From an uncultured Anaerolineales bacterium (GTDB lineage Bacteria; Chloroflexota; Anaerolineae; Anaerolineales; UBA11858), in the NCBI GenBank assembly GCA_964621835.1, contig CAZUMA010000002.1, positions 179,584 through 243,583 of the forward strand: a stretch of DNA of 64,000 nt, read 5' to 3'. A program made the translations under genes and the position numbers. Positions 1 through 64,000 of the stretch are shown here, piece after piece; within the stretch, counting starts at the first letter, position 1; every line of letters begins with the position of its first letter. Under the pieces are notes generated by a model. The model searched no databases. It had not been told where the DNA came from and saw only the letters and a program-made list of their open reading frames with translations.

Positions 1-1
1 G

Positions 2-2554
2 CTGATAAAGCTCCTGGAAGACCGCCTGAATGTCGATCCGGATACAGATACAGGGGATGTTCGGGTGATCATTGTTGTCGAAGATTCCATCCGTTTTTAT
101 TCTCTTTATCTGCCTGTGCTTTATTCAGAAATCATGCGCCAGACCCAGCGGCTGATCCATGAAGGTGGGAATGATTATCATTCGCTGCTGCAGATGCGTT
201 CCAGACCCAAGATCCTACTGGCCTCCAACTATGAAGAAGCCCTGGCTGACTACAGCAGATACCGTGATCACTTGCTGGGATTGATCACCGATATCAAGTT
301 TCCCCGGGAGGGGGTGATCTCTGATACTGCTGGATTCGACCTGGTGCGCACCATTCGAAAAGATGCTCCGACCCTGCCGATCATGCTTCAGTCCAGCAGT
401 GAGAGCAACCGCATGGAAGCTGAGAGGATGAATGGTTTTTTTGTCAATAAAAACAATCGCTCGTTGATCAACGAACTGCGGACATTTATGCTGGATTACA
501 TGGGGTTTGGATCTTTCACCTTCCGCCTACCTGATGATCAAGTTGTCGGTGTTGCGGAAAACCTGTTTGAACTGCGAGATGAGCTGGAGAAAGTTCCCCT
601 GGACTCATTCGTGTATCACGCTCAAAACGACCATTTTTCAGGTTGGTTGGCAGCCCGGGGAGAATTTGCCATGGCCCGCCAGCTGAAACCCAGAAAGGTC
701 TCCGAGTTTGAGGACCAGGAGGATCTCCGACAGCTGATCATCTCCTCGGTGGAGGATATTCTCCAGGAGCGGTTAGGGATTGTGGTCGACTTTGACCGTC
801 AGACCTATCACCCTGAAACGAGGTTTATCCGTCTCAGGCCAGGGTCCCTGGGGGGCAAGGGCAGAGGGCTGGCCTTTTTGCTTTTCCTGCGCAGCGCTTA
901 CCATGCTGGTTTTAACAAGGAATTTCCTGATGTCCGGATCCAGATTCCCAGGACGGTAGTGATTGGCACAGAGGAATTTGATCAATTTATGCGGCAGAAC
1001 CAGCTCTATGAATTCGTCTTTGCGGAGAAATCAGACCGGGAGATCAAAGAGCGCTTCTTACAGGCCAGCGTGTCCCCCCACCTCCGGGATGATTTGCGGT
1101 TTATTTATCAGGATCAAAACCTTCCCCTTGCAGTGCGATCCTCCAGCTTATTTGAGGATTCCTTATTTCAACCTTTTGCAGGCGTTTTCTCAACCTACAT
1201 GCTGCCCAACTGCCATGAAGACCTTGAGGTTCGGATTGATCAGCTGGTTTCAGCAATCAAGCTAGTTTATGCGTCAACCTACCTGAAGCGGGCCCGCTCT
1301 TATGCGGAGACTTTAGGGATGTCCCTTCCTGAATCCCGGATGGCGGTGGTCATTCAGCAGGTGGTGGGAAATCAATATCAGGATCGCTACTATCCTGATT
1401 TTTCCGGCACGGCCTCCTCCTATAATTACTATCCTCTTGGAGATCATCTCCAGCCGGAGGACCGGATTGCCTATCTGGTTCTTGGGCTCGGAAAAACGGT
1501 GGTGGAAGGAGGGTTAGCACGCCGATTCAGCCCCAAAAAGCCGCAGGTCAACACATTTTCCAGCTTGAGGGAGCAGATCAACAGCAGTCAGCGAAATTAT
1601 TATGCCCTGCGGATGGATTGTCAAGCACCTATTGACCTGGAGGAAGGGGAGAACGCGTACCTGGATAGCTGTCACCTGGAGGATGCGATTGCGGATGGTA
1701 CACTGCAAAAAATTGCTGATACCTATAATCCCCGGGATGACCGGATCTCCAGCGGGTATTGGAACCCGGAAGATGGATCCCCGGTGATTACCTTCAACCA
1801 GCAGTTGAAGCTGGGGACGTTTCCGATGGCAGAGATTATCAATCGGGTCTTGAAATTAGGAGAGGAGGCGATGGGCTGTCCAGTGGAAATGGAATTTGCT
1901 GGAAATTTCCATCACGCTCCTGGTCAAAAACCCACCTTTTACCTGCTGCAGCTGCGGCCGTTTTTAGAGCATGATGATTCCCTGCTCCTGGAGGATCTGG
2001 ATGTTCCCCGGGAAGACCTGCTGGTTGTGACTGATAAAGTCTCAGGAAACCGGGTGATCAGCGATGTCCGGGATATTGTGTTTATCAAACCCTGGGATTT
2101 CAATGTCACAGAAACAATCGAGATGGTTGAGGAGATCCAACTGATTAATCAGCAGTTGGTTGAAGCTGAGCAGCCCTATCTCCTTATTGGAACCGGCCGG
2201 TGGGGGACCTGTGAGCGTCATCTTGGCATCCCTGTAGATTGGTCGGATATCAGCGGTGCGAAAGCAATTATGGAAGCTGACCTTGAGAATTTTCAGGTGG
2301 ACCACTCCCAGGGGAGCCATCTTTTTCACAACATCACCTCTGCAGGAATCCCATATTTCTACGTCCGCTATCACAACCAGTCCGCGTTTCTTGATTGGCA
2401 GTGGCTGGAAGGACTTGAAGCAATCGAGGATGCCGCCTATTTCCGGCATGTCAGGACGACTGAACCAATGCTGATCATCGCAAACAGCAAGAAGCGAAAA
2501 GGGATGATCCTCAAACCGTCTGCTGCGAGACCCCGGGACGTGGTCGTGGAATAA
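2..2554 (+). CDS. Response-regulator receiver (REC) domain fused to a PEP/pyruvate-binding (PPDK_N-type) domain protein; 5' end probably lies outside the window
   Basis: The frame is open from nt 2: LIKLLEDRLNVDPDTDTGDVR precedes the listed GTG at 65. VIIVVEDS...ILLASNYEEAL looks like a REC domain. GSLGGKGRGLAFL and LAVRSSSLFEDS...FAGVFSTY resemble nucleotide-binding motifs of PEP synthase/PPDK N-terminal domains. Confidence 0.7.
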   Translation: MIKLLEDRLNVDPDTDTGDVRVIIVVEDSIRFYSLYLPVLYSEIMRQTQRLIHEGGNDYHSLLQMRSRPKILLASNYEEALADYSRYRDHLLGLITDIKFPREGVISDTAGFDLVRTIRKDAPTLPIMLQSSSESNRMEAERMNGFFVNKNNRSLINELRTFMLDYMGFGSFTFRLPDDQVVGVAENLFELRDELEKVPLDSFVYHAQNDHFSGWLAARGEFAMARQLKPRKVSEFEDQEDLRQLIISSVEDILQERLGIVVDFDRQTYHPETRFIRLRPGSLGGKGRGLAFLLFLRSAYHAGFNKEFPDVRIQIPRTVVIGTEEFDQFMRQNQLYEFVFAEKSDREIKERFLQASVSPHLRDDLRFIYQDQNLPLAVRSSSLFEDSLFQPFAGVFSTYMLPNCHEDLEVRIDQLVSAIKLVYASTYLKRARSYAETLGMSLPESRMAVVIQQVVGNQYQDRYYPDFSGTASSYNYYPLGDHLQPEDRIAYLVLGLGKTVVEGGLARRFSPKKPQVNTFSSLREQINSSQRNYYALRMDCQAPIDLEEGENAYLDSCHLEDAIADGTLQKIADTYNPRDDRISSGYWNPEDGSPVITFNQQLKLGTFPMAEIINRVLKLGEEAMGCPVEMEFAGNFHHAPGQKPTFYLLQLRPFLEHDDSLLLEDLDVPREDLLVVTDKVSGNRVISDVRDIVFIKPWDFNVTETIEMVEEIQLINQQLVEAEQPYLLIGTGRWGTCERHLGIPVDWSDISGAKAIMEADLENFQVDHSQGSHLFHNITSAGIPYFYVRYHNQSAFLDWQWLEGLEAIEDAAYFRHVRTTEPMLIIANSKKRKGMILKPSAARPRDVVVE

Positions 2555-2626
2555 ACCTTCCTGGGTGAATCATTCTAGATTCCTATCCGGACAAGCAGCC
2601 GGGAGATGTTCCCCTTTGCGTTGTAC

Positions 2627-3700
2627 TTACCCCCCAGGTTTTTCCTGATAGTGAATTTCAAGCTGGGGAAACGGCAGTTCGATCTGCTGCTGGTTGAGCG
2701 CTTTGTAAAGTGCCGTGTTCACCCGGTCAAACATCCTCCGTGTATCCGCATAAGATTCCAACCACCAGCGCACCCGGAAAATCATTGCGGAGTCTCCAAA
2801 TTCCAGGAAGAGTGCTTCCACAGGCCGGTCTGGCAGGACGCCCTCCACACTGGAAACGGCGTCAATCATCACCTGTCGGGCTTTCTCGACCTCTGTCCCA
2901 TACCCAATCCCGAGATGGATTTGTAATCGGTACTGGTCATTTGGGTAGGCATAATTAACCACCAGGCTTTTTCCGATTTGGGAATTTGGCACCACGACCA
3001 TCCGATTATCAAGGGTGCGAATGCGGGTGCTGCGCAGTCCGATGTCCACCACATCTCCCCAGGTATCCAGATCCAGGATTTCAATCCGATCCCCGATCCG
3101 GTAGGGCTGATCCACCATGATCAGAAAACCGCTGATGGTGTCCTCGAGCGCATTTTGAGCAGCCAGCGCCACCGCCAGGGAGCCTATGCCGAGGGTTGTG
3201 ACCATAGCGGTGATATCCACATCGAAGTGGGAAAGAATGGTAATGACCCCGATCGCACTGAGCAGAATCAAGGCAATTCGCATAAAAAAGGGCAGCAGCT
3301 GCTCATCGAGATCCGTATCGGTTTTTGAGATCCGTTCGTCGCTGTACCACTGGAAGACATGGGTGATCACCCGCCAGATAAAAATAAACCCGATCAAGAA
3401 ATAGGCGATAAAAAATCCCTCTTCCAGCCAGGTGTCCCAGGTTGTTGGTAAAAAATCCAACCGCTGGAAGCCCCCTTCCAGGGCCAGGATGACCGCCAGG
3501 AAATACAGCGGGAGCCTGGCAGCATCCAGAATCGCGTTATCAAGGGTTGATTTTGTGCGCTTGGCGAGTTTTTTCAGGATGCGGTCGAGCAGAATCGAGA
3601 TGATCCACTTTCCCAGGATGAGCACAGATACAATAATGATCAGGGAGATCCCGATCTGTATCCATTGATCCGTTGTCATTCCCCAAAAGTTTGCATTCAT
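2627..3700 (-). CDS. Small-conductance mechanosensitive channel, MscS family
   Basis: N-terminal TM helices are followed by the MscS beta-domain signature GDRIEILDLDTWGDVVDIGLRSTRIRTLDNRMVVVPNSQIGKSLVVNYAYP. Confidence 0.9.
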   Translation of the reverse strand: MNANFWGMTTDQWIQIGISLIIIVSVLILGKWIISILLDRILKKLAKRTKSTLDNAILDAARLPLYFLAVILALEGGFQRLDFLPTTWDTWLEEGFFIAYFLIGFIFIWRVITHVFQWYSDERISKTDTDLDEQLLPFFMRIALILLSAIGVITILSHFDVDITAMVTTLGIGSLAVALAAQNALEDTISGFLIMVDQPYRIGDRIEILDLDTWGDVVDIGLRSTRIRTLDNRMVVVPNSQIGKSLVVNYAYPNDQYRLQIHLGIGYGTEVEKARQVMIDAVSSVEGVLPDRPVEALFLEFGDSAMIFRVRWWLESYADTRRMFDRVNTALYKALNQQQIELPFPQLEIHYQEKPGG

Positions 3701-3860
3701 TGAGTTCTCCTTTGTCTGCTGAGGCAGCGTAAGCCTGTTTTGGTGACTGGATAATCCTTTTTCATCTGCGTGATCTTCCTGAAAGCACTTCTAAAAATAA
3801 AATCCCATGATCTCCATTGTGGGGCCATTAAAATCGAACGGCCCCCCCCGGGGTTTTTTC

Positions 3861-5006
3861 TCAGGAGCTCTTTTCCGGCTGGCCGGTGCCTTCTAATTCA
3901 TGCAGCCAACCGCTGATTGTCCCCGCAATACTTTTCCCGATATTCGGAAGCCCCATCAGGCCCGCTTTTCCTTTTTCCTGGTAGATCTTCAGCAGGTTAT
4001 CTTCCATCTCATCCACCGTCCAGGCTGCTTTGCGATAGGCCCAGATGGTATACTGCTTGGCATTCTCCAATTCCAGGTCGTAGGTGCGTAAAAATAATTT
4101 CTCAGCGATCTTTTTATTGATCGCGCAGGGACCTGGAGGAACGTAGCGAGGCAGGCGGTCGAGCATTCCATGCTTCTCACAAATTTCTCGAATTAATAAG
4201 CCCAGCCTGGCGGCTTCCTCTTGTGGCGGGCTGTACTCGGGTTTGCCATCCTCCGGCCAGCGGTACAGTTTTCGAAGCTGCTCACCCAGCGCGCCATCCA
4301 GCCGCTGATAGGCAGCCAGCGTTCGCTGTGCCTGTACCCCATCCATGGTCAGCCCTCCCCCAAGCAGGAACCGCCCTCCATAATCCCTGGTTGCCTTGAC
4401 GACATCCTCAAGCTGTCCTGGATGATCCCCAACCAGGGGAAGCACTGGCATCAATCCGGTCCCGACTGTGATGCCCGCACCAGCCAGCTCCTCCATCAGC
4501 TCCAAGCGCTGCTTGATCCCGGGGCTCCGGGGTTCAAAAACGCGCTTTAATGCTGGATCCAGGCTGCTGATGCTGATCACCACCCCCACCCAGCTCTGCT
4601 GGTTGATCTCGATCAGCAGGTCCAGATCCCGGATCAGCAGGGGAGACCGTTCCACGATAAAAAGGGGGAAATCAAGCTCCAGAATGATCTCCAGCATTCC
4701 GCGGGAGAGCCGGTAGCGGTCCTCCGCGGGCTGCTGCCAATCCCCGGCAGCAATGATCTGTTTTTTTCTTCCAAATAACTCTCCCCGCAGCAGCTCAACT
4801 GCGTTGACCTTCACCTTGATGTGGCTGTCAAACAATGCCGGATTACGTTTGCCTGAATAACGGCCTCGGCAGTAGCAGAATTCGCAACCGCTCTGGCAGC
4901 CAATGTAAGGGTGGGCAGAATATTTCCCCCAGAACCAGGGGCCATCAACGTGCTTATGCACGTTGAGGATTTTTTTTGCGTGATATTCCTCAAAAGTCAG
5001 TTTCAT
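3861..5006 (-). CDS. Radical SAM protein (SplB / DNA-repair-photolyase-like group) with a C-terminal helix-hairpin-helix
   Basis: CxxxCxxC motif GCQSGCEFCYC. C-terminal HhH-like LPNIGKSIAGTI. I place the start at the ATG at 5006 (MKLTFEEYH), which overlaps the upstream stop as TGATG. The listed start at 5204 would run through the upstream gene. Confidence 0.8.
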   Translation of the reverse strand: MKLTFEEYHAKKILNVHKHVDGPWFWGKYSAHPYIGCQSGCEFCYCRGRYSGKRNPALFDSHIKVKVNAVELLRGELFGRKKQIIAAGDWQQPAEDRYRLSRGMLEIILELDFPLFIVERSPLLIRDLDLLIEINQQSWVGVVISISSLDPALKRVFEPRSPGIKQRLELMEELAGAGITVGTGLMPVLPLVGDHPGQLEDVVKATRDYGGRFLLGGGLTMDGVQAQRTLAAYQRLDGALGEQLRKLYRWPEDGKPEYSPPQEEAARLGLLIREICEKHGMLDRLPRYVPPGPCAINKKIAEKLFLRTYDLELENAKQYTIWAYRKAAWTVDEMEDNLLKIYQEKGKAGLMGLPNIGKSIAGTISGWLHELEGTGQPEKSS

Positions 5007-5743
5007 CAGGCAGCTGCTGTGACGAGGACTTTTTGTTCTGGACTCAGGTAGGTGAGCGCTTTTCGAAGCATCAGGGCCCTGTAGCGGCAGTCCCTGGGGA
5101 GGATGTCCGTTTTCAACCAGCTCGTCAGGATGCCCGGATAATACTTCCCGATGGTTTTCAATCCCCAACCCACCCCCTTGACCGCCGGCATTTCCCATTC
5201 CCAAAACATTGGCGCCAGCAGCTCCAGGAGCGAGGCTGCCTGGTCATCAAACCCGTTCTTTCCCCGGGTGCGCTTTGCCCAGAAATGAACAGCGACCCCA
5301 ACAGTCCTTCTCACCCACATGCTGGCATCCTCGCGCCATGGGCGCAGCTTATCCAGGGCAGGGTGAAAAGTTGACAGGAGTGCCGGTCCAGGCACCCGTT
5401 CACCAAGGATATCAGCTCCATACCAGATATCCGCATCGATGATAAACTGCCGAGCACACTCCATCGCCCCGGGCAGATCATCAGACAGCTGAACCTCCAG
5501 AGCCTTCCCGATCACCACCCACCCGCCTTCAGTTTGATGGTCCGCGATGGTGTTGAGAAACTGGTTGACCTGTTTTTGTGGGCCAGTCCCCAGGGTCTCC
5601 CCGATTAGACCGAGTTTTGGAAAGGGGGTGCGCTCAGCCAGGACAGGCGCCAGCAGGGAGTAGGCGGATTGGACATCCCCCTGTTGAAGATTCTTTTTAA
5701 TCGATTCTCCAAGTTCTCTGGCCCGCGTCGAGGTGATCTTCAT
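5006..5743 (-). CDS. All-alpha HEAT/ARM-like repeat protein; weak resemblance to the DNA alkylation repair (AlkD-like) family
   Basis: 245-aa ORF with a strong RBS (AAAGGAGG) upstream of the ATG at 5743. DASMWVRRTVGVAVHFW and VKGVGWGLKTIGKYYPGILTSWL recall AlkD-type repeats. The family assignment is unverified. Confidence 0.5.
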   Translation of the reverse strand: MKITSTRARELGESIKKNLQQGDVQSAYSLLAPVLAERTPFPKLGLIGETLGTGPQKQVNQFLNTIADHQTEGGWVVIGKALEVQLSDDLPGAMECARQFIIDADIWYGADILGERVPGPALLSTFHPALDKLRPWREDASMWVRRTVGVAVHFWAKRTRGKNGFDDQAASLLELLAPMFWEWEMPAVKGVGWGLKTIGKYYPGILTSWLKTDILPRDCRYRALMLRKALTYLSPEQKVLVTAAA

Positions 5744-6206
5744 CGATGCCTCCTTTGGGAAGATGTCCTTAACACTTCCAGGGAACTGGACATTTCCCCG
5801 ATCTGAGGGCTGATGGGTTCCCTTTTTGAGTATATCAAAAAGGATCGATTATCCCGGTCCTGCCAGCTGGCAACTCACCAGGGGCATGGAGTCCCGGGAG
5901 CAGACCTACCAGCTTGGAGGTGTCAGGATGGATGAAAGGCCATCCCGATTATCTAGAAGCCAATTATCCTGCCTGAACGTTGGGTAGGATCACGCTTTCT
6001 TCGTATGCATACGGAATGCAATCTGCCAGAAAACTGCCATCCTGCTCATACCTCCCAAATCAGGCAGCATCCCTATCTGGTTTAGGCGATCGGTCGATAA
6101 GACAACAGGTTCAGGTTCACCAAAACGAAAGCAGCTGGAACAGAATCACTGCCGCAGTCCCTGAATTTGGATTGAATCTCTTCTGGGATCGGAAGAGACC
6201 AAAATA

Positions 6207-6443
6207 TTATCTTATTCTCCCTTGAGTGAAATGTAGAGAAAGAAAAGACCCGGCCCAGCCAGGAACAAAAAGTATGGCCCCCGGGGAATGGATCCAGAGA
6301 ACGCAAAATTCGGCAGGTAAAAACGGATCATTCCACCTAAGGTCAGGATCCCACCAGACAATTCCCGGCACCAGCCCCAGCCAGGTCAGGCAAAAAGCGG
6401 CCATCAGCAAAGTCTCCTGCAGGGTCATACTCAGGGGCAGCAT
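6207..6443 (-). CDS. Possible small two-TM membrane protein
   Basis: This is the C-terminal part of the listed 6207..6686 ORF, starting at MLPLSMTLQ. It has two hydrophobic stretches. There is no family recognition and the region also carries a plus-strand ORF. Confidence 0.25.
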   Translation of the reverse strand: MLPLSMTLQETLLMAAFCLTWLGLVPGIVWWDPDLRWNDPFLPAEFCVLWIHSPGAILFVPGWAGSFLSLHFTQGRIR

Positions 6444-6598
6444 CAGTCCCTCCCAGGTCCCTTCATCAATAAAAAATCCAGGGTTACCGCCGCTGCCAAG
6501 CTTGCATATCCCCGGACGATCCACAGCAGCTTCCGGAGGGATTCCGGGGCCAGGGCTGAGGGGGAAATTACCGGGTGTTCCGGGGAGATCGTGGGAAG

Positions 6599-7120
6599 TT
6601 AGCCTTTTGTTTTCTCTTTGATCTGGAACAGGGCGGTTGAGGCCTGACCTCCTGGGCAATCCTCGCGAATGGCACATTCTGGACAAATCCAGTGGAGGTA
6701 TCCTGCTGCGTAGCCCAGCGCGATCAGGATATACCCCAGCAGAAAAAAAATACTCAATTGATACAGAAAATAAAGCGGGAAGAGAATGACTCCGAAAAAT
6801 GCAATCTCAGCGGCTGTGATGCCGATTGGAAAAAGCCACCTGGGAAGGGTTTTATGGAAGTAGAGCCGGGCAATCCAGCTGGCCGGCAGGCAGAATCCTG
6901 CCGCACAGGGGGAAAAATGCCCCACATAGGGGCACTGGAATTCCACGCAAGCGGTGCTTTGACCGAGGGCGACAACCAGGAATAAAAGGAGATAGATCAT
7001 CAGAACCCCCCGGCCGAAACCGGCGAGGATGAACGCGACCCCACCATACAGGAGCAGCATGGGGGCTGTCATGATCCAGTACAAACGCATCCGGGGGTAA
7101 GGAAGACAGTTTTCATTCAT
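6599..7120 (-). CDS. Cysteine-rich polytopic membrane protein, unknown function
   Basis: 173 aa and mostly hydrophobic. Two Cys clusters: CVEFQCPYVGHFSPCAAGFC and HWICPECAIREDCPGG. Confidence 0.6.
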   Translation of the reverse strand: MNENCLPYPRMRLYWIMTAPMLLLYGGVAFILAGFGRGVLMIYLLLFLVVALGQSTACVEFQCPYVGHFSPCAAGFCLPASWIARLYFHKTLPRWLFPIGITAAEIAFFGVILFPLYFLYQLSIFFLLGYILIALGYAAGYLHWICPECAIREDCPGGQASTALFQIKEKTKG

Positions 7121-7334
7121 GATGGTTATCCTGGATGTCTGAAAGTTCTCCCAGTTAGTCCTATAGACTGAGGTATTTTTATTTAGAGTTCAGAGACCTG
7201 CCAAGGACAAGAATCCAGCCCTTTTCCCTGGATTTGTCATGGTTGCATTGTAACAACAAGTAGACAAAGGATTCAGAACAGCCTTTCGAACAAGACGAGG
7301 AGAGCATATGGCGCCTTTCCGCAGCATTTGCGAT

Positions 7335-7768
7335 GATTGTTTCAAGCTGTTTTCACCTGTGCCAGTGGAGGAGACATCGCTGCCAGTTGACCACACGGGC
7401 GGCAGGGGCCCCTGATCTGATCAGGTAATAACATACCACGAGGAGCAGCAGGACGTTGTAAATGATCCCTCCCACCTCGTACGGATGGAGAAGGTCCGTT
7501 CCCAAAAAATTCCCCCCATTAAAAAGACAATCACCCCGGTAAAGGCTGCTTCAAGGGCGGATTCAAAGAAACCTCCGGTCAGCAGGATGGCAGTGTAATC
7601 CCCCAGTACAGATTCCTGCAAGATCCCGTAAGCAGCCAGAAGCGCGGCACCCAGGCCGATACTTAAGGCAAGTCCGCGACGGCAGCGGCGCATCCGGGTA
7701 AGCTGGTTTTCAACAAGCTCCAAAAAGAGGGTCCCTCCGATTAAAGTGATCGTAACAAAAGGCAGCCA
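7335..7768. repeat. Direct repeat, copy A (~430 bp), covering most of gene 7421..7810 plus ~85 bp of its 3' flank
   Basis: By eye it aligns base-for-base over most positions with 10484..10916 in the same orientation (for example ...caagctgtttt...ccagtggaggagac.tcgctgccag...). Percent identity was not computed. Confidence 0.85.
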
Positions 7769-7810
7769 GCTGACAAACACACCTGGGAGATCTACCAGGC
7801 TTCGCTTCAT
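7421..7810 (-). CDS. Small polytopic membrane protein (intact copy of the duplicated gene)
   Basis: 129-aa hydrophobic ORF. A paralogous degraded copy lies at 10588..10916. Confidence 0.6.
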   Translation of the reverse strand: MKRSLVDLPGVFVSWLPFVTITLIGGTLFLELVENQLTRMRRCRRGLALSIGLGAALLAAYGILQESVLGDYTAILLTGGFFESALEAAFTGVIVFLMGGIFWERTFSIRTRWEGSFTTSCCSSWYVIT

Positions 7811-8463
7811 AGATCATCTGGGAGGCAGAGCAGTACCTAACCTTTGGTGCTGCCGAGGCGAATATTTAGGAAGCAGCCCGCCAAGGTTTTATGACTATCC
7901 ACTTAATGAAACCAAGGGGTCTCCGTAAGGAATTGACCGCACTGTACAGGTTGCGCTTACTGAGGCTGGCTGGGGGGGGAGATGGCCTGGATAGGAATTC
8001 CCCAGCAGACCCAGGATGCCTATTGAGGGGGATTCTGACACGGTCACCGGCATCAAAGTCACTCCGGCTTTTGCCGCCCTGCTGGCCTTCTAACTTGGAC
8101 TATGCGTGGGCATATATCCAATTTTCCGGTTACAGGTAGAGGGTTAAAGGCCTGCTAACCAAATTGCTTGGTGTCGGTCTCCCTAGCCGTTTCCTACATC
8201 TTCCTGTCACCCGGTCTTCCAATCTCCCCGTTCCCTTGTTTCCTGGTCTCCTTGTCCGCCGGCAGATGTGTTGCGATATTTTTTCTACCAAACGACAAAG
8301 ACCCCGGTAGCTAACATGGATAAAGCGAAGCTCTCAAAAAGCCCGGTTTTTGGTTCGACTCCTTTCCGGGGTGTCTTGCATAGGCATATCCTTGATAACT
8401 CTTGATTAAGGGGGGGGGTGCGATTGGGAGGTTAATAGTGGTTATGGGTCAAAGAATGGTAAG

Positions 8464-9123
8464 TTACCGTCTAATCTTTATCCAAGTTTGATTGCCAAAA
8501 TTGTATTCCTTTCCCCTGATTTCTTCAGCAAACAACCCCCTTTTTTTACATTCGTTTTGAATCCATCTAAAACTGTGACAGATGGTTCCGGGTTTGTTTG
8601 ATTTATGACTTCTGCCAACCCATTCCCTACCCTTATAATCATTATCAAATATATTTGGTCTTCTGTAAGATGTAAGGAATATTCCATTCTTTGTTTTGTA
8701 ATCTACAAAACCATCAAGCATGATTTGAATTTGATGTTTTGAAGCGTGCGTCCAGATTGAGCGTGCTACAAAGTAGTTGAACTTCTCTCCAAATACAGAA
8801 AAATCGAAATCGGCATTATTACTAAATAAAGGTTTCTTTAAGCTCATATGTCCAGGTTCAACCAGGATACTAATCCCGGCTTCAAGCATATCTTTGTTAG
8901 GCTCAATGCCGAAGTAGCAACCATTATTCAAAAAGTGGATAAGCCAATATCCCCCGCGTAAGCATCCACATCCAATATCTAATACTTTAGAACCAGGGTA
9001 TAAGCCTTCACTTATTAGCGTAATCAATTGTTTGCGCCCGGCTGTTTCGAAAAATCGGGGGGGGCCACCCAGGAAAACACCTTTTTCCTCAAGTTTTGAA
9101 GCTCGTTCTATAAGTGAATCCAT
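8464..9123 (-). CDS. Class I SAM-dependent methyltransferase
   Basis: SAM-binding motif I, KVLDIGCGCLRGG, followed by an acidic motif II region (FGIEPNKDML). The DNA is visibly AT-rich relative to its flanks. Confidence 0.8.
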   Translation of the reverse strand: MDSLIERASKLEEKGVFLGGPPRFFETAGRKQLITLISEGLYPGSKVLDIGCGCLRGGYWLIHFLNNGCYFGIEPNKDMLEAGISILVEPGHMSLKKPLFSNNADFDFSVFGEKFNYFVARSIWTHASKHQIQIMLDGFVDYKTKNGIFLTSYRRPNIFDNDYKGREWVGRSHKSNKPGTICHSFRWIQNECKKRGLFAEEIRGKEYNFGNQTWIKIRR

Positions 9124-9254
9124 GGATATTTCCTTTCTGAATATTTATCAAATGCGTGGGAAAATCCGATACTATAAGTTGATAACTGGTGTCATAAAAT
9201 TTGATAACGGAAGCTTTTTTCTGTAATTTCGATCAAATGCATCCAGTGAACCAG

Positions 9255-9968
9255 TTAGTTTGAACCTTTAAAAATTAAATATCGTCTTCCGATCTGCCAC
9301 TGCTCACTTTTCTCCATCAGGAAAGCTGAGATCAGACGAAGGCAAGAAGCTTCGTTGGGAAAGATCGTTACCACCCGCGTCCTGCGCTTGATCTGCCGGC
9401 TCAGCGCCTTAAATATATTGGTGGTTCGGATCCGCCGCTGATGCTTTGCTGGAAAAGAGAAAACAGTCAACCCTTCCGGGGCACTGTGCTCCCTCCAGTG
9501 AGGCAACCTGGGAATTGATTTCTCATACTTCTGGATTGTATCAGCCAGGTACACCTCTGCCAGGGAATCCCACCGAAGACAGCCTTGCGGGCAGATTTTA
9601 CTTTGCATGCCTCCGGCAAGACCTGAATGGTCATCGCTGACGATCAGCTCCATCCCGCGCAGCCCTCGTTCAACCAGGGCACTCGGATAGAAGCATCCGT
9701 CTCTGACCTGGGGTCCATCAAAGGGAGATCTGCGATCCGTGTCCTGACTGTTTTGGGTTTGTAGCCGTTGGTGTACCCATTGCGCAGGCCTGTTTGCTCA
9801 TAGGGATCAGCTTTGTGGTGTTTGGATGGCACTGCTTGCATGGCTGTGTTGAGCAGGACCTCAATCAGATCAGGCAAGAAATCCAGGCCTTCTGATGGAA
9901 TCTGTTTTTTTGATTCAGTTTTCGCCAGAGGCGGGCAAAACGAAGGTAAATTGATTTTGGTAGGTCAT
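9255..9968 (-). mobile_element. IS256-family (mutator-type) transposase relic, frameshifted and internally deleted
   Basis: The C-terminal fragment has LIVSDDHSGL...RRIRTTN...RRTRVVTIFPNEASCLRLISAFLMEKSEQW. The N-terminal fragment has YEQTGLRNGYTNGYKPKTVRTRIADLPL. The fragments are in different frames and together span only ~710 nt, versus ~1.2 kb expected for an intact gene. Confidence 0.8.
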
Positions 9969-10128
9969 GGAGGTCTCCATTATTGAGCTTAGAAACCTTG
10001 ATGAAGGATCCACCTGACATACTTTCTGATCGAAATTTGCGGGATGAACTTTGCAGTAATTAATTGTCTATCACCAGTACAGTGAAAGTAAATTTTAAAT
10101 AATCAAAGACTTGTGAAATTGGAAGGAT

Positions 10129-10437
10129 TTGATGATCATCGGAGGGAGCGCAAAGTTGGAGCATATTTACCTGGTAGTCTCAATACCACCGATGTATAGT
10201 GTCTCAAGCATCAAGGGGTACCTGATGGGGAAAAGTGCTCTAATGATCTTGGAGCGTCCTGAAAAAATAAAATTAAAGTTTAAAAATTGGCACTTTTGGT
10301 CACGGGGCTATTATGTCAGAATGGTGGGGATGAATGAAACGACCAGAGCGAAATATGTGAGGGATGAGTTCAAACACGATCAGATGATAGTTCGGTACAA
10401 CATCTCAGAGGCAGAAGATCCCTTTAGGGATAGCTAA
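10129..10437 (+). mobile_element. IS200/IS605-family TnpA (Y1/HUH transposase) fragment, N-terminally truncated
   Basis: HIYLVVSIPPMYSVSSIKGYLMGKSA...WHFWSRGYYVRMVGMNETTRAKYVRDE matches the C-terminal two thirds of IS200 TnpA. The HUH motif is degenerate (HIY) and the first ~50 residues are absent. Confidence 0.7.
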
Positions 10438-10483
10438 GTAATCTATACGCTAGGCTTGAACGAAGTAAGAGAATCTTGCGCCA

Positions 10484-10916
10484 GATTTGATCAAGCTGTT
10501 TTCCCCTGTACCAGTGGAGGAGACGTCGCTGCCAGGTGACCACACGGGAGGCAGGGGCCCCAGAACTGATCAGCAAACAACATATAATCAGGAGCAGCAG
10601 GAAATTGTAAATGATCCCCCAACCTCGTACGGCTGGAGAAGGTCCGTTCTAAAAAAAATTCTCCCCATGAAAAAGACAATCACCCCGGTCACGGATGCTT
10701 CAAAGGCGGATTCATAGAAACCTCCGGTCAGCAGGATGACAGTGTAATCCCCCAGTGCAGATTCCTGCAAGATTCCGTAAGCAGCCAGAAGCACGGCACC
10801 CAGGCCGATACATAAAGTAAGTCCGCGACTGCAGCGGCGCATCCGGGTAAGCTGGTTTTTAAGAAGGTCCAATTAGAGGATCCTTCCGATCAGGGGATCG
10901 TGAGAAACGACAGCCA
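10484..10916. repeat. Direct repeat, copy B (~430 bp)
   Basis: Same-orientation copy of 7335..7768. Divergence is scattered along the repeat. Confidence 0.85.
10588..10916 (-). pseudogene. Degenerate paralog of membrane-protein gene 7421..7810
   Basis: Aligned to copy A, ...LIGGTLFLELVENQLT becomes ...LIGRIL*LDLLKNQLT. There is an in-frame TAA at 10873..10875 and the C-terminus diverges. Confidence 0.6.
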
Positions 10917-11302
10917 AATGGTCTTTTAGGTCTGTATGATGAAACAGCCATCCTTCTCCCCAACACCAGAGCGCACAAATCAAGGTATATAGACCGCTGA
11001 TCAGGAACAAGCTGCAGTTCAGGCGGACCCTATCCCCAATAGTTTTTCTGGATCTTCCTTCTTGCAGGCCCCCTCAGCGTGCTTCCGGTTTTCCCGATCC
11101 AATATACGCGGAATTTGCTTACAGGTTGCAGAAAACCCGGGAATGTCAAACTGGAAATGAAGAATGAAAATGCTGGATTTCTCTTAGTGTATAATTCATG
11201 ATGGGCCCGTATTCTGAGGCCCGTTTTGAACAGCAGTCATCTTGATCTGGCTCTTGCTGAATGGGTAGATTCTTTTGATTTCGAACAATCCTGGACTCCT
11301 GC

Positions 11303-12256
11303 ATGAAAGTATCTGTGATCATTCCTGTTTATAACGAATCAGAGTCCCTGCCGATCCTGCACCGATCCCTGCTGGCTGCTCTAGAGGGTCACCAGGAGAC
11401 GTGGGAAGTAATCTATGTGGATGATGGAAGCAAAGATAAAAGCTTTCAGCTTCTCACGGAGTACGCTTTGGAAAAACCAGGACTCGTCCAGGCAATCTCA
11501 CTCCGCAGGAATTTTGGACAGACCGCAGCAATCGCTGCCGGTATCGACCATGCCCGGGGGGAGATCATTGTCTTGATGGATGCGGATCTTCAAAATGATC
11601 CAGCCGATATTCCGCTGCTGCTGGAGAGGATCGCCGAAGGCTATGATCTTGTCAGCGGGTGGAGAGTGGATCGAAAAGATCCCTATCTCTCCCGGGTGCT
11701 TCCTTCCCGGGTTGCCAATCGGCTGATTTCCTGGGTGACCGGTGTGCATCTGCATGACTACGGCTGTACCCTCAAGGCCTATCGTCGTGAGGTGCTCACG
11801 GGTTTTCGACTCTATGGAGAGATGCACCGGTTTATCCCTGCTTTCGCGGGCCATGTGGGAGCAAAAATAACCGAAGTGAAAGTCAACCACCGCCCCCGGG
11901 TGCACGGGAAAACTAAATACGGATTGGAGAGAATCTGGAAAGTAAGTTTGGACCTGCTGACCGTGAAATTTCTAATTAGCTACTCCCTTAAACCCCTGTA
12001 TTTATTTGGGGGACTGGGGGCCGTGTTCAGTTCCGTGGGAATGCTGATTCTGCTGTTTTTAATGATCCGTCGATTAGCAATGGGGATCTCCCCTTTTACT
12101 TCACCCCTGTTTCCCACCTCGATCATGCTGGTTATCTTGGGTTTCCAGTCAATCCTGATGGGTTTAATTGCAGAACTCCTGGTACGAACATACCATGAGG
12201 CTCAGGGAAAGCCGACGTATTTCATCCAGAAGCGATTTGGGAACAATCTGGAATGA
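11303..12256 (+). CDS. GT2-family polyprenyl-phosphate glycosyltransferase (ArnC / Dpm1-like)
   Basis: VSVIIPVYNESESLPIL, YVDDGSKDKS, MDADLQNDP, plus two C-terminal TM helices. Confidence 0.9.
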   Translation: MKVSVIIPVYNESESLPILHRSLLAALEGHQETWEVIYVDDGSKDKSFQLLTEYALEKPGLVQAISLRRNFGQTAAIAAGIDHARGEIIVLMDADLQNDPADIPLLLERIAEGYDLVSGWRVDRKDPYLSRVLPSRVANRLISWVTGVHLHDYGCTLKAYRREVLTGFRLYGEMHRFIPAFAGHVGAKITEVKVNHRPRVHGKTKYGLERIWKVSLDLLTVKFLISYSLKPLYLFGGLGAVFSSVGMLILLFLMIRRLAMGISPFTSPLFPTSIMLVILGFQSILMGLIAELLVRTYHEAQGKPTYFIQKRFGNNLE

Positions 12257-12351
12257 AAATTTCTCACTCAGCTTTACCGCATGGGATGGAAAGCTAACCC
12301 CCGGGAAAAATCCAGTCATATGAACAATCTGCTTTGCCTCCTGGGAAATTT

Positions 12352-13341
12352 ATGAAGGGTCAAAAAGAGGGCAGCTCCTTCCTGCCATTCCTGCTGAAAC
12401 TGGCTGGATCCGCGCTGTTCCTGTGGTTGATCCTGCGCAACTTAGATTTACAAGCTGTCATTGTTCAAGTTCTTCAGGTGCGGCTGACGGTCTATCTTCT
12501 TTTGATTTTATTATTCCTCGTGAGTCAATTATTAAAATCCTATCGGTGGAAAATTCTCCTGGAAATTATGGAAGTCCAGGAATCTCTTGGAACCCTGTAT
12601 CGGATCTTTTTATATGGGCAGGTGCTCAACATCATTCTCCCCACCAGCATCGGGGGGGATACCGCCCGGATTGCTTATTTGATCAATAAATACCCCTCAA
12701 AAAAATCTGCGGGTGTCAGTGCAACCCTGCTTGATCGCGTGATGGGTTTGTTCGCGCTGGTTTTGATCGCTGTTTGCGCCCTACCATTCAGCCGGATCTT
12801 AGGTCCGGATGAAAGGCTCCTTATTTTTCTTGGATTGCTGCTGCTGATTGCGGTCAGCGTGTTTTTGATCCTTGGCCGATTTGAACCTCTTGTCCGCTGG
12901 ATCTTAGGTAGAGAATTTTTTCCCGATCGAATCGGCAAGCTGGTGGAGAGGGCCTGGCAGGTGCTTCAGGAGTTTCGTGGGAGCCCCGGGGGTCTTTCCC
13001 GGGCATTTCTGGCGGCTCTGGCGATCCAGATGTTGGAAAATATCAGTCAATACGGGATCTTTTTTGCTGTTGGCGTCTTGATTCCTCTTCCCGATGTATT
13101 TGTGGCCATTCCGCTTGTCAATCTCATTTCCATGATCCCGATCAGCTTGGGAGGGGTGGGGCTGAGGGAAATCAGCCTAGTTTCCTTGCTTGCGGTTGAA
13201 AATCATCTTGTGGTTTCATATTCCCTGATACGCTACAGCCTGATCATCCTTTTGGCTGGGGGGCTTGCTGTAGAGTTTTTGTTCAACCGGCAGCGATTGT
13301 CCGAAGTGACAAAACACATCAAAAGGTCTCCAGAAAATTAA
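12352..13341 (+). CDS. Flippase-like membrane protein (LPG-synthase-TM / UPF0104 family)
   Basis: Polytopic protein with LKSYRWKILL and PTSIGGDTARIAYL motifs typical of the family. The start is uncertain: ATG at 12352 or TTG at 12334. Confidence 0.7.
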   Translation: MKGQKEGSSFLPFLLKLAGSALFLWLILRNLDLQAVIVQVLQVRLTVYLLLILLFLVSQLLKSYRWKILLEIMEVQESLGTLYRIFLYGQVLNIILPTSIGGDTARIAYLINKYPSKKSAGVSATLLDRVMGLFALVLIAVCALPFSRILGPDERLLIFLGLLLLIAVSVFLILGRFEPLVRWILGREFFPDRIGKLVERAWQVLQEFRGSPGGLSRAFLAALAIQMLENISQYGIFFAVGVLIPLPDVFVAIPLVNLISMIPISLGGVGLREISLVSLLAVENHLVVSYSLIRYSLIILLAGGLAVEFLFNRQRLSEVTKHIKRSPEN

Positions 13342-13496
13342 CTGGATGCGATGATTGCGGGAGGGGCGGCCTTCAGGGAATGGGCCCGTTGTCACTCGGT
13401 GGTGGACCTGATGGTTCATGGTATAGTTCAGATGGGCTGTTGATATCATCTGGATCTTTGCGGAAATAAAAATCGGCGGTTTAGGAAAGAATTTCA

Positions 13497-15446
13497 ATGA
13501 TTAAAAAGATTTTTCGGCAGCATGCTCTTTTCATCATTCTGATCCTGGTTAATATTCTCTTTGCTGTTTTTTTTGGGATTGACTTTGGAGATTCCTGGGA
13601 TGAACAGCTCCGCTATCGGGCAGCTCTTAAGGCCATTGACCAGTATGCCCGGCTGCAACCGGCAGAGACAATCACAGACAAAGGACCGGCGTATATTGTG
13701 CTGGCAAAGTTTGGGGGAGATTTCATTCAGCTATTTTTTCCCGGTCTGTCTCATATCCAAGCCTGGCACTACGTTCATTTTTTCACCTTCCTGATTGCCC
13801 TGGTGAGTTTTTACATCATCAGCCTGAGGTTTCTCTCCCCGGGGATCGCATTTGCAGCCACAATGCTGTTCAACACCCAGCCGGTGATTTTCGGGCATGC
13901 CTTTATGAACCCGAAAGACATTCCTGTGATGGCGTCTTTTTTGTTGATCGTAGCGATCGGTTTCTCGATGGTGGACAGGTACCCGCGTTTAGCACCGTTC
14001 GTCAGGGAAAAGCCCGGATTTTCTGGCACGAAACGGCGCCTGGTGGAGGATTGGGTTGAGCAAACAACCGGCCAAAAAATTGTCCAGGCCCTGTATATCC
14101 TGATCTTAATCCTGGCGCTGATTTTCCTGACCGTTTTTTCTGAGATCGTGCAGCAAGCAATTCAGGCCTGGATCAATGGGATCTGCAATCCCAGGTTGTT
14201 CGATTTAATCAACCAGGGAGCCTTGTTCCTCCTGGATGGGGGAATGGCGGATGATCTGACGCTGGAAAATGTGAAAACAGCCTACCCCTTCTTCCTGTTT
14301 CTGATCGCTGGGCTGTTTTCAGGGGTATTTTTTATTCTGGCCGTCTGGCTCTATCCAAAAACTGTGAAAAAAATCCTGGGGTTGACAACCAGAAGGAAAT
14401 TTTTATCAGGATTTCATACCGCTGCTCAAAATCCCTGGATTTATCCGGCGGGGATTGTATTGGGATTATCAATCAGCAACCGGACCATCAGCATCACTGC
14501 AGGGGGATTTGTCCTGCTGTATCTGTGGGTGAAAAAACGGAGTGTTTTTCTGCAAACCACTTTTATTTACCTCGGGATTGGGGTTCTGATTCTCTACCTC
14601 TCCTGGCCTGGCCTCTGGGGGCACCCGATTCTGGGGTTGATTAAAAACATTCAGGACACGTCTTCTTTTTATTGGGCTGGGGAGGTTTTGTTTCAGGGTA
14701 CCCTGTATGATCCGAGCGAGCTGCCTTCTTACTATCTTCCCTTGACGATTGCAATTCAGCTCACCATCCCAGCGCTGGTTTTATTCCTGCTGGGTGTGGG
14801 ACATGCAGTCCATATGGTCCGAAAAAAGGCCCTTGAAGGCAGCATCCTGATGATCTTTTCCCTCTGGCTGCTGGTCCCGCTAAGCGCGGCTTTCGTGGTT
14901 CAACCCACAGTGTATGATAATTTCCGCCATTTCCTGTTCATCATCCCCCCGATTTTTTTCTTTGCGGGGATTGGTCTGCGGGGATTGGCAAGAGGGATCT
15001 CTCATGAAATCCTGACCATCCTGCTTGTGTGTGGGATGCTGAGCTTTGGAACTGCCGCGATCATCCAGCTGCATCCCTATCAGTATATTTATTACAATGA
15101 ATTTGTGGGCGGGGTCGAAGGGGCGTTTCGCCGCTTTGAATTGGATTATTGGGCAACAGCGTACCGGGAGTGCACGGAGTACATCAACCAGGTGGCAGAG
15201 GCAAACCAGACCATCCTGGTCAAGGGACCCGATCATATTGTGAAAAACTATGCCAGGGAAGAGTTAGCTGTCATCCGCTACCGGGAAGTGGAAAAGGCGG
15301 CCCAGTTTCAAGCGGCAGATTATGCCATGATCACCACCCGTCAAAATCACGATCAAACCATCCTCCCTGAATTGCCCCCGGTCTACACGGTTGAAAGATC
15401 GGGTGCAGTGCTCGCCGTGGTGCGCAGCCTCCAGGGGGGAAATTAA
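13497..15446 (+). CDS. Putative GT-C fold membrane glycosyltransferase (ArnT/PMT-like)
   Basis: 649 aa with many TM helices. An acidic first-loop motif (DFGDSWDE) follows TM1, and there is a soluble C-terminal domain. It sits immediately downstream of the GT2 and flippase-like genes. Confidence 0.6.
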   Translation: MIKKIFRQHALFIILILVNILFAVFFGIDFGDSWDEQLRYRAALKAIDQYARLQPAETITDKGPAYIVLAKFGGDFIQLFFPGLSHIQAWHYVHFFTFLIALVSFYIISLRFLSPGIAFAATMLFNTQPVIFGHAFMNPKDIPVMASFLLIVAIGFSMVDRYPRLAPFVREKPGFSGTKRRLVEDWVEQTTGQKIVQALYILILILALIFLTVFSEIVQQAIQAWINGICNPRLFDLINQGALFLLDGGMADDLTLENVKTAYPFFLFLIAGLFSGVFFILAVWLYPKTVKKILGLTTRRKFLSGFHTAAQNPWIYPAGIVLGLSISNRTISITAGGFVLLYLWVKKRSVFLQTTFIYLGIGVLILYLSWPGLWGHPILGLIKNIQDTSSFYWAGEVLFQGTLYDPSELPSYYLPLTIAIQLTIPALVLFLLGVGHAVHMVRKKALEGSILMIFSLWLLVPLSAAFVVQPTVYDNFRHFLFIIPPIFFFAGIGLRGLARGISHEILTILLVCGMLSFGTAAIIQLHPYQYIYYNEFVGGVEGAFRRFELDYWATAYRECTEYINQVAEANQTILVKGPDHIVKNYAREELAVIRYREVEKAAQFQAADYAMITTRQNHDQTILPELPPVYTVERSGAVLAVVRSLQGGN

Positions 15447-15582
15447 TCCGCAGAAGAAAAAGGGAGGGGGAATTCAGCCATCAAGATTGATCAGCACAAG
15501 CTGTGAAAATCCTTGGGTGCTGATGCTTGGCTGCTGAAGGACTATGATCTCAAGCTTTGTCCGGGTCCCGGGCAAAGCGGGC

Positions 15583-15849
15583 TTATTTGATGTCAGGGTT
15601 GATGTGCCGGAGGACATGCTCCGCTGCGGCGCTGGGCCAATCAGTCACTGAAGAGAGTTTTTCCAGCCAATGCGTTAATGCGGTAGGGGTGGTAAACTCC
15701 CCGAGTTGACCGAGGACATAAGCAGCATACCAACCAGCCCACTGGGTATCTCGTTTTCCATCCAGGTAGTTCATCTCATATTCATGGTGGGCTTTTGCCG
15801 CAGCCCGGAAAGCCTGCATGAGCTGACTTTTTGTGGGATTACCTGTCAT
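15583..15849 (-). CDS. Small hypothetical protein
   Basis: 88-aa ORF with protein-like composition (AKAHHEYEMNYLDGKRDTQWAGWYAAYVLGQL). No family recognised. Confidence 0.4.
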   Translation of the reverse strand: MTGNPTKSQLMQAFRAAAKAHHEYEMNYLDGKRDTQWAGWYAAYVLGQLGEFTTPTALTHWLEKLSSVTDWPSAAAEHVLRHINPDIK

Positions 15850-15874
15850 GGGTATCCTGTGTCCTGGAAATGAT

Positions 15875-15905
15875 AAAAGGCCACTCCAGGCTGGAGTGGC
15901 CTTTT
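15875..15905. terminator. Bidirectional intrinsic terminator hairpin downstream of tRNA-Asp
   Basis: AAAAGGCCACTCC-aggct-GGAGTGGCCTTTT: a 13-bp perfect stem with A/T runs on both sides. Confidence 0.8.
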
Positions 15906-15910
15906 CTTGA

Positions 15911-15985
15911 GGCGGGGACGACGGGATTCGAACCCGCGATCTCGGCCTTGACAGGGCCGCATGTTAACCGCTACACCACGCCCCC
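15911..15985 (-). tRNA. tRNA-Asp (anticodon GUC)
   Basis: The reverse complement reads GGGGGCGTGGTGTAGCGGTTAACATGCGGCCCTGTCAAGGCCGAGATCGCGGGTTCGAATCCCGTCGTCCCCGCC. It has an acceptor stem, an anticodon loop CTGTCAA and a GGTTCGAATCC T-arm. The 3' end encodes CC followed by T, so CCA is not fully encoded. Confidence 0.9.
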
Positions 15986-15999
15986 CCTAATGGAAATTC

Positions 16000-16027
16000 A
16001 TTCTATCACATCCCCTTAACCCGTCAA
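16000..16027 (-). promoter_or_regulatory. Sigma-70-type promoter for tRNA-Asp
   Basis: On the minus strand: TTGACG, a 16-nt spacer, then TGaTAGAAT (extended -10). It ends ~14 nt upstream of the tRNA 5' end. Confidence 0.6.
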
Positions 16028-16052
16028 GATTAATTCGTGGACCTGGTATCCT

Positions 16053-17807
16053 CTAGAACTCGCCAACCTCCCCGATCCGGAATTGTTCCATGACCAGCAT
16101 TCCTCCCAATGCGGCTCCCATCAAAATCGTGCTCAAGGCCATGGCCTGTCCGTAATTCAACGCGCCTGGGCGGGAGAGAAAGCGATAGATCACCACCGGT
16201 ACGGTGGGGAACTCCGGCCTGGCGATCAGGGCCGTGGCACCAAACTCTCCCAGGGAGATTACAAAGGCAAAAGAGGCTGCAACCAGCAGGGCTCGTCCAA
16301 TCAGCGGCAGGTCAATCCGGAGCAGGATCTGGCGGGGGGAGGCCCCCAGGACTGCTGCGGCTTGACGAAGTTCAGGTTGAATGCTTTGCAGGGCAGGGAT
16401 CAGGGACCGGACAACAAATGGAAAAGCAACCAGCGTATGAACGATGGGCACAAGCAGGGGGGAAGCCCGCAGATCCAGCGGAGGCTGATCAAGAGAGAGG
16501 AGGAATCCCAATCCCAGGGTGACCGCGGAGGTCCCCAGCGGCAGCATCAGCAGGGGGTCCAAGATCCGGTTCAGCGTTGACTGGCGGTTCCTGGCCAGTG
16601 CCCATGCAGCCGGGAGGCCGATCAGCAAGGAAAGCATCATTGTCAGGCCGGCATATCCGAGAGAAACTCCCAGCGCGGTTGTGGGTGGGACATAAAATAA
16701 GGATTCCCGGGGATTCTGGGCCAAAGCCCGGTAGAATGTCAGGGTTAAACCCGGCAAACCCGTCCCGGTCCGGGGATCGGCAGATGGAAGGGTCGTCACA
16801 GAACGCACCGCCAGCGCCAAAAGCGGCAGGATTAAAAGGGCAAAAAGAACAAAGATCAGCACCCCGGAAGCTGCCTTGGAAACCCAATCCTTGAGCTTTT
16901 TTTGGGTCATGGTCCGGGACTGCAGGGAAAGGGGTCGGGCAAGCCCAGCCATCAACCGTGTGTATAACACAGTGAGAGTTAAAGTGCACAGAAGCTGGAT
17001 CACGGCAAGCACACCGGCCAGCGGGAGGTTGAAGAGGTTGACGGTTTGAGTATAGATCTCGGTCTCTAAGGTCGCAAACCGGGGGCCTCCCAGCACCAGG
17101 ACCACTCCAAAGCTGGTGAAATCAAAGATAAACACCAGCAGGGCAGCAGCCAGGATCGCCGGAGCTATCAGCGGAAGGGTGATCCGCCGGAATACCCTCC
17201 CTGGGGAAGCTCCCAGGCTGGCTGCTGCTTCTCTCAAACGGGGGTCCATCCGGCTCCAAAAATCCCCCACAACGCGGATTACGATGGTGGTGTTATAAAA
17301 GACATGGGCGGTGAGAATTGCTGGAAATGTATTCAGAAACTGCAAGGGGGGAGAGGGGAGATTCCAAACATCCATCAGCAGCCGGTTTCCTAGCCCATTT
17401 GGCCCAAGCAGGGCGCTGAATCCAGCTGCCACAACCAGGGTGGGCATCACAAAGGGGACCCCGGTGAGTGCCCGCAAAATCTTTTTCCCGGGAAAGGAAT
17501 AGCGGCCAAAAAGGTAAGCTGCCGGGAGACCCAGCAGCAGGGTGAGCAGGGTGGAGGCAAGCGCCTGATAAAAAGTAAAGCCAACAACATTCCTTGTGGA
17601 AGGAGAGGAAAGGACTGACCAGAGGCCGGGCAGAAGGGCATCCCCCAGGCGATTAAAACTCAGGGTGAGGATGCTGCCCAGGGGATAAAAATAAAACAGG
17701 GCCAGAAAACTGAGCGGCAGCACCCAGAGCAGGAGAGTTTTCAGGGGAAATCGGGAGCGGTGATCAGATGTTTGCATGTCGACTTGAAAGGGAGCTTTCT
17801 TCCCCAC
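16053..17807 (-). CDS. thiP: Thiamine ABC transporter permease (two fused permease halves)
   Basis: 584 aa. The EAA-loop motif occurs twice (EAAASLGASPGRVFRRITLPL and QAAAVLGASPRQILLRIDLPL). It lies in an operon behind a TPP riboswitch. Confidence 0.8.
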   Translation of the reverse strand: MGKKAPFQVDMQTSDHRSRFPLKTLLLWVLPLSFLALFYFYPLGSILTLSFNRLGDALLPGLWSVLSSPSTRNVVGFTFYQALASTLLTLLLGLPAAYLFGRYSFPGKKILRALTGVPFVMPTLVVAAGFSALLGPNGLGNRLLMDVWNLPSPPLQFLNTFPAILTAHVFYNTTIVIRVVGDFWSRMDPRLREAAASLGASPGRVFRRITLPLIAPAILAAALLVFIFDFTSFGVVLVLGGPRFATLETEIYTQTVNLFNLPLAGVLAVIQLLCTLTLTVLYTRLMAGLARPLSLQSRTMTQKKLKDWVSKAASGVLIFVLFALLILPLLALAVRSVTTLPSADPRTGTGLPGLTLTFYRALAQNPRESLFYVPPTTALGVSLGYAGLTMMLSLLIGLPAAWALARNRQSTLNRILDPLLMLPLGTSAVTLGLGFLLSLDQPPLDLRASPLLVPIVHTLVAFPFVVRSLIPALQSIQPELRQAAAVLGASPRQILLRIDLPLIGRALLVAASFAFVISLGEFGATALIARPEFPTVPVVIYRFLSRPGALNYGQAMALSTILMGAALGGMLVMEQFRIGEVGEF

Positions 17808-17826
17808 GTCATGAGGGGTTCTCAGA

Positions 17827-18402
17827 TCATTGAGGGATCTTTTTATCCGCGGCGTAGAAAATCCTCATGGCGTTGACGAGCCCAGAAGTCCCAAAGCTCA
17901 CGCCATCCATTTCCAGCAGGGCCCGCTTCATTTCCTGCCCCCCCTGGTAGCCGCCAAGCCTGCGGTCTGTTCGGATGACACGATGGCAGGGCACAATGAG
18001 CGGAAAAGGATTCTTCGCCAGGGCATTGCCAACTGCTCGCGCCCCCCTGGAGGATCCCAATCGCTGCGCGATGAGTTTGTATGTACTCACCCACCCTCTT
18101 GGAATTGCATGTTCAGCCTGCAGTACTTGTTTTTGAAACTCACCACACAGCCTGAGCTCGGCGATCTCCAGGGAGAAGTTTACTGGCTCACCCTGAAGCA
18201 GTTTGCGGATGTTGAGGGCTGTGGAGTCTATCTTCTGACAAGAGGATTCCCCAACTGCGGGGGCCAGCTCAGCCGCTCTGGATACTGCCGAAACAACGGG
18301 TGTTGAGAGCAGCACCCGGAGGATCTTTGGCGTGGACCAATCCCCTTTCCATAATAGGATCACCGGCCCAAAAGGGGTTGATTGGATTGTTTTTTTGTTC
18401 AT
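17827..18402 (-). CDS. ogt: Methylated-DNA--protein-cysteine methyltransferase (MGMT/Ogt family)
   Basis: Active-site motif LIVPCHRVI and the upstream NALAKNPFP helix-turn-wing region. Confidence 0.85.
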   Translation of the reverse strand: MNKKTIQSTPFGPVILLWKGDWSTPKILRVLLSTPVVSAVSRAAELAPAVGESSCQKIDSTALNIRKLLQGEPVNFSLEIAELRLCGEFQKQVLQAEHAIPRGWVSTYKLIAQRLGSSRGARAVGNALAKNPFPLIVPCHRVIRTDRRLGGYQGGQEMKRALLEMDGVSFGTSGLVNAMRIFYAADKKIPQ

Positions 18403-18431
18403 ATCTTCTGGCAGCTGATCCAGGATTTCAG

Positions 18432-19499
18432 TTACCGCAGCACTGTCTCCCGCCAGGCTTCGATCCAGACCTCACGGTTGTCCGCGATCGCCTGGTAGCT
18501 GACTTCTGCTGTGGACTCTGGAACCTCCAGATAATCTAAAAAAACTGGATCCAGCTGAGCGTTCTCATTGACTGGAAAGACATACATATTGAGGGGAATA
18601 TCCTCCTGGAATGTGGGGGAGAGCATATGATCAATCCAGGCTTCAGCCAGCTTGCGATGTTCAGTTCCCTGCAGGATTCCCACGAACTCAATCTGCCGAA
18701 AACAGCTTTCATTTCCTGTCACCGCAGCAGTTGGGGCTTCCTGCACTTGCTCTTCTGCCAACAGCACCTCAAACGGCGGGCTGGAAGCATAGGAAACCAC
18801 GATTGGGTACGGTCCGCCAGCCTGGCTGAAGGCAGAATAATAGGCGGTCTCCCAATCATTCACAACATGGACCTGGTTTTCAACCAGCTTCTCCCAGTAA
18901 TCAAGATAGCCATCCTCTCCAAACCGACCGATCGTAGCCAGAAGGAACGCCAACCCGGGGGAGGAGGTCGCGGGATTTTCAACCGTCAGCAATCCCCGGT
19001 ATGCCGGTTTTGTCAGGTCCTCCAGGGAGGTTGGCGGGGCGAGATCCCGCTCTTCAAAATAGGACTTCTGATAGTTCAGGCAAACGTCCCCGAAGTCTAC
19101 CGGAAGTGCCCGGTGCTGGGGGTCAATCTCAAACCGGTCAGGGATCTCTGTAAGGAGCGGGGATGAATAGGATTCAAAGATATCTTCCTCCAGGGCTCGA
19201 CTGAGGAAGGTATTATCCACCCCGTAAAGGATATCTGCCAATGGATTCTGCTTGGTGAGGATTGCTTTGTTCACTGCAGTTCCAGTATCCCCTGCTTCAA
19301 GAAACTGCACTTTGACATTGTGCTGCTGTTCAAAAGCATTGATGACTGTGTCTGAGGCGGCGAATGAGTCGTGGGTCATTACTGTCAAAATCTTCTCCTC
19401 AGCTGGTGGGGATTGAATCCCCCCTCCCAGCCGGCCACAACCTGCAGCTAGAAGGATGAGCAAGCTGAAGTACTGAAGAATCCGGGTTCTTATGGTCAT
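18432..19499 (-). CDS. thiB: Thiamine ABC transporter substrate-binding lipoprotein
   Basis: Lipobox LLAAGCG. Has the length and composition of a periplasmic binding protein. Positioned between thiN and thiP under a TPP riboswitch. Confidence 0.8.
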   Translation of the reverse strand: MTIRTRILQYFSLLILLAAGCGRLGGGIQSPPAEEKILTVMTHDSFAASDTVINAFEQQHNVKVQFLEAGDTGTAVNKAILTKQNPLADILYGVDNTFLSRALEEDIFESYSSPLLTEIPDRFEIDPQHRALPVDFGDVCLNYQKSYFEERDLAPPTSLEDLTKPAYRGLLTVENPATSSPGLAFLLATIGRFGEDGYLDYWEKLVENQVHVVNDWETAYYSAFSQAGGPYPIVVSYASSPPFEVLLAEEQVQEAPTAAVTGNESCFRQIEFVGILQGTEHRKLAEAWIDHMLSPTFQEDIPLNMYVFPVNENAQLDPVFLDYLEVPESTAEVSYQAIADNREVWIEAWRETVLR

Positions 19500-19512
19500 T
19501 GTACACCTCCTG

Positions 19513-20154
19513 TCAACCTGCGTTGCGGGTATGAATCACCGCCAGAAGACCCTGCTCGAGGCGGATCGAAGCCTGCTCCCCGGTCAGGCGGTTGCTGATC
19601 CCGCGTGTGGTTCCAAATCCAAGGGCCTCATCATTCAGCGGGTATTCAAGGTTTGTGGTGCGGATCCCTGAACTCCCGGGAAGCAGTGCCAGCAGAGATA
19701 CCGTATCTCCCACTATACCGGTAATTTCCAGGGTGTCCCCCGGGCGCAGGATCTGCACCTCTTGCCGGCCGCAGATCAGGGTTGCTGGAATCTGCAGGTC
19801 CGGGTGAGCCAGGAGCATCAGGTTGCCAAAAGTCATGTCCAGGCGGCCGCCTACCGCTCCGTAGACAATGATCTCCCTGGCTCCCCGTTCTTGAGCATAC
19901 AAAAGCGCCAATTCCAGGTCTGTTTCATCCTTTCGATGGGGGTGCTGGATGATCTTCACACCCTGGTTCTTCCACTCCTCTAAAAGGTCATCCGGTGTGG
20001 AATCCAGATCCCCGATCAGTGCATCCGGGAGAAGACCAAGGGCCTGGCAGTGCATACACCCACCATCCGCTGCGACAACAAGCTCTTCCCCGGTGAGAGC
20101 CAGGTCATTCAAGGAACTGCAGAGATCGCCGTTGGCAAAGATTATCGCCCGCAT
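19513..20154 (-). CDS. thiN: Thiamine pyrophosphokinase
   Basis: MRAIIFANGD..., AADGG, LIGDLDS, HRKDETDLELAL. I place the start at the ATG at 20154. The listed N-terminal extension up to 20283 is the riboswitch terminator. Confidence 0.9.
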   Translation of the reverse strand: MRAIIFANGDLCSSLNDLALTGEELVVAADGGCMHCQALGLLPDALIGDLDSTPDDLLEEWKNQGVKIIQHPHRKDETDLELALLYAQERGAREIIVYGAVGGRLDMTFGNLMLLAHPDLQIPATLICGRQEVQILRPGDTLEITGIVGDTVSLLALLPGSSGIRTTNLEYPLNDEALGFGTTRGISNRLTGEQASIRLEQGLLAVIHTRNAG

Positions 20155-20244
20155 TGTGATGTCCTTTTTGCTCCCGCACTGGCTGACCCTTATCCTGAAT
20201 GGTGATTTTTCAGCGTTCCCGGGTTTTTTCAGCCAGCACAGCCA

Positions 20245-20272
20245 TAAAAAAAGCTCCTCCGTGTGGAGGAGC
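20245..20272 (-). terminator. Intrinsic terminator (riboswitch expression platform)
   Basis: On the minus strand: GCTCCTCC-acac-GGAGGAGC followed by TTTTTTT. It lies between the TPP aptamer and the thiN start. Confidence 0.85.
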
Positions 20273-20287
20273 CAGATTTTCATCTAA

Positions 20288-20376
20288 GCATCCCTCCGCC
20301 GGTATCATCCGGATCAGGTTCCGCGGGTCGAAAGCTCTCACTTTCCTCTCAGCCAATCTTCTGGCTCCCCGTGCTG
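20288..20376 (-). promoter_or_regulatory. TPP (THI-box) riboswitch aptamer
   Basis: The minus strand reads CACGGGGAGCCAGAAGAUUGGCUGAGAGGAAAGUGAGAGCUUUCGACCCGCGGAACCUGAUCCGGAUGAUACCGGCGGAGGGAUGC. It contains the conserved CUGAGA, ACCC and AACCUGAUCCGGAUGAUACCGGCG.AGGGA elements. Confidence 0.9.
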
Positions 20377-20467
20377 TCTTTTGGTTTGCTGAACCTAGTA
20401 TAGAACCAGGATCTTATGCTGTCAAGCGATCTAAGAAGAGATCATCTCCCTCGATGCTGTTTTCCCT

Positions 20468-20866
20468 TTATCCTGAAAAAAATGGGACCAAGGTGCCAAG
20501 AATTCCCCCGACAGCCAGGTTCCAGAATATTTTGTCAATGGGTAAGGGGGTTTTTGAGATCAGGGCAATCACGCTGAAAAGCACTGCAGCGCTATACGCG
20601 ATCCCCTGGTAGAGTCCTGGATCGTTTAACACCCGGTATACCAACCCGGCGGCGGCGCCAAAAAACAGGGCAGTCCCCAGAAAACCGAGTGCGAGGTACA
20701 GCGCGATTTGTTGCCCCGAAGCCGAAGTTTGCTCCTGGGCATCAGCCTGAAAGACCTGGGCCACAGCCGGGTGACGAAATAGGAGATGTCCCAGGAAAAC
20801 CAGTCCCAGGATTAATCCTGAAAGGATGCCAGCTAAAAGGGGGTTCATTTTTTTTCTCCTTATCAT
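20468..20866 (-). CDS. Small four-TM membrane protein, unknown function
   Basis: 132-aa hydrophobic ORF immediately downstream of the Yip1-like gene. Confidence 0.55.
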   Translation of the reverse strand: MIRRKKMNPLLAGILSGLILGLVFLGHLLFRHPAVAQVFQADAQEQTSASGQQIALYLALGFLGTALFFGAAAGLVYRVLNDPGLYQGIAYSAAVLFSVIALISKTPLPIDKIFWNLAVGGILGTLVPFFSG

Positions 20867-20870
20867 CCAC

Positions 20871-21485
20871 TCAGCGGATGAACACTAAAAACATCACAAA
20901 ACTTGTCAGGGTGAGCAGGCATCCGATCGCGATGGCTCTCACCCAGGAAATTTGATGGGTTTCCCGGAAACCGATAGCAGTCATCCCGATTTGCCAGCAG
21001 ACTGGAATGACCATGATGCGGAGCACATCCAGCTACAACGGGAAACCACGGCCCAGCAGGGGAACGAGAAAAGTCTCCGGAATCCATTGGGTATAAAATG
21101 TGGGCACGACCCACGCCAATCCAGCCGTGATGGCAGCCTCCTCAAACCGGTAAGAATCCTCAATCCTCCGTCCGGCGAGTTCCGCGAGGTGCCCGATCCC
21201 TGAAATCATCACCCACGTGAAAACTCCCCATGGGATTGTCCAAATCATCTGGTAGAGATAAACCGTCTCCAGAGGGGCCAGCAGCCAGGGATCAAACGCC
21301 GGCTGTCGATTGACCAGAAAGTAATAGATGCCCACTGTGATACTGTAAAGGAATGCATACAGGAAGATATTCCAGAAGCTCAAGGCCAGATGATCGGGAT
21401 CCTGGCGGATCTCCTGGATCACACGGCGGGGATGGGAAGCGGCCCGAAACCAGTTCAGGACAGACCTGGTGAGGGTGTATTGCAT
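20871..21485 (-). pseudogene. Yip1-like polytopic membrane protein interrupted by one in-frame TAG
   Basis: The listed ORF 21033..21485 ends ...GRGFPL-TAG. The same frame continues LDVLRIMVIPVCWQIGMTAIGFRETHQISWVRAIAIGCLLTLTSFVMFLVFIR to a TGA at 20871..20873, adding the missing C-terminal TM helices. Confidence 0.5.
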
Positions 21486-21495
21486 GAGGAATTCC

Positions 21496-22113
21496 TCAGG
21501 ATGAGTGAATGTTCAGCAGCCGCAGCACAGCAGCAGCAATCCTTTGCTCAGGTTGGTCCAACCATGCTTGATCGTAGGTCAGATTGAGGCCATTAAACAG
21601 TCCGAAGAACATCATCGCCAGCAGCCAGGGATCCTGATCCTCCGCGAGGCTTCCTTCCGCCTTGGCCTGGTTCAGGATGGAAACCATGTTTTTTGTATAT
21701 TGAACTCCGATGACCTCCATATTGATCTCCAGGTCTAAGAAGAGATCATCGCCTCCCTGACCAAGCAGCGATAAAAGGATCCTGTTAAAGTCGCCCTGCC
21801 TGCGACCGAATGTGATTGTTTCCCCGATCACCTGGTGAAGTTTTTCGACAGCGCTTTGCCGACTAGCAGCAGCCCGGGAAAAGATGTCCCCGAGCTCTTC
21901 GAAGCCAGCCATCAAAACCGCTTTCAACAGGGCTTGCTTGCTTTCAAAGTACCAGTACAGATTTCCTGTGCTCATCCCGGCTGCCCGGGCGATATCAGAC
22001 ACCCGGCAGGAAAAATATCCCTGCTGGGCGAACATCCGGCGGGCGGCTTGGATCAAAGCAGATCTGCTTTGAGCGCGCATTTTCTGGTTGAGCTTCTGGT
22101 CGCGGGGGGACAT
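21496..22113 (-). CDS. TetR/AcrR-family transcriptional regulator
   Basis: HTH region RRMFAQQGYFSCRVSDIARAAGMSTGNLYWYFESKQALL. I place the start at the ATG at 22113, which is preceded by GGGAG. Confidence 0.85.
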   Translation of the reverse strand: MSPRDQKLNQKMRAQSRSALIQAARRMFAQQGYFSCRVSDIARAAGMSTGNLYWYFESKQALLKAVLMAGFEELGDIFSRAAASRQSAVEKLHQVIGETITFGRRQGDFNRILLSLLGQGGDDLFLDLEINMEVIGVQYTKNMVSILNQAKAEGSLAEDQDPWLLAMMFFGLFNGLNLTYDQAWLDQPEQRIAAAVLRLLNIHSS

Positions 22114-22254
22114 ACCCTGCTCCCTCACTGAATACTTGTTCAGTGAAGAATATATCATTGAACATAAATTCAGTCAATAGGGAAGCAGGAGGGCTGATGG
22201 AATTCGAACAGCTCCCGGTTGGAGATCGATCCAGCCGGCGGGATCCGTTTGGGC

Positions 22255-23049
22255 TCAGGTCCGCAGGGCTGTTTTCAGCAGATGCTGATTTGAAGGAGAA
22301 AAGCTTGGAAGGACTGTCCGGACAACCCGGGTGATTCGGGGCTGGGCCGCACTGGTCAGCTGCCGGGAGAGAAAGTACATGGTCTCCTGTTCTGAGCGCT
22401 GGATCAAGGTTTGCAGTACCCTGGATATCTCTGTGACCAATCCAGACTCTTTATCCTCGAGAATCTGGCTAAGCAGATAATAGGCAAATGGCAAATCTTG
22501 AAATGCCTCACATCCGGCCAGGGCATTCAAGCCGCAGAGAACAGCCTGGTGGGATCGCTGCGTTGGTTTGATGAGAAGCCCTTCCAGAAAGACTGCGGAG
22601 GCCTCCGGCATTTGCTGATTGATTTTTGCTAACCCTGCGGTGATGACCTCACAGCGGATCGTATCGGATGCGGGAGAGGATGTCCATGCTTTGAGACGGT
22701 CCAGGATGGATGCGGGATTGAGGGGTGGGATCTGCCCCAGGAAGGCTGCTGCCAGCATGCGGGTTTCAAGATATTCCTCTTCCCACAGCGCATCGACCAG
22801 CAGCAGTCCCTGGGAAGGAGAGATCGTCATGAAACGCTTGATTTCCCTTTCTACCGTCCGCAGCACAGGTGTGGGGACCTGATAGCTGGGCAGTTTTGAT
22901 ACTGTTGATGTCCGACCGGATCGGTGGATATGGTCAGCATACTTCTGCAGCAGATCATGCAGCTCTCTTACAAACTGATCAGGATCAGTGAAGTGCGATG
23001 ATAGTTCCGCGCAGTGAATGGTGAGCTGTGCCGGATTAATAGCGGTCAT
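22255..23049 (-). CDS. All-alpha HEAT-like repeat protein (possible DNA-alkylation-repair-like family)
   Basis: 264-aa helical-repeat composition (LLLVDALWEEEYLETRMLAAAFLGQIP). Its ATG overlaps the LOG-family stop as ATGA. Family assignment is weak. Confidence 0.45.
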   Translation of the reverse strand: MTAINPAQLTIHCAELSSHFTDPDQFVRELHDLLQKYADHIHRSGRTSTVSKLPSYQVPTPVLRTVEREIKRFMTISPSQGLLLVDALWEEEYLETRMLAAAFLGQIPPLNPASILDRLKAWTSSPASDTIRCEVITAGLAKINQQMPEASAVFLEGLLIKPTQRSHQAVLCGLNALAGCEAFQDLPFAYYLLSQILEDKESGLVTEISRVLQTLIQRSEQETMYFLSRQLTSAAQPRITRVVRTVLPSFSPSNQHLLKTALRT

Positions 23050-23618
23050 GGAAGGATCCGGAGTCTGCTGTTCAGCTCCGCTGCTGCCTGATCCGGATCG
23101 GGAGCGAAGATTAATCTCTCCCGATCTGCAGGCCGGATGAAGGCTGTCTGGTTGGAAAATAGATTGTGAAATGTCTCTTCCCAGCCCCGCCCGACCAGGA
23201 TAAACGGGCGCAGGGGGGTGGGGTGAATTTGGAATTCAGTCCACATCAAGGCGATTTCAGCCAGGGTCCCGATCCCACCCGGAAGGGCGATCGCGGCTTC
23301 ACAGCTGTCTATCAGAAAAAACAGCCGTTCACGCAGTGTGGGAAAACGGTGTTCCTCTTTGATCCATGGATTGGGTCCTTCAGGGCGCCACTGCTCGATC
23401 TCATCGCAGGTCACGCCAATGACATGCCCCCCGGCATCTGCCGCTCCCCTGGATACCGCTTCCATCAATCCCATATAGCCCCCGGTCTGGACGGTGAACC
23501 CCAGGTCTGCCAGCAGCTTTCCCAGGTGTACAGCCTGCTGGTAAACCGCTGTCTCGCGATCTGGGATGGACCCACCAAAGACCGTGATCACGCGGGATGA
23601 GAGGGGTTTTTCTGCCAT
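23046..23618 (-). CDS. LOG / TIGR00730-family nucleotide N-glycosidase (lysine-decarboxylase-like)
   Basis: ITVFGGS, GGYMGLMEAV and the PGGxGTxxE motif ALPGGIGTLAEI. Confidence 0.85.
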   Translation of the reverse strand: MAEKPLSSRVITVFGGSIPDRETAVYQQAVHLGKLLADLGFTVQTGGYMGLMEAVSRGAADAGGHVIGVTCDEIEQWRPEGPNPWIKEEHRFPTLRERLFFLIDSCEAAIALPGGIGTLAEIALMWTEFQIHPTPLRPFILVGRGWEETFHNLFSNQTAFIRPADRERLIFAPDPDQAAAELNSRLRILP

Positions 23619-23809
23619 GGCTATATTATAGAGGCCCTTTTGTGCCTGGAACAGGATATTAACTGGATCGGAAGCAGCTGATCCGGACGTGGTAGTTTTG
23701 TAATCAGGGATGCTTCTGGCACCGGTTTGTTTCCAAATTATACGCCACCCTTCTTAGTGTACAATTAGGATGGGTAACTGGAAGAGCTTTTTTGGAAGAA
23801 AATCTATTT

Positions 23810-26425
23810 ATGGACATCATTCTCACCCACGAACGGACTGATTTTGACGGGTTAGCTTCCCTGCTGGGAGCATATCTCCTGGATGAAAATCTCACCCCGG
23901 TTCTGCCGCGTCAGCTGAACCGAAACGTGGAAGCTTTCCTGATCCTTTATGGTCTTGAGCTGCCATTTATTGATCCCCGGGATTTACAAGGGGATCCGAT
24001 AGAATCGGTCTGTCTGGTGGATACGCAGGGGCTGACCAGCATTAAAGGGATGGTGGATGATCTCAAAGTCCGGGTCATTGATCATCACCCCCTGCGTCCG
24101 GATATCCCGGAAGAGTGGGAGACCACCATCCGGGAGACAGGGGCAACCACAACCATTTTTGTGGAAGCGATCCAGGAAAGGGAATTACCGCTTACTCCCA
24201 TTCAGGCCACCCTGCTGATACTGGGGATTTATGAGGACACGGGATCCCTGACCTACACACGCACCACAGCGGCAGATATCTTTGCTGCGGGCAGCCTGGT
24301 GGAGCAGGGCGCCAGTCTGGAAATTGTCGCAGATTATCTTAATCACCCGCTGTCCATGGAGCAGCAGCGGGTGTATGAAGAGCTGCGGGCGAATGCGGAA
24401 AGCCACATTATTCATGGTCACAGCCTGATTATTGCCCAGGCTGATGCAAGTGATCTGGAAGTTGAATTATCCAGTTTAGCCCATAAACTGCGCGATCTGC
24501 TCGATCCCGATGCGATCTTTTTGCTGCTCACCACCTCCGGAGGGGTGCAGATGATCGCCCGCTCCACGGATGACCATATTGATGTCAGCGCGGTGCTTTC
24601 TCAATTTGAGTCTGGAGGAGGCCATACCAGGGCCGCTGCTGCGTTGATTCACGACCGGGAAATCACCGAGATCCACCAGGAGCTTATCCAGATTCTTCCT
24701 CAATATGTTCAGCCTGCGGTGCGGGCAAAAGATATCATGTCCCGTGATCCGCAAACCCTCTCCCCGGACACATCGGTAAAAGATGCGGCAGATCTGATGG
24801 TGAAATTTGGTTATGAGGGGTATCCGGTAGTGGAAGGTGGGGAAGTGGTCGGCCTTCTTACCCGGCGGGCTGTGGATCGTGCCCTGACTCATGAACTGAA
24901 CCTGACCGCCAGAAGCCTCATGGAGGCGGGGAAGGTCCGGGTTTTTCCTTCTGACTCTCTGGAGCACATCCAGGATGTCATGGTTGAAACAGGGTGGGGG
25001 CAGATCCCGGTGGTCAGTTCGCGGTCAAAAAAAATTGTAGGGATTGTCACCCGCACGGATCTATTGAAGATCCTTGCCCCCAGCCGCCCTTCCCCGGGTC
25101 GCCAGAACCTGGCCTCTCGATTAGAGGCGATCCTTCCGCAGCCTCGCCTGGCATTGTTGCAGAGGATTGCAGATATTGCTGCCAGGGAGAAAGCAGCCCT
25201 GTATATTGTGGGGGGGTTTGTTCGGGATCTCCTGCTCGATTATCCAAGCCTTGATTTTGACCTGGTTGTTGAAGGGGATGGAATCTCCCTGGCAAAATCT
25301 GTTCAAGAGGTGTATGGGGGGCGTGTGACCAGTCACAACCGGTTTGGAACGGCAAAATGGTTTCTGGATGTTGACAGCTTTGCTGATCTTGGCGAGCCTG
25401 ACGAACTCCAGGAAGCGTTCCCCGATGCGTTGGATTTCATCACGGCCAGAACTGAGTTCTACACCCATCCGTCCGCCCTTCCGACCGTGGAGCAGAGCTC
25501 CATTAAGCTGGATCTCCACCGCCGGGATTTCACCATCAATACCTTGGCGCTGCGGTTGGATGGACGCCATTATGGTGAACTTTACGATTATTGGGGTGGG
25601 CTGGATGACTTGAAGCAGAAACATCTGAAAGTGCTTCATTCCCTCTCGTTTGTGGATGATCCGACGAGGATCCTCCGCGCTGTGCGGTATGAACAGCGGT
25701 ACGATTTTAAGATTGATGCTCGGACCCGCCAGCTGCTATTTGAAGCAAAGGAGATGATCAAACGTGTCTCCGGAGATCGGATCCGCCATGAACTGGATCG
25801 GATCTTTGATGAGCCGAAAGCACCCCGAATGATGGAGCGGCTTCAGGAATTGTCCATCCTTACCGCCATCCACCCCGCTTTGTCCTGGGACGAGGAGCTT
25901 TCCAGGCTGGCAGAAGATCTGCCAGACAAGCAGCCCCCTGCCGACTGGAGGATCGATCCAGAGGGAATCGGCATGCCCCTGACCAGAATGCTTTTGTATA
26001 TGGTCTGGCTGATTCGAATGCCTGAGAAAGAGGACTTGATTAACAGGCTGAAACTGTTGAGCGCTGTATCCGATCTGATTCTTCAAGCCTCTCATTTAAT
26101 TGAGATCTTGGAGGAGCTCCAGGATCTCCCGGCGAGCACCGCGACCGCGCGGCTGGAAAAAATTCCCAACCTGGCAGTATACGCAGTATACCTGTCTACC
26201 GAAGACTCAGGGTTCCGGGGGGTTCTCTCCCGCTATCTTTCTTCCTGGCAGCATGTGGAAACGAATCTTAGCGGGCAGGATCTCAAAGATTATGGGCTTC
26301 CTCCTGGTCCACGCTACTCCGAGATCCTAACCCGGCTCCGGAACGCCTGGTTGGATGGGGTTGTGACCAATCAGAAGGAAGAACAAGCGCTCTTTGAGAA
26401 GCTGCTCGCGTCCGGGAAAGAGTGA
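23810..26425 (+). CDS. DHH-DHHA1 phosphoesterase / CBS pair / class II nucleotidyltransferase (CCA-adding or poly(A) polymerase) fusion protein
   Basis: N-terminus HERTDFDGLAS and RVIDHHP (DHH). Middle has two CBS-like segments (IMSRDPQTLSP..., ...GIVTRTDLLK). C-terminal half has LYIVGGFVRDLLL and DFDLVVEGD (PolyA_pol head). The ATG at 23810 is preferred over the TTG at 23792. Confidence 0.85.
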   Translation: MDIILTHERTDFDGLASLLGAYLLDENLTPVLPRQLNRNVEAFLILYGLELPFIDPRDLQGDPIESVCLVDTQGLTSIKGMVDDLKVRVIDHHPLRPDIPEEWETTIRETGATTTIFVEAIQERELPLTPIQATLLILGIYEDTGSLTYTRTTAADIFAAGSLVEQGASLEIVADYLNHPLSMEQQRVYEELRANAESHIIHGHSLIIAQADASDLEVELSSLAHKLRDLLDPDAIFLLLTTSGGVQMIARSTDDHIDVSAVLSQFESGGGHTRAAAALIHDREITEIHQELIQILPQYVQPAVRAKDIMSRDPQTLSPDTSVKDAADLMVKFGYEGYPVVEGGEVVGLLTRRAVDRALTHELNLTARSLMEAGKVRVFPSDSLEHIQDVMVETGWGQIPVVSSRSKKIVGIVTRTDLLKILAPSRPSPGRQNLASRLEAILPQPRLALLQRIADIAAREKAALYIVGGFVRDLLLDYPSLDFDLVVEGDGISLAKSVQEVYGGRVTSHNRFGTAKWFLDVDSFADLGEPDELQEAFPDALDFITARTEFYTHPSALPTVEQSSIKLDLHRRDFTINTLALRLDGRHYGELYDYWGGLDDLKQKHLKVLHSLSFVDDPTRILRAVRYEQRYDFKIDARTRQLLFEAKEMIKRVSGDRIRHELDRIFDEPKAPRMMERLQELSILTAIHPALSWDEELSRLAEDLPDKQPPADWRIDPEGIGMPLTRMLLYMVWLIRMPEKEDLINRLKLLSAVSDLILQASHLIEILEELQDLPASTATARLEKIPNLAVYAVYLSTEDSGFRGVLSRYLSSWQHVETNLSGQDLKDYGLPPGPRYSEILTRLRNAWLDGVVTNQKEEQALFEKLLASGKE

Positions 26426-26560
26426 AGGGTATCTACCTTGTTTCAGCGGAATCCGGGGGCGCGCGATTGGTTTGCGGGGGAGTGGCTGAGGATGGATGGA
26501 GACCCATCCCGGCCATCTGGATCTTGAAAAAGCCCTGATCGGACTGGACTTTGAACCCTC

Positions 26561-26589
26561 TTGCCATTCACGACTGTTCGTGATAAAAT
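26561..26589 (+). promoter_or_regulatory. Sigma-70-type promoter upstream of nusA
   Basis: TTGCCA (26561-26566), a 17-nt spacer, then TGaTAAAAT (-10 at 26584-26589 with extended TG). Confidence 0.55.
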
Positions 26590-26627
26590 CTTTTCCTAGA
26601 GAGGTAGAAATACTGGCGGCAACGGAA

Positions 26628-26651
26628 AGTGGGTCTACCCCACTTTTTTTA
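26628..26651 (+). terminator. Intrinsic terminator in the nusA leader (or a distal terminator of the upstream gene)
   Basis: AGTGGG-tctac-CCCACT followed by TTTTTTTA. It lies ~35 nt after the predicted start site and ~58 nt before the nusA ATG. Confidence 0.65.
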
Positions 26652-26708
26652 TTGCTAGATTAACCAGCCCCGCTGCCCCTCATGTCCAGGAATTGTGGAG
26701 AGAACGAG

Positions 26709-28730
26709 ATGAAAACTGAGTTTGCACTGGCATTAAAGCAGGTCATTACGGATAAAAACCTACCGGAAGAGATCATTATAGATGCGCTTAAAGACGCCAT
26801 GGTCTCCGCTTACAGGCGGTCTGTTAATGCTTCCAGCGCTCAAAAGGTGGAAGCCGAGGTCGATCTGGAAACGGGTGATGTCACCGTATTCGTTGAGAAA
26901 GAGGTCGTGGATGACGTCCAGGACGATCGCACAGAGGTGACCCTGGTTGAGGCCAAAAAATACAATCCAGAGACAGAATACGGGGATCTGGAAATGGTGG
27001 AGAGCACGCCGCGCGATTTTGGTCGTGTAGCTGCTCAAACTGCCCGCCAGGTCATCCAGCAGCGCATTCGCCAGGCAGAACGCCAGGCGCAGTATGAGTT
27101 TTACAGTGACAAGGTGGGAGAAATTGTGACCGGCGTGGTCCAGGCGGTCCACAGGCATGAGCTCACCATCGGTTTGAACATTAACGCTGAGGGAAAAATG
27201 CCCCGCAGCCAGCAGATACCCCGGGAGCACTACCGGGTTCATGATCGCATCCGGGCTTTGCTGCTTGACATTGAGGAGACAACTCGGGAACCGCGGATTA
27301 TTCTCTCTCGCGCCCACCGGGATTTTTTGCGTCGTTTGCTGGAAAATGAGGTCCCGGAGATTTACCAGGGATTAGTTGAAATTCGCTCGATTGCCCGCGA
27401 AGCAGGCTACCGCTCAAAGGTCGCCGTTGCAGCCCTGAAACCGGGAGTGGACCCGGTTGGCGCTTGTGTCGGGGTCCGCGGTGTGCGTATCCAGGCTATT
27501 GTCAGGGAATTGAGCGATGAGAAAATTGATGTCATTGAATGGAATCCAAATACGGATGAATACATTGCCAAGGCGCTCAGCCCTGCCAGGGTGCTCAGTG
27601 TCTTTTTGAATAAAGAAACCGACGCCATGCCCACAGCCACCGTGGTTGTTCCGGAAGATCAGCTCAGCCTGGCGATCGGGCGGAATGGACAGAATGCACG
27701 GCTGGCAGCGAAACTGACCGGCTGGCGGATTGATATCAAAGGTTTATTTGAGGCCACCTCAGACACGCTCTTCCGCCTCCATAACGATCCCAATTATCGG
27801 GAATACCTGGAAGATGAATCTGAGGTAATCCCCAAAATCGAAGCGGTGATGGCGAAAAAGGATGAGGGCAGGCCGATCTCTCCGGAAGAATACAGAGAAC
27901 TGCATTATTTCAACAGCCGCGTTGAGGCTGCTATTGCAGAGAAGAAAATGGAACTTGCCAAGCGGCGGCAGGCGCGGATCAAAGCCGTTAAGGAAGCCGT
28001 CCCGGCGGATGCTTACGAATTACCCATCATGACCCTGGGTCTGCCGACAAAAGTAGAGAACCTGCTGCTGGATGCCGATTTGGATAGTGTTGGCAAACTG
28101 GCCTACCGGCTCTTGCTGATTCCGGACTCCTTATTGGAAATCGACGGCATCGGGCCAACCTACGTGGAAAAGATTGAAAAAGCGCTGAAGGTGATGGTAG
28201 GGTATGAGCCGCTCCCCGAAGAACTGGATGTGGATATGAGCCAGTTTGGGAAGGAGGTCGCCATTCCCGCTCCGGTTCCTCCCGCCCAGAAAGAGCCCGA
28301 ACCCGAGAAGGAACAGGAAGAGCCAAAAGACGAAACTGAGCAGGCGGCTGAGGGCTCTCCCCCGGAGCAGACCACAGATGATGCCCCGGCAGAGGCAGCC
28401 GAAGACAGGGAGTCTGAGGAAGAGGAAGCGCTTGAAGCCGGGGAGGCAGAGGCTGAGGATCTTATCCCTGCGGATGCCTATGACCTGCCTATTCTGACCC
28501 TGGGGCTCAGCCCTGATGTGGAGTCCCTCCTCCAGGAAAATGGATGGGAAAATGTTGGTCAGCTGGCTGCACAATTTCAAAAAGCGCCGCAAGAGATCGG
28601 AGAAATTGAAGGGATCAATGAGGATGAATTAGATGAGATCCTGAATGCCATTGAGGTCATGGTGGGCTTCAGGCCAGAGCCCCTTCAGAGTGTGGATGAG
28701 GAACAGGAAGGACCCTCGGAGGATGTCTGA
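26709..28730 (+). CDS. nusA: Transcription termination/antitermination factor NusA with an extended C-terminal region
   Basis: NTD, S1 (GEIVTGVVQAV) and KH domains (ARLAAKLTGWRIDIKG). Beyond these are two alpha-CTD/HhH-like modules separated by an acidic linker. The ATG at 26709 is preceded by GGAGAG. Confidence 0.95.
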   Translation: MKTEFALALKQVITDKNLPEEIIIDALKDAMVSAYRRSVNASSAQKVEAEVDLETGDVTVFVEKEVVDDVQDDRTEVTLVEAKKYNPETEYGDLEMVESTPRDFGRVAAQTARQVIQQRIRQAERQAQYEFYSDKVGEIVTGVVQAVHRHELTIGLNINAEGKMPRSQQIPREHYRVHDRIRALLLDIEETTREPRIILSRAHRDFLRRLLENEVPEIYQGLVEIRSIAREAGYRSKVAVAALKPGVDPVGACVGVRGVRIQAIVRELSDEKIDVIEWNPNTDEYIAKALSPARVLSVFLNKETDAMPTATVVVPEDQLSLAIGRNGQNARLAAKLTGWRIDIKGLFEATSDTLFRLHNDPNYREYLEDESEVIPKIEAVMAKKDEGRPISPEEYRELHYFNSRVEAAIAEKKMELAKRRQARIKAVKEAVPADAYELPIMTLGLPTKVENLLLDADLDSVGKLAYRLLLIPDSLLEIDGIGPTYVEKIEKALKVMVGYEPLPEELDVDMSQFGKEVAIPAPVPPAQKEPEPEKEQEEPKDETEQAAEGSPPEQTTDDAPAEAAEDRESEEEEALEAGEAEAEDLIPADAYDLPILTLGLSPDVESLLQENGWENVGQLAAQFQKAPQEIGEIEGINEDELDEILNAIEVMVGFRPEPLQSVDEEQEGPSEDV

Positions 28731-28736
28731 GGAAGG

Positions 28737-29021
28737 ATGGCTAGAAAAAAACACATCCCGCAGCGAATGTGTATTGCTTGTCGGGAGAGCCAGGCGAAAA
28801 AGACGCTGATCCGGCTGGTCCGAACCCCTGACGGGATAGTTGTGGACCCTACCGGGAAACTGCCTGGCCGGGGCTCATACCTGCATGCAGATCCTGATTG
28901 CTGGGAGATCGGATTGAAAAACGCCTTAGCAAGATCTCTCAACTGTGAATTGAACATAGAGGATCGTCAACGAATACGCCTGGAGCTCGAAGCCCTTCAG
29001 AAGGAGCTGGCCGGCAGGTGA
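28737..29021 (+). CDS. ylxR: YlxR/RnpM-family (DUF448) RNA-binding protein
   Basis: RMCIACRESQAKKTLIRLV...GRGSYLH motif. Canonical position between nusA and infB. Confidence 0.9.
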   Translation: MARKKHIPQRMCIACRESQAKKTLIRLVRTPDGIVVDPTGKLPGRGSYLHADPDCWEIGLKNALARSLNCELNIEDRQRIRLELEALQKELAGR

Positions 29022-29065
29022 ATTGAGCAGAGGGGAATATTCTGGAAATTGTCAAGGAAGACTAC

Positions 29066-30871
29066 ATGAGTGAAAACGGGAAAGAGAACAAACAAATTGA
29101 ACTTCCCATCAGTATTACTGTCCGGGAGCTGGCCCAAGCGCTGGATGCCAGTCCAATTGATGTCATCAAAACGTTGATGGCCAATGGGATGATGGCAAAT
29201 ATCAATCAGGAGATTGATTACGATACAGCAGCAATTGTCTCAGCAGAAATGGGATTTGAGGCTGTTCCTCAGCAGGTGGATGATCAGGAAGCAGGGGAGG
29301 CTGTCGCGATCCCCCTCTGGCGTCAGAGAATGCTGGAGGAGGACGAGGAGGATCTGGAAAAAAGACCGCCGGTTGTGGCCATCCTAGGTCATGTGGATCA
29401 TGGGAAAACAACCCTGCTGGATGCGATCCGCCAGACATCGGTAGCATCCGGGGAGGCGGGAGGGATTACCCAGCATATCGGTGCATACCAGGTCGAACAT
29501 GACGGTAAACCGATCACATTTTTGGATACCCCAGGACATGCTGCCTTTACTGCCATGCGGGCCCGGGGAGCCCAGGGGGCGGATATTGTCATACTCGTGA
29601 TCGCCGCAGATGATGGGGTGATGCCTCAGACTGAGGAGGCGATTGCCCACACCCGGGCTGCTGATGTGACCATGATTGTTGCCCTCAACAAAATTGATAA
29701 ATCCAATGCAGATCCTGAGATGGTCAAACAGCAGCTTTCTGAAATTGGGATCGTCCCGGATGAGTGGGATGGAGACACGATCATTGTCCCTCTTTCAGCA
29801 ACGGAAAAAACCGGGATTGAAGACCTGCTGGAAGCAATCCTGCTGGTTGCAGACGATATGGAAATCCTGGCCAATCCCATCGGGGATGTGTTTGGCACAG
29901 TGATTGAGGCTGAGATCACCCGCAACCGGGGGGTGATGACCACCCTCTTGGTCCAGAATGGAACCCTGGAGGTCGGGGACGCCGTGATTGCTGGCACAGC
30001 CTGCGGCAGGATTAAAGCGATGTTTGATTTCCGGGGTGCAAAAATTGACCAGGCAGGTCCATCCGTGCCAGTTTCAGTGATGGGTTTGGGTGATGTTCCC
30101 CAGGCGGGGGAGCTTTTTACCCGCGTTGAAAATGAAAAAACTGCCCGGGAAATGGCTGAGGAACGGAAGCTGAAGGCGGAGCAGATCGCTTCAGAACAGG
30201 ACCAGGCAGCCAGTCTGGAACAGCTGTTTGAACGGGTCCAGGCGGGAGAGGAAGATGAACTGCGGCTGGTGATCAAGGCAGATGTGCAGGGATCGCTGGA
30301 GCCGATTGTTTCCTCGGTAAAAGACCTCAAAAGCGGGGGGGAGCAGGAAATCGGCGTGAAGATTATTCACACCGGCACCGGGCAAATTGGTGAAAATGAC
30401 ATCATGCTTGCCTCCGCAACGGATGCGATCGTGATTGGGTTTAACGTGGACGCGGACAATGCTGCCAAACGCGCTGCGGATACAGAAAAGGTCTCCATCA
30501 GAACCTACAGCATCATCTACAACCTGATCGATGATATTGAGAAGGCTCTCAAAGGGATGTTGGAACCCGTCGAGAAGAAGATCTTGATCGGACGCGCTGA
30601 CGTCCTGGCGGTCTTCCCTTCGGGTCGTTTCAAGCAGGTCGCCGGATGCCGGGTGGAAAAAGGGGAGATCCGCCGCAATGCAAAAATCCGTGTGGTCCGG
30701 GATGGAAAAGTCGTTTTTGATGGGGAGATCGATTCCTTGAAACGCCATCAGGATGATGTCACAGAGGTTCGAAAAGGGTTTGAATGCGGGGTGGGCATCC
30801 GGGGGTTCTCCGAGTTTGAGGAGGGGGATGTCCTGGAGAGTTATGTGATTGAGATGGTTTCGGAGGTATAG
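29066..30871 (+). CDS. infB: Translation initiation factor IF-2 (short N-terminal form)
   Basis: G-domain motifs [26 protein letters not shown], and the conserved C-terminal domains. Confidence 0.97.
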
Positions 30872-30879
30872 GATCGGGT

Positions 30880-31257
30880 ATGGTTTCAGAAAAACGGTCT
30901 ATCAGGATAGCGGATCGAATCAACCGGGAGCTTTCCCTGCTCTTTATTCAAGAGATCAGTGATCCGCGTTTGGATAATGTTTCCATCACGGAAGTTAAGG
31001 TGGATCGTGAATTATCTTTTGCAGATATTTATGTCACCTCCCTTGTTGGACAAGAAGAGCGGGGCGAAATTCTAAAAGCACTCAAACATGCCGCAGGATT
31101 CATCCGGTCCCAGCTGGCGGCCAGCCTCTCCCATCTCAGATCGTTTCCTGATCTTCGCTTTCACTGGGATCCAGTCCCGGAGCGGGTGGACCGGATCGAT
31201 CAGATCATTGCTGAACTTGAAGAAGAAGAGGGAGAGATAGAGGAGCCGGATGAGTAA
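30880..31257 (+). CDS. rbfA: Ribosome-binding factor A
   Basis: RIADRINRELSLLF...ITEVKVDRELSFADIYV. Acidic C-terminal tail. Operon position after infB. Confidence 0.93.
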   Translation: MVSEKRSIRIADRINRELSLLFIQEISDPRLDNVSITEVKVDRELSFADIYVTSLVGQEERGEILKALKHAAGFIRSQLAASLSHLRSFPDLRFHWDPVPERVDRIDQIIAELEEEEGEIEEPDE

Positions 31258-32233
31258 CGCTGCTGTCAAAAAATTGGGGGAGAAGATTACCAGGGCTGAT
31301 CGAGTATTGCTCCTCTCACATATTCGGCCGGATGGGGATGCTGTGGGGTCGCTGCTGGGCCTTGGTTTAGCCCTCGAAGCCCAGGGAAAGGAGGTAAACC
31401 TGGTCCTGGAGGACGGTGTCCCGATCGTGTTTCAGCACCTGCCGGCCGCAGACCGGGTCTACCGGGAACCGGCAGGGATCTATGATTTGGTGATCGTCTT
31501 AGACTGCTCCGATGTCAGCCGGGTTGGTGAGGTTTTAGATGCGTACGGCCAGCCGGATGTCAATATTGACCATCACCCTACCAACACCAGGTTTGCCCGC
31601 ATGAACATTGTCCGGGAAGAGGCGGTGGCGACAGCCGAGATTATTTATGATCTCCTGGTGAAGTTATCGATTCCTCTCAGCCAGCCAATCGCTGAGGACC
31701 TGCTGACCGGGATCATTACCGATAGCCTGGGGTTCCGGACATCGAATACATCCCCAAAAGCGCTTCGAACCGCGGCGGCTTTACAGGAATTGGGGGCCGA
31801 TTTGCCCGATCTCTATACCCGGGCATTATTGCTGAAATCAATTGAATCGGTACGGTACTGGGCTCAGGGCTTACTAAAAATTAAAAAAGAAAAACAGGTG
31901 GTCTGGACGAGCCTCAGCCTGGAAGACAGAAAAGCTGCAAATTATTCCGGTCGAGATGATGCGGATTTGATCAATGTGCTTTCCACCATCACGGATACGG
32001 TAGTCAGCATTGTTTTTGTCGAGCAGCGTGATGGAACTGTGAAAGTCAGCTGGCGGGCAAAACCCGGGTTTGATGTGGCTAAGACAGCCATGGAATTCGG
32101 CGGAGGCGGGCATAAACCAGCCGCAGGCGCCTCAATAAAAGGCAAGCTGGAGGATGTGGTCCGTGCTGTTGTTGAGACCACAACAGCAGCGTTAGAAGAT
32201 GAGTTCTCGCCGGCAAATGTTAGCGGTGTTTAG
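31250..32233 (+). CDS. nrnA: DHH/DHHA1 phosphoesterase, NrnA-like oligoribonuclease / pAp phosphatase
   Basis: LLLSHIRPDGDAVGS, NIDHHPTN, GGGHKPAAGA. Its start overlaps the end of rbfA. Confidence 0.8.
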   Translation: MSNAAVKKLGEKITRADRVLLLSHIRPDGDAVGSLLGLGLALEAQGKEVNLVLEDGVPIVFQHLPAADRVYREPAGIYDLVIVLDCSDVSRVGEVLDAYGQPDVNIDHHPTNTRFARMNIVREEAVATAEIIYDLLVKLSIPLSQPIAEDLLTGIITDSLGFRTSNTSPKALRTAAALQELGADLPDLYTRALLLKSIESVRYWAQGLLKIKKEKQVVWTSLSLEDRKAANYSGRDDADLINVLSTITDTVVSIVFVEQRDGTVKVSWRAKPGFDVAKTAMEFGGGGHKPAAGASIKGKLEDVVRAVVETTTAALEDEFSPANVSGV

Positions 32234-32247
32234 GAGATGGGGAGATA

Positions 32248-33168
32248 TTGATGATGTCACAGAATGATCAATTAAGGGATTTTGTCACCGGGGCCTTGGT
32301 GATCGATAAACCGGTTGGGATGACCTCGCACGATGTGGTTAAAGTAGTCCGCCAGGGCACGGGAATCCGGAGGGCTGGTCATACCGGAACCCTGGATCCC
32401 AGGGCTTCTGGGGTGCTGGTGGTTTTAATTGGACCGGCCGTCCGGTTAAGTGAGTTCCTGTCAGCTTCCGATAAAAGGTACCAGGCGATCATCAAATTTG
32501 GGATCGCCACGGATACTTATGACACGGAAGGGAAACAGGTGGGCGAAACCAAAACGGTGGATCACATTACCGAAGCGGACTTTCATAGTTTATTGGATGA
32601 TTATGAAGGAAAGATCGCCCAGGTTCCCCCGGCACATTCTGCGGTAAAGGTCCAGGGGGAGAAAGCCTACGAGAAAGCGCGCCGGGGAGAAGAATTCGAA
32701 CTGGAAACCCGCATGATCGACGTCTACAACCTGGAGCTCCTGGAGTGGGCGCCTCCAGAGGCGGTCATCGATGTCTATGCATCCTCTGGAACCTATGTGC
32801 GCTCGCTGGCCAATGACCTTGGAAATGATCTTGAAGTAGGAGCTCACCTGACCGGGCTGCGCCGAACAAAAAATGGCCAGTTCACCCTTCGCGACGCTGT
32901 GCGCCTGCAGGAGCTGCAGGATTCATTTGAAGCAGGGGATTGGTATAAACACCTGATCCCCGCTGCGGAGACCTTATCGGATTGGTATACCATCACGCTC
33001 AGCCCGGAAGAAACCGAGTTGATCAAACACGGGCACAGGATTCCTGCAGAACCAGAGGAAAGCGGCTGGGCGAGGGGGTTGAGCGAACAAGGGGACCTGA
33101 TCGCCTTATTAGAAGTGCTGGAGGATGAGCAGGTCTGGCAACCAAGAAAAGTCTTTATCACAACCTGA
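32248..33168 (+). CDS. truB: tRNA pseudouridine(55) synthase
   Basis: GALVIDKPVGMTSHDVV and the catalytic GHTGTLDPRASGVL. Confidence 0.95.
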   Translation: MMMSQNDQLRDFVTGALVIDKPVGMTSHDVVKVVRQGTGIRRAGHTGTLDPRASGVLVVLIGPAVRLSEFLSASDKRYQAIIKFGIATDTYDTEGKQVGETKTVDHITEADFHSLLDDYEGKIAQVPPAHSAVKVQGEKAYEKARRGEEFELETRMIDVYNLELLEWAPPEAVIDVYASSGTYVRSLANDLGNDLEVGAHLTGLRRTKNGQFTLRDAVRLQELQDSFEAGDWYKHLIPAAETLSDWYTITLSPEETELIKHGHRIPAEPEESGWARGLSEQGDLIALLEVLEDEQVWQPRKVFITT

Positions 33169-33187
33169 GTTCAAAAGAGCGGAGACT

Positions 33188-34117
33188 ATGGCTGCCCATT
33201 CCCACTCCCTGGATCACATCCATCTCCCGGCATCCCTTTTGACCATCGGAACCTTCGATGGGGTCCACCGCGGACATCAATTGATTATCCATTCCCTGGT
33301 GGAGCAGGCTCGAGCGCTGCAGCAGCCAGCAGTCGTGGTTACTTTTCATCCCCATCCTGCGCTCGTGCTCAGCGGTAGGCAGCAATCCTACTACCTCACC
33401 CTTCCAGAACAACGGGCAGCGCTGTTATCTGACCTGGGGGTAGATTATGTGATCACCTATCCTTTCAGCATGGACACAGTTCAATTGTCTGCAGAACAGT
33501 TTATCTCCCGGCTTCACCACCATCTTCATTTTACCCGGCTGGTGGTTGGGCATGACTTTGCACTGGGAAAGGACCGGGAGGGTAATGCGTCCCGGTTGGC
33601 TGAGTTAGGAGAGAAGTACCGTTATACCTTAGAGCGGGTTCCGGCTGTTACCCTGCATGGAAAAAAGGTTTCTTCCAGCCTGATTCGGGAGCTTTTAGAG
33701 GCTGGTGAGGTGGAGCGGGCCGCTGAATATTTGGGTCGTCCCTTTTCTTTATCCGGTGAGGTTGTTGTGGGGGATCGCAGGGGCAAGAGCCTGGGATTCC
33801 CAACCTCAAATCTTGACATCCCCGGAGAGATGGTTTCTTTGCGTTCGGGCGTGTATGCCTGTTTTGCTGAGGTTGAGAACCAGCAGTGGCAGGCTGTCAC
33901 CAATATCGGCTACCGACCGACGTTTGGAATGAATGAGGGCCGGGCGCATGTTGAGGCGCATCTGCTGGGCTTCAGTAAAGATATTTATGGGGAACAGGTA
34001 GGGCTGGATTTTATTTCCCGTTTACGGGATGAGAAGCGGTTTAATGGAGTGGGAGAGCTGCAGGATCAAATATCCCAGGATATTGCCAAGGCCAAGCAAA
34101 TTTTACAGGACGTTTGA
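33188..34117 (+). CDS. ribF: Bifunctional riboflavin kinase / FMN adenylyltransferase
   Basis: TIGTFDGVHRGHQ, LGFPTSNL, and the C-terminal kinase domain. The ATG at 33188 is preferred over the listed 33125, which overlaps truB. Confidence 0.93.
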   Translation: MAAHSHSLDHIHLPASLLTIGTFDGVHRGHQLIIHSLVEQARALQQPAVVVTFHPHPALVLSGRQQSYYLTLPEQRAALLSDLGVDYVITYPFSMDTVQLSAEQFISRLHHHLHFTRLVVGHDFALGKDREGNASRLAELGEKYRYTLERVPAVTLHGKKVSSSLIRELLEAGEVERAAEYLGRPFSLSGEVVVGDRRGKSLGFPTSNLDIPGEMVSLRSGVYACFAEVENQQWQAVTNIGYRPTFGMNEGRAHVEAHLLGFSKDIYGEQVGLDFISRLRDEKRFNGVGELQDQISQDIAKAKQILQDV

Positions 34118-34123
34118 CTATCC

Positions 34124-34151
34124 TTGCGCTCTTGATCCTCTTTGGTATAAT
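34124..34151 (+). promoter_or_regulatory. Sigma-70-type promoter for rpsO
   Basis: TTGCGC, a 16-nt spacer, then TGgTATAAT (consensus -10 at 34146-34151 with extended TG). Confidence 0.55.
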
Positions 34152-34248
34152 TTCCGTGCTGACTAGACCATTCCCCGGCATCGGCTAGGGTCTCGGAGAC
34201 CTGCTAGAAAGCAAAATCCAGAATCATTATCAGGAGATAGCAGACGTC

Positions 34249-34521
34249 ATGACCATTGCAAAAGAACAGAAACAAGCCATCGTGAATGAATTTGGCCGTC
34301 ATCAGGATGATACGGGTTCACCGGAAGTCCAGATCGCGATGCTGACCACCAGAATTTCTGAACTCACTGGGCATCTTCAAGAACATACCCATGATGAATC
34401 TTCTCGTCGCGGGTTATTGAAGATGGTTGGAAAGCGGCGCCGACTGCTCGCCTACTTACGCCGGGAAGATTACCAGCGCTATATCGCGATCAGTGACCGG
34501 TTGGGTTTGCGAAGGAAATAG
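34249..34521 (+). CDS. rpsO: 30S ribosomal protein S15
   Basis: [48 protein letters not shown]. Confidence 0.97.
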
Positions 34522-34531
34522 GCACTCTGAG

Positions 34532-34576
34532 CCGAGTAAATGGAGGAGGTTCTTGCCATTTGCTCGGTTTCTTTTT
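34532..34576 (+). terminator. Intrinsic terminator after rpsO
   Basis: CCGAGTAAATGG-(12 nt)-CCATTTGCTCGG (12 bp including one G-U pair) followed by TTTCTTTTT. Confidence 0.75.
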
Positions 34577-34775
34577 CAGGACTTCTCCAGACCAGGGAGA
34601 ATGCCGGTTGAATGCGGCGAAGGCCCGTGGAGGGTCGGCCAATGGGGGAAGCAAGCTGGGGATGCTGGATGACCTCAGAAGGGCAAATTAGGGTAAATTG
34701 CTGAAAATCATACAATCATACGTAGTTAAACCAAACCAAAACCATAGTGATCCATGGCTTCCTGTCAGGTTGGGC

Positions 34776-34817
34776 ATTGGGAGCTGCAGACCCGTTTTCG
34801 GTTCTGCAGCTCCCAAT
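34776..34817 (+). promoter_or_regulatory. Long perfect hairpin in the pnp leader (candidate RNase III / autoregulatory site)
   Basis: ATTGGGAGCTGCAGA-(12 nt)-TCTGCAGCTCCCAAT, a 15-bp perfect stem ending 35 nt upstream of the pnp ATG. Confidence 0.6.
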
Positions 34818-34851
34818 CCCTGACCCAAGGGAACTGTGGTAGGAGGAACAG

Positions 34852-36981
34852 ATGAAACCAGAACCAAAACGCTACCAGACAAAGGTCCAGGAGAAAGAAG
34901 TCCTATTTGAGACCGGGGTCTTAGCAGAGCAGGCCGGGGGGGCAGTCACAGTCCGCATTGGGAATGCGGTGATGCTCAGTGCAGCAACCATGAGCGATGA
35001 TGCTCGTGAGGGAATCGATTTCTTTCCGCTGACAGTGAATTATGAGGCTCGGATGTATGCCGGGGGGCTGATCCCGGGGGGATTTTTCCGCCGGGAAGGC
35101 CGTCCAGGGGAGGAAGCCACGCTCACAGCCAGGTTGATTGACCGACCGCTGCGGCCTCTCTTTCCAAAAGATCTTCGAAATGCAGTCCAGCTGATCCTCT
35201 ATTCCTTATCCGCAGATGAAGTCCAACCGCTGGATGTGTTGGGATTGAACGCGGCCTCAGCTTCCCTGATGGTCTCGGATATTCCCTGGCAGGGTCCCAT
35301 TGGCGGCATCCGTGTGGGTCGAATTAATGGGGAATACATCGCCTTTCCGACATTCAGTGAGATTGAACAATCTGACCTGGATTTAGTGATGGCGGGCAGC
35401 CGGGATGCGATCCTGATGGTGGAGAGCGGAGCGGATGAGGTCAGCGAAGAGGTTATCCTCGGAGCACTGGAATTCGGCCACCAGTCCATCCAGGATTTAA
35501 TCGTCCTGCAGGAAAAAATGGCCGCTGAATTGGCAAAGCCCAAAAAGCAATATCAATCATTTGGGATCAGTGACGATCTGAAGCAAACTGTTGAAAATCA
35601 AGCCTATGATCAGCTGGTGAACATCCTGGCTGAGGGGCATGAAAAAACTTCCTTGAAAGAGGCGGTCAACCAGGTTCGCGATAGCCTGATTGCCGATTTA
35701 TCAGCAGAGGATGAATCTCTCGCCGGGGATGTCAAGGGTGCTTTTGAGGATGTCTATAAAAAAGCGATCCGCACCAGGATTTTGGAGAAAGGGCTCCGGC
35801 CGGATGGTCGTGATGCAAAAACCATTCGCCCCGTGTGGTGTGAGGTTGACAACAGCCCGCGCGCCCATGGGTCAGCCATCTTTACGCGCGGTCAAACTCA
35901 GGTGATGACCCTGACCACCCTCGGCACTCCCCGAGAGGCCCAGATGATCGATAATCTGACGCCCCAGGAAACCAAACGGTATATGCATCACTACAACTTC
36001 CCGCCTTTTTCGGTTGGAGAGGTGCGCTATTTACGCGGCACTTCCCGCCGGGAGGTCGGGCATGGGGCGCTGGCAGAACGGGCCCTGCTGCCGGTGATCC
36101 CTGCAGAAGAGGACTTTCCCTACACACTCCGGCTTGTGTCCGAGGTGCTTTCTTCAAATGGGTCGTCCTCCATGGCTTCCGTATGCGGGTCCACCCTTTC
36201 CTTAATGGACACCGGTGTGCCTATCAAGGCTCCTGTCTCCGGGGTGGCAATGGGTTTGGTGAAAGAAGATGACCGCTATGCGATCCTGACAGATATCCTG
36301 GGCTTGGAAGATCATGTGGGAGATATGGATTTCAAAGTCGCGGGGACAGAGAAAGGGATTACAGCACTCCAAATGGATATCAAGCTGAAAGGGTTGTCCT
36401 CTGAGATTATGGCTGAAGCGTTAGCCCAGGCGAAGGATGCCCGGAATTCCATCTTGAATAAAATGATGGAGGTTATTCCTGCTCCGCGCCCGGATCTGAA
36501 ACCCCACGTACCCAGACTGCAGGCGATCCGCATTCCTGTTGATAAAATTGGTGCGGTGATTGGACCTGGTGGGAAGACAATCCGGGATATCCAGGAAGAA
36601 ACCGGCGCCCGGATTGACATTGATGATGATGGTCTGGTCTATATTGCCTCAGATGATGGGGAAAGCGCCCGGATGGCCCGGGAGCGCGTCGAATCCCTGA
36701 CTGCAAAACCTGAAGTAGGCCGAATCTACACCGGAAAAGTTGTTGGTGTCAAGAATTTTGGCGCCTTTGTGGAAATCCTCCCTGGTGTGGATGGTTTGGT
36801 ACACATCTCCCAGCTGGAAACCAGCCATGTAAAAAACGTTGAGGATGTGGTTGAATACGGCGATGAAATCACCGTGATGGTGACCGACATCAGCAAGGAC
36901 GGCAAAATTCGACTTTCCCGTCAGGCTGTGCTGGAAGGCTGGACCCTCGATGAAGCCCAGCAAGCGGACAGAAAGCCCTGA
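34852..36981 (+). CDS. pnp: Polyribonucleotide nucleotidyltransferase (PNPase)
   Basis: Two RNase PH domains (FPPFSVGE...), a KH domain, and an S1 domain (GRIYTGKVVGVKNFGAFVEI). Confidence 0.97.
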   Translation: MKPEPKRYQTKVQEKEVLFETGVLAEQAGGAVTVRIGNAVMLSAATMSDDAREGIDFFPLTVNYEARMYAGGLIPGGFFRREGRPGEEATLTARLIDRPLRPLFPKDLRNAVQLILYSLSADEVQPLDVLGLNAASASLMVSDIPWQGPIGGIRVGRINGEYIAFPTFSEIEQSDLDLVMAGSRDAILMVESGADEVSEEVILGALEFGHQSIQDLIVLQEKMAAELAKPKKQYQSFGISDDLKQTVENQAYDQLVNILAEGHEKTSLKEAVNQVRDSLIADLSAEDESLAGDVKGAFEDVYKKAIRTRILEKGLRPDGRDAKTIRPVWCEVDNSPRAHGSAIFTRGQTQVMTLTTLGTPREAQMIDNLTPQETKRYMHHYNFPPFSVGEVRYLRGTSRREVGHGALAERALLPVIPAEEDFPYTLRLVSEVLSSNGSSSMASVCGSTLSLMDTGVPIKAPVSGVAMGLVKEDDRYAILTDILGLEDHVGDMDFKVAGTEKGITALQMDIKLKGLSSEIMAEALAQAKDARNSILNKMMEVIPAPRPDLKPHVPRLQAIRIPVDKIGAVIGPGGKTIRDIQEETGARIDIDDDGLVYIASDDGESARMARERVESLTAKPEVGRIYTGKVVGVKNFGAFVEILPGVDGLVHISQLETSHVKNVEDVVEYGDEITVMVTDISKDGKIRLSRQAVLEGWTLDEAQQADRKP

Positions 36982-37093
36982 GCTTTCAGGCCAGGTTTTT
37001 TTGTAACCTTTCCCGACCTTCAACATCTAAACAATAAAACCAATGACCTTCTCCCTGCCGGGGGGAAGGTCATTGATTATCCGGGAGAGGGTT

Positions 37094-38083
37094 ATGTTTA
37101 ATCTCAATTTGGAAAAAACCCCTGCTGCACCGAAAGATCACACAAAAATATCTGATGTGATTGTGATTGGCGCTGGACCCGCGGGGTTAACCACAGCAAT
37201 CTATACATCCAGGGATAGCTGGCAGACTCTGGTTTTGGAAAAAGAAACGCCGGGAGGCTTGGCTGCCAGCACCCATTTGATTGAAAACTTTCCTGGGTTT
37301 CCAAAGAGCGTTGAGGGGGCTGAGCTGATGGAGCGTTTTGAACAGCAGGCTGTGCGTTTCGGAGCGGAAGTGGGCGCCTTCCAGGAGGTCACAGAAATCA
37401 GCACCGGGGAGAAAGGTCACTTTACAGTACGGGTCGATCAGGACCGGGAGTACCTGGGCCGAAGCGTCCTGCTGGCAACCGGAAGCAAGCCTAAGGTTCT
37501 CGGCATTCCTGGCGAGGAGATGTATGCTAATCGGGGAGTGTCATACTGCGCAACCTGCGATGGTCCGCTTTATAAAGATCGGGAGGTCGTGGTGGTTGGA
37601 TGCGGGAATTCTGGATTGCAGGAAGCCCAGATCCTCCTTCAATACGCGAGGAAAGTGACTTTTGTGGAGTATTTAGATCACGCTGTCGCTGAGCAGGTGC
37701 TGCAGGACCGGGTCCAAAGCGATCCAAAGGCAGTTTGTCTGCTCTCCCATCAGGCCCGGGAAATCAGGGGAAACAGTCAGGTCAGCTCGCTGGTCGTCAA
37801 AGATCGGCAGTCTGGGAAGTCCACGGAAATTCGCGCGGATGCTGTTTTTATCTATATTGGCTATGACCCCTTGACTGATTTTGTGAAAGATATTCTCGAC
37901 CTGGATCAGGATGGATACATCCTGACCGATGATCATCTGCAGACCTCTACCCCGGGGATCTTTGCAGCCGGAGATGTCAGGGCGGGGAACCTCGCTCAAA
38001 TTGCTGTGGCGGTGGGGGATGGGGCAAAAGCGGCTGTTTCCATCCGGGAGTACCTCCAGGAAAAAAGCCGGGTCTTTGCTTGA
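37094..38083 (+). CDS. Thioredoxin-reductase-like flavoprotein lacking the NADPH 2'-phosphate motif
   Basis: VIVIGAGPAGLTTAIY and the redox CATCDG are present, but the second dinucleotide site reads VVGCGNSGLQEA...VTFVEYLDHAVAE instead of GGGxSAxEEA...HRRxxxR. The ATG at 37094 is preceded by GGGAGAGG. Confidence 0.75.
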   Translation: MFNLNLEKTPAAPKDHTKISDVIVIGAGPAGLTTAIYTSRDSWQTLVLEKETPGGLAASTHLIENFPGFPKSVEGAELMERFEQQAVRFGAEVGAFQEVTEISTGEKGHFTVRVDQDREYLGRSVLLATGSKPKVLGIPGEEMYANRGVSYCATCDGPLYKDREVVVVGCGNSGLQEAQILLQYARKVTFVEYLDHAVAEQVLQDRVQSDPKAVCLLSHQAREIRGNSQVSSLVVKDRQSGKSTEIRADAVFIYIGYDPLTDFVKDILDLDQDGYILTDDHLQTSTPGIFAAGDVRAGNLAQIAVAVGDGAKAAVSIREYLQEKSRVFA

Positions 38084-38210
38084 GGCCTGCTCGGGATGTA
38101 TAAAAATTTTATATGAATTTCATTTGCGACCAGGCAAGTTTGAGTGGTTTTGGTAAAATGGTGTATTGAAATTGTATCCAAATACCTTAGAGAAATAAGG
38201 AGAATTCACA

Positions 38211-38492
38211 ATGAGCAAGAAGAAACTTGGTATAAAACCATTAGGGGAGCGCGTGGTCATTCAACCGCTGGAGGAAGAAAGCCGGACAGACAGCGGTTTA
38301 TACATTCCTGATACCGCTAAAGAAAAACCGCAAACCGGGGTGGTAGTCGCCATTGGTGATGATGATGAATTGATCACCGTGAAGGTGGGGGATAAGGTCC
38401 TCTTCCCGAAGTACAGCGGGACAGAGATCAATATGAAAGGGGAGGACTATATCATTATGGATTTTGAAAGCCTCCTGGCTGTGCTTGACTGA
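38211..38492 (+). CDS. groES: Co-chaperonin GroES
   Basis: IKPLGERVVIQPLEEESRTDSGLYIPDTAKEKPQTGVVVAIG. Strong RBS (AAGGAG). Confidence 0.93.
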   Translation: MSKKKLGIKPLGERVVIQPLEEESRTDSGLYIPDTAKEKPQTGVVVAIGDDDELITVKVGDKVLFPKYSGTEINMKGEDYIIMDFESLLAVLD

Positions 38493-38500
38493 GAAATCCA

Positions 38501-39436
38501 ATGCCTGAAACCTCCCAGAAGAAAGTCCAATGTCTGATTATCGGCTCAGGGCCAGCAGGTCTCTCTGCTGCACTTTATGCTGCCAGGGCAAATCTGGATC
38601 CTGTTGTCCTCTCCGGGATGGATCTGGGAGGTCAGGTATCGAAAACCGGGGCGATTGATAATTACCCCGGTTTTCCTGATGGGATTGATGGGCCGGAAAT
38701 GGTTGGGATCTTTCAAAAACACGCCGAACGATTCGGGGCGGAAATCGTTTTTGACAGTGCAACCGAAGTGGACCTTACTAAACGACCGTTCAAGGTCACC
38801 ACCTACGGGGAGGAATACCTCGCCGAAACCATCATCATCGCCACCGGGGCTTCAGTTCGAAAACTGGATATCCCTGGGGAGAATGAATACATCGGCCGTG
38901 GCGTTTCCTATTGTGCCACCTGTGATGGTCACTTCTTCAAGGATAAGGACCTGATTGTCGTCGGAGGGGGAGACAGCGCCATAAAAGAAGGGATCTTTTT
39001 GACCCGCTTTGCAAAAACGGTCACCGTCGTTCACCGACGTGATCAACTCCGCGCCGGGGTATATTTAGCCGAAAAGGCAAAAGCCCATCCCCAAATCGAT
39101 TTTATTTGGGATACGGTCGTCACAGAAATCATTGGCAATGACAGCGTGAACGCCGTCCGCCTCAAGAATAAAAAGACGGGGGAGGAGGAAATCAAAGAGG
39201 CAGATGGGGTGTTTATCTTTATTGGGCATATCCCCAACACGGAGCTTTTTTTGGATGCGCTGGAAACCGATGAAAATGGCTACCTGGTGCTTTCCAGGCA
39301 CATGCATACCAATATCCCGGGGGTCTTTGCCGCCGGGGAGGTGGGGGATCCCCATTTTCAGCAGGTCGTTTTTTCTGCGGGGATGGGGGCTGCTGCGGCT
39401 ATGGAAGCGGTTGAGTTCCTGGAGAATCTGGAATAG
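38501..39436 (+). CDS. trxB: Thioredoxin-disulfide reductase (canonical NADPH type)
   Basis: IIGSGPAGLSAALYAAR, CATCDG, VVGGGDSAIKEG and HRRDQLRA. Confidence 0.92.
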   Translation: MPETSQKKVQCLIIGSGPAGLSAALYAARANLDPVVLSGMDLGGQVSKTGAIDNYPGFPDGIDGPEMVGIFQKHAERFGAEIVFDSATEVDLTKRPFKVTTYGEEYLAETIIIATGASVRKLDIPGENEYIGRGVSYCATCDGHFFKDKDLIVVGGGDSAIKEGIFLTRFAKTVTVVHRRDQLRAGVYLAEKAKAHPQIDFIWDTVVTEIIGNDSVNAVRLKNKKTGEEEIKEADGVFIFIGHIPNTELFLDALETDENGYLVLSRHMHTNIPGVFAAGEVGDPHFQQVVFSAGMGAAAAMEAVEFLENLE

Positions 39437-39489
39437 ACCTCAAATCCTGAAAACTGATCTCTGCACCAGGGAGAACTTCTCCTATCAAC

Positions 39490-39523
39490 AACTCCCGAAA
39501 CAGCTGTGTTTCGGGAGTTTTCT
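39490..39523. terminator. Hairpin terminator between convergent genes
   Basis: AACTCCCGAAACA-gctg-TGTTTCGGGAGTT (13-bp perfect stem) followed by TTCT on the plus strand. Confidence 0.7.
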
Positions 39524-39572
39524 CGTACAAATCCAACCGGTGAAAAGAGGGATTGGAAGGTTGTTGGGTCAC

Positions 39573-40475
39573 TCAGGGCTGGACCATGTCATCTTCAGAA
39601 GCCCGCATGGTTTGAAAGGCAGCCAGACTGACCTCGAGCATATCCAGGGTAGGTTCGTGGGTTGTCAGCCGCTGCAGCGCCAGGTTGGGTTTGATCAACC
39701 TGCTGACAATCGGGTGATTTTGATGGTTGGCCGTCCAGCGCAGATATTCATAGGCAATGCCTGCCAGCAGGGGCAGCAGCAGCACACGGCTGATCAGGCG
39801 CCAGAATAAGGTCAATGGGCCCAGGGCTGTGAAAAGCAGGATCGAGAAGAGAACCAGGATCAGCAGAAAGGCGGTACCACATCGGGGGTGTTCCACACTG
39901 TAGGGTTGGACATCCTCCGGGGTAAGTTCCGCGCCGTCTTCGAAAGCGTTGATCACTTTATGCTCAGCGCCGTGGTATGAAAACACCCGTTTGATCTCCT
40001 CCATCTGTCCGATGCCCCACATATATCCAATCAGCAGGATCAATCGGATTAAACCCTCAGCCAGATTGCTTGACCAGGCATTCCAGTTCAAACCCTCTTG
40101 GACCAGCTGGCCAAACCCCGCGGGGATCAGGAAAAAAATCACCACGGCAATCGTTAGCGAAAAGGCAAAGGTAAGAAACAGGGCTGCTCCTTCTAACTGT
40201 TCTTCCTCTTCTTCAGTTTGGATATTGGCAGAGATTGTTAGGGCCCTCATCCCCAACACCAGGGCGTCCCAGAGGCCGATCAGACCGCGCAGGAAGGGGA
40301 TCTGCATGATTTTGCTCTGGTAGATACTGCTCAGGCTTTCTTTATGAATCACGATCTCGCCGCTGGGAGCGCGCATCGCGATCGCGGCGGTATTCTTCCC
40401 GCGCATCATCACGCCTTCAATGACTGCTTGACCGCCGTAATTTGGCAATTTTGTGGGTGTTGAATTTTTATTCAT
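39573..40475 (-). CDS. DUF1385-family membrane protein
   Basis: YGGQAVIEGVMMRG and SYHGAEHKVINAFE motifs, with TM helices in the middle and at the C-terminus. Confidence 0.8.
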   Translation of the reverse strand: MNKNSTPTKLPNYGGQAVIEGVMMRGKNTAAIAMRAPSGEIVIHKESLSSIYQSKIMQIPFLRGLIGLWDALVLGMRALTISANIQTEEEEEQLEGAALFLTFAFSLTIAVVIFFLIPAGFGQLVQEGLNWNAWSSNLAEGLIRLILLIGYMWGIGQMEEIKRVFSYHGAEHKVINAFEDGAELTPEDVQPYSVEHPRCGTAFLLILVLFSILLFTALGPLTLFWRLISRVLLLPLLAGIAYEYLRWTANHQNHPIVSRLIKPNLALQRLTTHEPTLDMLEVSLAAFQTMRASEDDMVQP

Positions 40476-40478
40476 AGT

Positions 40479-41849
40479 CTAGAGATGGAAGAAAAAACGC
40501 ACCAATGCTTCGATCCCTTTTGAGAAGGTCGGCAGGTGGAGCCGCTCGTTGGGACTGTGCATGTGATCGCCAGGTAAGCTAAAACCGATATTCACCGCGT
40601 CCACCCCCAGCTCCCGCTGGACGTGGACGACGACAGGAACACTTCCCCCCTCACGTTTGAAAATTGGCCGAACGCCCCAGGTTTCCTCAGCAGCTTTGAC
40701 ATAGGCTTGAATCCAGGGGGAGCTTCTATCGCTGATCACAGGAAAATCTGTGGACATGGTGGTCAGCTCCCAGCTGACGGTCTCCGGAAGGTGCTCTTGA
40801 AGGTAGCTGCGGAATTGTTTTTCAACTTCGCGGGGATCCTGTTCAGGGACCAACCTGCAGGAAATCTTGGCCATGGCGTATGCGGGCAGAACAGTCTTTT
40901 GACCTTCTCCAATAAAACCAGAATAGAGGCCGTTGATCTCCAGCGTTGGCCTTGCTCCTACTCGCTCTAGAGGTGTGTACCCCGCCTCCCCCCACAGGCT
41001 GCTCACGCCTGTTTGGAGTTTGAAAAAATCCTCATCGATGGGAAGCCGGCTGAGTTCCTCCCTTTCTTCCTCATCAAGCGGCAGCACTTTCTCATAAAAT
41101 CCCGGCAGGGCAACCCGGCCGTCAGGATCATGGAGCCCTGACAGCGCATCGGTCATCACCTGGGCTGGATTATGAATAACCCCTCCGAACACACCGGAAT
41201 GAAGGTCATGGTTAGGGCCTTGAATCCGGAGTTCAAAATAAGCGATTCCCCGGAGGGCATAAGTGATTGTTGGATGGTCCGGTGAAAGCATTCCTGTATC
41301 AGGATTAAGGAAGAAATCGCAGGCCAGCAGCTCCTGGTTCTCCGGGATGAATGTTGCCAGGTAGGACCCTCCAATTTCCTCCTCTCCCTCAATCAGGAAT
41401 TTGATATTTACCGGCAGCGTTCCGGTTGCCTGAATTGCCTCTACAGCACTGAGGCAGGCGATGATCTGACCTTTCATGTCAGTGGTCCCCCGACCGAATA
41501 TATTCTCCCCCTGCACCGTGGCGGTAAATGGATCCGTGTTCCACTCCTCCCGTGGGTCTTCTGGCTGGACGTCATAATGTCCGTAGATCAGCACGGTTGG
41601 CGCGTTGTTTCCGGCAGCCAGGTTTTCAGCATAGACGATCGGATGCTTCGGGGTGGGATGAATACTGGCCTCGGTCATCCCGACCCGGAGCAGTTCATCC
41701 TTCAACCAATCAGCTGCCTTCTGGATGTCCTTGTGATGATCCGGGTCGGTGGATATCGAGGGAATACTGACAAGGGAAGACAAGCTTTCAAGCTGCTGTT
41801 CCCGATGATCGTTGATAAATTCAAGTGCTTTCTGAAGATGGTCGGACAT
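40479..41849 (-). CDS. M20-family metallopeptidase (dipeptidase / deacylase)
   Basis: LIYGHYDVQP, GRGTTDMKG, EGEEEIGG metal-binding motifs. Confidence 0.85.
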   Translation of the reverse strand: MSDHLQKALEFINDHREQQLESLSSLVSIPSISTDPDHHKDIQKAADWLKDELLRVGMTEASIHPTPKHPIVYAENLAAGNNAPTVLIYGHYDVQPEDPREEWNTDPFTATVQGENIFGRGTTDMKGQIIACLSAVEAIQATGTLPVNIKFLIEGEEEIGGSYLATFIPENQELLACDFFLNPDTGMLSPDHPTITYALRGIAYFELRIQGPNHDLHSGVFGGVIHNPAQVMTDALSGLHDPDGRVALPGFYEKVLPLDEEEREELSRLPIDEDFFKLQTGVSSLWGEAGYTPLERVGARPTLEINGLYSGFIGEGQKTVLPAYAMAKISCRLVPEQDPREVEKQFRSYLQEHLPETVSWELTTMSTDFPVISDRSSPWIQAYVKAAEETWGVRPIFKREGGSVPVVVHVQRELGVDAVNIGFSLPGDHMHSPNERLHLPTFSKGIEALVRFFFHL

Positions 41850-42119
41850 TGATCCTTTCCTCCAAGCATCAAAGTAGATAAACTCGAAAAACCTGGCTAG
41901 ATTGTACCGCAGCTTTTTATAAAAACGTGGAAAGGGATCGATCTGTGCTGCCAGGATTCAGAGGACTCTGGATCTCTGGTGCTGGATTGGGAGACTTCTT
42001 GTGAGAACAGGATTAAACTTGTGATTAAAATCACCGTGGAGGAAGTGCGTTTTTTTTGATCTTGGGTTATGATTAATTTTCATGGAGTTTCTCATATTAA
42101 TCATTGGATAGGACAGACT

Positions 42120-43028
42120 ATGAATTTATTTCAGGAATACCTGCAGCCAACAACGGTGAAAGAAGCCCTGGAGCAGCTATCAGCTGCGCAAGGAACAACA
42201 GCTGTGGTCGCTGGAGGGACAGATTTGCTGCTGGATATCCGGCAGGCGCGCCACCCTGCTGTGGATGTCATGGTGGATGTCTCCGCGGTGGAAAAAATGC
42301 GCAGGATTGCCCGGGAAGGTGATTTTATCTATCTGGGGGCAGCCGCCACGCATAAGGAGATCATCTCCCATCCCCTCCTCCTGGAACATGCCCAATGTGT
42401 TGTGGAGGGCTGCGGTTTGATCGGCGGTCCCCAGGTAAGAAATGTCGCCACCATTGGCGGGAATGTCGCTCATGCCCTGCCGGCCGGGGATGGGACAGTC
42501 TCCCTGCTGGCGTTGGACGCCGAGGCTGAATTGGCTTCAAAAGAGGGAAGCCGGTGGGAGCCGCTTCTGGAGATCTTCGATGGGCCGGGACGTGTCAAAT
42601 TTGACAGGAAGGAAACGCTGGTTGTTGGGTTTCGATTTCCTACAAAGCAAACCGGAGAGGCGTCCAGCTTCCATCGGGTGATGCGCCCGCAGGGTGTGGC
42701 GATCGCCATTTTAAATATGGCCTGTTGGGTCAGGGTAAAAGATAGCATCCTGGAAGACATCCGCCTATCCTGCGGTCCGGCTGGCCCCCGACCCTTCCGG
42801 GCTTTTCAAACAGAGCAGGCACTGAAAGGGAACGATCTCCACGGGGATTTTTTCCAGGAAGCCTGTGAAGTCTTAGCCGGGGAGGTCAGTTTGCGAACCA
42901 GTGCCAACAGGGCCACTAAAGAATACCGGCATCACCTGCTGCCAGTACTGCTGAGGCAGGTGCTTGAAACCGCTGTATCTAGAAGTATCGGCGATTCCTA
43001 CATACTTAAAGGCGAAGACAATGACTGA
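42120..43028 (+). CDS. Xanthine-dehydrogenase-family FAD-binding (CoxM-like) subunit, module A
   Basis: VVAGGTDLLLDIR and the IGGNVAHALPAGD FAD-binding region, plus a C-terminal CO_deh_flav_C-like part. I place the start at the ATG at 42120. Confidence 0.85.
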   Translation: MNLFQEYLQPTTVKEALEQLSAAQGTTAVVAGGTDLLLDIRQARHPAVDVMVDVSAVEKMRRIAREGDFIYLGAAATHKEIISHPLLLEHAQCVVEGCGLIGGPQVRNVATIGGNVAHALPAGDGTVSLLALDAEAELASKEGSRWEPLLEIFDGPGRVKFDRKETLVVGFRFPTKQTGEASSFHRVMRPQGVAIAILNMACWVRVKDSILEDIRLSCGPAGPRPFRAFQTEQALKGNDLHGDFFQEACEVLAGEVSLRTSANRATKEYRHHLLPVLLRQVLETAVSRSIGDSYILKGEDND

Positions 43029-45792
43029 ACTTACTTGTTGGGTAAATGGAAAAAAGGAAACTGTTTCTGTTGAATCTGGAGAGATGCTCTCCGATGTGCT
43101 GCGGTACAAACTTGGATTAACCGGGACCAAGATAGCCTGCAGTGAATCTGAGTGCGGTTCTTGCACGGTGCTTATTGATGATGTGCCTGTATTATCCTGC
43201 AACTATCCCGCTCTGAAAGCCCAGGGCAAACATGTGATTACGATCGAAGGATTGGCTGAGAACGGGCAGCTTCATCCTCTCCAGGAGGCATTTATCAAAC
43301 ATGGAGCTGCCCAATGCGGCTTTTGCACGCCCGGGCAGATCATGACAGCGGCAGCGCTGCTGCATGACAACCCCGCTCCCTCCCGGGAGGATATTGAATA
43401 CGCCCTGAATGATACGCTCTGCCGCTGTGGTGCGTATCCCGCGATCACCAACGCGATCCTGGCAGCTGCGGATCATCTCAATCACGGCACGCCGATTGAT
43501 TTTCCCAAGCTCGCCTTTGAAGGAGAGCTGAATGTTGTCGGCCAGGTGGTGAAACGACCGGAAGCGGCCGAAAAAGTCACTGGAGAGGCGATCTATACAG
43601 ATGACATTACATTCCCGGGGATGCTCTTTGGCGCGACCCTGCGGGCGGGAATTCCTCATGGGCGGGTGGTTAAAATTAACACGACCAAAGCAGAGCAGCT
43701 GGATGGGGTTGAAGCGGTCCTGACTGCAGAGGATATCCCGGGCAGGGTTAACCACGGTCTGGTCATCCAGGATTGGCCGGCGCTTGTCGGTGTTGGAGAA
43801 AAAGTCCGCTATATTGGTGATGCAGTGGCGCTTGTTGCTGCCCGGACGGAAAAAATTGCCCGGCAGGCTCTAATGCTGATTGAGGTTGTGTATGACGAGC
43901 TCCCCGTGGTCACGGACCCGGTCGCAGCCCGGGATCCTCAAGCACCCAAGGTGCATGAGTCCGGAAATCTCCTCAAGCACATCAAGGTCAACAAGGGAGA
44001 CATTGAGAAAGGTTTTGCGGAGTCTGAGATTGTTCTGGAAGATACATTCTGGATGCCCACCTATGAGCATGCCTTCATGGAGCCGGAATGCAGTATTGCC
44101 CGCCCGACAGATGACGGTCGGATGGAAATCTATGTCGGTTCTCAGATCCCTTATGCGGATCGGGACCAGGTTGCAGCTGCCCTCGGGGTTCCTGAGGAAC
44201 AGGTCAGAGTCCGCAGTCCGCTGGTCGGTGGAGGGTTTGGGGGGAAAGAAGATATTGCCGGCCAGATCCATGCTGCCCTGCTGGCCCGGTCGACCCGTAA
44301 GCCGGTAAAAATCCTCTATGACCGCCATGAAAGCCTCCTCGTCCATCCAAAACGGCACGCAACCCAAATTACCGTGAAGTTGGGGTTGCTGCGCGACGGC
44401 ACGATCCACGCTGCCCAAACAGAACTCTATGGGGATACCGGCGCTTACGCCTCGCTGGGAACGAAAGTTATGGGTCGGGCGACCACCCATTCCACAGGAC
44501 CGTACGTGGTTCCCCATGTAAAAATTGATTGTTTCGCGATGTACACTAACAATCCACCCGCGGGAGCATTTCGAGGGTTCGGGGCTTTGCAGGCGAATTT
44601 TGCGATTGAGGCAATGATGGATCAAGTTGCCGAAGAGCTGCAGATCGACCCGATTGAACTGCGCCGGAAAAATGCGCTCCGCACCGGTTCCATTACCAAT
44701 ACCGGCCAGCACCTAAAAGAAAGTGTTGGACTGCTCGAATGTATTGATAAAACGGTCGCAGCAATGCGGGTTCATACTCCTCAAGGAGATCTCTTTTCTT
44801 CCCGTGCTGTGGAAGGTCAACCTCAGAAACGAAGAGCCTGGGGATTTGCTCTGGCCTTCAAGAATACCGGGCTTGGAGAAGGGGCGCCGGATAAAGCCAG
44901 CGCAGAAGTCGAGCTCTTAGAAGATGGGGCTGCCGAGGTTCGGACCTCCTCAGCGGAGATTGGTCAGGGCCTGGTTACGGTGCTGCAAATGGTCACTGCG
45001 GAAGAATTGGGTATGGAGCTTGATCAGGTGAAAGTTCTCTTATCAGACACCGACCTCACCCCGGATGGGGGGCCCACAACCGGCTCCCGCCAAACATATA
45101 TCTCCGGGAACGCAGCCCGGTTTGCCGCAATCGGACTCAGGGAATCAATGAAATCTACCCTGGCCGAAAAATTCGACACACCCCCGGATCGCATACAGTT
45201 TGCAGGGGGACGGGTCCAGGTGAACGGCACCACCCTTTCCTACCGCGAGGTGGCTGAGGCAATGCGCGCGGAAGGACGGGAACCGAGAGTTATGTATGAG
45301 TATTGGGCCCCAGAGACCACCCCGCTGGGGGAGCCTGGAGACAAGCATTTTGCTTACTCCTTTGCGGCCCAGGCTGTGGAAGTCGAGGTGGATCTGAACA
45401 CAGGAGAGGTCAAGGTGATCCGGGCGATTGCTGCTACAGATGTCGGCACAGCCATTAACCCCCTGGGACTGCAGGGACAGGTTGAGGGCGGAATGATCAT
45501 GGGGCTTGGACATGCTTTGACCGAGGAATTCATCCTGGATGAGGGTCGGGTAGTCACGGATCATTTGGCCCGCTACCGGATGCCTTCCATCAAGCATGTG
45601 CCGAAGGAGATAAACGTGATCATTGTCGAGGATCCCACGACAGAAGGTCCTTACGGTGCAAAAGGGGTGGGAGAAATCTCCACCATGCCGGTGTCTCCTG
45701 CAGTAGTCAATGCCGTGTACAACGCAACCGGCATTCGGTTTCACAGGGTCCCGATCGACCAGGATTGGCTGGCGATGCAGTTGAATTCCTAG
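43021..45792 (+). CDS. Fused [2Fe-2S] (CoxS-like) and molybdopterin-binding (CoxL-like) subunit, module A
   Basis: CSESECGSCTV, QCGFCTPGQIM, CRCGAYP, then LVGGGFGGKED and AKGVGEIS. The ATG at 43021 overlaps the upstream gene by 8 nt. Confidence 0.88.
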   Translation: MTELTCWVNGKKETVSVESGEMLSDVLRYKLGLTGTKIACSESECGSCTVLIDDVPVLSCNYPALKAQGKHVITIEGLAENGQLHPLQEAFIKHGAAQCGFCTPGQIMTAAALLHDNPAPSREDIEYALNDTLCRCGAYPAITNAILAAADHLNHGTPIDFPKLAFEGELNVVGQVVKRPEAAEKVTGEAIYTDDITFPGMLFGATLRAGIPHGRVVKINTTKAEQLDGVEAVLTAEDIPGRVNHGLVIQDWPALVGVGEKVRYIGDAVALVAARTEKIARQALMLIEVVYDELPVVTDPVAARDPQAPKVHESGNLLKHIKVNKGDIEKGFAESEIVLEDTFWMPTYEHAFMEPECSIARPTDDGRMEIYVGSQIPYADRDQVAAALGVPEEQVRVRSPLVGGGFGGKEDIAGQIHAALLARSTRKPVKILYDRHESLLVHPKRHATQITVKLGLLRDGTIHAAQTELYGDTGAYASLGTKVMGRATTHSTGPYVVPHVKIDCFAMYTNNPPAGAFRGFGALQANFAIEAMMDQVAEELQIDPIELRRKNALRTGSITNTGQHLKESVGLLECIDKTVAAMRVHTPQGDLFSSRAVEGQPQKRRAWGFALAFKNTGLGEGAPDKASAEVELLEDGAAEVRTSSAEIGQGLVTVLQMVTAEELGMELDQVKVLLSDTDLTPDGGPTTGSRQTYISGNAARFAAIGLRESMKSTLAEKFDTPPDRIQFAGGRVQVNGTTLSYREVAEAMRAEGREPRVMYEYWAPETTPLGEPGDKHFAYSFAAQAVEVEVDLNTGEVKVIRAIAATDVGTAINPLGLQGQVEGGMIMGLGHALTEEFILDEGRVVTDHLARYRMPSIKHVPKEINVIIVEDPTTEGPYGAKGVGEISTMPVSPAVVNAVYNATGIRFHRVPIDQDWLAMQLNS

Positions 45793-46214
45793 CGTTTTCA
45801 GGGCAGGGTTCATCGTTCCCTTTGCCATAATTTTTCCGGATAGCTAACTGGAAAACGGATCTGGAAGCGGATTACCAGGAATTGGAAGGATTGGAGGGGG
45901 ATCGTTCAGAAACGGTCAATCGTGGTACAATAAAACCAACAATGGATCGGTGGTCGTTGGGCTTATGGAAGAAGCTCAACGGCGTTGGGAAGAACCTGAC
46001 GAAAAGTGCTGCCGTCCTCTTAGGAGACTGATTTCGCCGATCCGATGACCAACGCAGTAGTCTGTTTTGCTGTCTTTCGAAGAAGTTGCTGGGGGAGATT
46101 GTTCGCTGTACACCAATCCAAACCTGCCGTTGGGCTCAACCACAGTTCCTGGAATTGTGGTTTATTTTTTTCCAGGATTTCCGGCGAAAATGCGATGTTT
46201 GGTGGGGAGGGATC

Positions 46215-46724
46215 ATGATCTGCCTACCATTCAATTTCCCGGGGTTGATCTATCGCAGTCCCATGCCTTTTGGGCCTTATGACCGCAGTGGTGTCTGGCA
46301 GACTTATCAGGAGAGAGACATTGACCTGGTGGTGGTGCTCACAGAACCCTTTGAAAACAGGACGTATGCCAAAATAGACCTGCCCGAATTTTACCGCAGC
46401 CAGGGTTTGGACGTAATTTGCCTGCCAGTCCCTGATTTCCAGATCCCCCAGGACCGGGATGCCTGGGAAGAAGGCCTGGAGGAAAGCCTTCGATATCTAC
46501 AGAGGGGGATGAATGTTGCTGTCCACTGCCTGGCGGGATTAGGGCGCACCGGGATGTTTTTAGCCTGCCTGGCGGTGCATTCGCTTTCCCTGACCGGGGC
46601 GCAAGCTGTCAGGTGGGTTCGGGAGCGGGTGCCTGGGGCGATTGTAAACAAGCGTCAGGAGGACTTCTTGATTGCCTACAAACCTGAAGCTTTTAAACCA
46701 CAGAAGGGTGGCGGTGTTTCCTGA
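46215..46724 (+). CDS. Cys-based protein tyrosine / dual-specificity phosphatase
   Basis: CX5R(S/T) signature VAVHCLAGLGRTG. The ATG at 46215 is preceded by GGGGAGGG. Confidence 0.8.
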   Translation: MICLPFNFPGLIYRSPMPFGPYDRSGVWQTYQERDIDLVVVLTEPFENRTYAKIDLPEFYRSQGLDVICLPVPDFQIPQDRDAWEEGLEESLRYLQRGMNVAVHCLAGLGRTGMFLACLAVHSLSLTGAQAVRWVRERVPGAIVNKRQEDFLIAYKPEAFKPQKGGGVS

Positions 46725-46766
46725 TCAGGATCGATATTCAATATTTTTAAGAGAGGAGAAACCACG

Positions 46767-48107
46767 ATGATCATCAAAAATGCCAGGATCATCACCTGGG
46801 AAGAGGAAAATCGCATTCTCGAGGACAGTGATCTAAGGATACAAAACGGTGTGATAAAAAACATGGGTCCGAAGCTTGAGAAATCAGCGGCTGACGAGGA
46901 GGTTTTTGATGCCCGGGGGCAGTATCTCATGCCTGGAAATCTCTGTGTTCACACCCATTTCTACGGAGCATTTGCTCGCGGGATGGGAATTCCCGGCGAG
47001 GCGCCCAAAGATTTTCCCCAGATTCTTGAGAAGCTTTGGTGGCCGCTTGATATGGCCTTAGATGAGAAGGGAGTGCGTTATTCTGCGCTCGTATTTGCTG
47101 TAGATGCGATCAAGAATGGAACGACTACCCTCTTTGACCATCACGCCTCACCAAACTTCATCGATGGCTCCCTCGATGTGATTGGCAATGTGCTGGAGCA
47201 GGCCGGTTTACGGGGTGTTCTATGCTATGAGGTCACCGATCGCAACGGGAAGGACGGGGCCAAGGCCGGGATTCAGGAAAACGTGCGCATGATTAAAGCA
47301 GTCGCTGACTCACCCAAATTGGGTGCAGCATTCGGACTTCATGCCAGTTTGACCCTCGATGATGATACCCTTGAAGCCTGCCGGGATGCAGTGGGAAGTG
47401 AAGCAGGTTATCACATTCACGTCGGGGAGCATCAGGCGGATGAGTATGACAGCCTCAACCGCTGTGGACTGCGGGTGGTGGACCGATTGAAAAAGTTTGA
47501 TATTCTTGGGCCAAAAACAATTGTCGCGCATGGGGTTCATATTGATATGCAGGAAGCCGTCCTGCTGGCAGAGTCGGGTACCTGGCTGACCCACCAACCT
47601 CGCTCGAACATGAATAATGCGGTTGGGGCAGCGGCAGTGGAGGATTTTCTGCGCCTGGGGATTCCGGTTGGCATCGGGACAGATGGCTTCTATCACGCCA
47701 TGTGGGAGGAGTGGAAAACAGCCTACTTCCTTCACAAAGTTCATCATCTTGATCCGCGGAGGATGAATGCGATGGATATCATCCAAATGGGAGTCCGCAA
47801 CAACGCTGCGCTTGCAAATCTCTACCTCCCGGAAGTCAAGCTTGGGGTGATTGAAGAAGGAGCAGCCGCAGATTTAATCTTTGTAGACTATCATCCTCAC
47901 ACCCCCCTGAACGCTGGGAATTTACCCTGGCAGATCCTCTTTGGTTTTCAGGAAAGCATGATTACCTCCACGATGGTGGCTGGGGAATTCCTGATGAAAG
48001 ACAGGGAGCTGATGACCCTGGATGAGGAACAAATCAGCGCCGAAGCCAGGGCGCTGGCGCCGGAAATCTGGCAGCGGTATTCAACATATGTTGGCAGGTA
48101 CAGCTGA
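46767..48107 (+). CDS. ssnA: SsnA-type putative aminohydrolase (amidohydrolase superfamily)
   Basis: CVHTHFYGAF, LWWPLDMALDE, LFDHHASPN, QPRSNMNNAVG, GIGTDGF. By my recollection these align closely with E. coli SsnA (LWWRLDRALDE, DHHASP, RSNMNN, GTDG). Confidence 0.8.
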   Translation: MIIKNARIITWEEENRILEDSDLRIQNGVIKNMGPKLEKSAADEEVFDARGQYLMPGNLCVHTHFYGAFARGMGIPGEAPKDFPQILEKLWWPLDMALDEKGVRYSALVFAVDAIKNGTTTLFDHHASPNFIDGSLDVIGNVLEQAGLRGVLCYEVTDRNGKDGAKAGIQENVRMIKAVADSPKLGAAFGLHASLTLDDDTLEACRDAVGSEAGYHIHVGEHQADEYDSLNRCGLRVVDRLKKFDILGPKTIVAHGVHIDMQEAVLLAESGTWLTHQPRSNMNNAVGAAAVEDFLRLGIPVGIGTDGFYHAMWEEWKTAYFLHKVHHLDPRRMNAMDIIQMGVRNNAALANLYLPEVKLGVIEEGAAADLIFVDYHPHTPLNAGNLPWQILFGFQESMITSTMVAGEFLMKDRELMTLDEEQISAEARALAPEIWQRYSTYVGRYS

Positions 48108-48165
48108 AAGGTTGTGCGTGATGGATCCCTGAAAATCTCATTTTATTTGTGAAGGAGCAGCTGGT

Positions 48166-48816
48166 ATGTCGGAAAAGCCTATCATCGCAATCTTAGGTGG
48201 TACAGGACACGAAGGAAATGGATTGGCCCTGCGCTGGGCATCCAATGGATATCCTGTGATCATCGGCTCACGGAATGAAGAGAAAGCACGAAAGACAGCA
48301 GGTGAACTGAATGGAATCCTGGGAGAGGAGCTGATCCGGGGGATGGAGAACGCAGCAGCGGCAAAGGAGGCGGAGATCAATGTCCTGACAGTTGTTCAAT
48401 CCGCTCATCAAGCGGCAGTCACAGCTCTAAAAGAGGAGCTCCAGGGGAAGATATTGATTGATGCGACTGCCCAAATCTCTTTCCCAGATCCAAAACCTCC
48501 CGCCCCGCCATCGGCAGCCCGCAGGGCGCAGGACATCCTCGGGGAGGGCGTCCCCGTCGTGGCCGCCTTCCAGAATATCCCTGCCCATGCCTTGAAAAAC
48601 CTGGATCAGGAGCTGGAGAGTGATGTCCTGGTAAGCGCAGATCACCGGGAACATGCTGAAATCGTGATGGAATTGATCCAGGGAGCCGGCATGAACTCAT
48701 ACTACATTGGCGACCTGGATATGGCGATTACCATCGAAGGGTTGACTGCCGTGCTGGTCAAAATTAATAAATTCAATGATATCAAGCATGCCAGTGTTCG
48801 GATTGTGGGATCCTGA
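48166..48816 (+). CDS. npdG: NADPH-dependent F420 reductase (F420H2:NADP+ oxidoreductase)
   Basis: IAILGGTGHEGNGLALRWASNGYPVIIGSR Rossmann N-terminus, typical of the Fno/NpdG family. Confidence 0.8.
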   Translation: MSEKPIIAILGGTGHEGNGLALRWASNGYPVIIGSRNEEKARKTAGELNGILGEELIRGMENAAAAKEAEINVLTVVQSAHQAAVTALKEELQGKILIDATAQISFPDPKPPAPPSAARRAQDILGEGVPVVAAFQNIPAHALKNLDQELESDVLVSADHREHAEIVMELIQGAGMNSYYIGDLDMAITIEGLTAVLVKINKFNDIKHASVRIVGS

Positions 48817-48827
48817 AAAGGAATTGA

Positions 48828-49610
48828 ATGGTAAGAAGCAGAGATCCCCTTGTTTTAACACCGCTGGCAGGGCTTCCTCTGGTGCAGCCGGGTGACAATC
48901 TAGCAGAGCTGCTCCTTGCGGCCTTGGCTGATAATAAAATCTCTCTCCAGGCAGGAGATATCCTTGCGGTGGCTCAAAAAATCGTTTCCAAAGCCGAGGG
49001 ACGGCAGGTGGATTTGCGATCAGTCACACCTTCAAGACGTGCAAGGCGCTTGGCCCAAGAAACGGGCAAAGATCCGCGGGAAACTGAGCTGATCCTCCAG
49101 GAGAGCACCGCGATCCTTCGGAAACGCCCCGGGCTGATTATTGTGGAACATCGTCTGGGGTTTATCTGTGCGAATGCGGGGATCGACCGTTCGAATGTTC
49201 AAGCTGGTCAGGACCCGGAAGGCGAATGGGTGCTGCTGCTCCCGGAAAACCCGGATCAGTCGGCAGCAAACCTCCGGGATCGGATGCGTGATGCCGCTGG
49301 CGGGGAAATTGGGGTGCTGATCATTGATTCCCATGGTAGAGCCTGGCGGGAAGGAACGGTTGGAATATCCATCGGTTATGCCGGGATCCCCGGAATCATC
49401 GACTTGCGGGGAAGCCCAGACTTGTTTGACTATCAGCTCAAGATCACTGAAATTGCTGCTGTGGACGAACTGGCGGCAGGTGCCTCCCTGATGATGGGTC
49501 AGGCGGATGAAGGAACCCCTGTGGTCCATGTCCGCGGATTTCCCTATCCGTTACGAGAGGGATCTTTCCAGGAACTTCCCCGGAAAATTTCCGAGGATTT
49601 ATTCCGTTAA
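48828..49610 (+). CDS. cofE: Coenzyme F420-0:L-glutamate ligase (stand-alone CofE, no FbiB C-terminal domain)
   Basis: GDILAVAQKIVSKAEGR and FICANAGIDRSNV. 260 aa. Confidence 0.85.
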   Translation: MVRSRDPLVLTPLAGLPLVQPGDNLAELLLAALADNKISLQAGDILAVAQKIVSKAEGRQVDLRSVTPSRRARRLAQETGKDPRETELILQESTAILRKRPGLIIVEHRLGFICANAGIDRSNVQAGQDPEGEWVLLLPENPDQSAANLRDRMRDAAGGEIGVLIIDSHGRAWREGTVGISIGYAGIPGIIDLRGSPDLFDYQLKITEIAAVDELAAGASLMMGQADEGTPVVHVRGFPYPLREGSFQELPRKISEDLFR

Positions 49611-49692
49611 ACAAGATGAATTTACCCTGGGCTGGACGAAGTGGGTCGAATGGAATTTTTCAGATGCAAACGGGAAATGAGGGCATGATGAC

Positions 49693-50640
49693 ATGTTGAG
49701 GAAAACTACCGCATTGGCCGGGGGTGTGGGGGGAGCGAAGCTGGCAGATGGCCTGGCGCATGTTCTCCGGGATGTCAGCGTGGTCGTCAATACTGGAGAT
49801 GATTTTGAGCATTTTGGCCTGTGGATCAGCCCTGATCTGGATACCGTTTGCTACAATTTAGCTGGGATCGAAAATGAGCAGACCGGATGGGGAAGGGTGG
49901 GGGAGTCCTGGGAAACTTTGCAGGAAATTCAGGTCCTGGGCGGGCCGGATTGGTTCAAGCTCGGCAACCGGGATTTGGCAACGCACCTGGAGCGGACTCG
50001 GCGATTGGATGCGGGGGAGAAGCTTCATGAGATCACGGCAAGGTTCTGTGCCGCCTGGGGGGTGGAAGCCCGGGTTTTCCCCATGAGCAATGACCCGGTA
50101 CCCACTATGGTCTCCACACAATGGGGAGAGATCTCCTTCCAACGATACTTTGTCGAACTGGCTTGTGAACCGGTTGTATCTGGTTTCAGGTTTGCTGGGG
50201 TTGAGAAATCCCGCCCCGCACCGGGAGTGATTTCTGAGATTGAAAAAGCAGATTTGGTGGTCATCTGTCCCTCCAACCCATGGGTTAGTATTGATCCAAT
50301 CTTAGCTGTCCCTGGCATCCGTTCTGCGCTGAAAGATCCCCTGGTTATTGCGGTATCTCCGATCATCAGCGGTCGGGCCGTACGCGGGCCAGCAGCGAAA
50401 ATGTACCGGGAAATGGGATTTAATCCCTCGGCAGCTGCGGTTGCTGAGCACTATGGAGATATCGTGGATGGATTCATTATCGATGAAGAGGATGCAGGCC
50501 TGAAAGAGGAAATCCTGGACCAGGCAGATCATCCCCTGCAGGTGTTGATAACAAATACCTGGATGCGAAATCGAGAGGATAGAATCCGCGTAGCAGAAGA
50601 TGTGCTGAAATTTTATGAAGTTTTGAAGAAGGAGGTTTAG
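49693..50640 (+). CDS. cofD: 2-phospho-L-lactate transferase (CofD/FbiA)
   Basis: ALAGGVGGAKL and VNTGDDFEHFGLWISPDLDT. Confidence 0.9.
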   Translation: MLRKTTALAGGVGGAKLADGLAHVLRDVSVVVNTGDDFEHFGLWISPDLDTVCYNLAGIENEQTGWGRVGESWETLQEIQVLGGPDWFKLGNRDLATHLERTRRLDAGEKLHEITARFCAAWGVEARVFPMSNDPVPTMVSTQWGEISFQRYFVELACEPVVSGFRFAGVEKSRPAPGVISEIEKADLVVICPSNPWVSIDPILAVPGIRSALKDPLVIAVSPIISGRAVRGPAAKMYREMGFNPSAAAVAEHYGDIVDGFIIDEEDAGLKEEILDQADHPLQVLITNTWMRNREDRIRVAEDVLKFYEVLKKEV

Positions 50641-50642
50641 GA

Positions 50643-51248
50643 ATGGCTTTATGGGCGATCGTCCCTGTCAAGCCCTTAAGAAGGGGAAAATCCCGCCTGG
50701 CAGCTGTGATGTCCGCCGATGATCGAGCTGAGCTAAATCAATTTTTACTGGAACATACGATCCAGGTATTGAACCAGGTGGAGGATATTGAAAGCATCCT
50801 GGTGGTCAGCAGAGATCCGGCAGCACTGGCAATCGCCAGGGATATGGGAGCCCGAACCGTGCTTGAAAACGGAAGCCCTGATCTTAACCTTGCCTTGACC
50901 CGGGCAACCGAGGTGGCGAAATCCTATGAGACCCGGGGGGTGCTGGTCATCCCGGCGGATTTACCGCGCTTGGGGGTTGAGGATGTCAACAAGATGCTTG
51001 CTTATCGAGAGCAAGCTCCCGTGGTTGTGGTGGCCCCGGATCGGGAAAAAAAAGGCACAAATGCTTTATTCATCTGTCCTTTAGGATTAATTCGGTATGA
51101 TTATGGAGAGGGATCTTTCGCAAAACACTGTCAGCAAGCCCAGCGGGTCGGTGCGCAGCTGGAGATCTGTGATTTGCCATCCTTGGCCCTGGATCTGGAT
51201 GAACCCGATGATCTGAACTTGATGAAGACCGATATTAGGGTTGAGTGA
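50643..51248 (+). CDS. cofC: Phospholactate/phosphoenolpyruvate guanylyltransferase (CofC/FbiD)
   Basis: LWAIVPVKPLRRGKSRL and the VIPADLP motif. Confidence 0.85.
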   Translation: MALWAIVPVKPLRRGKSRLAAVMSADDRAELNQFLLEHTIQVLNQVEDIESILVVSRDPAALAIARDMGARTVLENGSPDLNLALTRATEVAKSYETRGVLVIPADLPRLGVEDVNKMLAYREQAPVVVVAPDREKKGTNALFICPLGLIRYDYGEGSFAKHCQQAQRVGAQLEICDLPSLALDLDEPDDLNLMKTDIRVE

Positions 51249-51292
51249 AAAGATAATTAATATTTGGTATCTTAGACAACTGGAGGAAAGAT

Positions 51293-52291
51293 ATGAGTAA
51301 CCCTGTTGCACTGTATTTGCAGGACGCCCACGATTTGCGGGATGGTTTAGATTATGTTCAATATGCAGAGGAGAAGGGATTTGACGCGGTCTGGCAGGCA
51401 GAATCCCGCTTAGTCCGGGATGCAGTTGTCCCGATGGCTGCCTATGCCGCGGTCACAGAGAAGATCAAGGTGGGCTCTGGAGTGATCAACAACTGGACCC
51501 GGAATATTGGTCTGCTGGCGTCGACGTTTCTAACTCTGGATGATTTGGCGCCGGATCGAATTATCTGTGGAATTGGCGCCTGGTGGGATCCCCTGGCTGA
51601 AAATGTGGGGATCAATCGTCGGAAGCCGCTGACTGCGATGAGAGAAACTGTAGAGATCCTGCGGCGGTTGCTGAATATGGAGAATGTCACCTTTGAAGGT
51701 GAGTTTGTTCAGGTCAAGAGCATTGAGCTGGATGTGGTTCATGGACGAAGAGAGCCCCGGAATGTCCCGATCATGATTGGTGCGACCGGGCCGAAAATGC
51801 TTCAATTAGCAGGGGAAATCGCCGATGGTGTGGTCCTGAATTACTGTGTTCCTGTGGAATACAACGACATGGCCATGGAAAATATTGAACTTGGTGCAAA
51901 AAAAGCAGGCCGATCGGTTGAGGAGATTGACCGTCCCCAGCTTGTGGTTTGTTCAGTGGCGGAGGAACAGGAAGAAGCCTTGGACTCCAGTCGGGAGCTG
52001 CTGACCCAGTATCTGGCGCAGCAGCCGCATATTGCCAAAGCGAGCGGCGTCTCCGAGGAGATTGTGGCGGAAATCCAATCCATCCTTGGCTGGCCGGCCA
52101 CTCATGAGCAGATTCAGGCTGCAAAACATCTGGTACCGGATGATTTGATTCACCGCATTACAGCTTCTGGAACTCCTGAGGAAGCAAAGGCCAAGGTGGA
52201 TCAGTATCGGGAGCATGGCTGCACCACGCCAATCCTTTACCCGGTTGGTGGAGATGTCAAACTCTTGGTGGATACATTTGCGGATTACTGA
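51293..52291 (+). CDS. Luciferase-like (LLM) oxidoreductase, probably F420-dependent
   Basis: [10 protein letters not shown] and [24 protein letters not shown] are typical of the LLM/Mer-like family. F420 dependence is inferred from context only. Confidence 0.7.
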
Positions 52292-52377
52292 TTCTGCTCC
52301 ATACCAACCCCGGTGAAGCTTTCCTGGGAAATGACCGGAGGGTTTTTCCGGGGTACCAAGCATCAGGAAAGGTACGC

Positions 52378-53154
52378 ATGATTGTTGAATATCATCGCCC
52401 AACCACGATAAAGGAAGCCGTATCCCTGCTGAATCGAAAGCAGCCAGTGACCGTTCCCATGGGAGGAGGTCTCTTTCTGAACGAAACCAGCAGGGAAGAT
52501 ATCGCAGTAGTGGATATCCAGGATTTGCCACTTGGCCAGGTGGATCTGAAGGGAAAAAAGGTTCACCTTGGAGCTGGTGTCACGCTGCAGGAGATGATCC
52601 TGCTGCCTGAACTCCAGCCGGCTGTGCGGGACAGCATCCTTCATCAGGATACCTATAATCGTCGACATGTGGCCACACTCGGGGGTGCTCTGGCTGCCTG
52701 CACGGGCCGCAGCCCGCTGGCGGTTGTGATTTTGGTGCTGGATGCGGTCCTGGAGCTGCATGGGCCGGAAGGAGAGGTTGATCAGGAGTTCTTTGGAGAA
52801 CTTCTTCCCCTCCGCGAGGAGCATCTGGCAGGAAGGTTGATCACCCGTGTGACCCTCCCCAGGGATGTCCTGGTCTCTTATCATTTTGTCGCCCGTTCCC
52901 CCGCTGACCAGCCTATCGTGAGTGCTGCTGTAGCAGCCTGGCCCTCAGGACGGATCCGGGTTGTCCTGGGAGGCACATGTTCCCAACCCCGGTTGGTTTT
53001 GGATGGACCGGATGGGGAAGGGGCGGTCCAGGCTGCAGAGGATGCCTACAGCCAGGTGGAGGATCCCTGGGCCAGCGCGGAATACCGCTCGCACACGGCT
53101 GGGATCCTGGTTGGGCGGTGTTTGGCTGAAATTGAAAAACTTTCGGAGAGGTAG
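52378..53154 (+). CDS. ygfM: Short FAD-binding subunit of the xanthine-dehydrogenase family (YgfM-like), module B
   Basis: HRPTTIKEAVSLL...VTVPMGGG...LGGALAA. At 258 aa it is similar in length to E. coli YgfM. Confidence 0.7.
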   Translation: MIVEYHRPTTIKEAVSLLNRKQPVTVPMGGGLFLNETSREDIAVVDIQDLPLGQVDLKGKKVHLGAGVTLQEMILLPELQPAVRDSILHQDTYNRRHVATLGGALAACTGRSPLAVVILVLDAVLELHGPEGEVDQEFFGELLPLREEHLAGRLITRVTLPRDVLVSYHFVARSPADQPIVSAAVAAWPSGRIRVVLGGTCSQPRLVLDGPDGEGAVQAAEDAYSQVEDPWASAEYRSHTAGILVGRCLAEIEKLSER

Positions 53155-53155
53155 A

Positions 53156-56100
53156 ATGCGTATGTTGAACATAGAGCTCAAGATCAATCAACAAGAATAC
53201 ACTCTCCAGGCGGCTCCCGGTGAGAGGCTGTACGCTGTCCTCAGGCGCCTGGGGTTTGCTGGAGTGAAATTTGGGGATGAACAGGGGTTATCCGGGGCAG
53301 ACACTGTGCTGCTGGACGGCAAACCTATCAATGCGTATATGTACCTTGCAGCGCAGGCGGAAGGCCACCACATCGAAACCGTTGAATCCCTGGGAGAGCA
53401 TCCTCAGTTAGGCTGGAAGGAGAGTCACGGGCTGCACACCCTCCAGGAGGAATTTGTCAAGACAGGAGCGATCCAATGCGGCTACTGCACCCCCGGTCAG
53501 CTGCTGACCGCCCTGGAGCTGCTCAGACGGAATCCGGATCCCAGCGAGGAAGAGGTTCGGGATGCGCTTTCCGGGGTGCTTTGCCGCTGCACCGGGTATG
53601 TAAAACCGGTTCAGGCAGTCCTCCGGGCAGCAGCACGGCTGCGCGGGGATGATGTGCCTCCCATCGATGAACCTATGAAGGCTCCGCCTGAGTGGACGGG
53701 CACAGAACCTGAGGAGCCCATCCCCCCGGTAAAAACAGTTCAGCCGGATGGAACGGTGTTAACGGCAGAGAAAGTGATTTCCAACCTGGTTGTGACCACG
53801 GAGCCTGAAGCCTGGCAGCAGGTGGGAAAACCCAAACAAAAAGTGGATGCTGTAAAGCTCGTGCAGGGAAAACCGGCTTTCGCGGCTGATTTTGAGCGCC
53901 GGGACCTTCTTCACGCCAAAGTACTGTTAAGTCCCCATGCACACGCAGTGATTAAGTCAATCGATCCCTCCAAGGCACTGGAGATCCCGGGGGTCGCTGC
54001 AGTGCTGACCCATCACGATATTCCCCGGGTGGTTTACTCCACAGCTGGTCAATCCGACCCGATCCCGGGTCCGCTGGATTGTTTCTCTCTGGATCGAAAA
54101 GTCCGCTTCGTGGGTGACCGGGTGGCGTTTGTTGCTGCGGAGACGGAAGAAATTGCCACCCGCGCGCTGGAAGCGATTGAGGTGGAATATGAGCTGCTTG
54201 AGCCCATATTAGATTCCCGCGAGTCCATGAAGCCAGGAGCGCCAATCATCCATGATGAAGAAGAGTATGTAAATTTTGCGGATTCAAATCCACGGAAAAA
54301 TCTGGCAGCTGAAATCCGGATTGATATTGGCGAGGTCGAGACAGGGTTTGAGGAAGCCGAGAGGATTTTTGAGGCAGAATACGAAGTCCCCAAAGTTCAG
54401 CAGGCTCACATTGAACCGCATGCTGTGGTCACCTACTGGGATGAGGATGATCGGCTGGTGATTCGAACCAGCACCCAGGTGCCTTTTCACGTTCGGCGGA
54501 TGATCGCCCCGGTGCTGGGTTTACCGATCAAGAGAATTCGGGTGATCAAGCCCAGGATCGGTGGTGGGTTCGGGGGGAAGCAGGAAATGCTCGTGGAAGA
54601 TGTCGCTGCCCACCTGACCATCGCTACGGGCCGGCCGGTGCAGTATATCTATACCCGGGAGGAGGAATTCATTGCGGCCCGATCCCGTCATCCAATGCGG
54701 GTGAGGATGAAAACCGGGGTGAAAATGGATGGAACCATCACAGCCAATGAGATGTATGCCCTCAGTAATACCGGCGCCAATGGGGCCCACGCCCTGACCG
54801 TAACCGGGAATACCGGGCATAAGTCCATGGCGCTGTATGTCGGCAGCGGGGAGTACCGAAAATCTCCCAATATCCGCTTTTATGCGGATGTCGTTTACAC
54901 CAATACACCTCCTTCGGGCGCCTACAGGGGGTATGGAGTTCCCCAGGGCTTCTGGCCTTTAGAGCGCCACATGGAAAAAATTGCCCGGGAATTGGATTTA
55001 GATCCCCTCGAGTTCCGCCTTAAAAATGCTCTCCGGGCGGGAGAACTGCATCCATTCAGCACGGCCTGGAGCGAAGGAAGAGAACCAAAACCGGAGATCA
55101 TCCAGACCAATGGCCTGGCGGAGTGCGTCCGAAAGGGTAAGCAGGCAGTGGACTGGGAGGGAAAAACTGCCGATGACAGCTGGCGCACGGTTCCCGGGAA
55201 GCCGTATTTGCGCCGTGGTATTGGGGCAGCTCTGGTAATGCAGGGGACGGCGATCCCCTATCTTGATATGGGCGGAGCAAGCTTGAAATTGAATGATGAT
55301 GGTTCATTCAATTTGCTGGTTGGAGCAACGGATCTGGGGACAGGCTCAGACACCGTTTTAGGCCAGATGGCAGCAGAAATCCTCGGTGTTCCCCTGGAGG
55401 ATTTAATTGTCTATTCCTCTGATACAGATTTCACCCCCTTTGATAAAGGGGCCTACGCTTCCAGCACCACCTATATTTCCGGGGCGGCAGTGGTGGACGC
55501 GGCCAATCAGGTAGCTGAGCGCCTCCGCGAACGGGCGGTGATGATTTTGCGGGAGCGGGATCCGGATGCCTCCTACAAACCAGAGGAAATTGAGCTATCA
55601 AACCGGTGTGCTATTGCCCAGGATGGGAAAGCCGTGTCAATTGAAGAGATCGCCCTGCATTCGCTGCACCATGCTGATCAGGAGCAGATTATGGCGGTTG
55701 GTTCATTCATGTCCCCTGTGTCCCCCCCGCCTTTTGCAGCTCAGTTTGCTGAGGTCACGGTAGATGTGGAAACCGGGCAGGTTGTTGTGGATCGCCTGGT
55801 GATGGCTGTTGATGGGGGGATGATTGTCAATCCAATCACAGCCTCCGGACAGATTGAAGGGGGGATGACCCAGGCGCTTGGATATGCGGTCTGTGAGGAG
55901 ATGGTTTATGATGAGTTGGGCAGAGCCCGGGAGAAGGATTTTCGGGATTACCATATATTCCAGGCTGATGAGATGCCAGAGCTGACCACGATATTTATTG
56001 AGACTTTTGAACCATCCCATCCCTTTGGTGTCAAAGCCGTGGCGGAGATTCCCATGGATGGCGTCGCACCGGCCGTGGGAAATGCGGTGTTTGATGCCTG

Positions 56101-56176
56101 TGCGGTGGATATTGATCAAAATCCGGTCACCCCGGAGAAAATCTGGAGAGCGCTCCAGGCTGCGCAAAGCAGCTGA
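53156..56176 (+). CDS. xdhD: XdhD-like fused ferredoxin-like / molybdopterin-binding subunit with a degenerate first Fe-S site, module B
   Basis: The start ATG at 53156 follows GGAGAGG. The N-terminus KFGDEQGLSGADTVLLDG lacks the Cys ligands. QCGYCTPGQLL and LCRCTGY are retained. KPRIGGGFGGKQE and a long stretch (STQVPFHVRR...YTREEEFIA) resemble E. coli XdhD from memory. Confidence 0.8.
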   Translation: MRMLNIELKINQQEYTLQAAPGERLYAVLRRLGFAGVKFGDEQGLSGADTVLLDGKPINAYMYLAAQAEGHHIETVESLGEHPQLGWKESHGLHTLQEEFVKTGAIQCGYCTPGQLLTALELLRRNPDPSEEEVRDALSGVLCRCTGYVKPVQAVLRAAARLRGDDVPPIDEPMKAPPEWTGTEPEEPIPPVKTVQPDGTVLTAEKVISNLVVTTEPEAWQQVGKPKQKVDAVKLVQGKPAFAADFERRDLLHAKVLLSPHAHAVIKSIDPSKALEIPGVAAVLTHHDIPRVVYSTAGQSDPIPGPLDCFSLDRKVRFVGDRVAFVAAETEEIATRALEAIEVEYELLEPILDSRESMKPGAPIIHDEEEYVNFADSNPRKNLAAEIRIDIGEVETGFEEAERIFEAEYEVPKVQQAHIEPHAVVTYWDEDDRLVIRTSTQVPFHVRRMIAPVLGLPIKRIRVIKPRIGGGFGGKQEMLVEDVAAHLTIATGRPVQYIYTREEEFIAARSRHPMRVRMKTGVKMDGTITANEMYALSNTGANGAHALTVTGNTGHKSMALYVGSGEYRKSPNIRFYADVVYTNTPPSGAYRGYGVPQGFWPLERHMEKIARELDLDPLEFRLKNALRAGELHPFSTAWSEGREPKPEIIQTNGLAECVRKGKQAVDWEGKTADDSWRTVPGKPYLRRGIGAALVMQGTAIPYLDMGGASLKLNDDGSFNLLVGATDLGTGSDTVLGQMAAEILGVPLEDLIVYSSDTDFTPFDKGAYASSTTYISGAAVVDAANQVAERLRERAVMILRERDPDASYKPEEIELSNRCAIAQDGKAVSIEEIALHSLHHADQEQIMAVGSFMSPVSPPPFAAQFAEVTVDVETGQVVVDRLVMAVDGGMIVNPITASGQIEGGMTQALGYAVCEEMVYDELGRAREKDFRDYHIFQADEMPELTTIFIETFEPSHPFGVKAVAEIPMDGVAPAVGNAVFDACAVDIDQNPVTPEKIWRALQAAQSS

Positions 56177-56187
56177 CTTCAAAAATC

Positions 56188-56221
56188 AGCCCAGGGAAGA
56201 GATTTCCTGGGCTTTTTATTT
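56188..56221 (+). terminator. Intrinsic terminator after the xdhD-like gene
   Basis: AGCCCAGG-(10 nt)-CCTGGGCT followed by TTTTTATTT. Confidence 0.85.
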
Positions 56222-56349
56222 CAGGGTGCAAACAAAATCCCCTACCAGATCGTTTTCCCTGCAATCTGATATAATGGGTTAGCTGTTTTGGACAAAAAAT
56301 ACGGGATTTTTAGAACGAGTAAATCGAAAAATCGACTGCTATTTTCCTT

Positions 56350-57696
56350 ATGGAACAGATAACTTTTGTGATCGGTCATGTGAATCCAGATACCGATTCG
56401 ATCGCCTCTGCGATTGGATATGCCTGGCTGATTCGGGAGCGAGATGATATTGAGGCTGCCGCAGCCCGAGCTGGGTCGATGAACCCGCAAACGAATTGGG
56501 TCCTGGGACGGTTGGGACTTGACGCTCCCAGTTTACTGACGGATGTCAGCCCTCGGTTTGAATCAGTCGTCCGGCGGTTGGATTCCACCAGGCCGGATCA
56601 ACCCCTTCAGGAGGCCTGGGATATTGCCAGTCGAACCGGCGGGGTCGCTGCCATAATTAATGACGATGGGACGCCGTACGGATTGATCACTGGATTAACC
56701 TTGTTTTCGTTTCTGGCTGATCTGGTTGGACCGCACCCAAAACGGCAGGAAATGCGGATTGCTGAACTCCTGGAGCTTCCCTCCCATGAAGCAGCTGATA
56801 CCGGTGTTCCCCAATTCAAAGTGAGCAGTCGGATTCGGGATGTGGTCAACCGGGTGCTCAAACAGGAGAGAAGCTATTTTTTTGTAGTTGATGAAAATGG
56901 TCACTATGTGGGTATTGCCCGGCAGCGGGACATTCTCAACCCTCCCCGTGTAAAAGTTGTGCTGGTGGATCATAATGAAGAGGAACAGGCGGTAGGCTCC
57001 CTGGAAGAAGCGGAATTGATGGAAATTATTGACCATCATCGCCTGGGAAATCCTTTTACCAGAACGCCGATTCGATTTACAACGGAAGTGGTAGGGAGCA
57101 CCAGCACGATTATCGCCGAAAGGATTGAAGAGGCAGGGTTGAGTGCCCCACCAGATATCGCCGGTGTCCTGCTTGCGGGGATTGTCTCTGATACCTTGCT
57201 GTTTACTTCCCCGACCACAACCAAACGGGATCACAGAGCCGCAAATCGGCTGGCGCGCTGGGCGTTTTCCTGGGACAGCCCCTTGAAAGGAGAGACCGTG
57301 GAGTCCTTTGGGGAGGCAGTGCTCAAAGCAGGAGCCGGACTCTCTACTCGCGATCCGGATGAAATTGTCACCACGGACCTGAAGACCTATCAATCGGGGG
57401 GTCTGGAGTTTGGAATCGCCCAGGCTGAGGTGACTGACCTGGTTCAAGTGGATAAGCATCTGGATAAACTGGAGGAAGCCCTGGAGCGGCTGCGGATCAA
57501 TCGCAGCTTAGATTTTTCGATTTTAATGGTAACCGATGTCGTTCGCGGATCCAGCCGACTGGTGATCCATCAACCCCCGCCAACTTTTGATGATCTTCCT
57601 TATCCGAGCCGCTCAGATGGCACGCGGTTCGCGGAAGGGGTTGTATCCCGGAAAAAACAGCTCTTACCGGTCGTGTTATCTCTGCTGGAAACCTGA
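56350..57696 (+). CDS. CBS-domain-containing family II inorganic pyrophosphatase (DHH-CBS-DHHA2)
   Basis: VIGHVNPDTDSIASAI, VLVDHNE, IIDHHRLG, SDTLLFTSPTTT, with a CBS pair inserted after the first DHH segment. Confidence 0.85.
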   Translation: MEQITFVIGHVNPDTDSIASAIGYAWLIRERDDIEAAAARAGSMNPQTNWVLGRLGLDAPSLLTDVSPRFESVVRRLDSTRPDQPLQEAWDIASRTGGVAAIINDDGTPYGLITGLTLFSFLADLVGPHPKRQEMRIAELLELPSHEAADTGVPQFKVSSRIRDVVNRVLKQERSYFFVVDENGHYVGIARQRDILNPPRVKVVLVDHNEEEQAVGSLEEAELMEIIDHHRLGNPFTRTPIRFTTEVVGSTSTIIAERIEEAGLSAPPDIAGVLLAGIVSDTLLFTSPTTTKRDHRAANRLARWAFSWDSPLKGETVESFGEAVLKAGAGLSTRDPDEIVTTDLKTYQSGGLEFGIAQAEVTDLVQVDKHLDKLEEALERLRINRSLDFSILMVTDVVRGSSRLVIHQPPPTFDDLPYPSRSDGTRFAEGVVSRKKQLLPVVLSLLET

Positions 57697-57718
57697 ACCT
57701 GCCGGATTGGAATCAGTT

Positions 57719-58519
57719 ATGAGAGAAGTATATCGGGCCTTGGCTGCCTTAGAGGAAGAGGGAAAATCGGGTGTATTATGCACCATTATCAACGCTGACG
57801 GCTCCACCCCACGCAGCGAGGGCAGTAAGATGCTTGTTTATCCCGATGGATCCATCGTCGGATCAGTGGGTGGGGGGGAAGTTGAAGGAAGAATTATCCA
57901 GCAAGCCCTTGAGCTCCTCAGCTCAGGGCAGACAAAGGTGGTGGCGTATAATCTCATCGATCCTCAGCAAGGGGATCCAGGTGTGTGCGGGGGGGCGGTG
58001 GAGGTATTTATTGAACCGGTCTATGCACCCGATGAGCTCCTGGTGATTGGCGGAGGACATGTAGGGCAGGCAGTTGTTCACCTCGGGAAGTGGCTGGGAT
58101 TCCGGGTGATTCTGTCCGATGATCGACCTGAATACTGCACCCCCCAGTCAGCTCCGGGGGCGGACGTTTATCTCCCCTGTGAGATTGACGAACTGCCGTC
58201 CAGGTTTGAATTTTCTGATCGGACTTCAGTTGTGCTCGCAACGCGAAATATGCAGGTGGATACCAGCGGTTTACCGGAAATCCTTTCAGAACCGAGTGCT
58301 TATGTGGGAGTGATCAGCTCCCAGCGGCGTTGGGCGCTTACCCGTGAGGAGCTGCTTAACCTGGGTGTGGATCCAGCGGCGGTGGATCGTGTTTATGCCC
58401 CAATTGGATTGGACCTCAAGGCAGAAACACCCGAAGAAATCGCTTTAAGTATTATGGCAGAAGTGGTCATGACCAAGCAAGGGGGCAGGGGAAGGCCGCT
58501 CTCGCAGAAGAAAAAATAG
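57719..58519 (+). CDS. xdhC: XdhC/CoxI-family molybdenum cofactor insertion chaperone
   Basis: VLCTIINADGSTPRSEGSKMLV...GSVGGGEVE and the Rossmann-like LLVIGGGHVGQAV. I place the start at the ATG at 57719. Confidence 0.85.
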   Translation: MREVYRALAALEEEGKSGVLCTIINADGSTPRSEGSKMLVYPDGSIVGSVGGGEVEGRIIQQALELLSSGQTKVVAYNLIDPQQGDPGVCGGAVEVFIEPVYAPDELLVIGGGHVGQAVVHLGKWLGFRVILSDDRPEYCTPQSAPGADVYLPCEIDELPSRFEFSDRTSVVLATRNMQVDTSGLPEILSEPSAYVGVISSQRRWALTREELLNLGVDPAAVDRVYAPIGLDLKAETPEEIALSIMAEVVMTKQGGRGRPLSQKKK

Positions 58520-58544
58520 TCAAACATGCTCTGGAGTTGCAGAA

Positions 58545-59966
58545 ATGTGGCGTGAATATATCAATGCGGTATCGACAGAACAAGTATTGAACATCCTGGC
58601 TGAGAAGCAGGAAAAGGCCCGGATAATTGCGGGGGGAACCGATTTGGTGTTGGAAATGGAGCAGGGCCTGCATCCGCAGGTGGATACTCTGATAGATATC
58701 TCACGGGTGCCCGGTTATGCAGAAATTACTCTCACGGAGGACGGCTGGATCCAGCTGGGACCGACTGTCACGCATAATGACTGCGTGGCATCTTCCCTGA
58801 TCCGGGAGTTTGCGCTTCCCCTATCCTTGGCTGCCTGGGAAGTAGGTGCCCCCCAAATTAAAAATGCCGGCACCATTGCTGGGAACGTGGTTACAGCCTC
58901 CCCTGCAAATGATACGATTGTCCCCTTGATGGCGCTGGATGCGGAGCTGGTGCTGCTCTCCGAGACCGGGGAGCGAACCGTCCCCCTGGGGGATTTCTAC
59001 ACCGGGGTGAGAAGAACAGTGTTAAAATCGGATGAAATGGTCCGGGTAATTCGTTTCCGGAAATTGGAGAAGAATCAGCGTGGAACCTACCTGAAAATGG
59101 GCTTGAGAAAAGTCCAGGCTATTTCGGTGGTCAGTATGGCTGTGATTCTCCATGAGAATGGAGGTGCGCTCCAGGATGCCCGCATTACCCTGGGAGCGGT
59201 CGCCCCAACAATTATCCACGCCTCAACAGCCGAGCAGTATCTGAAAAACAAAGAGCTCACAGAAGAAGTGATAACTGCTGCAGCAAATCTGGCTAAGGAG
59301 GATGCAGTCCCAATTGATGACATCCGCAGCTCTGCAAAATACCGCCGGGAAATTTCCAGGGTGTTGGTTAAGCGAGGGCTGATGGAACTTCTTGGTCATC
59401 AAGAAGGAAAAACCTTGCCTGATGATCCTGTACTGCTCTCAGATCAAAAACGCCAGACAGCTGCCGAAGATCTGGATGGCTCCCCTCTGATCCCCGGAAA
59501 AACACCCATTGTCACCACGATCAACGGAAAGAAATATACCTTCGAAGAAGGCCTGGAAACAACCTTGCTTCATCTTCTCCGGGAGCAGGCTGGGTTGGTT
59601 GGATCGAAACCAGGATGTGAAGAGGGTGAGTGTGGAGCCTGTACGGTTTTTCTGGATGGGAAAGCAGTGATGTCCTGCCTGATCCCTGCTCCACGGGCAC
59701 ATCAAGCTCAGATTGTCACGATTGAAGGGCTTTCCGAAGGGGATCGATTACACCCGGTTCAGGAAGCGTTTATTGAAAAAGGAGCAGTGCAGTGTGGATA
59801 CTGCACACCCGGATTTATCATGTCTGGGGCAAAATTGTTAGAAGAAAAACCACATCCGACCACAGCGCAGATAAAAAGCGCAATTTCTGGAAATCTTTGC
59901 CGCTGTACAGGGTACTATAAGATTGTCAGTGCAATTGAGAAGGCTAGTCGGAAAGAAGGTGCTTAG
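58545..59966 (+). CDS. Fused FAD-binding (CoxM-like) and [2Fe-2S] (CoxS-like) protein, module C, with no adjacent molybdopterin subunit
   Basis: IIAGGTDLVLEME in the N-terminal half. GCEEGECGACTV, QCGYCTPGFIM and CRCTGYYKI in the C-terminal half. Confidence 0.88.
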   Translation: MWREYINAVSTEQVLNILAEKQEKARIIAGGTDLVLEMEQGLHPQVDTLIDISRVPGYAEITLTEDGWIQLGPTVTHNDCVASSLIREFALPLSLAAWEVGAPQIKNAGTIAGNVVTASPANDTIVPLMALDAELVLLSETGERTVPLGDFYTGVRRTVLKSDEMVRVIRFRKLEKNQRGTYLKMGLRKVQAISVVSMAVILHENGGALQDARITLGAVAPTIIHASTAEQYLKNKELTEEVITAAANLAKEDAVPIDDIRSSAKYRREISRVLVKRGLMELLGHQEGKTLPDDPVLLSDQKRQTAAEDLDGSPLIPGKTPIVTTINGKKYTFEEGLETTLLHLLREQAGLVGSKPGCEEGECGACTVFLDGKAVMSCLIPAPRAHQAQIVTIEGLSEGDRLHPVQEAFIEKGAVQCGYCTPGFIMSGAKLLEEKPHPTTAQIKSAISGNLCRCTGYYKIVSAIEKASRKEGA

Positions 59967-60296
59967 ATGGGAAGATTTCAGCAGTATGAAAAACATGTCA
60001 AGGATGAGCCTAAAACTGTCCATCCAATTTGGAGGGGGATTGGTTTTCTTCTGATCGGGCTGATTGCTGTCATGTCTTATGCTGGTGCCTCCATTCTGGT
60101 CAGAATGAATAAAACAAGACAATGGATAACGGTGCCCGCCGCAATCCAGGGAGGGTTTTCCTGGGCACCGGACTTATTCTCAGAGCTGATCGTGGCTTTC
60201 TTCCTGTCTTTAATTGGTTTTGGGATCATGACGATTATCTACTCATTCTTTTACCAGATTTCCAGACCCAGAGACATCTTTAAGTATCTGCGTTAA
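59967..60296 (+). CDS. Small two-TM membrane protein
   Basis: The ATG directly abuts the TAG of the upstream gene. Two clear hydrophobic helices. Confidence 0.55.
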   Translation: MGRFQQYEKHVKDEPKTVHPIWRGIGFLLIGLIAVMSYAGASILVRMNKTRQWITVPAAIQGGFSWAPDLFSELIVAFFLSLIGFGIMTIIYSFFYQISRPRDIFKYLR

Positions 60297-60363
60297 AGGG
60301 AAGGAGAAATCTGGGTCCGGCTCTCCCCCGTGATGGGGAGGTGGGGAGCATCGGGGTTGCCGA

Positions 60364-61131
60364 TTGAATATGGTTGAAGAATATTCTATGTGGATGGAAA
60401 TTGGTTTCAGCTTGTTATATCTCGTTTTAATCTGGATGCTGGTTGCGGCAATGACCAGAAAAACACCGCAGGTAAGGACGGTAGATCGACAGAAGTCTGC
60501 CCGATTGATCCGGGGGGCTTTTTTTGCCCTTGCAGTCGGGGATACGTTTCATGTTGGATCCCGAGTGGCAGCCTTTTTATCAGGGGAGGGGATTTTCCTC
60601 AGACTCAATATCCTTGGTCTGGATATCGGGGTTGTTGGCTGGTCCTCCTTCATGACTGCGGTCACGTTGACATTTTTCTATGTGTTCTTCCTTCTTGTCT
60701 GGAGAGAGAATTTTCCGCCACATTCCTCTATTGTCTCATCCGGGCTGTTGATCATGGCAGGGATTCGGCTTGGATTGCTGCTGATCCCAAACAATCAATG
60801 GCAGCAGCCGATTCCAGTTCAACCCTGGTCGCTGATCAGGAATATTCCTCTTGTGCTGCTTGGATTGGGTGTGGCGGTTGTGTTGATTCAATCCGCAGAA
60901 AAAACCGGGCAGGTATTGTTTCACAGATTGGGAATACTCATGCTGGGAGCGTATCTCTTTTATCTCCCAGTCATACTATTTGTCCAATCTTATCCCCAGC
61001 TTGGTTTATTGATGATACCAAAAACAATCGCCTACCTGTTGATGGGTTTTCTATCCTACCAGGCATTTTTTTCCGGATCCGGTCAACCAGAAGTGGGGGG
61101 ACCAAAGAAATATCAATATCTATCAGAATGA
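60364..61131 (+). CDS. Polytopic (about 7 TM) membrane protein, unknown function
   Basis: Hydrophobic helices run throughout. The competing frame 60390..61136 gives Gly/Arg/Cys-rich low-complexity sequence. The exact start is uncertain. Confidence 0.6.
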   Translation: MNMVEEYSMWMEIGFSLLYLVLIWMLVAAMTRKTPQVRTVDRQKSARLIRGAFFALAVGDTFHVGSRVAAFLSGEGIFLRLNILGLDIGVVGWSSFMTAVTLTFFYVFFLLVWRENFPPHSSIVSSGLLIMAGIRLGLLLIPNNQWQQPIPVQPWSLIRNIPLVLLGLGVAVVLIQSAEKTGQVLFHRLGILMLGAYLFYLPVILFVQSYPQLGLLMIPKTIAYLLMGFLSYQAFFSGSGQPEVGGPKKYQYLSE

Positions 61132-61145
61132 ATTGAGAGAATCTT

Positions 61146-62306
61146 ATGCCATTCAACTTCCGCTCTTATGTGACATATTTTTATTACAGCTTTTTCAGAT
61201 CTGAGCAAACACCGGGCCGGTTGAGCTTGAAAAGATTGGCTTTGCTGTTGTTCCTGTTTTTTGTCTTTCCAATCTACAATCTTTATATCCGGACCGGTTA
61301 CTACCTGGATGATCTCTTATTTTCCAGCTATAAGAATGTGACCCGGAAAGATCCGATCTTTATCATTGGGAATTTTCGATCCGGGACAACTTTTTTTCAC
61401 CGACTCTTGCTTCGCGACCCCAAATTTACCTGTTTGAAAACCTGGGAGATCTATTTTGGACCGGCGATTACGCAGCGAAAAATGATTGGTCTGATTATCA
61501 AGATCAGCCGAATTCTGGGGAGCCCGATCCGGAAGCTCGTCAACCTGTTTGACCGTTCAATTAATGAATACTCCTATATGCATAAAACGGGTCTGAGGCA
61601 ACACGAAGAGGACAGCCATCTCCTCTACCACATCTGGTCTTCATATAATCTTTTTGCGCTCTTTCCCTTTCCAGAGCTGGCAAAAAAATACATATATTAC
61701 GATCAAGAAGTCCCTCTGGACCGGAGACGAAGGGAATTTACCTACTACCGGGATGTCCTCCGGAGGCATTTATATGTGAATCCAGGAAAGCAGTACGTTT
61801 CGAAAAACCCGGATTTTTCCCCGACAGTAGAAACCATCAAGGAATTTTTTCCTGAGGCAAAATTTATCAATATTGTCCGCAATCCTGAAAATATGGTTCC
61901 CTCCACGATCAATATGTGGGCGAATCACTGGCACACATTCGGGGATCCCGATGAAAGCTATCCACTCAAAGATGTGCTCATGGAACATGCCAAACATTGG
62001 TATCAGTACCCCCATCAAAAGCTGAAATCACTTCCTCCCGACCGATATGCAGTGGTTTCTTTTGCAGAGATGGTTTCTGATCCTAAAAAAACCATCGAGG
62101 AAATTTATGCGAAGTTTGGTCTTGAGATCACGTCTGAATACCAGCAAATTCTAAAAGAAGAAACCGAGAAAGCGCGCAACTACCGGAGCTCCCATCGGTA
62201 TTCCCTGACCGAGATGGGCTTAGATCTTGAAGCGCTCCACAGCGAGTATGATCCTTATCTGGAAGAATACCAATTTGAGGACATCATCCAGGAACCGATC
62301 CATTAG
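61146..62306 (+). CDS. Sulfotransferase-family protein
   Basis: PAPS 5'-phosphosulfate-binding loop FIIGNFRSGTTFFHRLL. Length and composition fit cytosolic sulfotransferases. Confidence 0.8.
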   Translation: MPFNFRSYVTYFYYSFFRSEQTPGRLSLKRLALLLFLFFVFPIYNLYIRTGYYLDDLLFSSYKNVTRKDPIFIIGNFRSGTTFFHRLLLRDPKFTCLKTWEIYFGPAITQRKMIGLIIKISRILGSPIRKLVNLFDRSINEYSYMHKTGLRQHEEDSHLLYHIWSSYNLFALFPFPELAKKYIYYDQEVPLDRRRREFTYYRDVLRRHLYVNPGKQYVSKNPDFSPTVETIKEFFPEAKFINIVRNPENMVPSTINMWANHWHTFGDPDESYPLKDVLMEHAKHWYQYPHQKLKSLPPDRYAVVSFAEMVSDPKKTIEEIYAKFGLEITSEYQQILKEETEKARNYRSSHRYSLTEMGLDLEALHSEYDPYLEEYQFEDIIQEPIH

Positions 62307-62325
62307 TCCCTGAGATACTTAACTT

Positions 62326-64000
62326 ATGGAAAGGACTGTCCCGTACACTGCCTCTGAAGAAGTTGAGCTGTATCTGCGCACGTATTATTCCCTGCTGCGG
62401 ACCACAGATGCTGTTCAGATTCGATCTCTGGAGGAGGCGCACTCCGGGATGAATTCGCTGCTTCACCAGCAAGCCCGGGACCGCAATCCGGATATGTCAG
62501 CATTTATCTATGCCCTCCTCAGGCTTCCGGATTGCATCTGGAAAACAGATGAGGTGATCCTGGGGCAGAGCGCGAGTGTTTTCCGTGAGGCGGGGATTGG
62601 CAATGTCTGGTCCTGGGAACAGGTTTCCGCAAAAGCCCGTCGGCGCCGATGTTTTTATCATCCGGATCGGAAACGGTTAGCCTGCATCATCGCCTCCAGG
62701 TCCGATATCGATGACGTGATTCCCCTCCTCACTGCCTACCAAATTGAATGGAACAAATTACACAGCTTGCTTCAGCACCTCCCGGGAGACATCGATCTTA
62801 AAAAAGCGCATCAAGACCGGGCCAGCTGGTATAACCTGGCGGAAGGCTTGATGATGTCGGTGGGAGATCTCACCCGCTGGAGGGCAATTTTTGGGGACCG
62901 GTTTCTTGAGCAAATTACCCGGATCAAGCAAACCCAAAAATATTTTCAGGTTCGCTTGTTGAATGGCACGCTGATTGAATACAACCGCGCCACGAATGCC
63001 TGGTGGCAGCACATTGCTGCTGATCAGGACCCCCCCCTGACGGAGCGGCCGGTTTATTTTATATCCAGCAACCCCCACAGTTTAGCCAACCTGCTCTCTG
63101 GATTTGCCTTGCGAAATCAGGAGGAGATTGAGGAGTATCTTCAGGAGCATCAGCAGCAGGAACTGCTCGACGAATGGACACAGATCAAAGCTCAAAAGGT
63201 GCCTTCCAGTGAGGAAAATTTTTGGTACTACGCCTTGAAAAAATATCTCCAGGATCCCTCTACCGGGAAAATGACCCAGCGGCGGAACGCGGAGGAAGAG
63301 AAATGCGGTATTAAACGAATTGATAGTGAACATTTTTTTGATGTAGATGCACAAATATTTCACCTCTCGGAACTGAAACCAACCTGGATGGATCCAAGGA
63401 TCCGGGGTGATCGAGAAGACCTCCGTTATTTGCAGGAAAGCGAGGCGGTGATCGTCAATATTGATTATCCGCTGGGTTTGTCTGCCTACAACATCCTCAC
63501 TGAAGTGGCGGCGAATGTCGGGAAAGTTCTCGGGGTGTACAGCCTTGGGAAAGCAGCTACCCTCAATGGCGTTGTCGGGGATGTTATGATTCCCTATGTA
63601 GTTCATGATGAACATTCCCGCAATACCTATTTATGTCCCAGGGCGTTTGAAGCTCGGGATGTTGCTCCCTACTTGACGTACGGAACGGTCCTCGATAATC
63701 AAAAGGCGGTCACGGTCCGGGGCACGTTCCTGCAGAACCGCCGCTATATGGATGTGTTTTACCGGGAGGGGTACACCGGGATTGAAATGGAAGCAGGTCC
63801 TTACCTCTCTGCTGTCTTTGAGATGTTCCGACCTTACCGACATCCAGTGGATGAAATCGTCAATTTAGATCGACTTCCTTTTGACCTGGGTTTTTTGCAT
63901 TATGCTTCGGATACCCCCTTGAGTAAAGGGAAAAATCTTGGGGCGGGAACGCTTTCGTACTATGGAATGGATCCGACATATGCCTGTTCCGTGGCGATTT
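62326..64000 (+). CDS. Large protein with a C-terminal nucleoside-phosphorylase-superfamily (AMP-nucleosidase-like) domain; 3' end outside the window; absent from the supplied ORF track
   Basis: I translated this frame codon by codon from the ATG at 62326 to nt 63999 and found no stop (558 codons). C-terminal motifs: VIVNIDYPLGLSAYNIL, LGKAATLNG..GDVMIP, GIEMEAGPYLSAV, HYASDTPL. Confidence 0.75.
   Translation, partial: MERTVPYTASEEVELYLRTYYSLLRTTDAVQIRSLEEAHSGMNSLLHQQARDRNPDMSAFIYALLRLPDCIWKTDEVILGQSASVFREAGIGNVWSWEQVSAKARRRRCFYHPDRKRLACIIASRSDIDDVIPLLTAYQIEWNKLHSLLQHLPGDIDLKKAHQDRASWYNLAEGLMMSVGDLTRWRAIFGDRFLEQITRIKQTQKYFQVRLLNGTLIEYNRATNAWWQHIAADQDPPLTERPVYFISSNPHSLANLLSGFALRNQEEIEEYLQEHQQQELLDEWTQIKAQKVPSSEENFWYYALKKYLQDPSTGKMTQRRNAEEEKCGIKRIDSEHFFDVDAQIFHLSELKPTWMDPRIRGDREDLRYLQESEAVIVNIDYPLGLSAYNILTEVAANVGKVLGVYSLGKAATLNGVVGDVMIPYVVHDEHSRNTYLCPRAFEARDVAPYLTYGTVLDNQKAVTVRGTFLQNRRYMDVFYREGYTGIEMEAGPYLSAVFEMFRPYRHPVDEIVNLDRLPFDLGFLHYASDTPLSKGKNLGAGTLSYYGMDPTYACSVAI

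Follow-up and report, generated by a model that had tools for sequence, protein, structure and literature searches.

Why do genes for making and recharging the deazaflavin cofactor F420 lie inside a locus of the ssnA-ygfM-xdhD type? The question is raised by a 64,000-nt stretch of DNA (the window; contig CAZUMA010000002.1, forward strand 179,584-243,583, assembly GCA_964621835.1) from an uncultured Anaerolineales bacterium, in which positions 46215-56176 of the plus strand encode, in order, a phosphatase, SsnA, Fno/NpdG, CofE, CofD, CofC, a luciferase-like (LLM) oxidoreductase, a short FAD subunit and a fused 2Fe-2S/Mo subunit (Table 1). The original prediction made F420 the electron partner of the molybdenum enzyme; its observation is confirmed by our analysis and its interpretation is partly supported. 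We consider it reasonably probable that the operon encodes, in a form belonging to the Anaerolineales (Chloroflexota), the upper half of the anaerobic reductive route of uric-acid breakdown, which runs via 2,8-dioxopurine ("yanthine").

Gene content and layout of the locus

Table 1. Features of the locus in window coordinates; model scores are followed by the curated cut-off
Feature	Position	Strand	Basis
M20-family metallopeptidase/amidohydrolase, divergent	40479..41849	-	NF006053 510.2 vs 441
XdhB-like FAD subunit	42069-43028	+	NF043083 191.8 vs 310
Fused 2Fe-2S/Mo subunit nearest selenium-dependent xanthine dehydrogenase	about 43030-45792	+	TIGR03311 780.1 vs 830.45
Extended -10-like element TGGTACAAT	45923..45931	+	read from sequence; about 10 nt 5' of leader RNA
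Structured leader RNA, 107 nt	45942..46048	+	stems P1-P2-P3, invariant 3' junction GAAAAGUGCUACCGU, small variable hairpin
Intrinsic terminator-like hairpin (11 pairs) and T-run	46138..46172	+	between leader and first gene; second-longest stem in region
DSP/PTP-family phosphatase, 169 aa, first gene of operon	46215..46724	+	weak Pfam PF22785/PF22784/PF00782 matches only
SsnA-type cyclic amidohydrolase	46767..48107	+	NF005540 499.6 vs 444; TIGR03314 471.2 vs 455.5
NADPH:F420 oxidoreductase (Fno/NpdG)	48166..48816	+	TIGR01915 182.1 vs 149.8; PF03807
CofE, F420-0:gamma-glutamyl ligase	48828..49610	+	TIGR01916 262.5 vs 180.65
CofD, 2-phospho-L-lactate transferase	49693..50640	+	TIGR01819 310.5 vs 257.45
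CofC, guanylyltransferase of F420 tail synthesis	50643..51248	+	TIGR03552 164.9 vs 105
LLM F420-type oxidoreductase	51293..52291	+	best NCBIfam matches are F420-dependent LLM families; Mer NF002619 187.7 vs 276
Short FAD-binding subunit, YgfM-like, 258 aa	52378..53154	+	PF00941; best NCBIfam TIGR03312 74.4 vs 241.5
Fused 2Fe-2S and molybdopterin subunit, XdhD-like	53156..56176	+	PF01799, PF01315, PF02738, PF20256; best match TIGR03313 687.7 vs 1101.9; XdhA NF043082 671 vs 780
Operon-closing intrinsic terminator	56188..56221	+	11 pairs, 6 G-C, tail TTTTATTTCA; hairpin 56188-56213, then T-run

Sequence and HMM matches bear out the nine same-strand genes in the order first described, with gaps of 1-86 nt (42, 58, 11, 82, 2, 44, 86 and 1 nt, in order) and a strong terminator at the end, the hairpin of which ranks first among terminator matches in 41.5-60.5 kb. 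Five F420-related genes fill exactly the interval between ssnA and the FAD/Mo subunit genes, again as described. A simple sigma-70 scan reported no plus-strand site within the block, and the terminator-like matches inside it are all weak (5-7 pairs) and all within coding sequence. The nine genes appear to form a single transcription unit, although the one transcript itself is something that we infer. Its first gene begins at an ATG preceded by the ribosome-binding site GGGGAGGGA and carries the phosphatase motif HCxxGxxRT as HCLAGLGRTG; the identical 169-aa protein appears in the public gene call, no NCBIfam family matched it, and it is kept 5' of SsnA in most related loci at 41-60% identity.

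As the original prediction had it, SsnA, Fno, CofC, CofD and CofE belong to their families, all scoring above curated cut-offs; its YgfM and XdhD assignments held only as best matches that stay under the curated thresholds and are not family members by HMM score, which counts against a urate/F420 reading. CofE is the short form lacking the C-terminal nitroreductase domain of FbiB; it matches the FbiB-type model of 449 positions only from 12 to 243. The window does not encode an FO synthase (CofG/CofH), which also counts against that reading.

The XdhD-like protein shares the fused architecture of E. coli XdhD, which aligns to it over its full length (541 bits, 39.5% identity over 927 residues; 407 bits for XdhA). 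It also contains the XdhD-specific insertion with an equivalent of Glu606, a point in favor of a urate/F420 reading; the insertion is absent in E. coli XdhA and in the window's other xanthine dehydrogenase (XDH). By analogy, the XdhD-like protein is predicted to reduce urate to 2,8-dioxopurine, although the substrate could be another N-heterocycle. Its FAD subunit is the operon's fastest-evolving protein (39-67% identity among loci), and E. coli YgfM gives weak alignments (26-30%), which are limited to its orthologues in 8 of the related loci. Over its full length, window SsnA is 35% identical to the E. coli enzyme, whose ring-opening role is known (PMC12507026), and is predicted by analogy to open the reduced 2,8-dioxopurine ring.

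Conservation and the leader RNA

We compared 43 genome loci, all from the order Anaerolineales; 34 species loci are long enough to reach the LLM gene. A survey of neighborhoods had been proposed with the original prediction, and the F420 genes do recur: all nine genes occur in order in 24 Anaerolineales species genomes, and LLM is present in 33/34 long-enough species loci though upstream flanks differ, which counts for the urate/F420 reading. At the ssnA/xdhD locus the F420 genes are a conserved component and not a peculiarity of one genome, and the order is held while identities among loci fall to 56% for SsnA, 41% for Fno and 39% for the YgfM-like protein. Part of this conservation is shared ancestry, because all the conserved loci come from one order. 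The claim that no YgfK-like protein is present survived a homologue search of the window; a YgfK or PydA-type reductase is found in 1 of the 43 related loci. Locus L044 has a GltD and PreA/PydA-like reductase besides LLM, which counts against the urate/F420 reading. HyuA, YgeW, YgeX and YgeY were found within 10 kb in none of the loci.

A conserved leader RNA precedes the operon. In an alignment of 37 sequences with a structure from RNAalifold, 95.5% of cells are paired, as against 27-54% in slid controls, and 53 cells are changed on both sides, as against 14.3 in shuffles (0/500). The covariance model finds exactly one copy per locus, and the centroid fold of the window sequence gives P1-P3 again, together with the 46138..46172 hairpin, a presumed attenuator that is kept in related loci as a CACAG...CTGTG hairpin with a T-run. 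The -10-like element is likewise kept, reading TGGTA(C/A)AAT at a constant offset across the alignment; we call the promoter putative because the element did not come up in the simple sigma-70 scan. Since the leader has covariation support and no match in Rfam 15, it is a candidate riboswitch and may contain an aptamer that senses a signal. Like the NMT1-motif xanthine/urate riboswitch and the guanine-riboswitch variants, it is a cis-acting structured 5' leader ahead of purine-oxidation or degradation genes, but it has no detectable similarity to them, and its P1-P2-P3 stacked without linkers and long conserved 3' junction set its architecture apart from that of known purine riboswitches.

The leader stands before the phosphatase-SsnA-F420 block or, in many loci, directly before an XDH pair running into that block, and the presence of one leader RNA before either arrangement joins purine and F420 genes as members of a single regulon. 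The upstream XDH pair of the window (42069..45792) probably belongs to the same regulon as the operon in related genomes, and probably supplies urate from xanthine or hypoxanthine. The divergent M20 gene adjoins the cluster even in loci without that pair; its product has only weak, N-terminal similarity to E. coli YgeY, and a role as ureido-group hydrolase is speculative.

The missing reductase and its possible replacement

In E. coli, XdhD-YgfM converts urate to 2,8-dioxopurine with NADH through YgfM (PMC12507026), after which YgfK (or UacX in Clostridia) and SsnA reduce 2,8-dioxopurine and open its ring, the reduction requiring coupling to SsnA (PMC12507026; bioRxiv 10.1101/2025.04.24.650524). 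Two premises of the original prediction are not borne out by these results. The molybdenum enzyme had been taken for a hydroxylase passing electrons to F420, whereas the E. coli enzyme reduces urate, and YgfK had been taken for its Fe-S/NAD(P)H subunit, whereas YgfK is a separate 2,8-dioxopurine-dearomatising reductase. What is missing here is thus the dearomatising enzyme, and the F420-type LLM protein is the obvious replacement.

The LLM protein looks F420-dependent, since the families nearest to it, and the nearest solved structures (Mer at E 5e-40, then Fgd1 and Adf), are all F420-dependent; it is Mer-like yet of a separate clade. It falls below every curated family cut-off, which counts against the urate/F420 reading. 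It is the operon's most conserved protein (76-92% identity among related loci), and the next full-length relatives are at most 51% identical. Relatives at 43-47% identity adjoin or are translationally coupled to ring-opening amidohydrolases of several kinds (SsnA-like, TRZ/ATZ and HyuA-like), which counts for the urate/F420 reading. We predict that it is an F420H2-dependent 2,8-dioxopurine (yanthine) reductase replacing YgfK/UacX.

In the pathway that we propose, the upstream XDH pair would probably feed urate from xanthine or hypoxanthine, and the XdhD-like Mo/2Fe-2S protein, together with the short FAD subunit, would strip urate of its C6 oxygen, yielding 2,8-dioxopurine. The Mer-like LLM would then transfer a hydride from F420H2 to this compound, at the cost of ring aromaticity, and SsnA would hydrolyse the reduced ring and so pull the unfavorable reduction forward. 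Fno/NpdG is predicted to regenerate F420H2 with NADPH, and CofC, CofD and CofE would add the tail that turns the deazaflavin head group FO, made or acquired elsewhere, into F420. The nine genes would be expressed as one unit, whose transcript would start from a promoter near 45923 and pass the leader RNA and the attenuator before reaching the genes and, after them, the terminator at 56188.

The ygfK-ssnA-ygfM-xdhD genes, contiguous in E. coli as had been stated (checked in NC_000913.3), share with this operon an SsnA orthologue passing curated models, the order ssnA ... ygfM-xdhD, a roughly 258-aa FAD subunit gene immediately 5' of the Mo subunit gene, and the fused Mo subunit with its Glu606 insertion. 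Unlike the E. coli cluster (which includes ygeW-ygeX-ygeY-hyuA-yqeA), the operon lacks YgfK, has no HyuA, YgeW, YgeX, YgeY, YqeA or YqeC nearby, has sub-threshold YgfM-like and XdhD-like proteins, contains an additional phosphatase gene and the five F420-related genes between ssnA and ygfM, and has a structured RNA leader where E. coli has the sigma-54 regulator YgeV. A swap of the dearomatising reductase for another family, with SsnA and a Mo enzyme kept, is also seen in C. difficile and C. sporogenes, but there the replacement is UacX, a PydA-like, dihydropyrimidine-dehydrogenase-like FMN enzyme that is probably ferredoxin-fed, in place of a TIM-barrel LLM with F420H2, and the XdhAC-type Mo enzyme lacks the YgfM subunit retained here.

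The picrate pathway offers a precedent for the proposed chemistry, as NpdG and an LLM hydride transferase dearomatise the ring (PMC8498797). In the picrate and 2,4-dinitrophenol npd genes of Rhodococcus and Nocardioides, Fno/NpdG likewise recharges F420H2 for a luciferase-like enzyme acting on an electron-poor ring, although that ring is nitroaromatic and not an oxopurine, the phylum differs, and no Mo enzyme, amidohydrolase partner or cofactor-synthesis genes are reported in npd clusters. The PydA-PydB system (dihydropyrimidine dehydrogenase and dihydropyrimidinase) has the same logic of ring C=C reduction followed by opening with a cyclic amidohydrolase, and distant relatives of the window's LLM are translationally coupled to HyuA/dihydropyrimidinase-like genes, but PydA is of another reductase family and uses FMN/Fe-S/NAD(P)H instead of F420H2.

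Alternative readings of the locus

The gene order could be synteny without function, a general F420 operon with an unrelated LLM substrate, inserted ancestrally between ssnA and ygfM and then inherited. The restriction of 43/43 loci to one order would fit this, as would the methylene-tetrahydromethanopterin reductase label given to LLM by JGI annotators and the locus of one species, L014, in which SsnA-CofC-YgfM-XdhD remain but Fno, CofE, CofD and LLM are missing, a point against the urate/F420 reading. A more distant contig, L172, has Fno-CofE-(nitroreductase)-CofD-CofC-LLM without adjacent SsnA or XdhD, so LLM could belong to the cofactor module and not to purine catabolism; L046, with an F420 module ending in LLM, is similar. 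Close to the module in L172, however, lie genes for an amidohydrolase, XdhC and an XDH-type FAD/Fe-S protein. An insertion would be expected to break the operon, yet the gaps are short and no strong internal terminator is present, and the order has been held through the sequence divergence and replaced upstream flanks noted above. With one leader RNA governing purine and F420 genes, independent LLM relatives paired with cyclic amidohydrolases, and a pathway that would otherwise lack its essential dearomatising reductase, we regard mere synteny as unlikely. We find it distinctly unlikely that the same chemistry serves another oxidised N-heterocycle, such as a pterin, a pyrimidine-like compound or an oxopurine other than urate. 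The sub-threshold XdhD-like and YgfM-like scores, the modest SsnA identity, the absence of HyuA and YgeWXY, and the several amidohydrolase subfamilies paired with related LLMs would all allow it, but SsnA passes both SsnA-specific curated models, the Glu-bearing XdhD insertion is conserved, and the genes just upstream encode an XDH-like pair that would produce urate and that, in many genomes, has the leader RNA in common with the operon.

Direct exchange between F420 and the molybdenum enzyme (Mo, 2Fe-2S, FAD, F420 or the reverse), with Fno linking to NADPH and LLM in a side role, was the original proposal, and we now judge it improbable. The redox potentials of F420 and NAD(P)H are close, so there is no thermodynamic bar. 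The exact position of the five F420-related genes and the absence of YgfK would suit it, and a fast-evolving FAD subunit so divergent from E. coli YgfM could differ in donor specificity. A rearranged metagenome contig (L104) even has F420 genes beside a YgfM-like gene with neither LLM nor SsnA, but that contig appears disrupted and has a DNA methylase at its end. Against it, E. coli XdhD-YgfM takes its electrons from NADH by way of a 259-aa FAD subunit of the same kind, YgfK is not an electron-input subunit of that enzyme, and a dedicated F420-type substrate reductase is present here as the most constrained gene. The nearest precedent is the F420-reducing formate dehydrogenase of methanogens, because it is the known case of molybdopterin-F420 electron exchange; it is of another Mo-enzyme family, with Mo/W-pterin, and couples to F420 via a dedicated FrhB/FdhB-type module, as other Fe-S enzymes do (PMC8498797). 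This F420-binding Fe-S/flavin module was not found among the Pfam domains of the operon.

The F420 link is not undescribed, as had been supposed, because Li et al. 2025 already state the Chloroflexota case in one sentence, proposing the LLM-type assignment from SsnA neighborhoods with a PF00296 "putative F420-dependent" enzyme and not YgfK/UacX (PMC12507026). The window is an instance of this variant, with SsnA, an XDH homologue, a PF00296 protein and no YgfK/UacX. Their main text treats it by neighborhood coloring and that sentence, and mentions neither the leader RNA, nor the gene order, nor the cofC/cofD/cofE and fno genes enclosed in the locus, nor any experiment on it. New here are the conserved leader RNA and attenuator (45942-46172) ahead of the operon, the enclosure of F420 tail-synthesis genes and Fno by the operon itself, and the pairing of distant LLM relatives with ring-opening amidohydrolases. 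Most simply, YgfK would have been replaced in these Anaerolineales by a Mer-like LLM, with its F420H2 recharged by Fno from NADPH.

Gene content and limits of the operon

The window is a segment of bacterial chromosome with nusA-infB-rbfA-truB-ribF-pnp upstream of the operon, and the original prediction of nine consecutive plus-strand genes is correct, coordinates included. The genes run phosphatase, SsnA, NADPH:F420 oxidoreductase (Fno/NpdG), CofE, CofD, CofC, a luciferase-like oxidoreductase (LLM), a YgfM-like FAD subunit and an XdhD-like 2Fe-2S/Mo subunit, with successive gaps of 42, 58, 11, 82, 2, 44, 86 and 1 nt, and this ORF order, the gaps, the closing terminator and the profile assignments agree with what had been claimed. 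That terminator, a hairpin followed by a T-run, is the strongest terminator-like site between 41.5 and 60.5 kb, the terminator-like matches internal to the operon are short and all lie in coding sequence, and a promoter scan found no sigma-70-like sites on the plus strand inside the operon. The nine genes are taken to be a single transcript, and we infer the substrates and the F420 dependence of the enzymes they encode.

The gene names proposed from sequence held up unevenly in profile searches. SsnA passed both SsnA-specific models (NF005540, 499.6 against a cut-off of 444; TIGR03314, 471.2 against 455.5), Fno/NpdG passed TIGR01915 (182.1 against 149.8), and CofC (164.9 against 105), CofD (310.5 against 257.45) and CofE (262.5 against 180.65) were all over their curated NCBIfam cut-offs, whereas the YgfM and XdhD models are the best matches of the last two genes yet were not passed. 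The YgfM-like protein (gene 8; 258 aa, PF00941 FAD_binding_5) scores 74.4 against the TIGR03312 cut-off of 241.5; it fits the YgfM architecture of a short (~259 aa) FAD protein directly upstream of a fused Mo subunit, and its stop codon lies 1 nt ahead of the ATG of that subunit. The XdhD-like protein (gene 9; 1006 aa, PF01799, PF01315, PF02738 and PF20256), in which the 2Fe-2S domain is fused to the molybdopterin-binding domains as in XdhD, scores 687.7 with TIGR03313 (cut-off 1101.9), and the XdhA model NF043082 nearly ties with it at 670.6 (cut-off 780). The phosphatase (gene 1), of the DSP/PTP type, has weak Pfam matches only; its HCX5R(T) motif is intact, and the public gene call is an identical 169-aa protein.

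Comparison with the proteins of the E. coli K-12 region favors XdhD over XdhA as the counterpart of the Mo subunit. E. coli XdhD aligns with the XdhD-like protein over its whole length (residues 3-954; 541 bits, 39.5% identity over 927 aligned residues), E. coli XdhA scores 407 bits against the same protein, and E. coli XdhD reaches 263 bits against the upstream XDH, the XdhB-like and fused 2Fe-2S/Mo pair that precedes the operon. Glu606, which Li et al. (PMC12507026) singled out as an XdhD-specific residue, sits in an active-site insertion that is present in the XdhD-like protein (AWSEGREPKP, aligning with AIGEGKAPTSVP of E. coli) and missing from both E. coli XdhA and the upstream XDH. SsnA is 35% identical to its E. 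coli counterpart over the full length. E. coli YgfM has no match in the window at an E-value of 1e-5 and aligns at 26-30% identity with orthologues in 8 related loci.

The gene directly after the operon terminator encodes a family-II (DHH) inorganic pyrophosphatase and is syntenic in almost every related locus (61-87% identity); the enzyme may clear pyrophosphate released by CofC and by nucleotidylation of the Mo cofactor, or the gene may simply be a conserved neighbor. It is followed by an XdhC-type maturation factor and a fused FAD/2Fe-2S protein (473 aa) with no Mo subunit gene after them, and then by a conserved membrane protein of 109 aa, considered and rejected as the remnant of a Mo subunit. 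The same trio occurs in the related genome locus L014, and the more distant contig L172 has a comparable XdhC and FAD/Fe-S pair; the trio resembles an orphan electron-transfer module. Immediately beyond it the G+C content falls to 0.455 across two ORFs without family match and a sulfotransferase gene, a stretch that may be a foreign insertion. Elsewhere in the window, an 877-aa ORF shows an unusual fusion of DHH/DHHA1, two CBS domains and the head domain of poly(A) polymerase/CCA-adding enzymes.

Features of the window and of related loci, with their positions
Feature	Sequence	Position	Strand	Remarks
Radical-SAM gene	Window	3861-5204		PA0069/Rv2578c type
Thiamine pyrophosphokinase gene	Window	19513-20283		
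TPP riboswitch	Window	20274-20381	-	76 bits
877-aa ORF	Window	23792-26425		
Two Pyr_redox_2 genes	Window	37-39.4 kb		
Upstream XDH	Window	42069-45792	+	XdhB-like FAD subunit and fused 2Fe-2S/Mo subunit
Promoter-like element TGGTACAAT	Window	45923-45931	+	Conserved in the aligned loci
Leader RNA	Window	45942-46048	+	107-nt conserved block
Presumed attenuator hairpin (terminator)	Window	46138-46172	+	11 pairs and a T-run, 90 nt downstream of the leader
Nine-gene operon	Window	46215-56176	+	
LLM gene	Window	51293-52291	+	
Operon terminator hairpin	Window	56188-56213		
Pyrophosphatase gene	Window	56350-57696		
XdhC and FAD/2Fe-2S fusion	Window	57587-60296		
Low-G+C stretch	Window	60000-62300		
Operon lacking Fno, CofE, CofD and LLM	L014	9860-10764		
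GltD+PreA/PydA-like fusion	L044	15581-18073		830 aa
Insert 1, PPOX-class F420-dependent oxidoreductase	Deeper clade			TIGR03618, over cut-off
Insert 2, FbiB-C-terminal-like nitroreductase	Deeper clade			Likely dehydro-F420 reductase
Insert 3, hotdog thioesterase	Deeper clade			
Deeper-clade inserts	L033	12909-13896 and 16710-17171		
Amidohydrolase-paired LLM	L047	130-2519		43-47% identical to the window's (all four loci)
Amidohydrolase-paired LLM	L049	425-5136		
Amidohydrolase-paired LLM	L174	81-2566		
Amidohydrolase-paired LLM	L175			

Conservation of the gene order

Scanning the SsnA protein against one genome per species returned 43 loci with SsnA 56-84% identical, all of them in MAGs of Anaerolineales or other Chloroflexota, and the gene content of each was determined by tblastn of the window proteins. 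F420 genes do recur between ssnA and ygfM/xdhD, with the nine-gene order complete in 24 loci and the LLM present in 33 of the 34 that reach far enough, counts that shared ancestry inflates because the conserved loci all fall in one order. The upstream neighbors, a divergent M20 peptidase gene and the XdhB-like/XDH-like pair, are kept in some clades and gone in others, so the operon core is retained as its surroundings change. Of the operon proteins the LLM is the best conserved, at 76-92% identity, and Fno and the YgfM-like subunit drop to about 40%.

Two loci depart from this pattern. L014 carries SsnA-CofC-YgfM-XdhD without Fno, CofE, CofD and the LLM and has the leader RNA described below; either the genes were truly deleted here and lie elsewhere, or the gap stems from the assembly. 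Alone among about 120 loci, L044 has an extra gene, placed after CofC and before the LLM, that fuses a GltD/YgfK-like NAD(P)-binding part to a PreA/PydA-like dihydropyrimidine-dehydrogenase part, which would give this locus a conventional dearomatizing reductase besides the LLM. L044 belongs to a deeper clade (with L033, L029, L041, L043 and L104) whose operons contain three added genes, all absent from the window.

A conserved leader RNA

The upstream XDH and phosphatase genes are 420 nt apart, and alignment of this gap across loci revealed three conserved elements: a promoter-like element, a leader RNA and a presumed attenuator hairpin. A simple sigma-70 scan found no plus-strand promoter upstream of the operon, and TGGTACAAT is seen only through its conservation. 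The leader is predicted to fold into three stacked helices, P1, P2 and P3 (RNAalifold, 37 distinct sequences); next come a 3' junction that is long and almost invariant (GAAAAGUGCUACCGU) and a small hairpin of variable sequence. In the consensus structure 95.5% of cells pair, and pairing falls to 27-54% when the 3' partners are slid. Both sides have changed in 53 cells against 14.3 in shuffles, none of 500 shuffles reaching 53, and since P1 is invariant this covariation comes from P2 and P3. The 5' strand could alternatively pair with the conserved junction; that helix, which excludes the first, is 96.8% pairable, has a single covarying pair and hints only weakly at a switch.

By covariance model, each of 38 loci, comprising the window and 37 related genome loci, has exactly one copy of the leader, and the rest of the window has none. 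No Rfam 15 family reaches its gathering threshold in the 420-nt gap, where there is noise only, with E-values above 3, and we found no description of the motif in the literature. Elsewhere in the window, a thiamine pyrophosphokinase gene is preceded by a TPP riboswitch that scores over its gathering threshold, and ABC-transporter genes lie beyond the kinase gene.

A pattern scan of metagenome contigs for the leader, independent of SsnA, gave 80 loci, about 70 of them genuine; about 8 were discarded as chance matches in high-GC DNA without the 3' half of P1. Across the 80, the gene directly 3' of the leader is the XdhB-like or FAD/Fe-S subunit of an XDH pair in 42, the phosphatase in 19, and SsnA and Fno in 1 each. 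When the leader stands in front of an XDH pair, P1 ends with its 3' strand right against the start codon, and the pair continues into the phosphatase-SsnA-F420 genes. The leader thus stands before either XDH or the phosphatase-SsnA-F420 genes, which places purine and F420 genes in one regulon. In two metagenome loci (L078 and L111) a NUDIX hydrolase gene follows the leader, with a truncated XdhB-like remnant in between in L078, and L172 has a NUDIX gene near an F420-LLM module. The leader would also define the 5' end of the operon. It combines a covariation-supported 5' leader structure with an expression platform, the generic features of a riboswitch, and is a credible orphan riboswitch candidate.

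F420, the LLM and the reductive urate pathway

Li et al. isolated E. coli XdhD together with a protein of about 30 kDa, putatively YgfM, and showed that it uses NADH to reduce urate to 2,8-dioxopurine, or yanthine (PMC12507026). YgfK, or the PydA-like UacX of C. difficile, dearomatizes yanthine only when ring hydrolysis by SsnA is coupled to it, and hydrolysis of the reduced 2,8-dioxopurine by SsnA is an activity known for the E. coli enzyme only (PMC12507026). An independent preprint describes the same pathway, with YgfK as NADPH:2,8-dioxopurine oxidoreductase (10.1101/2025.04.24.650524). The earlier assumption that YgfK is the electron-input subunit of the Mo enzyme is therefore wrong, since it is a separate substrate reductase (PMC12507026; 10.1101/2025.04.24.650524).

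We searched a 10-kb range by tblastn for the E. coli pathway proteins and required a query coverage of at least 50%. Apart from the L044 fusion, no dearomatizing reductase of the YgfK/UacX type was found in the window or in the other 42 of the 43 related loci. Two Pyr_redox_2 genes considered as YgfK fragments proved to be thioredoxin reductases over cut-off. For HyuA, YgeW/UacY, YgeX, YqeA and YqeC, neither the window nor the 10 kb searched at any of the 43 loci contains a homologue; E. coli YgeY shows weak N-terminal similarity to the M20 peptidase beside the operon, which is of an unrelated subfamily, and has no match of at least 50% coverage in the window or the 43 loci. With the downstream enzymes lacking a counterpart, the locus holds only the upper part of the reductive urate pathway. 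The window also contains no FO synthase (CofG/CofH or FbiC) and no dehydro-F420 reductase, and the head group of F420 must be synthesized elsewhere in the genome or scavenged. Its sole radical-SAM protein, considered as CofG/CofH, was rejected as one of the PA0069/Rv2578c type.

The LLM is the proposed F420H2-dependent stand-in for YgfK or UacX. Its best NCBIfam matches are F420-dependent LLM families, Mer first and all under cut-off (NF002619, 187.7 against 276; TIGR03555, 182.5 against 348.7), so the public name "Mer" is not to be trusted, and FMN-dependent LLM families score at most 38 bits. The top 7 PDB sequences are the F420-dependent Mer (E 5e-40) and Fgd (Fgd1), with F420-dependent Adf also reaching 42 bits. 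By profile and by solved structure the LLM is thus closest to F420-dependent, not FMN-dependent, enzymes. A chemical precedent for the pairing of Fno and LLM is the picrate pathway, where NpdG recharges F420H2 and an LLM hydride transferase dearomatizes the ring (PMC8498797).

The operon LLMs are a tight clade of their own, since no other full-length relative among a library's 50%-identity representatives exceeds 51% identity. Gene contexts were inspected for eight of the more distant relatives, three of which were uninformative. The first (46%) shows translational coupling to a TRZ/ATZ-type amidohydrolase, another (47%) lies between HyuA-like and SsnA-like amidohydrolases, and a third (43%), which is followed by an IclR regulator, overlaps a HyuA-like gene whose product has 36% identity to E. 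coli HyuA. Two further relatives are the last gene of a module, either Fno-CofE-(nitroreductase)-CofD-CofC-LLM or CofC-LLM, and an amidohydrolase, XdhC and a FAD/Fe-S gene of the XDH type lie near one of the two. The recurring pairing of an LLM with a cyclic amidohydrolase is what would be expected of a reductase whose product needs hydrolytic trapping, the same logic by which Li et al. couple reduction and hydrolysis in YgfK and SsnA, and it suggests that F420-dependent heterocycle reductase/hydrolase pairs make up a broader family.

The original prediction made F420 the redox partner of the pathway, coupled directly to the YgfM-like/XdhD-like Mo enzyme. The first part is supported, in that F420 is embedded in the pathway, but F420H2 as direct donor to the Mo enzyme we consider quite unlikely. 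In size and kind the FAD subunit matches YgfM of E. coli, which uses NADH, and a Pfam search found that the operon encodes no module of the FrhB/FdhB type, which in F420-reducing formate dehydrogenase couples the Mo-pterin center to F420 (PMC8498797). A dedicated F420-type substrate reductase, the LLM, is moreover present. L104, where F420 genes adjoin a YgfM-like gene without LLM or SsnA, might have spoken for direct coupling of F420 to the Mo enzyme, and was rejected as support because of its rearranged look and the DNA methylase at its end. We also leave room for the LLM belonging to the cofactor module and not to purine catabolism, as the free-standing F420-LLM modules, the joint absence of Fno, CofE, CofD and the LLM from L014, and L044 would favor. 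Most probably F420 enters the pathway functionally via the LLM, as a replacement of YgfK, and does not act as the Mo enzyme's partner.

The finding does not open a new category. The pathway has already been published, and the coupling that the original prediction had believed undescribed is in print as a bioinformatic remark (Li et al., PMC12507026); a 2021 review of F420 never mentions purine or xanthine (PMC8498797). It is possible, if on balance doubtful, that the LLM is the first F420H2-dependent reductase of a purine ring (2,8-dioxopurine), that F420 is obligatory in the anaerobic purine catabolism of a widespread environmental lineage, and that the operon, cofactor genes included, is switched by an undescribed riboswitch class sensing a purine catabolite or F420/FO. 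Bolder still would be the reading in which F420H2 also feeds the YgfM-like/XdhD-like enzyme, making it the first F420-coupled member of the xanthine dehydrogenase family. The leader's association with genes for xanthine dehydrogenase, the urate pathway and F420 is unusually clear, which makes a search for its ligand tractable. Should the LLM prove to reduce 2,8-dioxopurine with F420H2, this would be a new role for F420 in central nitrogen and purine catabolism and a third mechanistically distinct route of dearomatization in the reductive urate pathway, after YgfK and UacX; ring dearomatization being the hardest step of the pathway, it would be useful in engineering urate-degrading systems. It would also supply a physiological reason for the presence of F420 genes in strictly environmental Anaerolineales.
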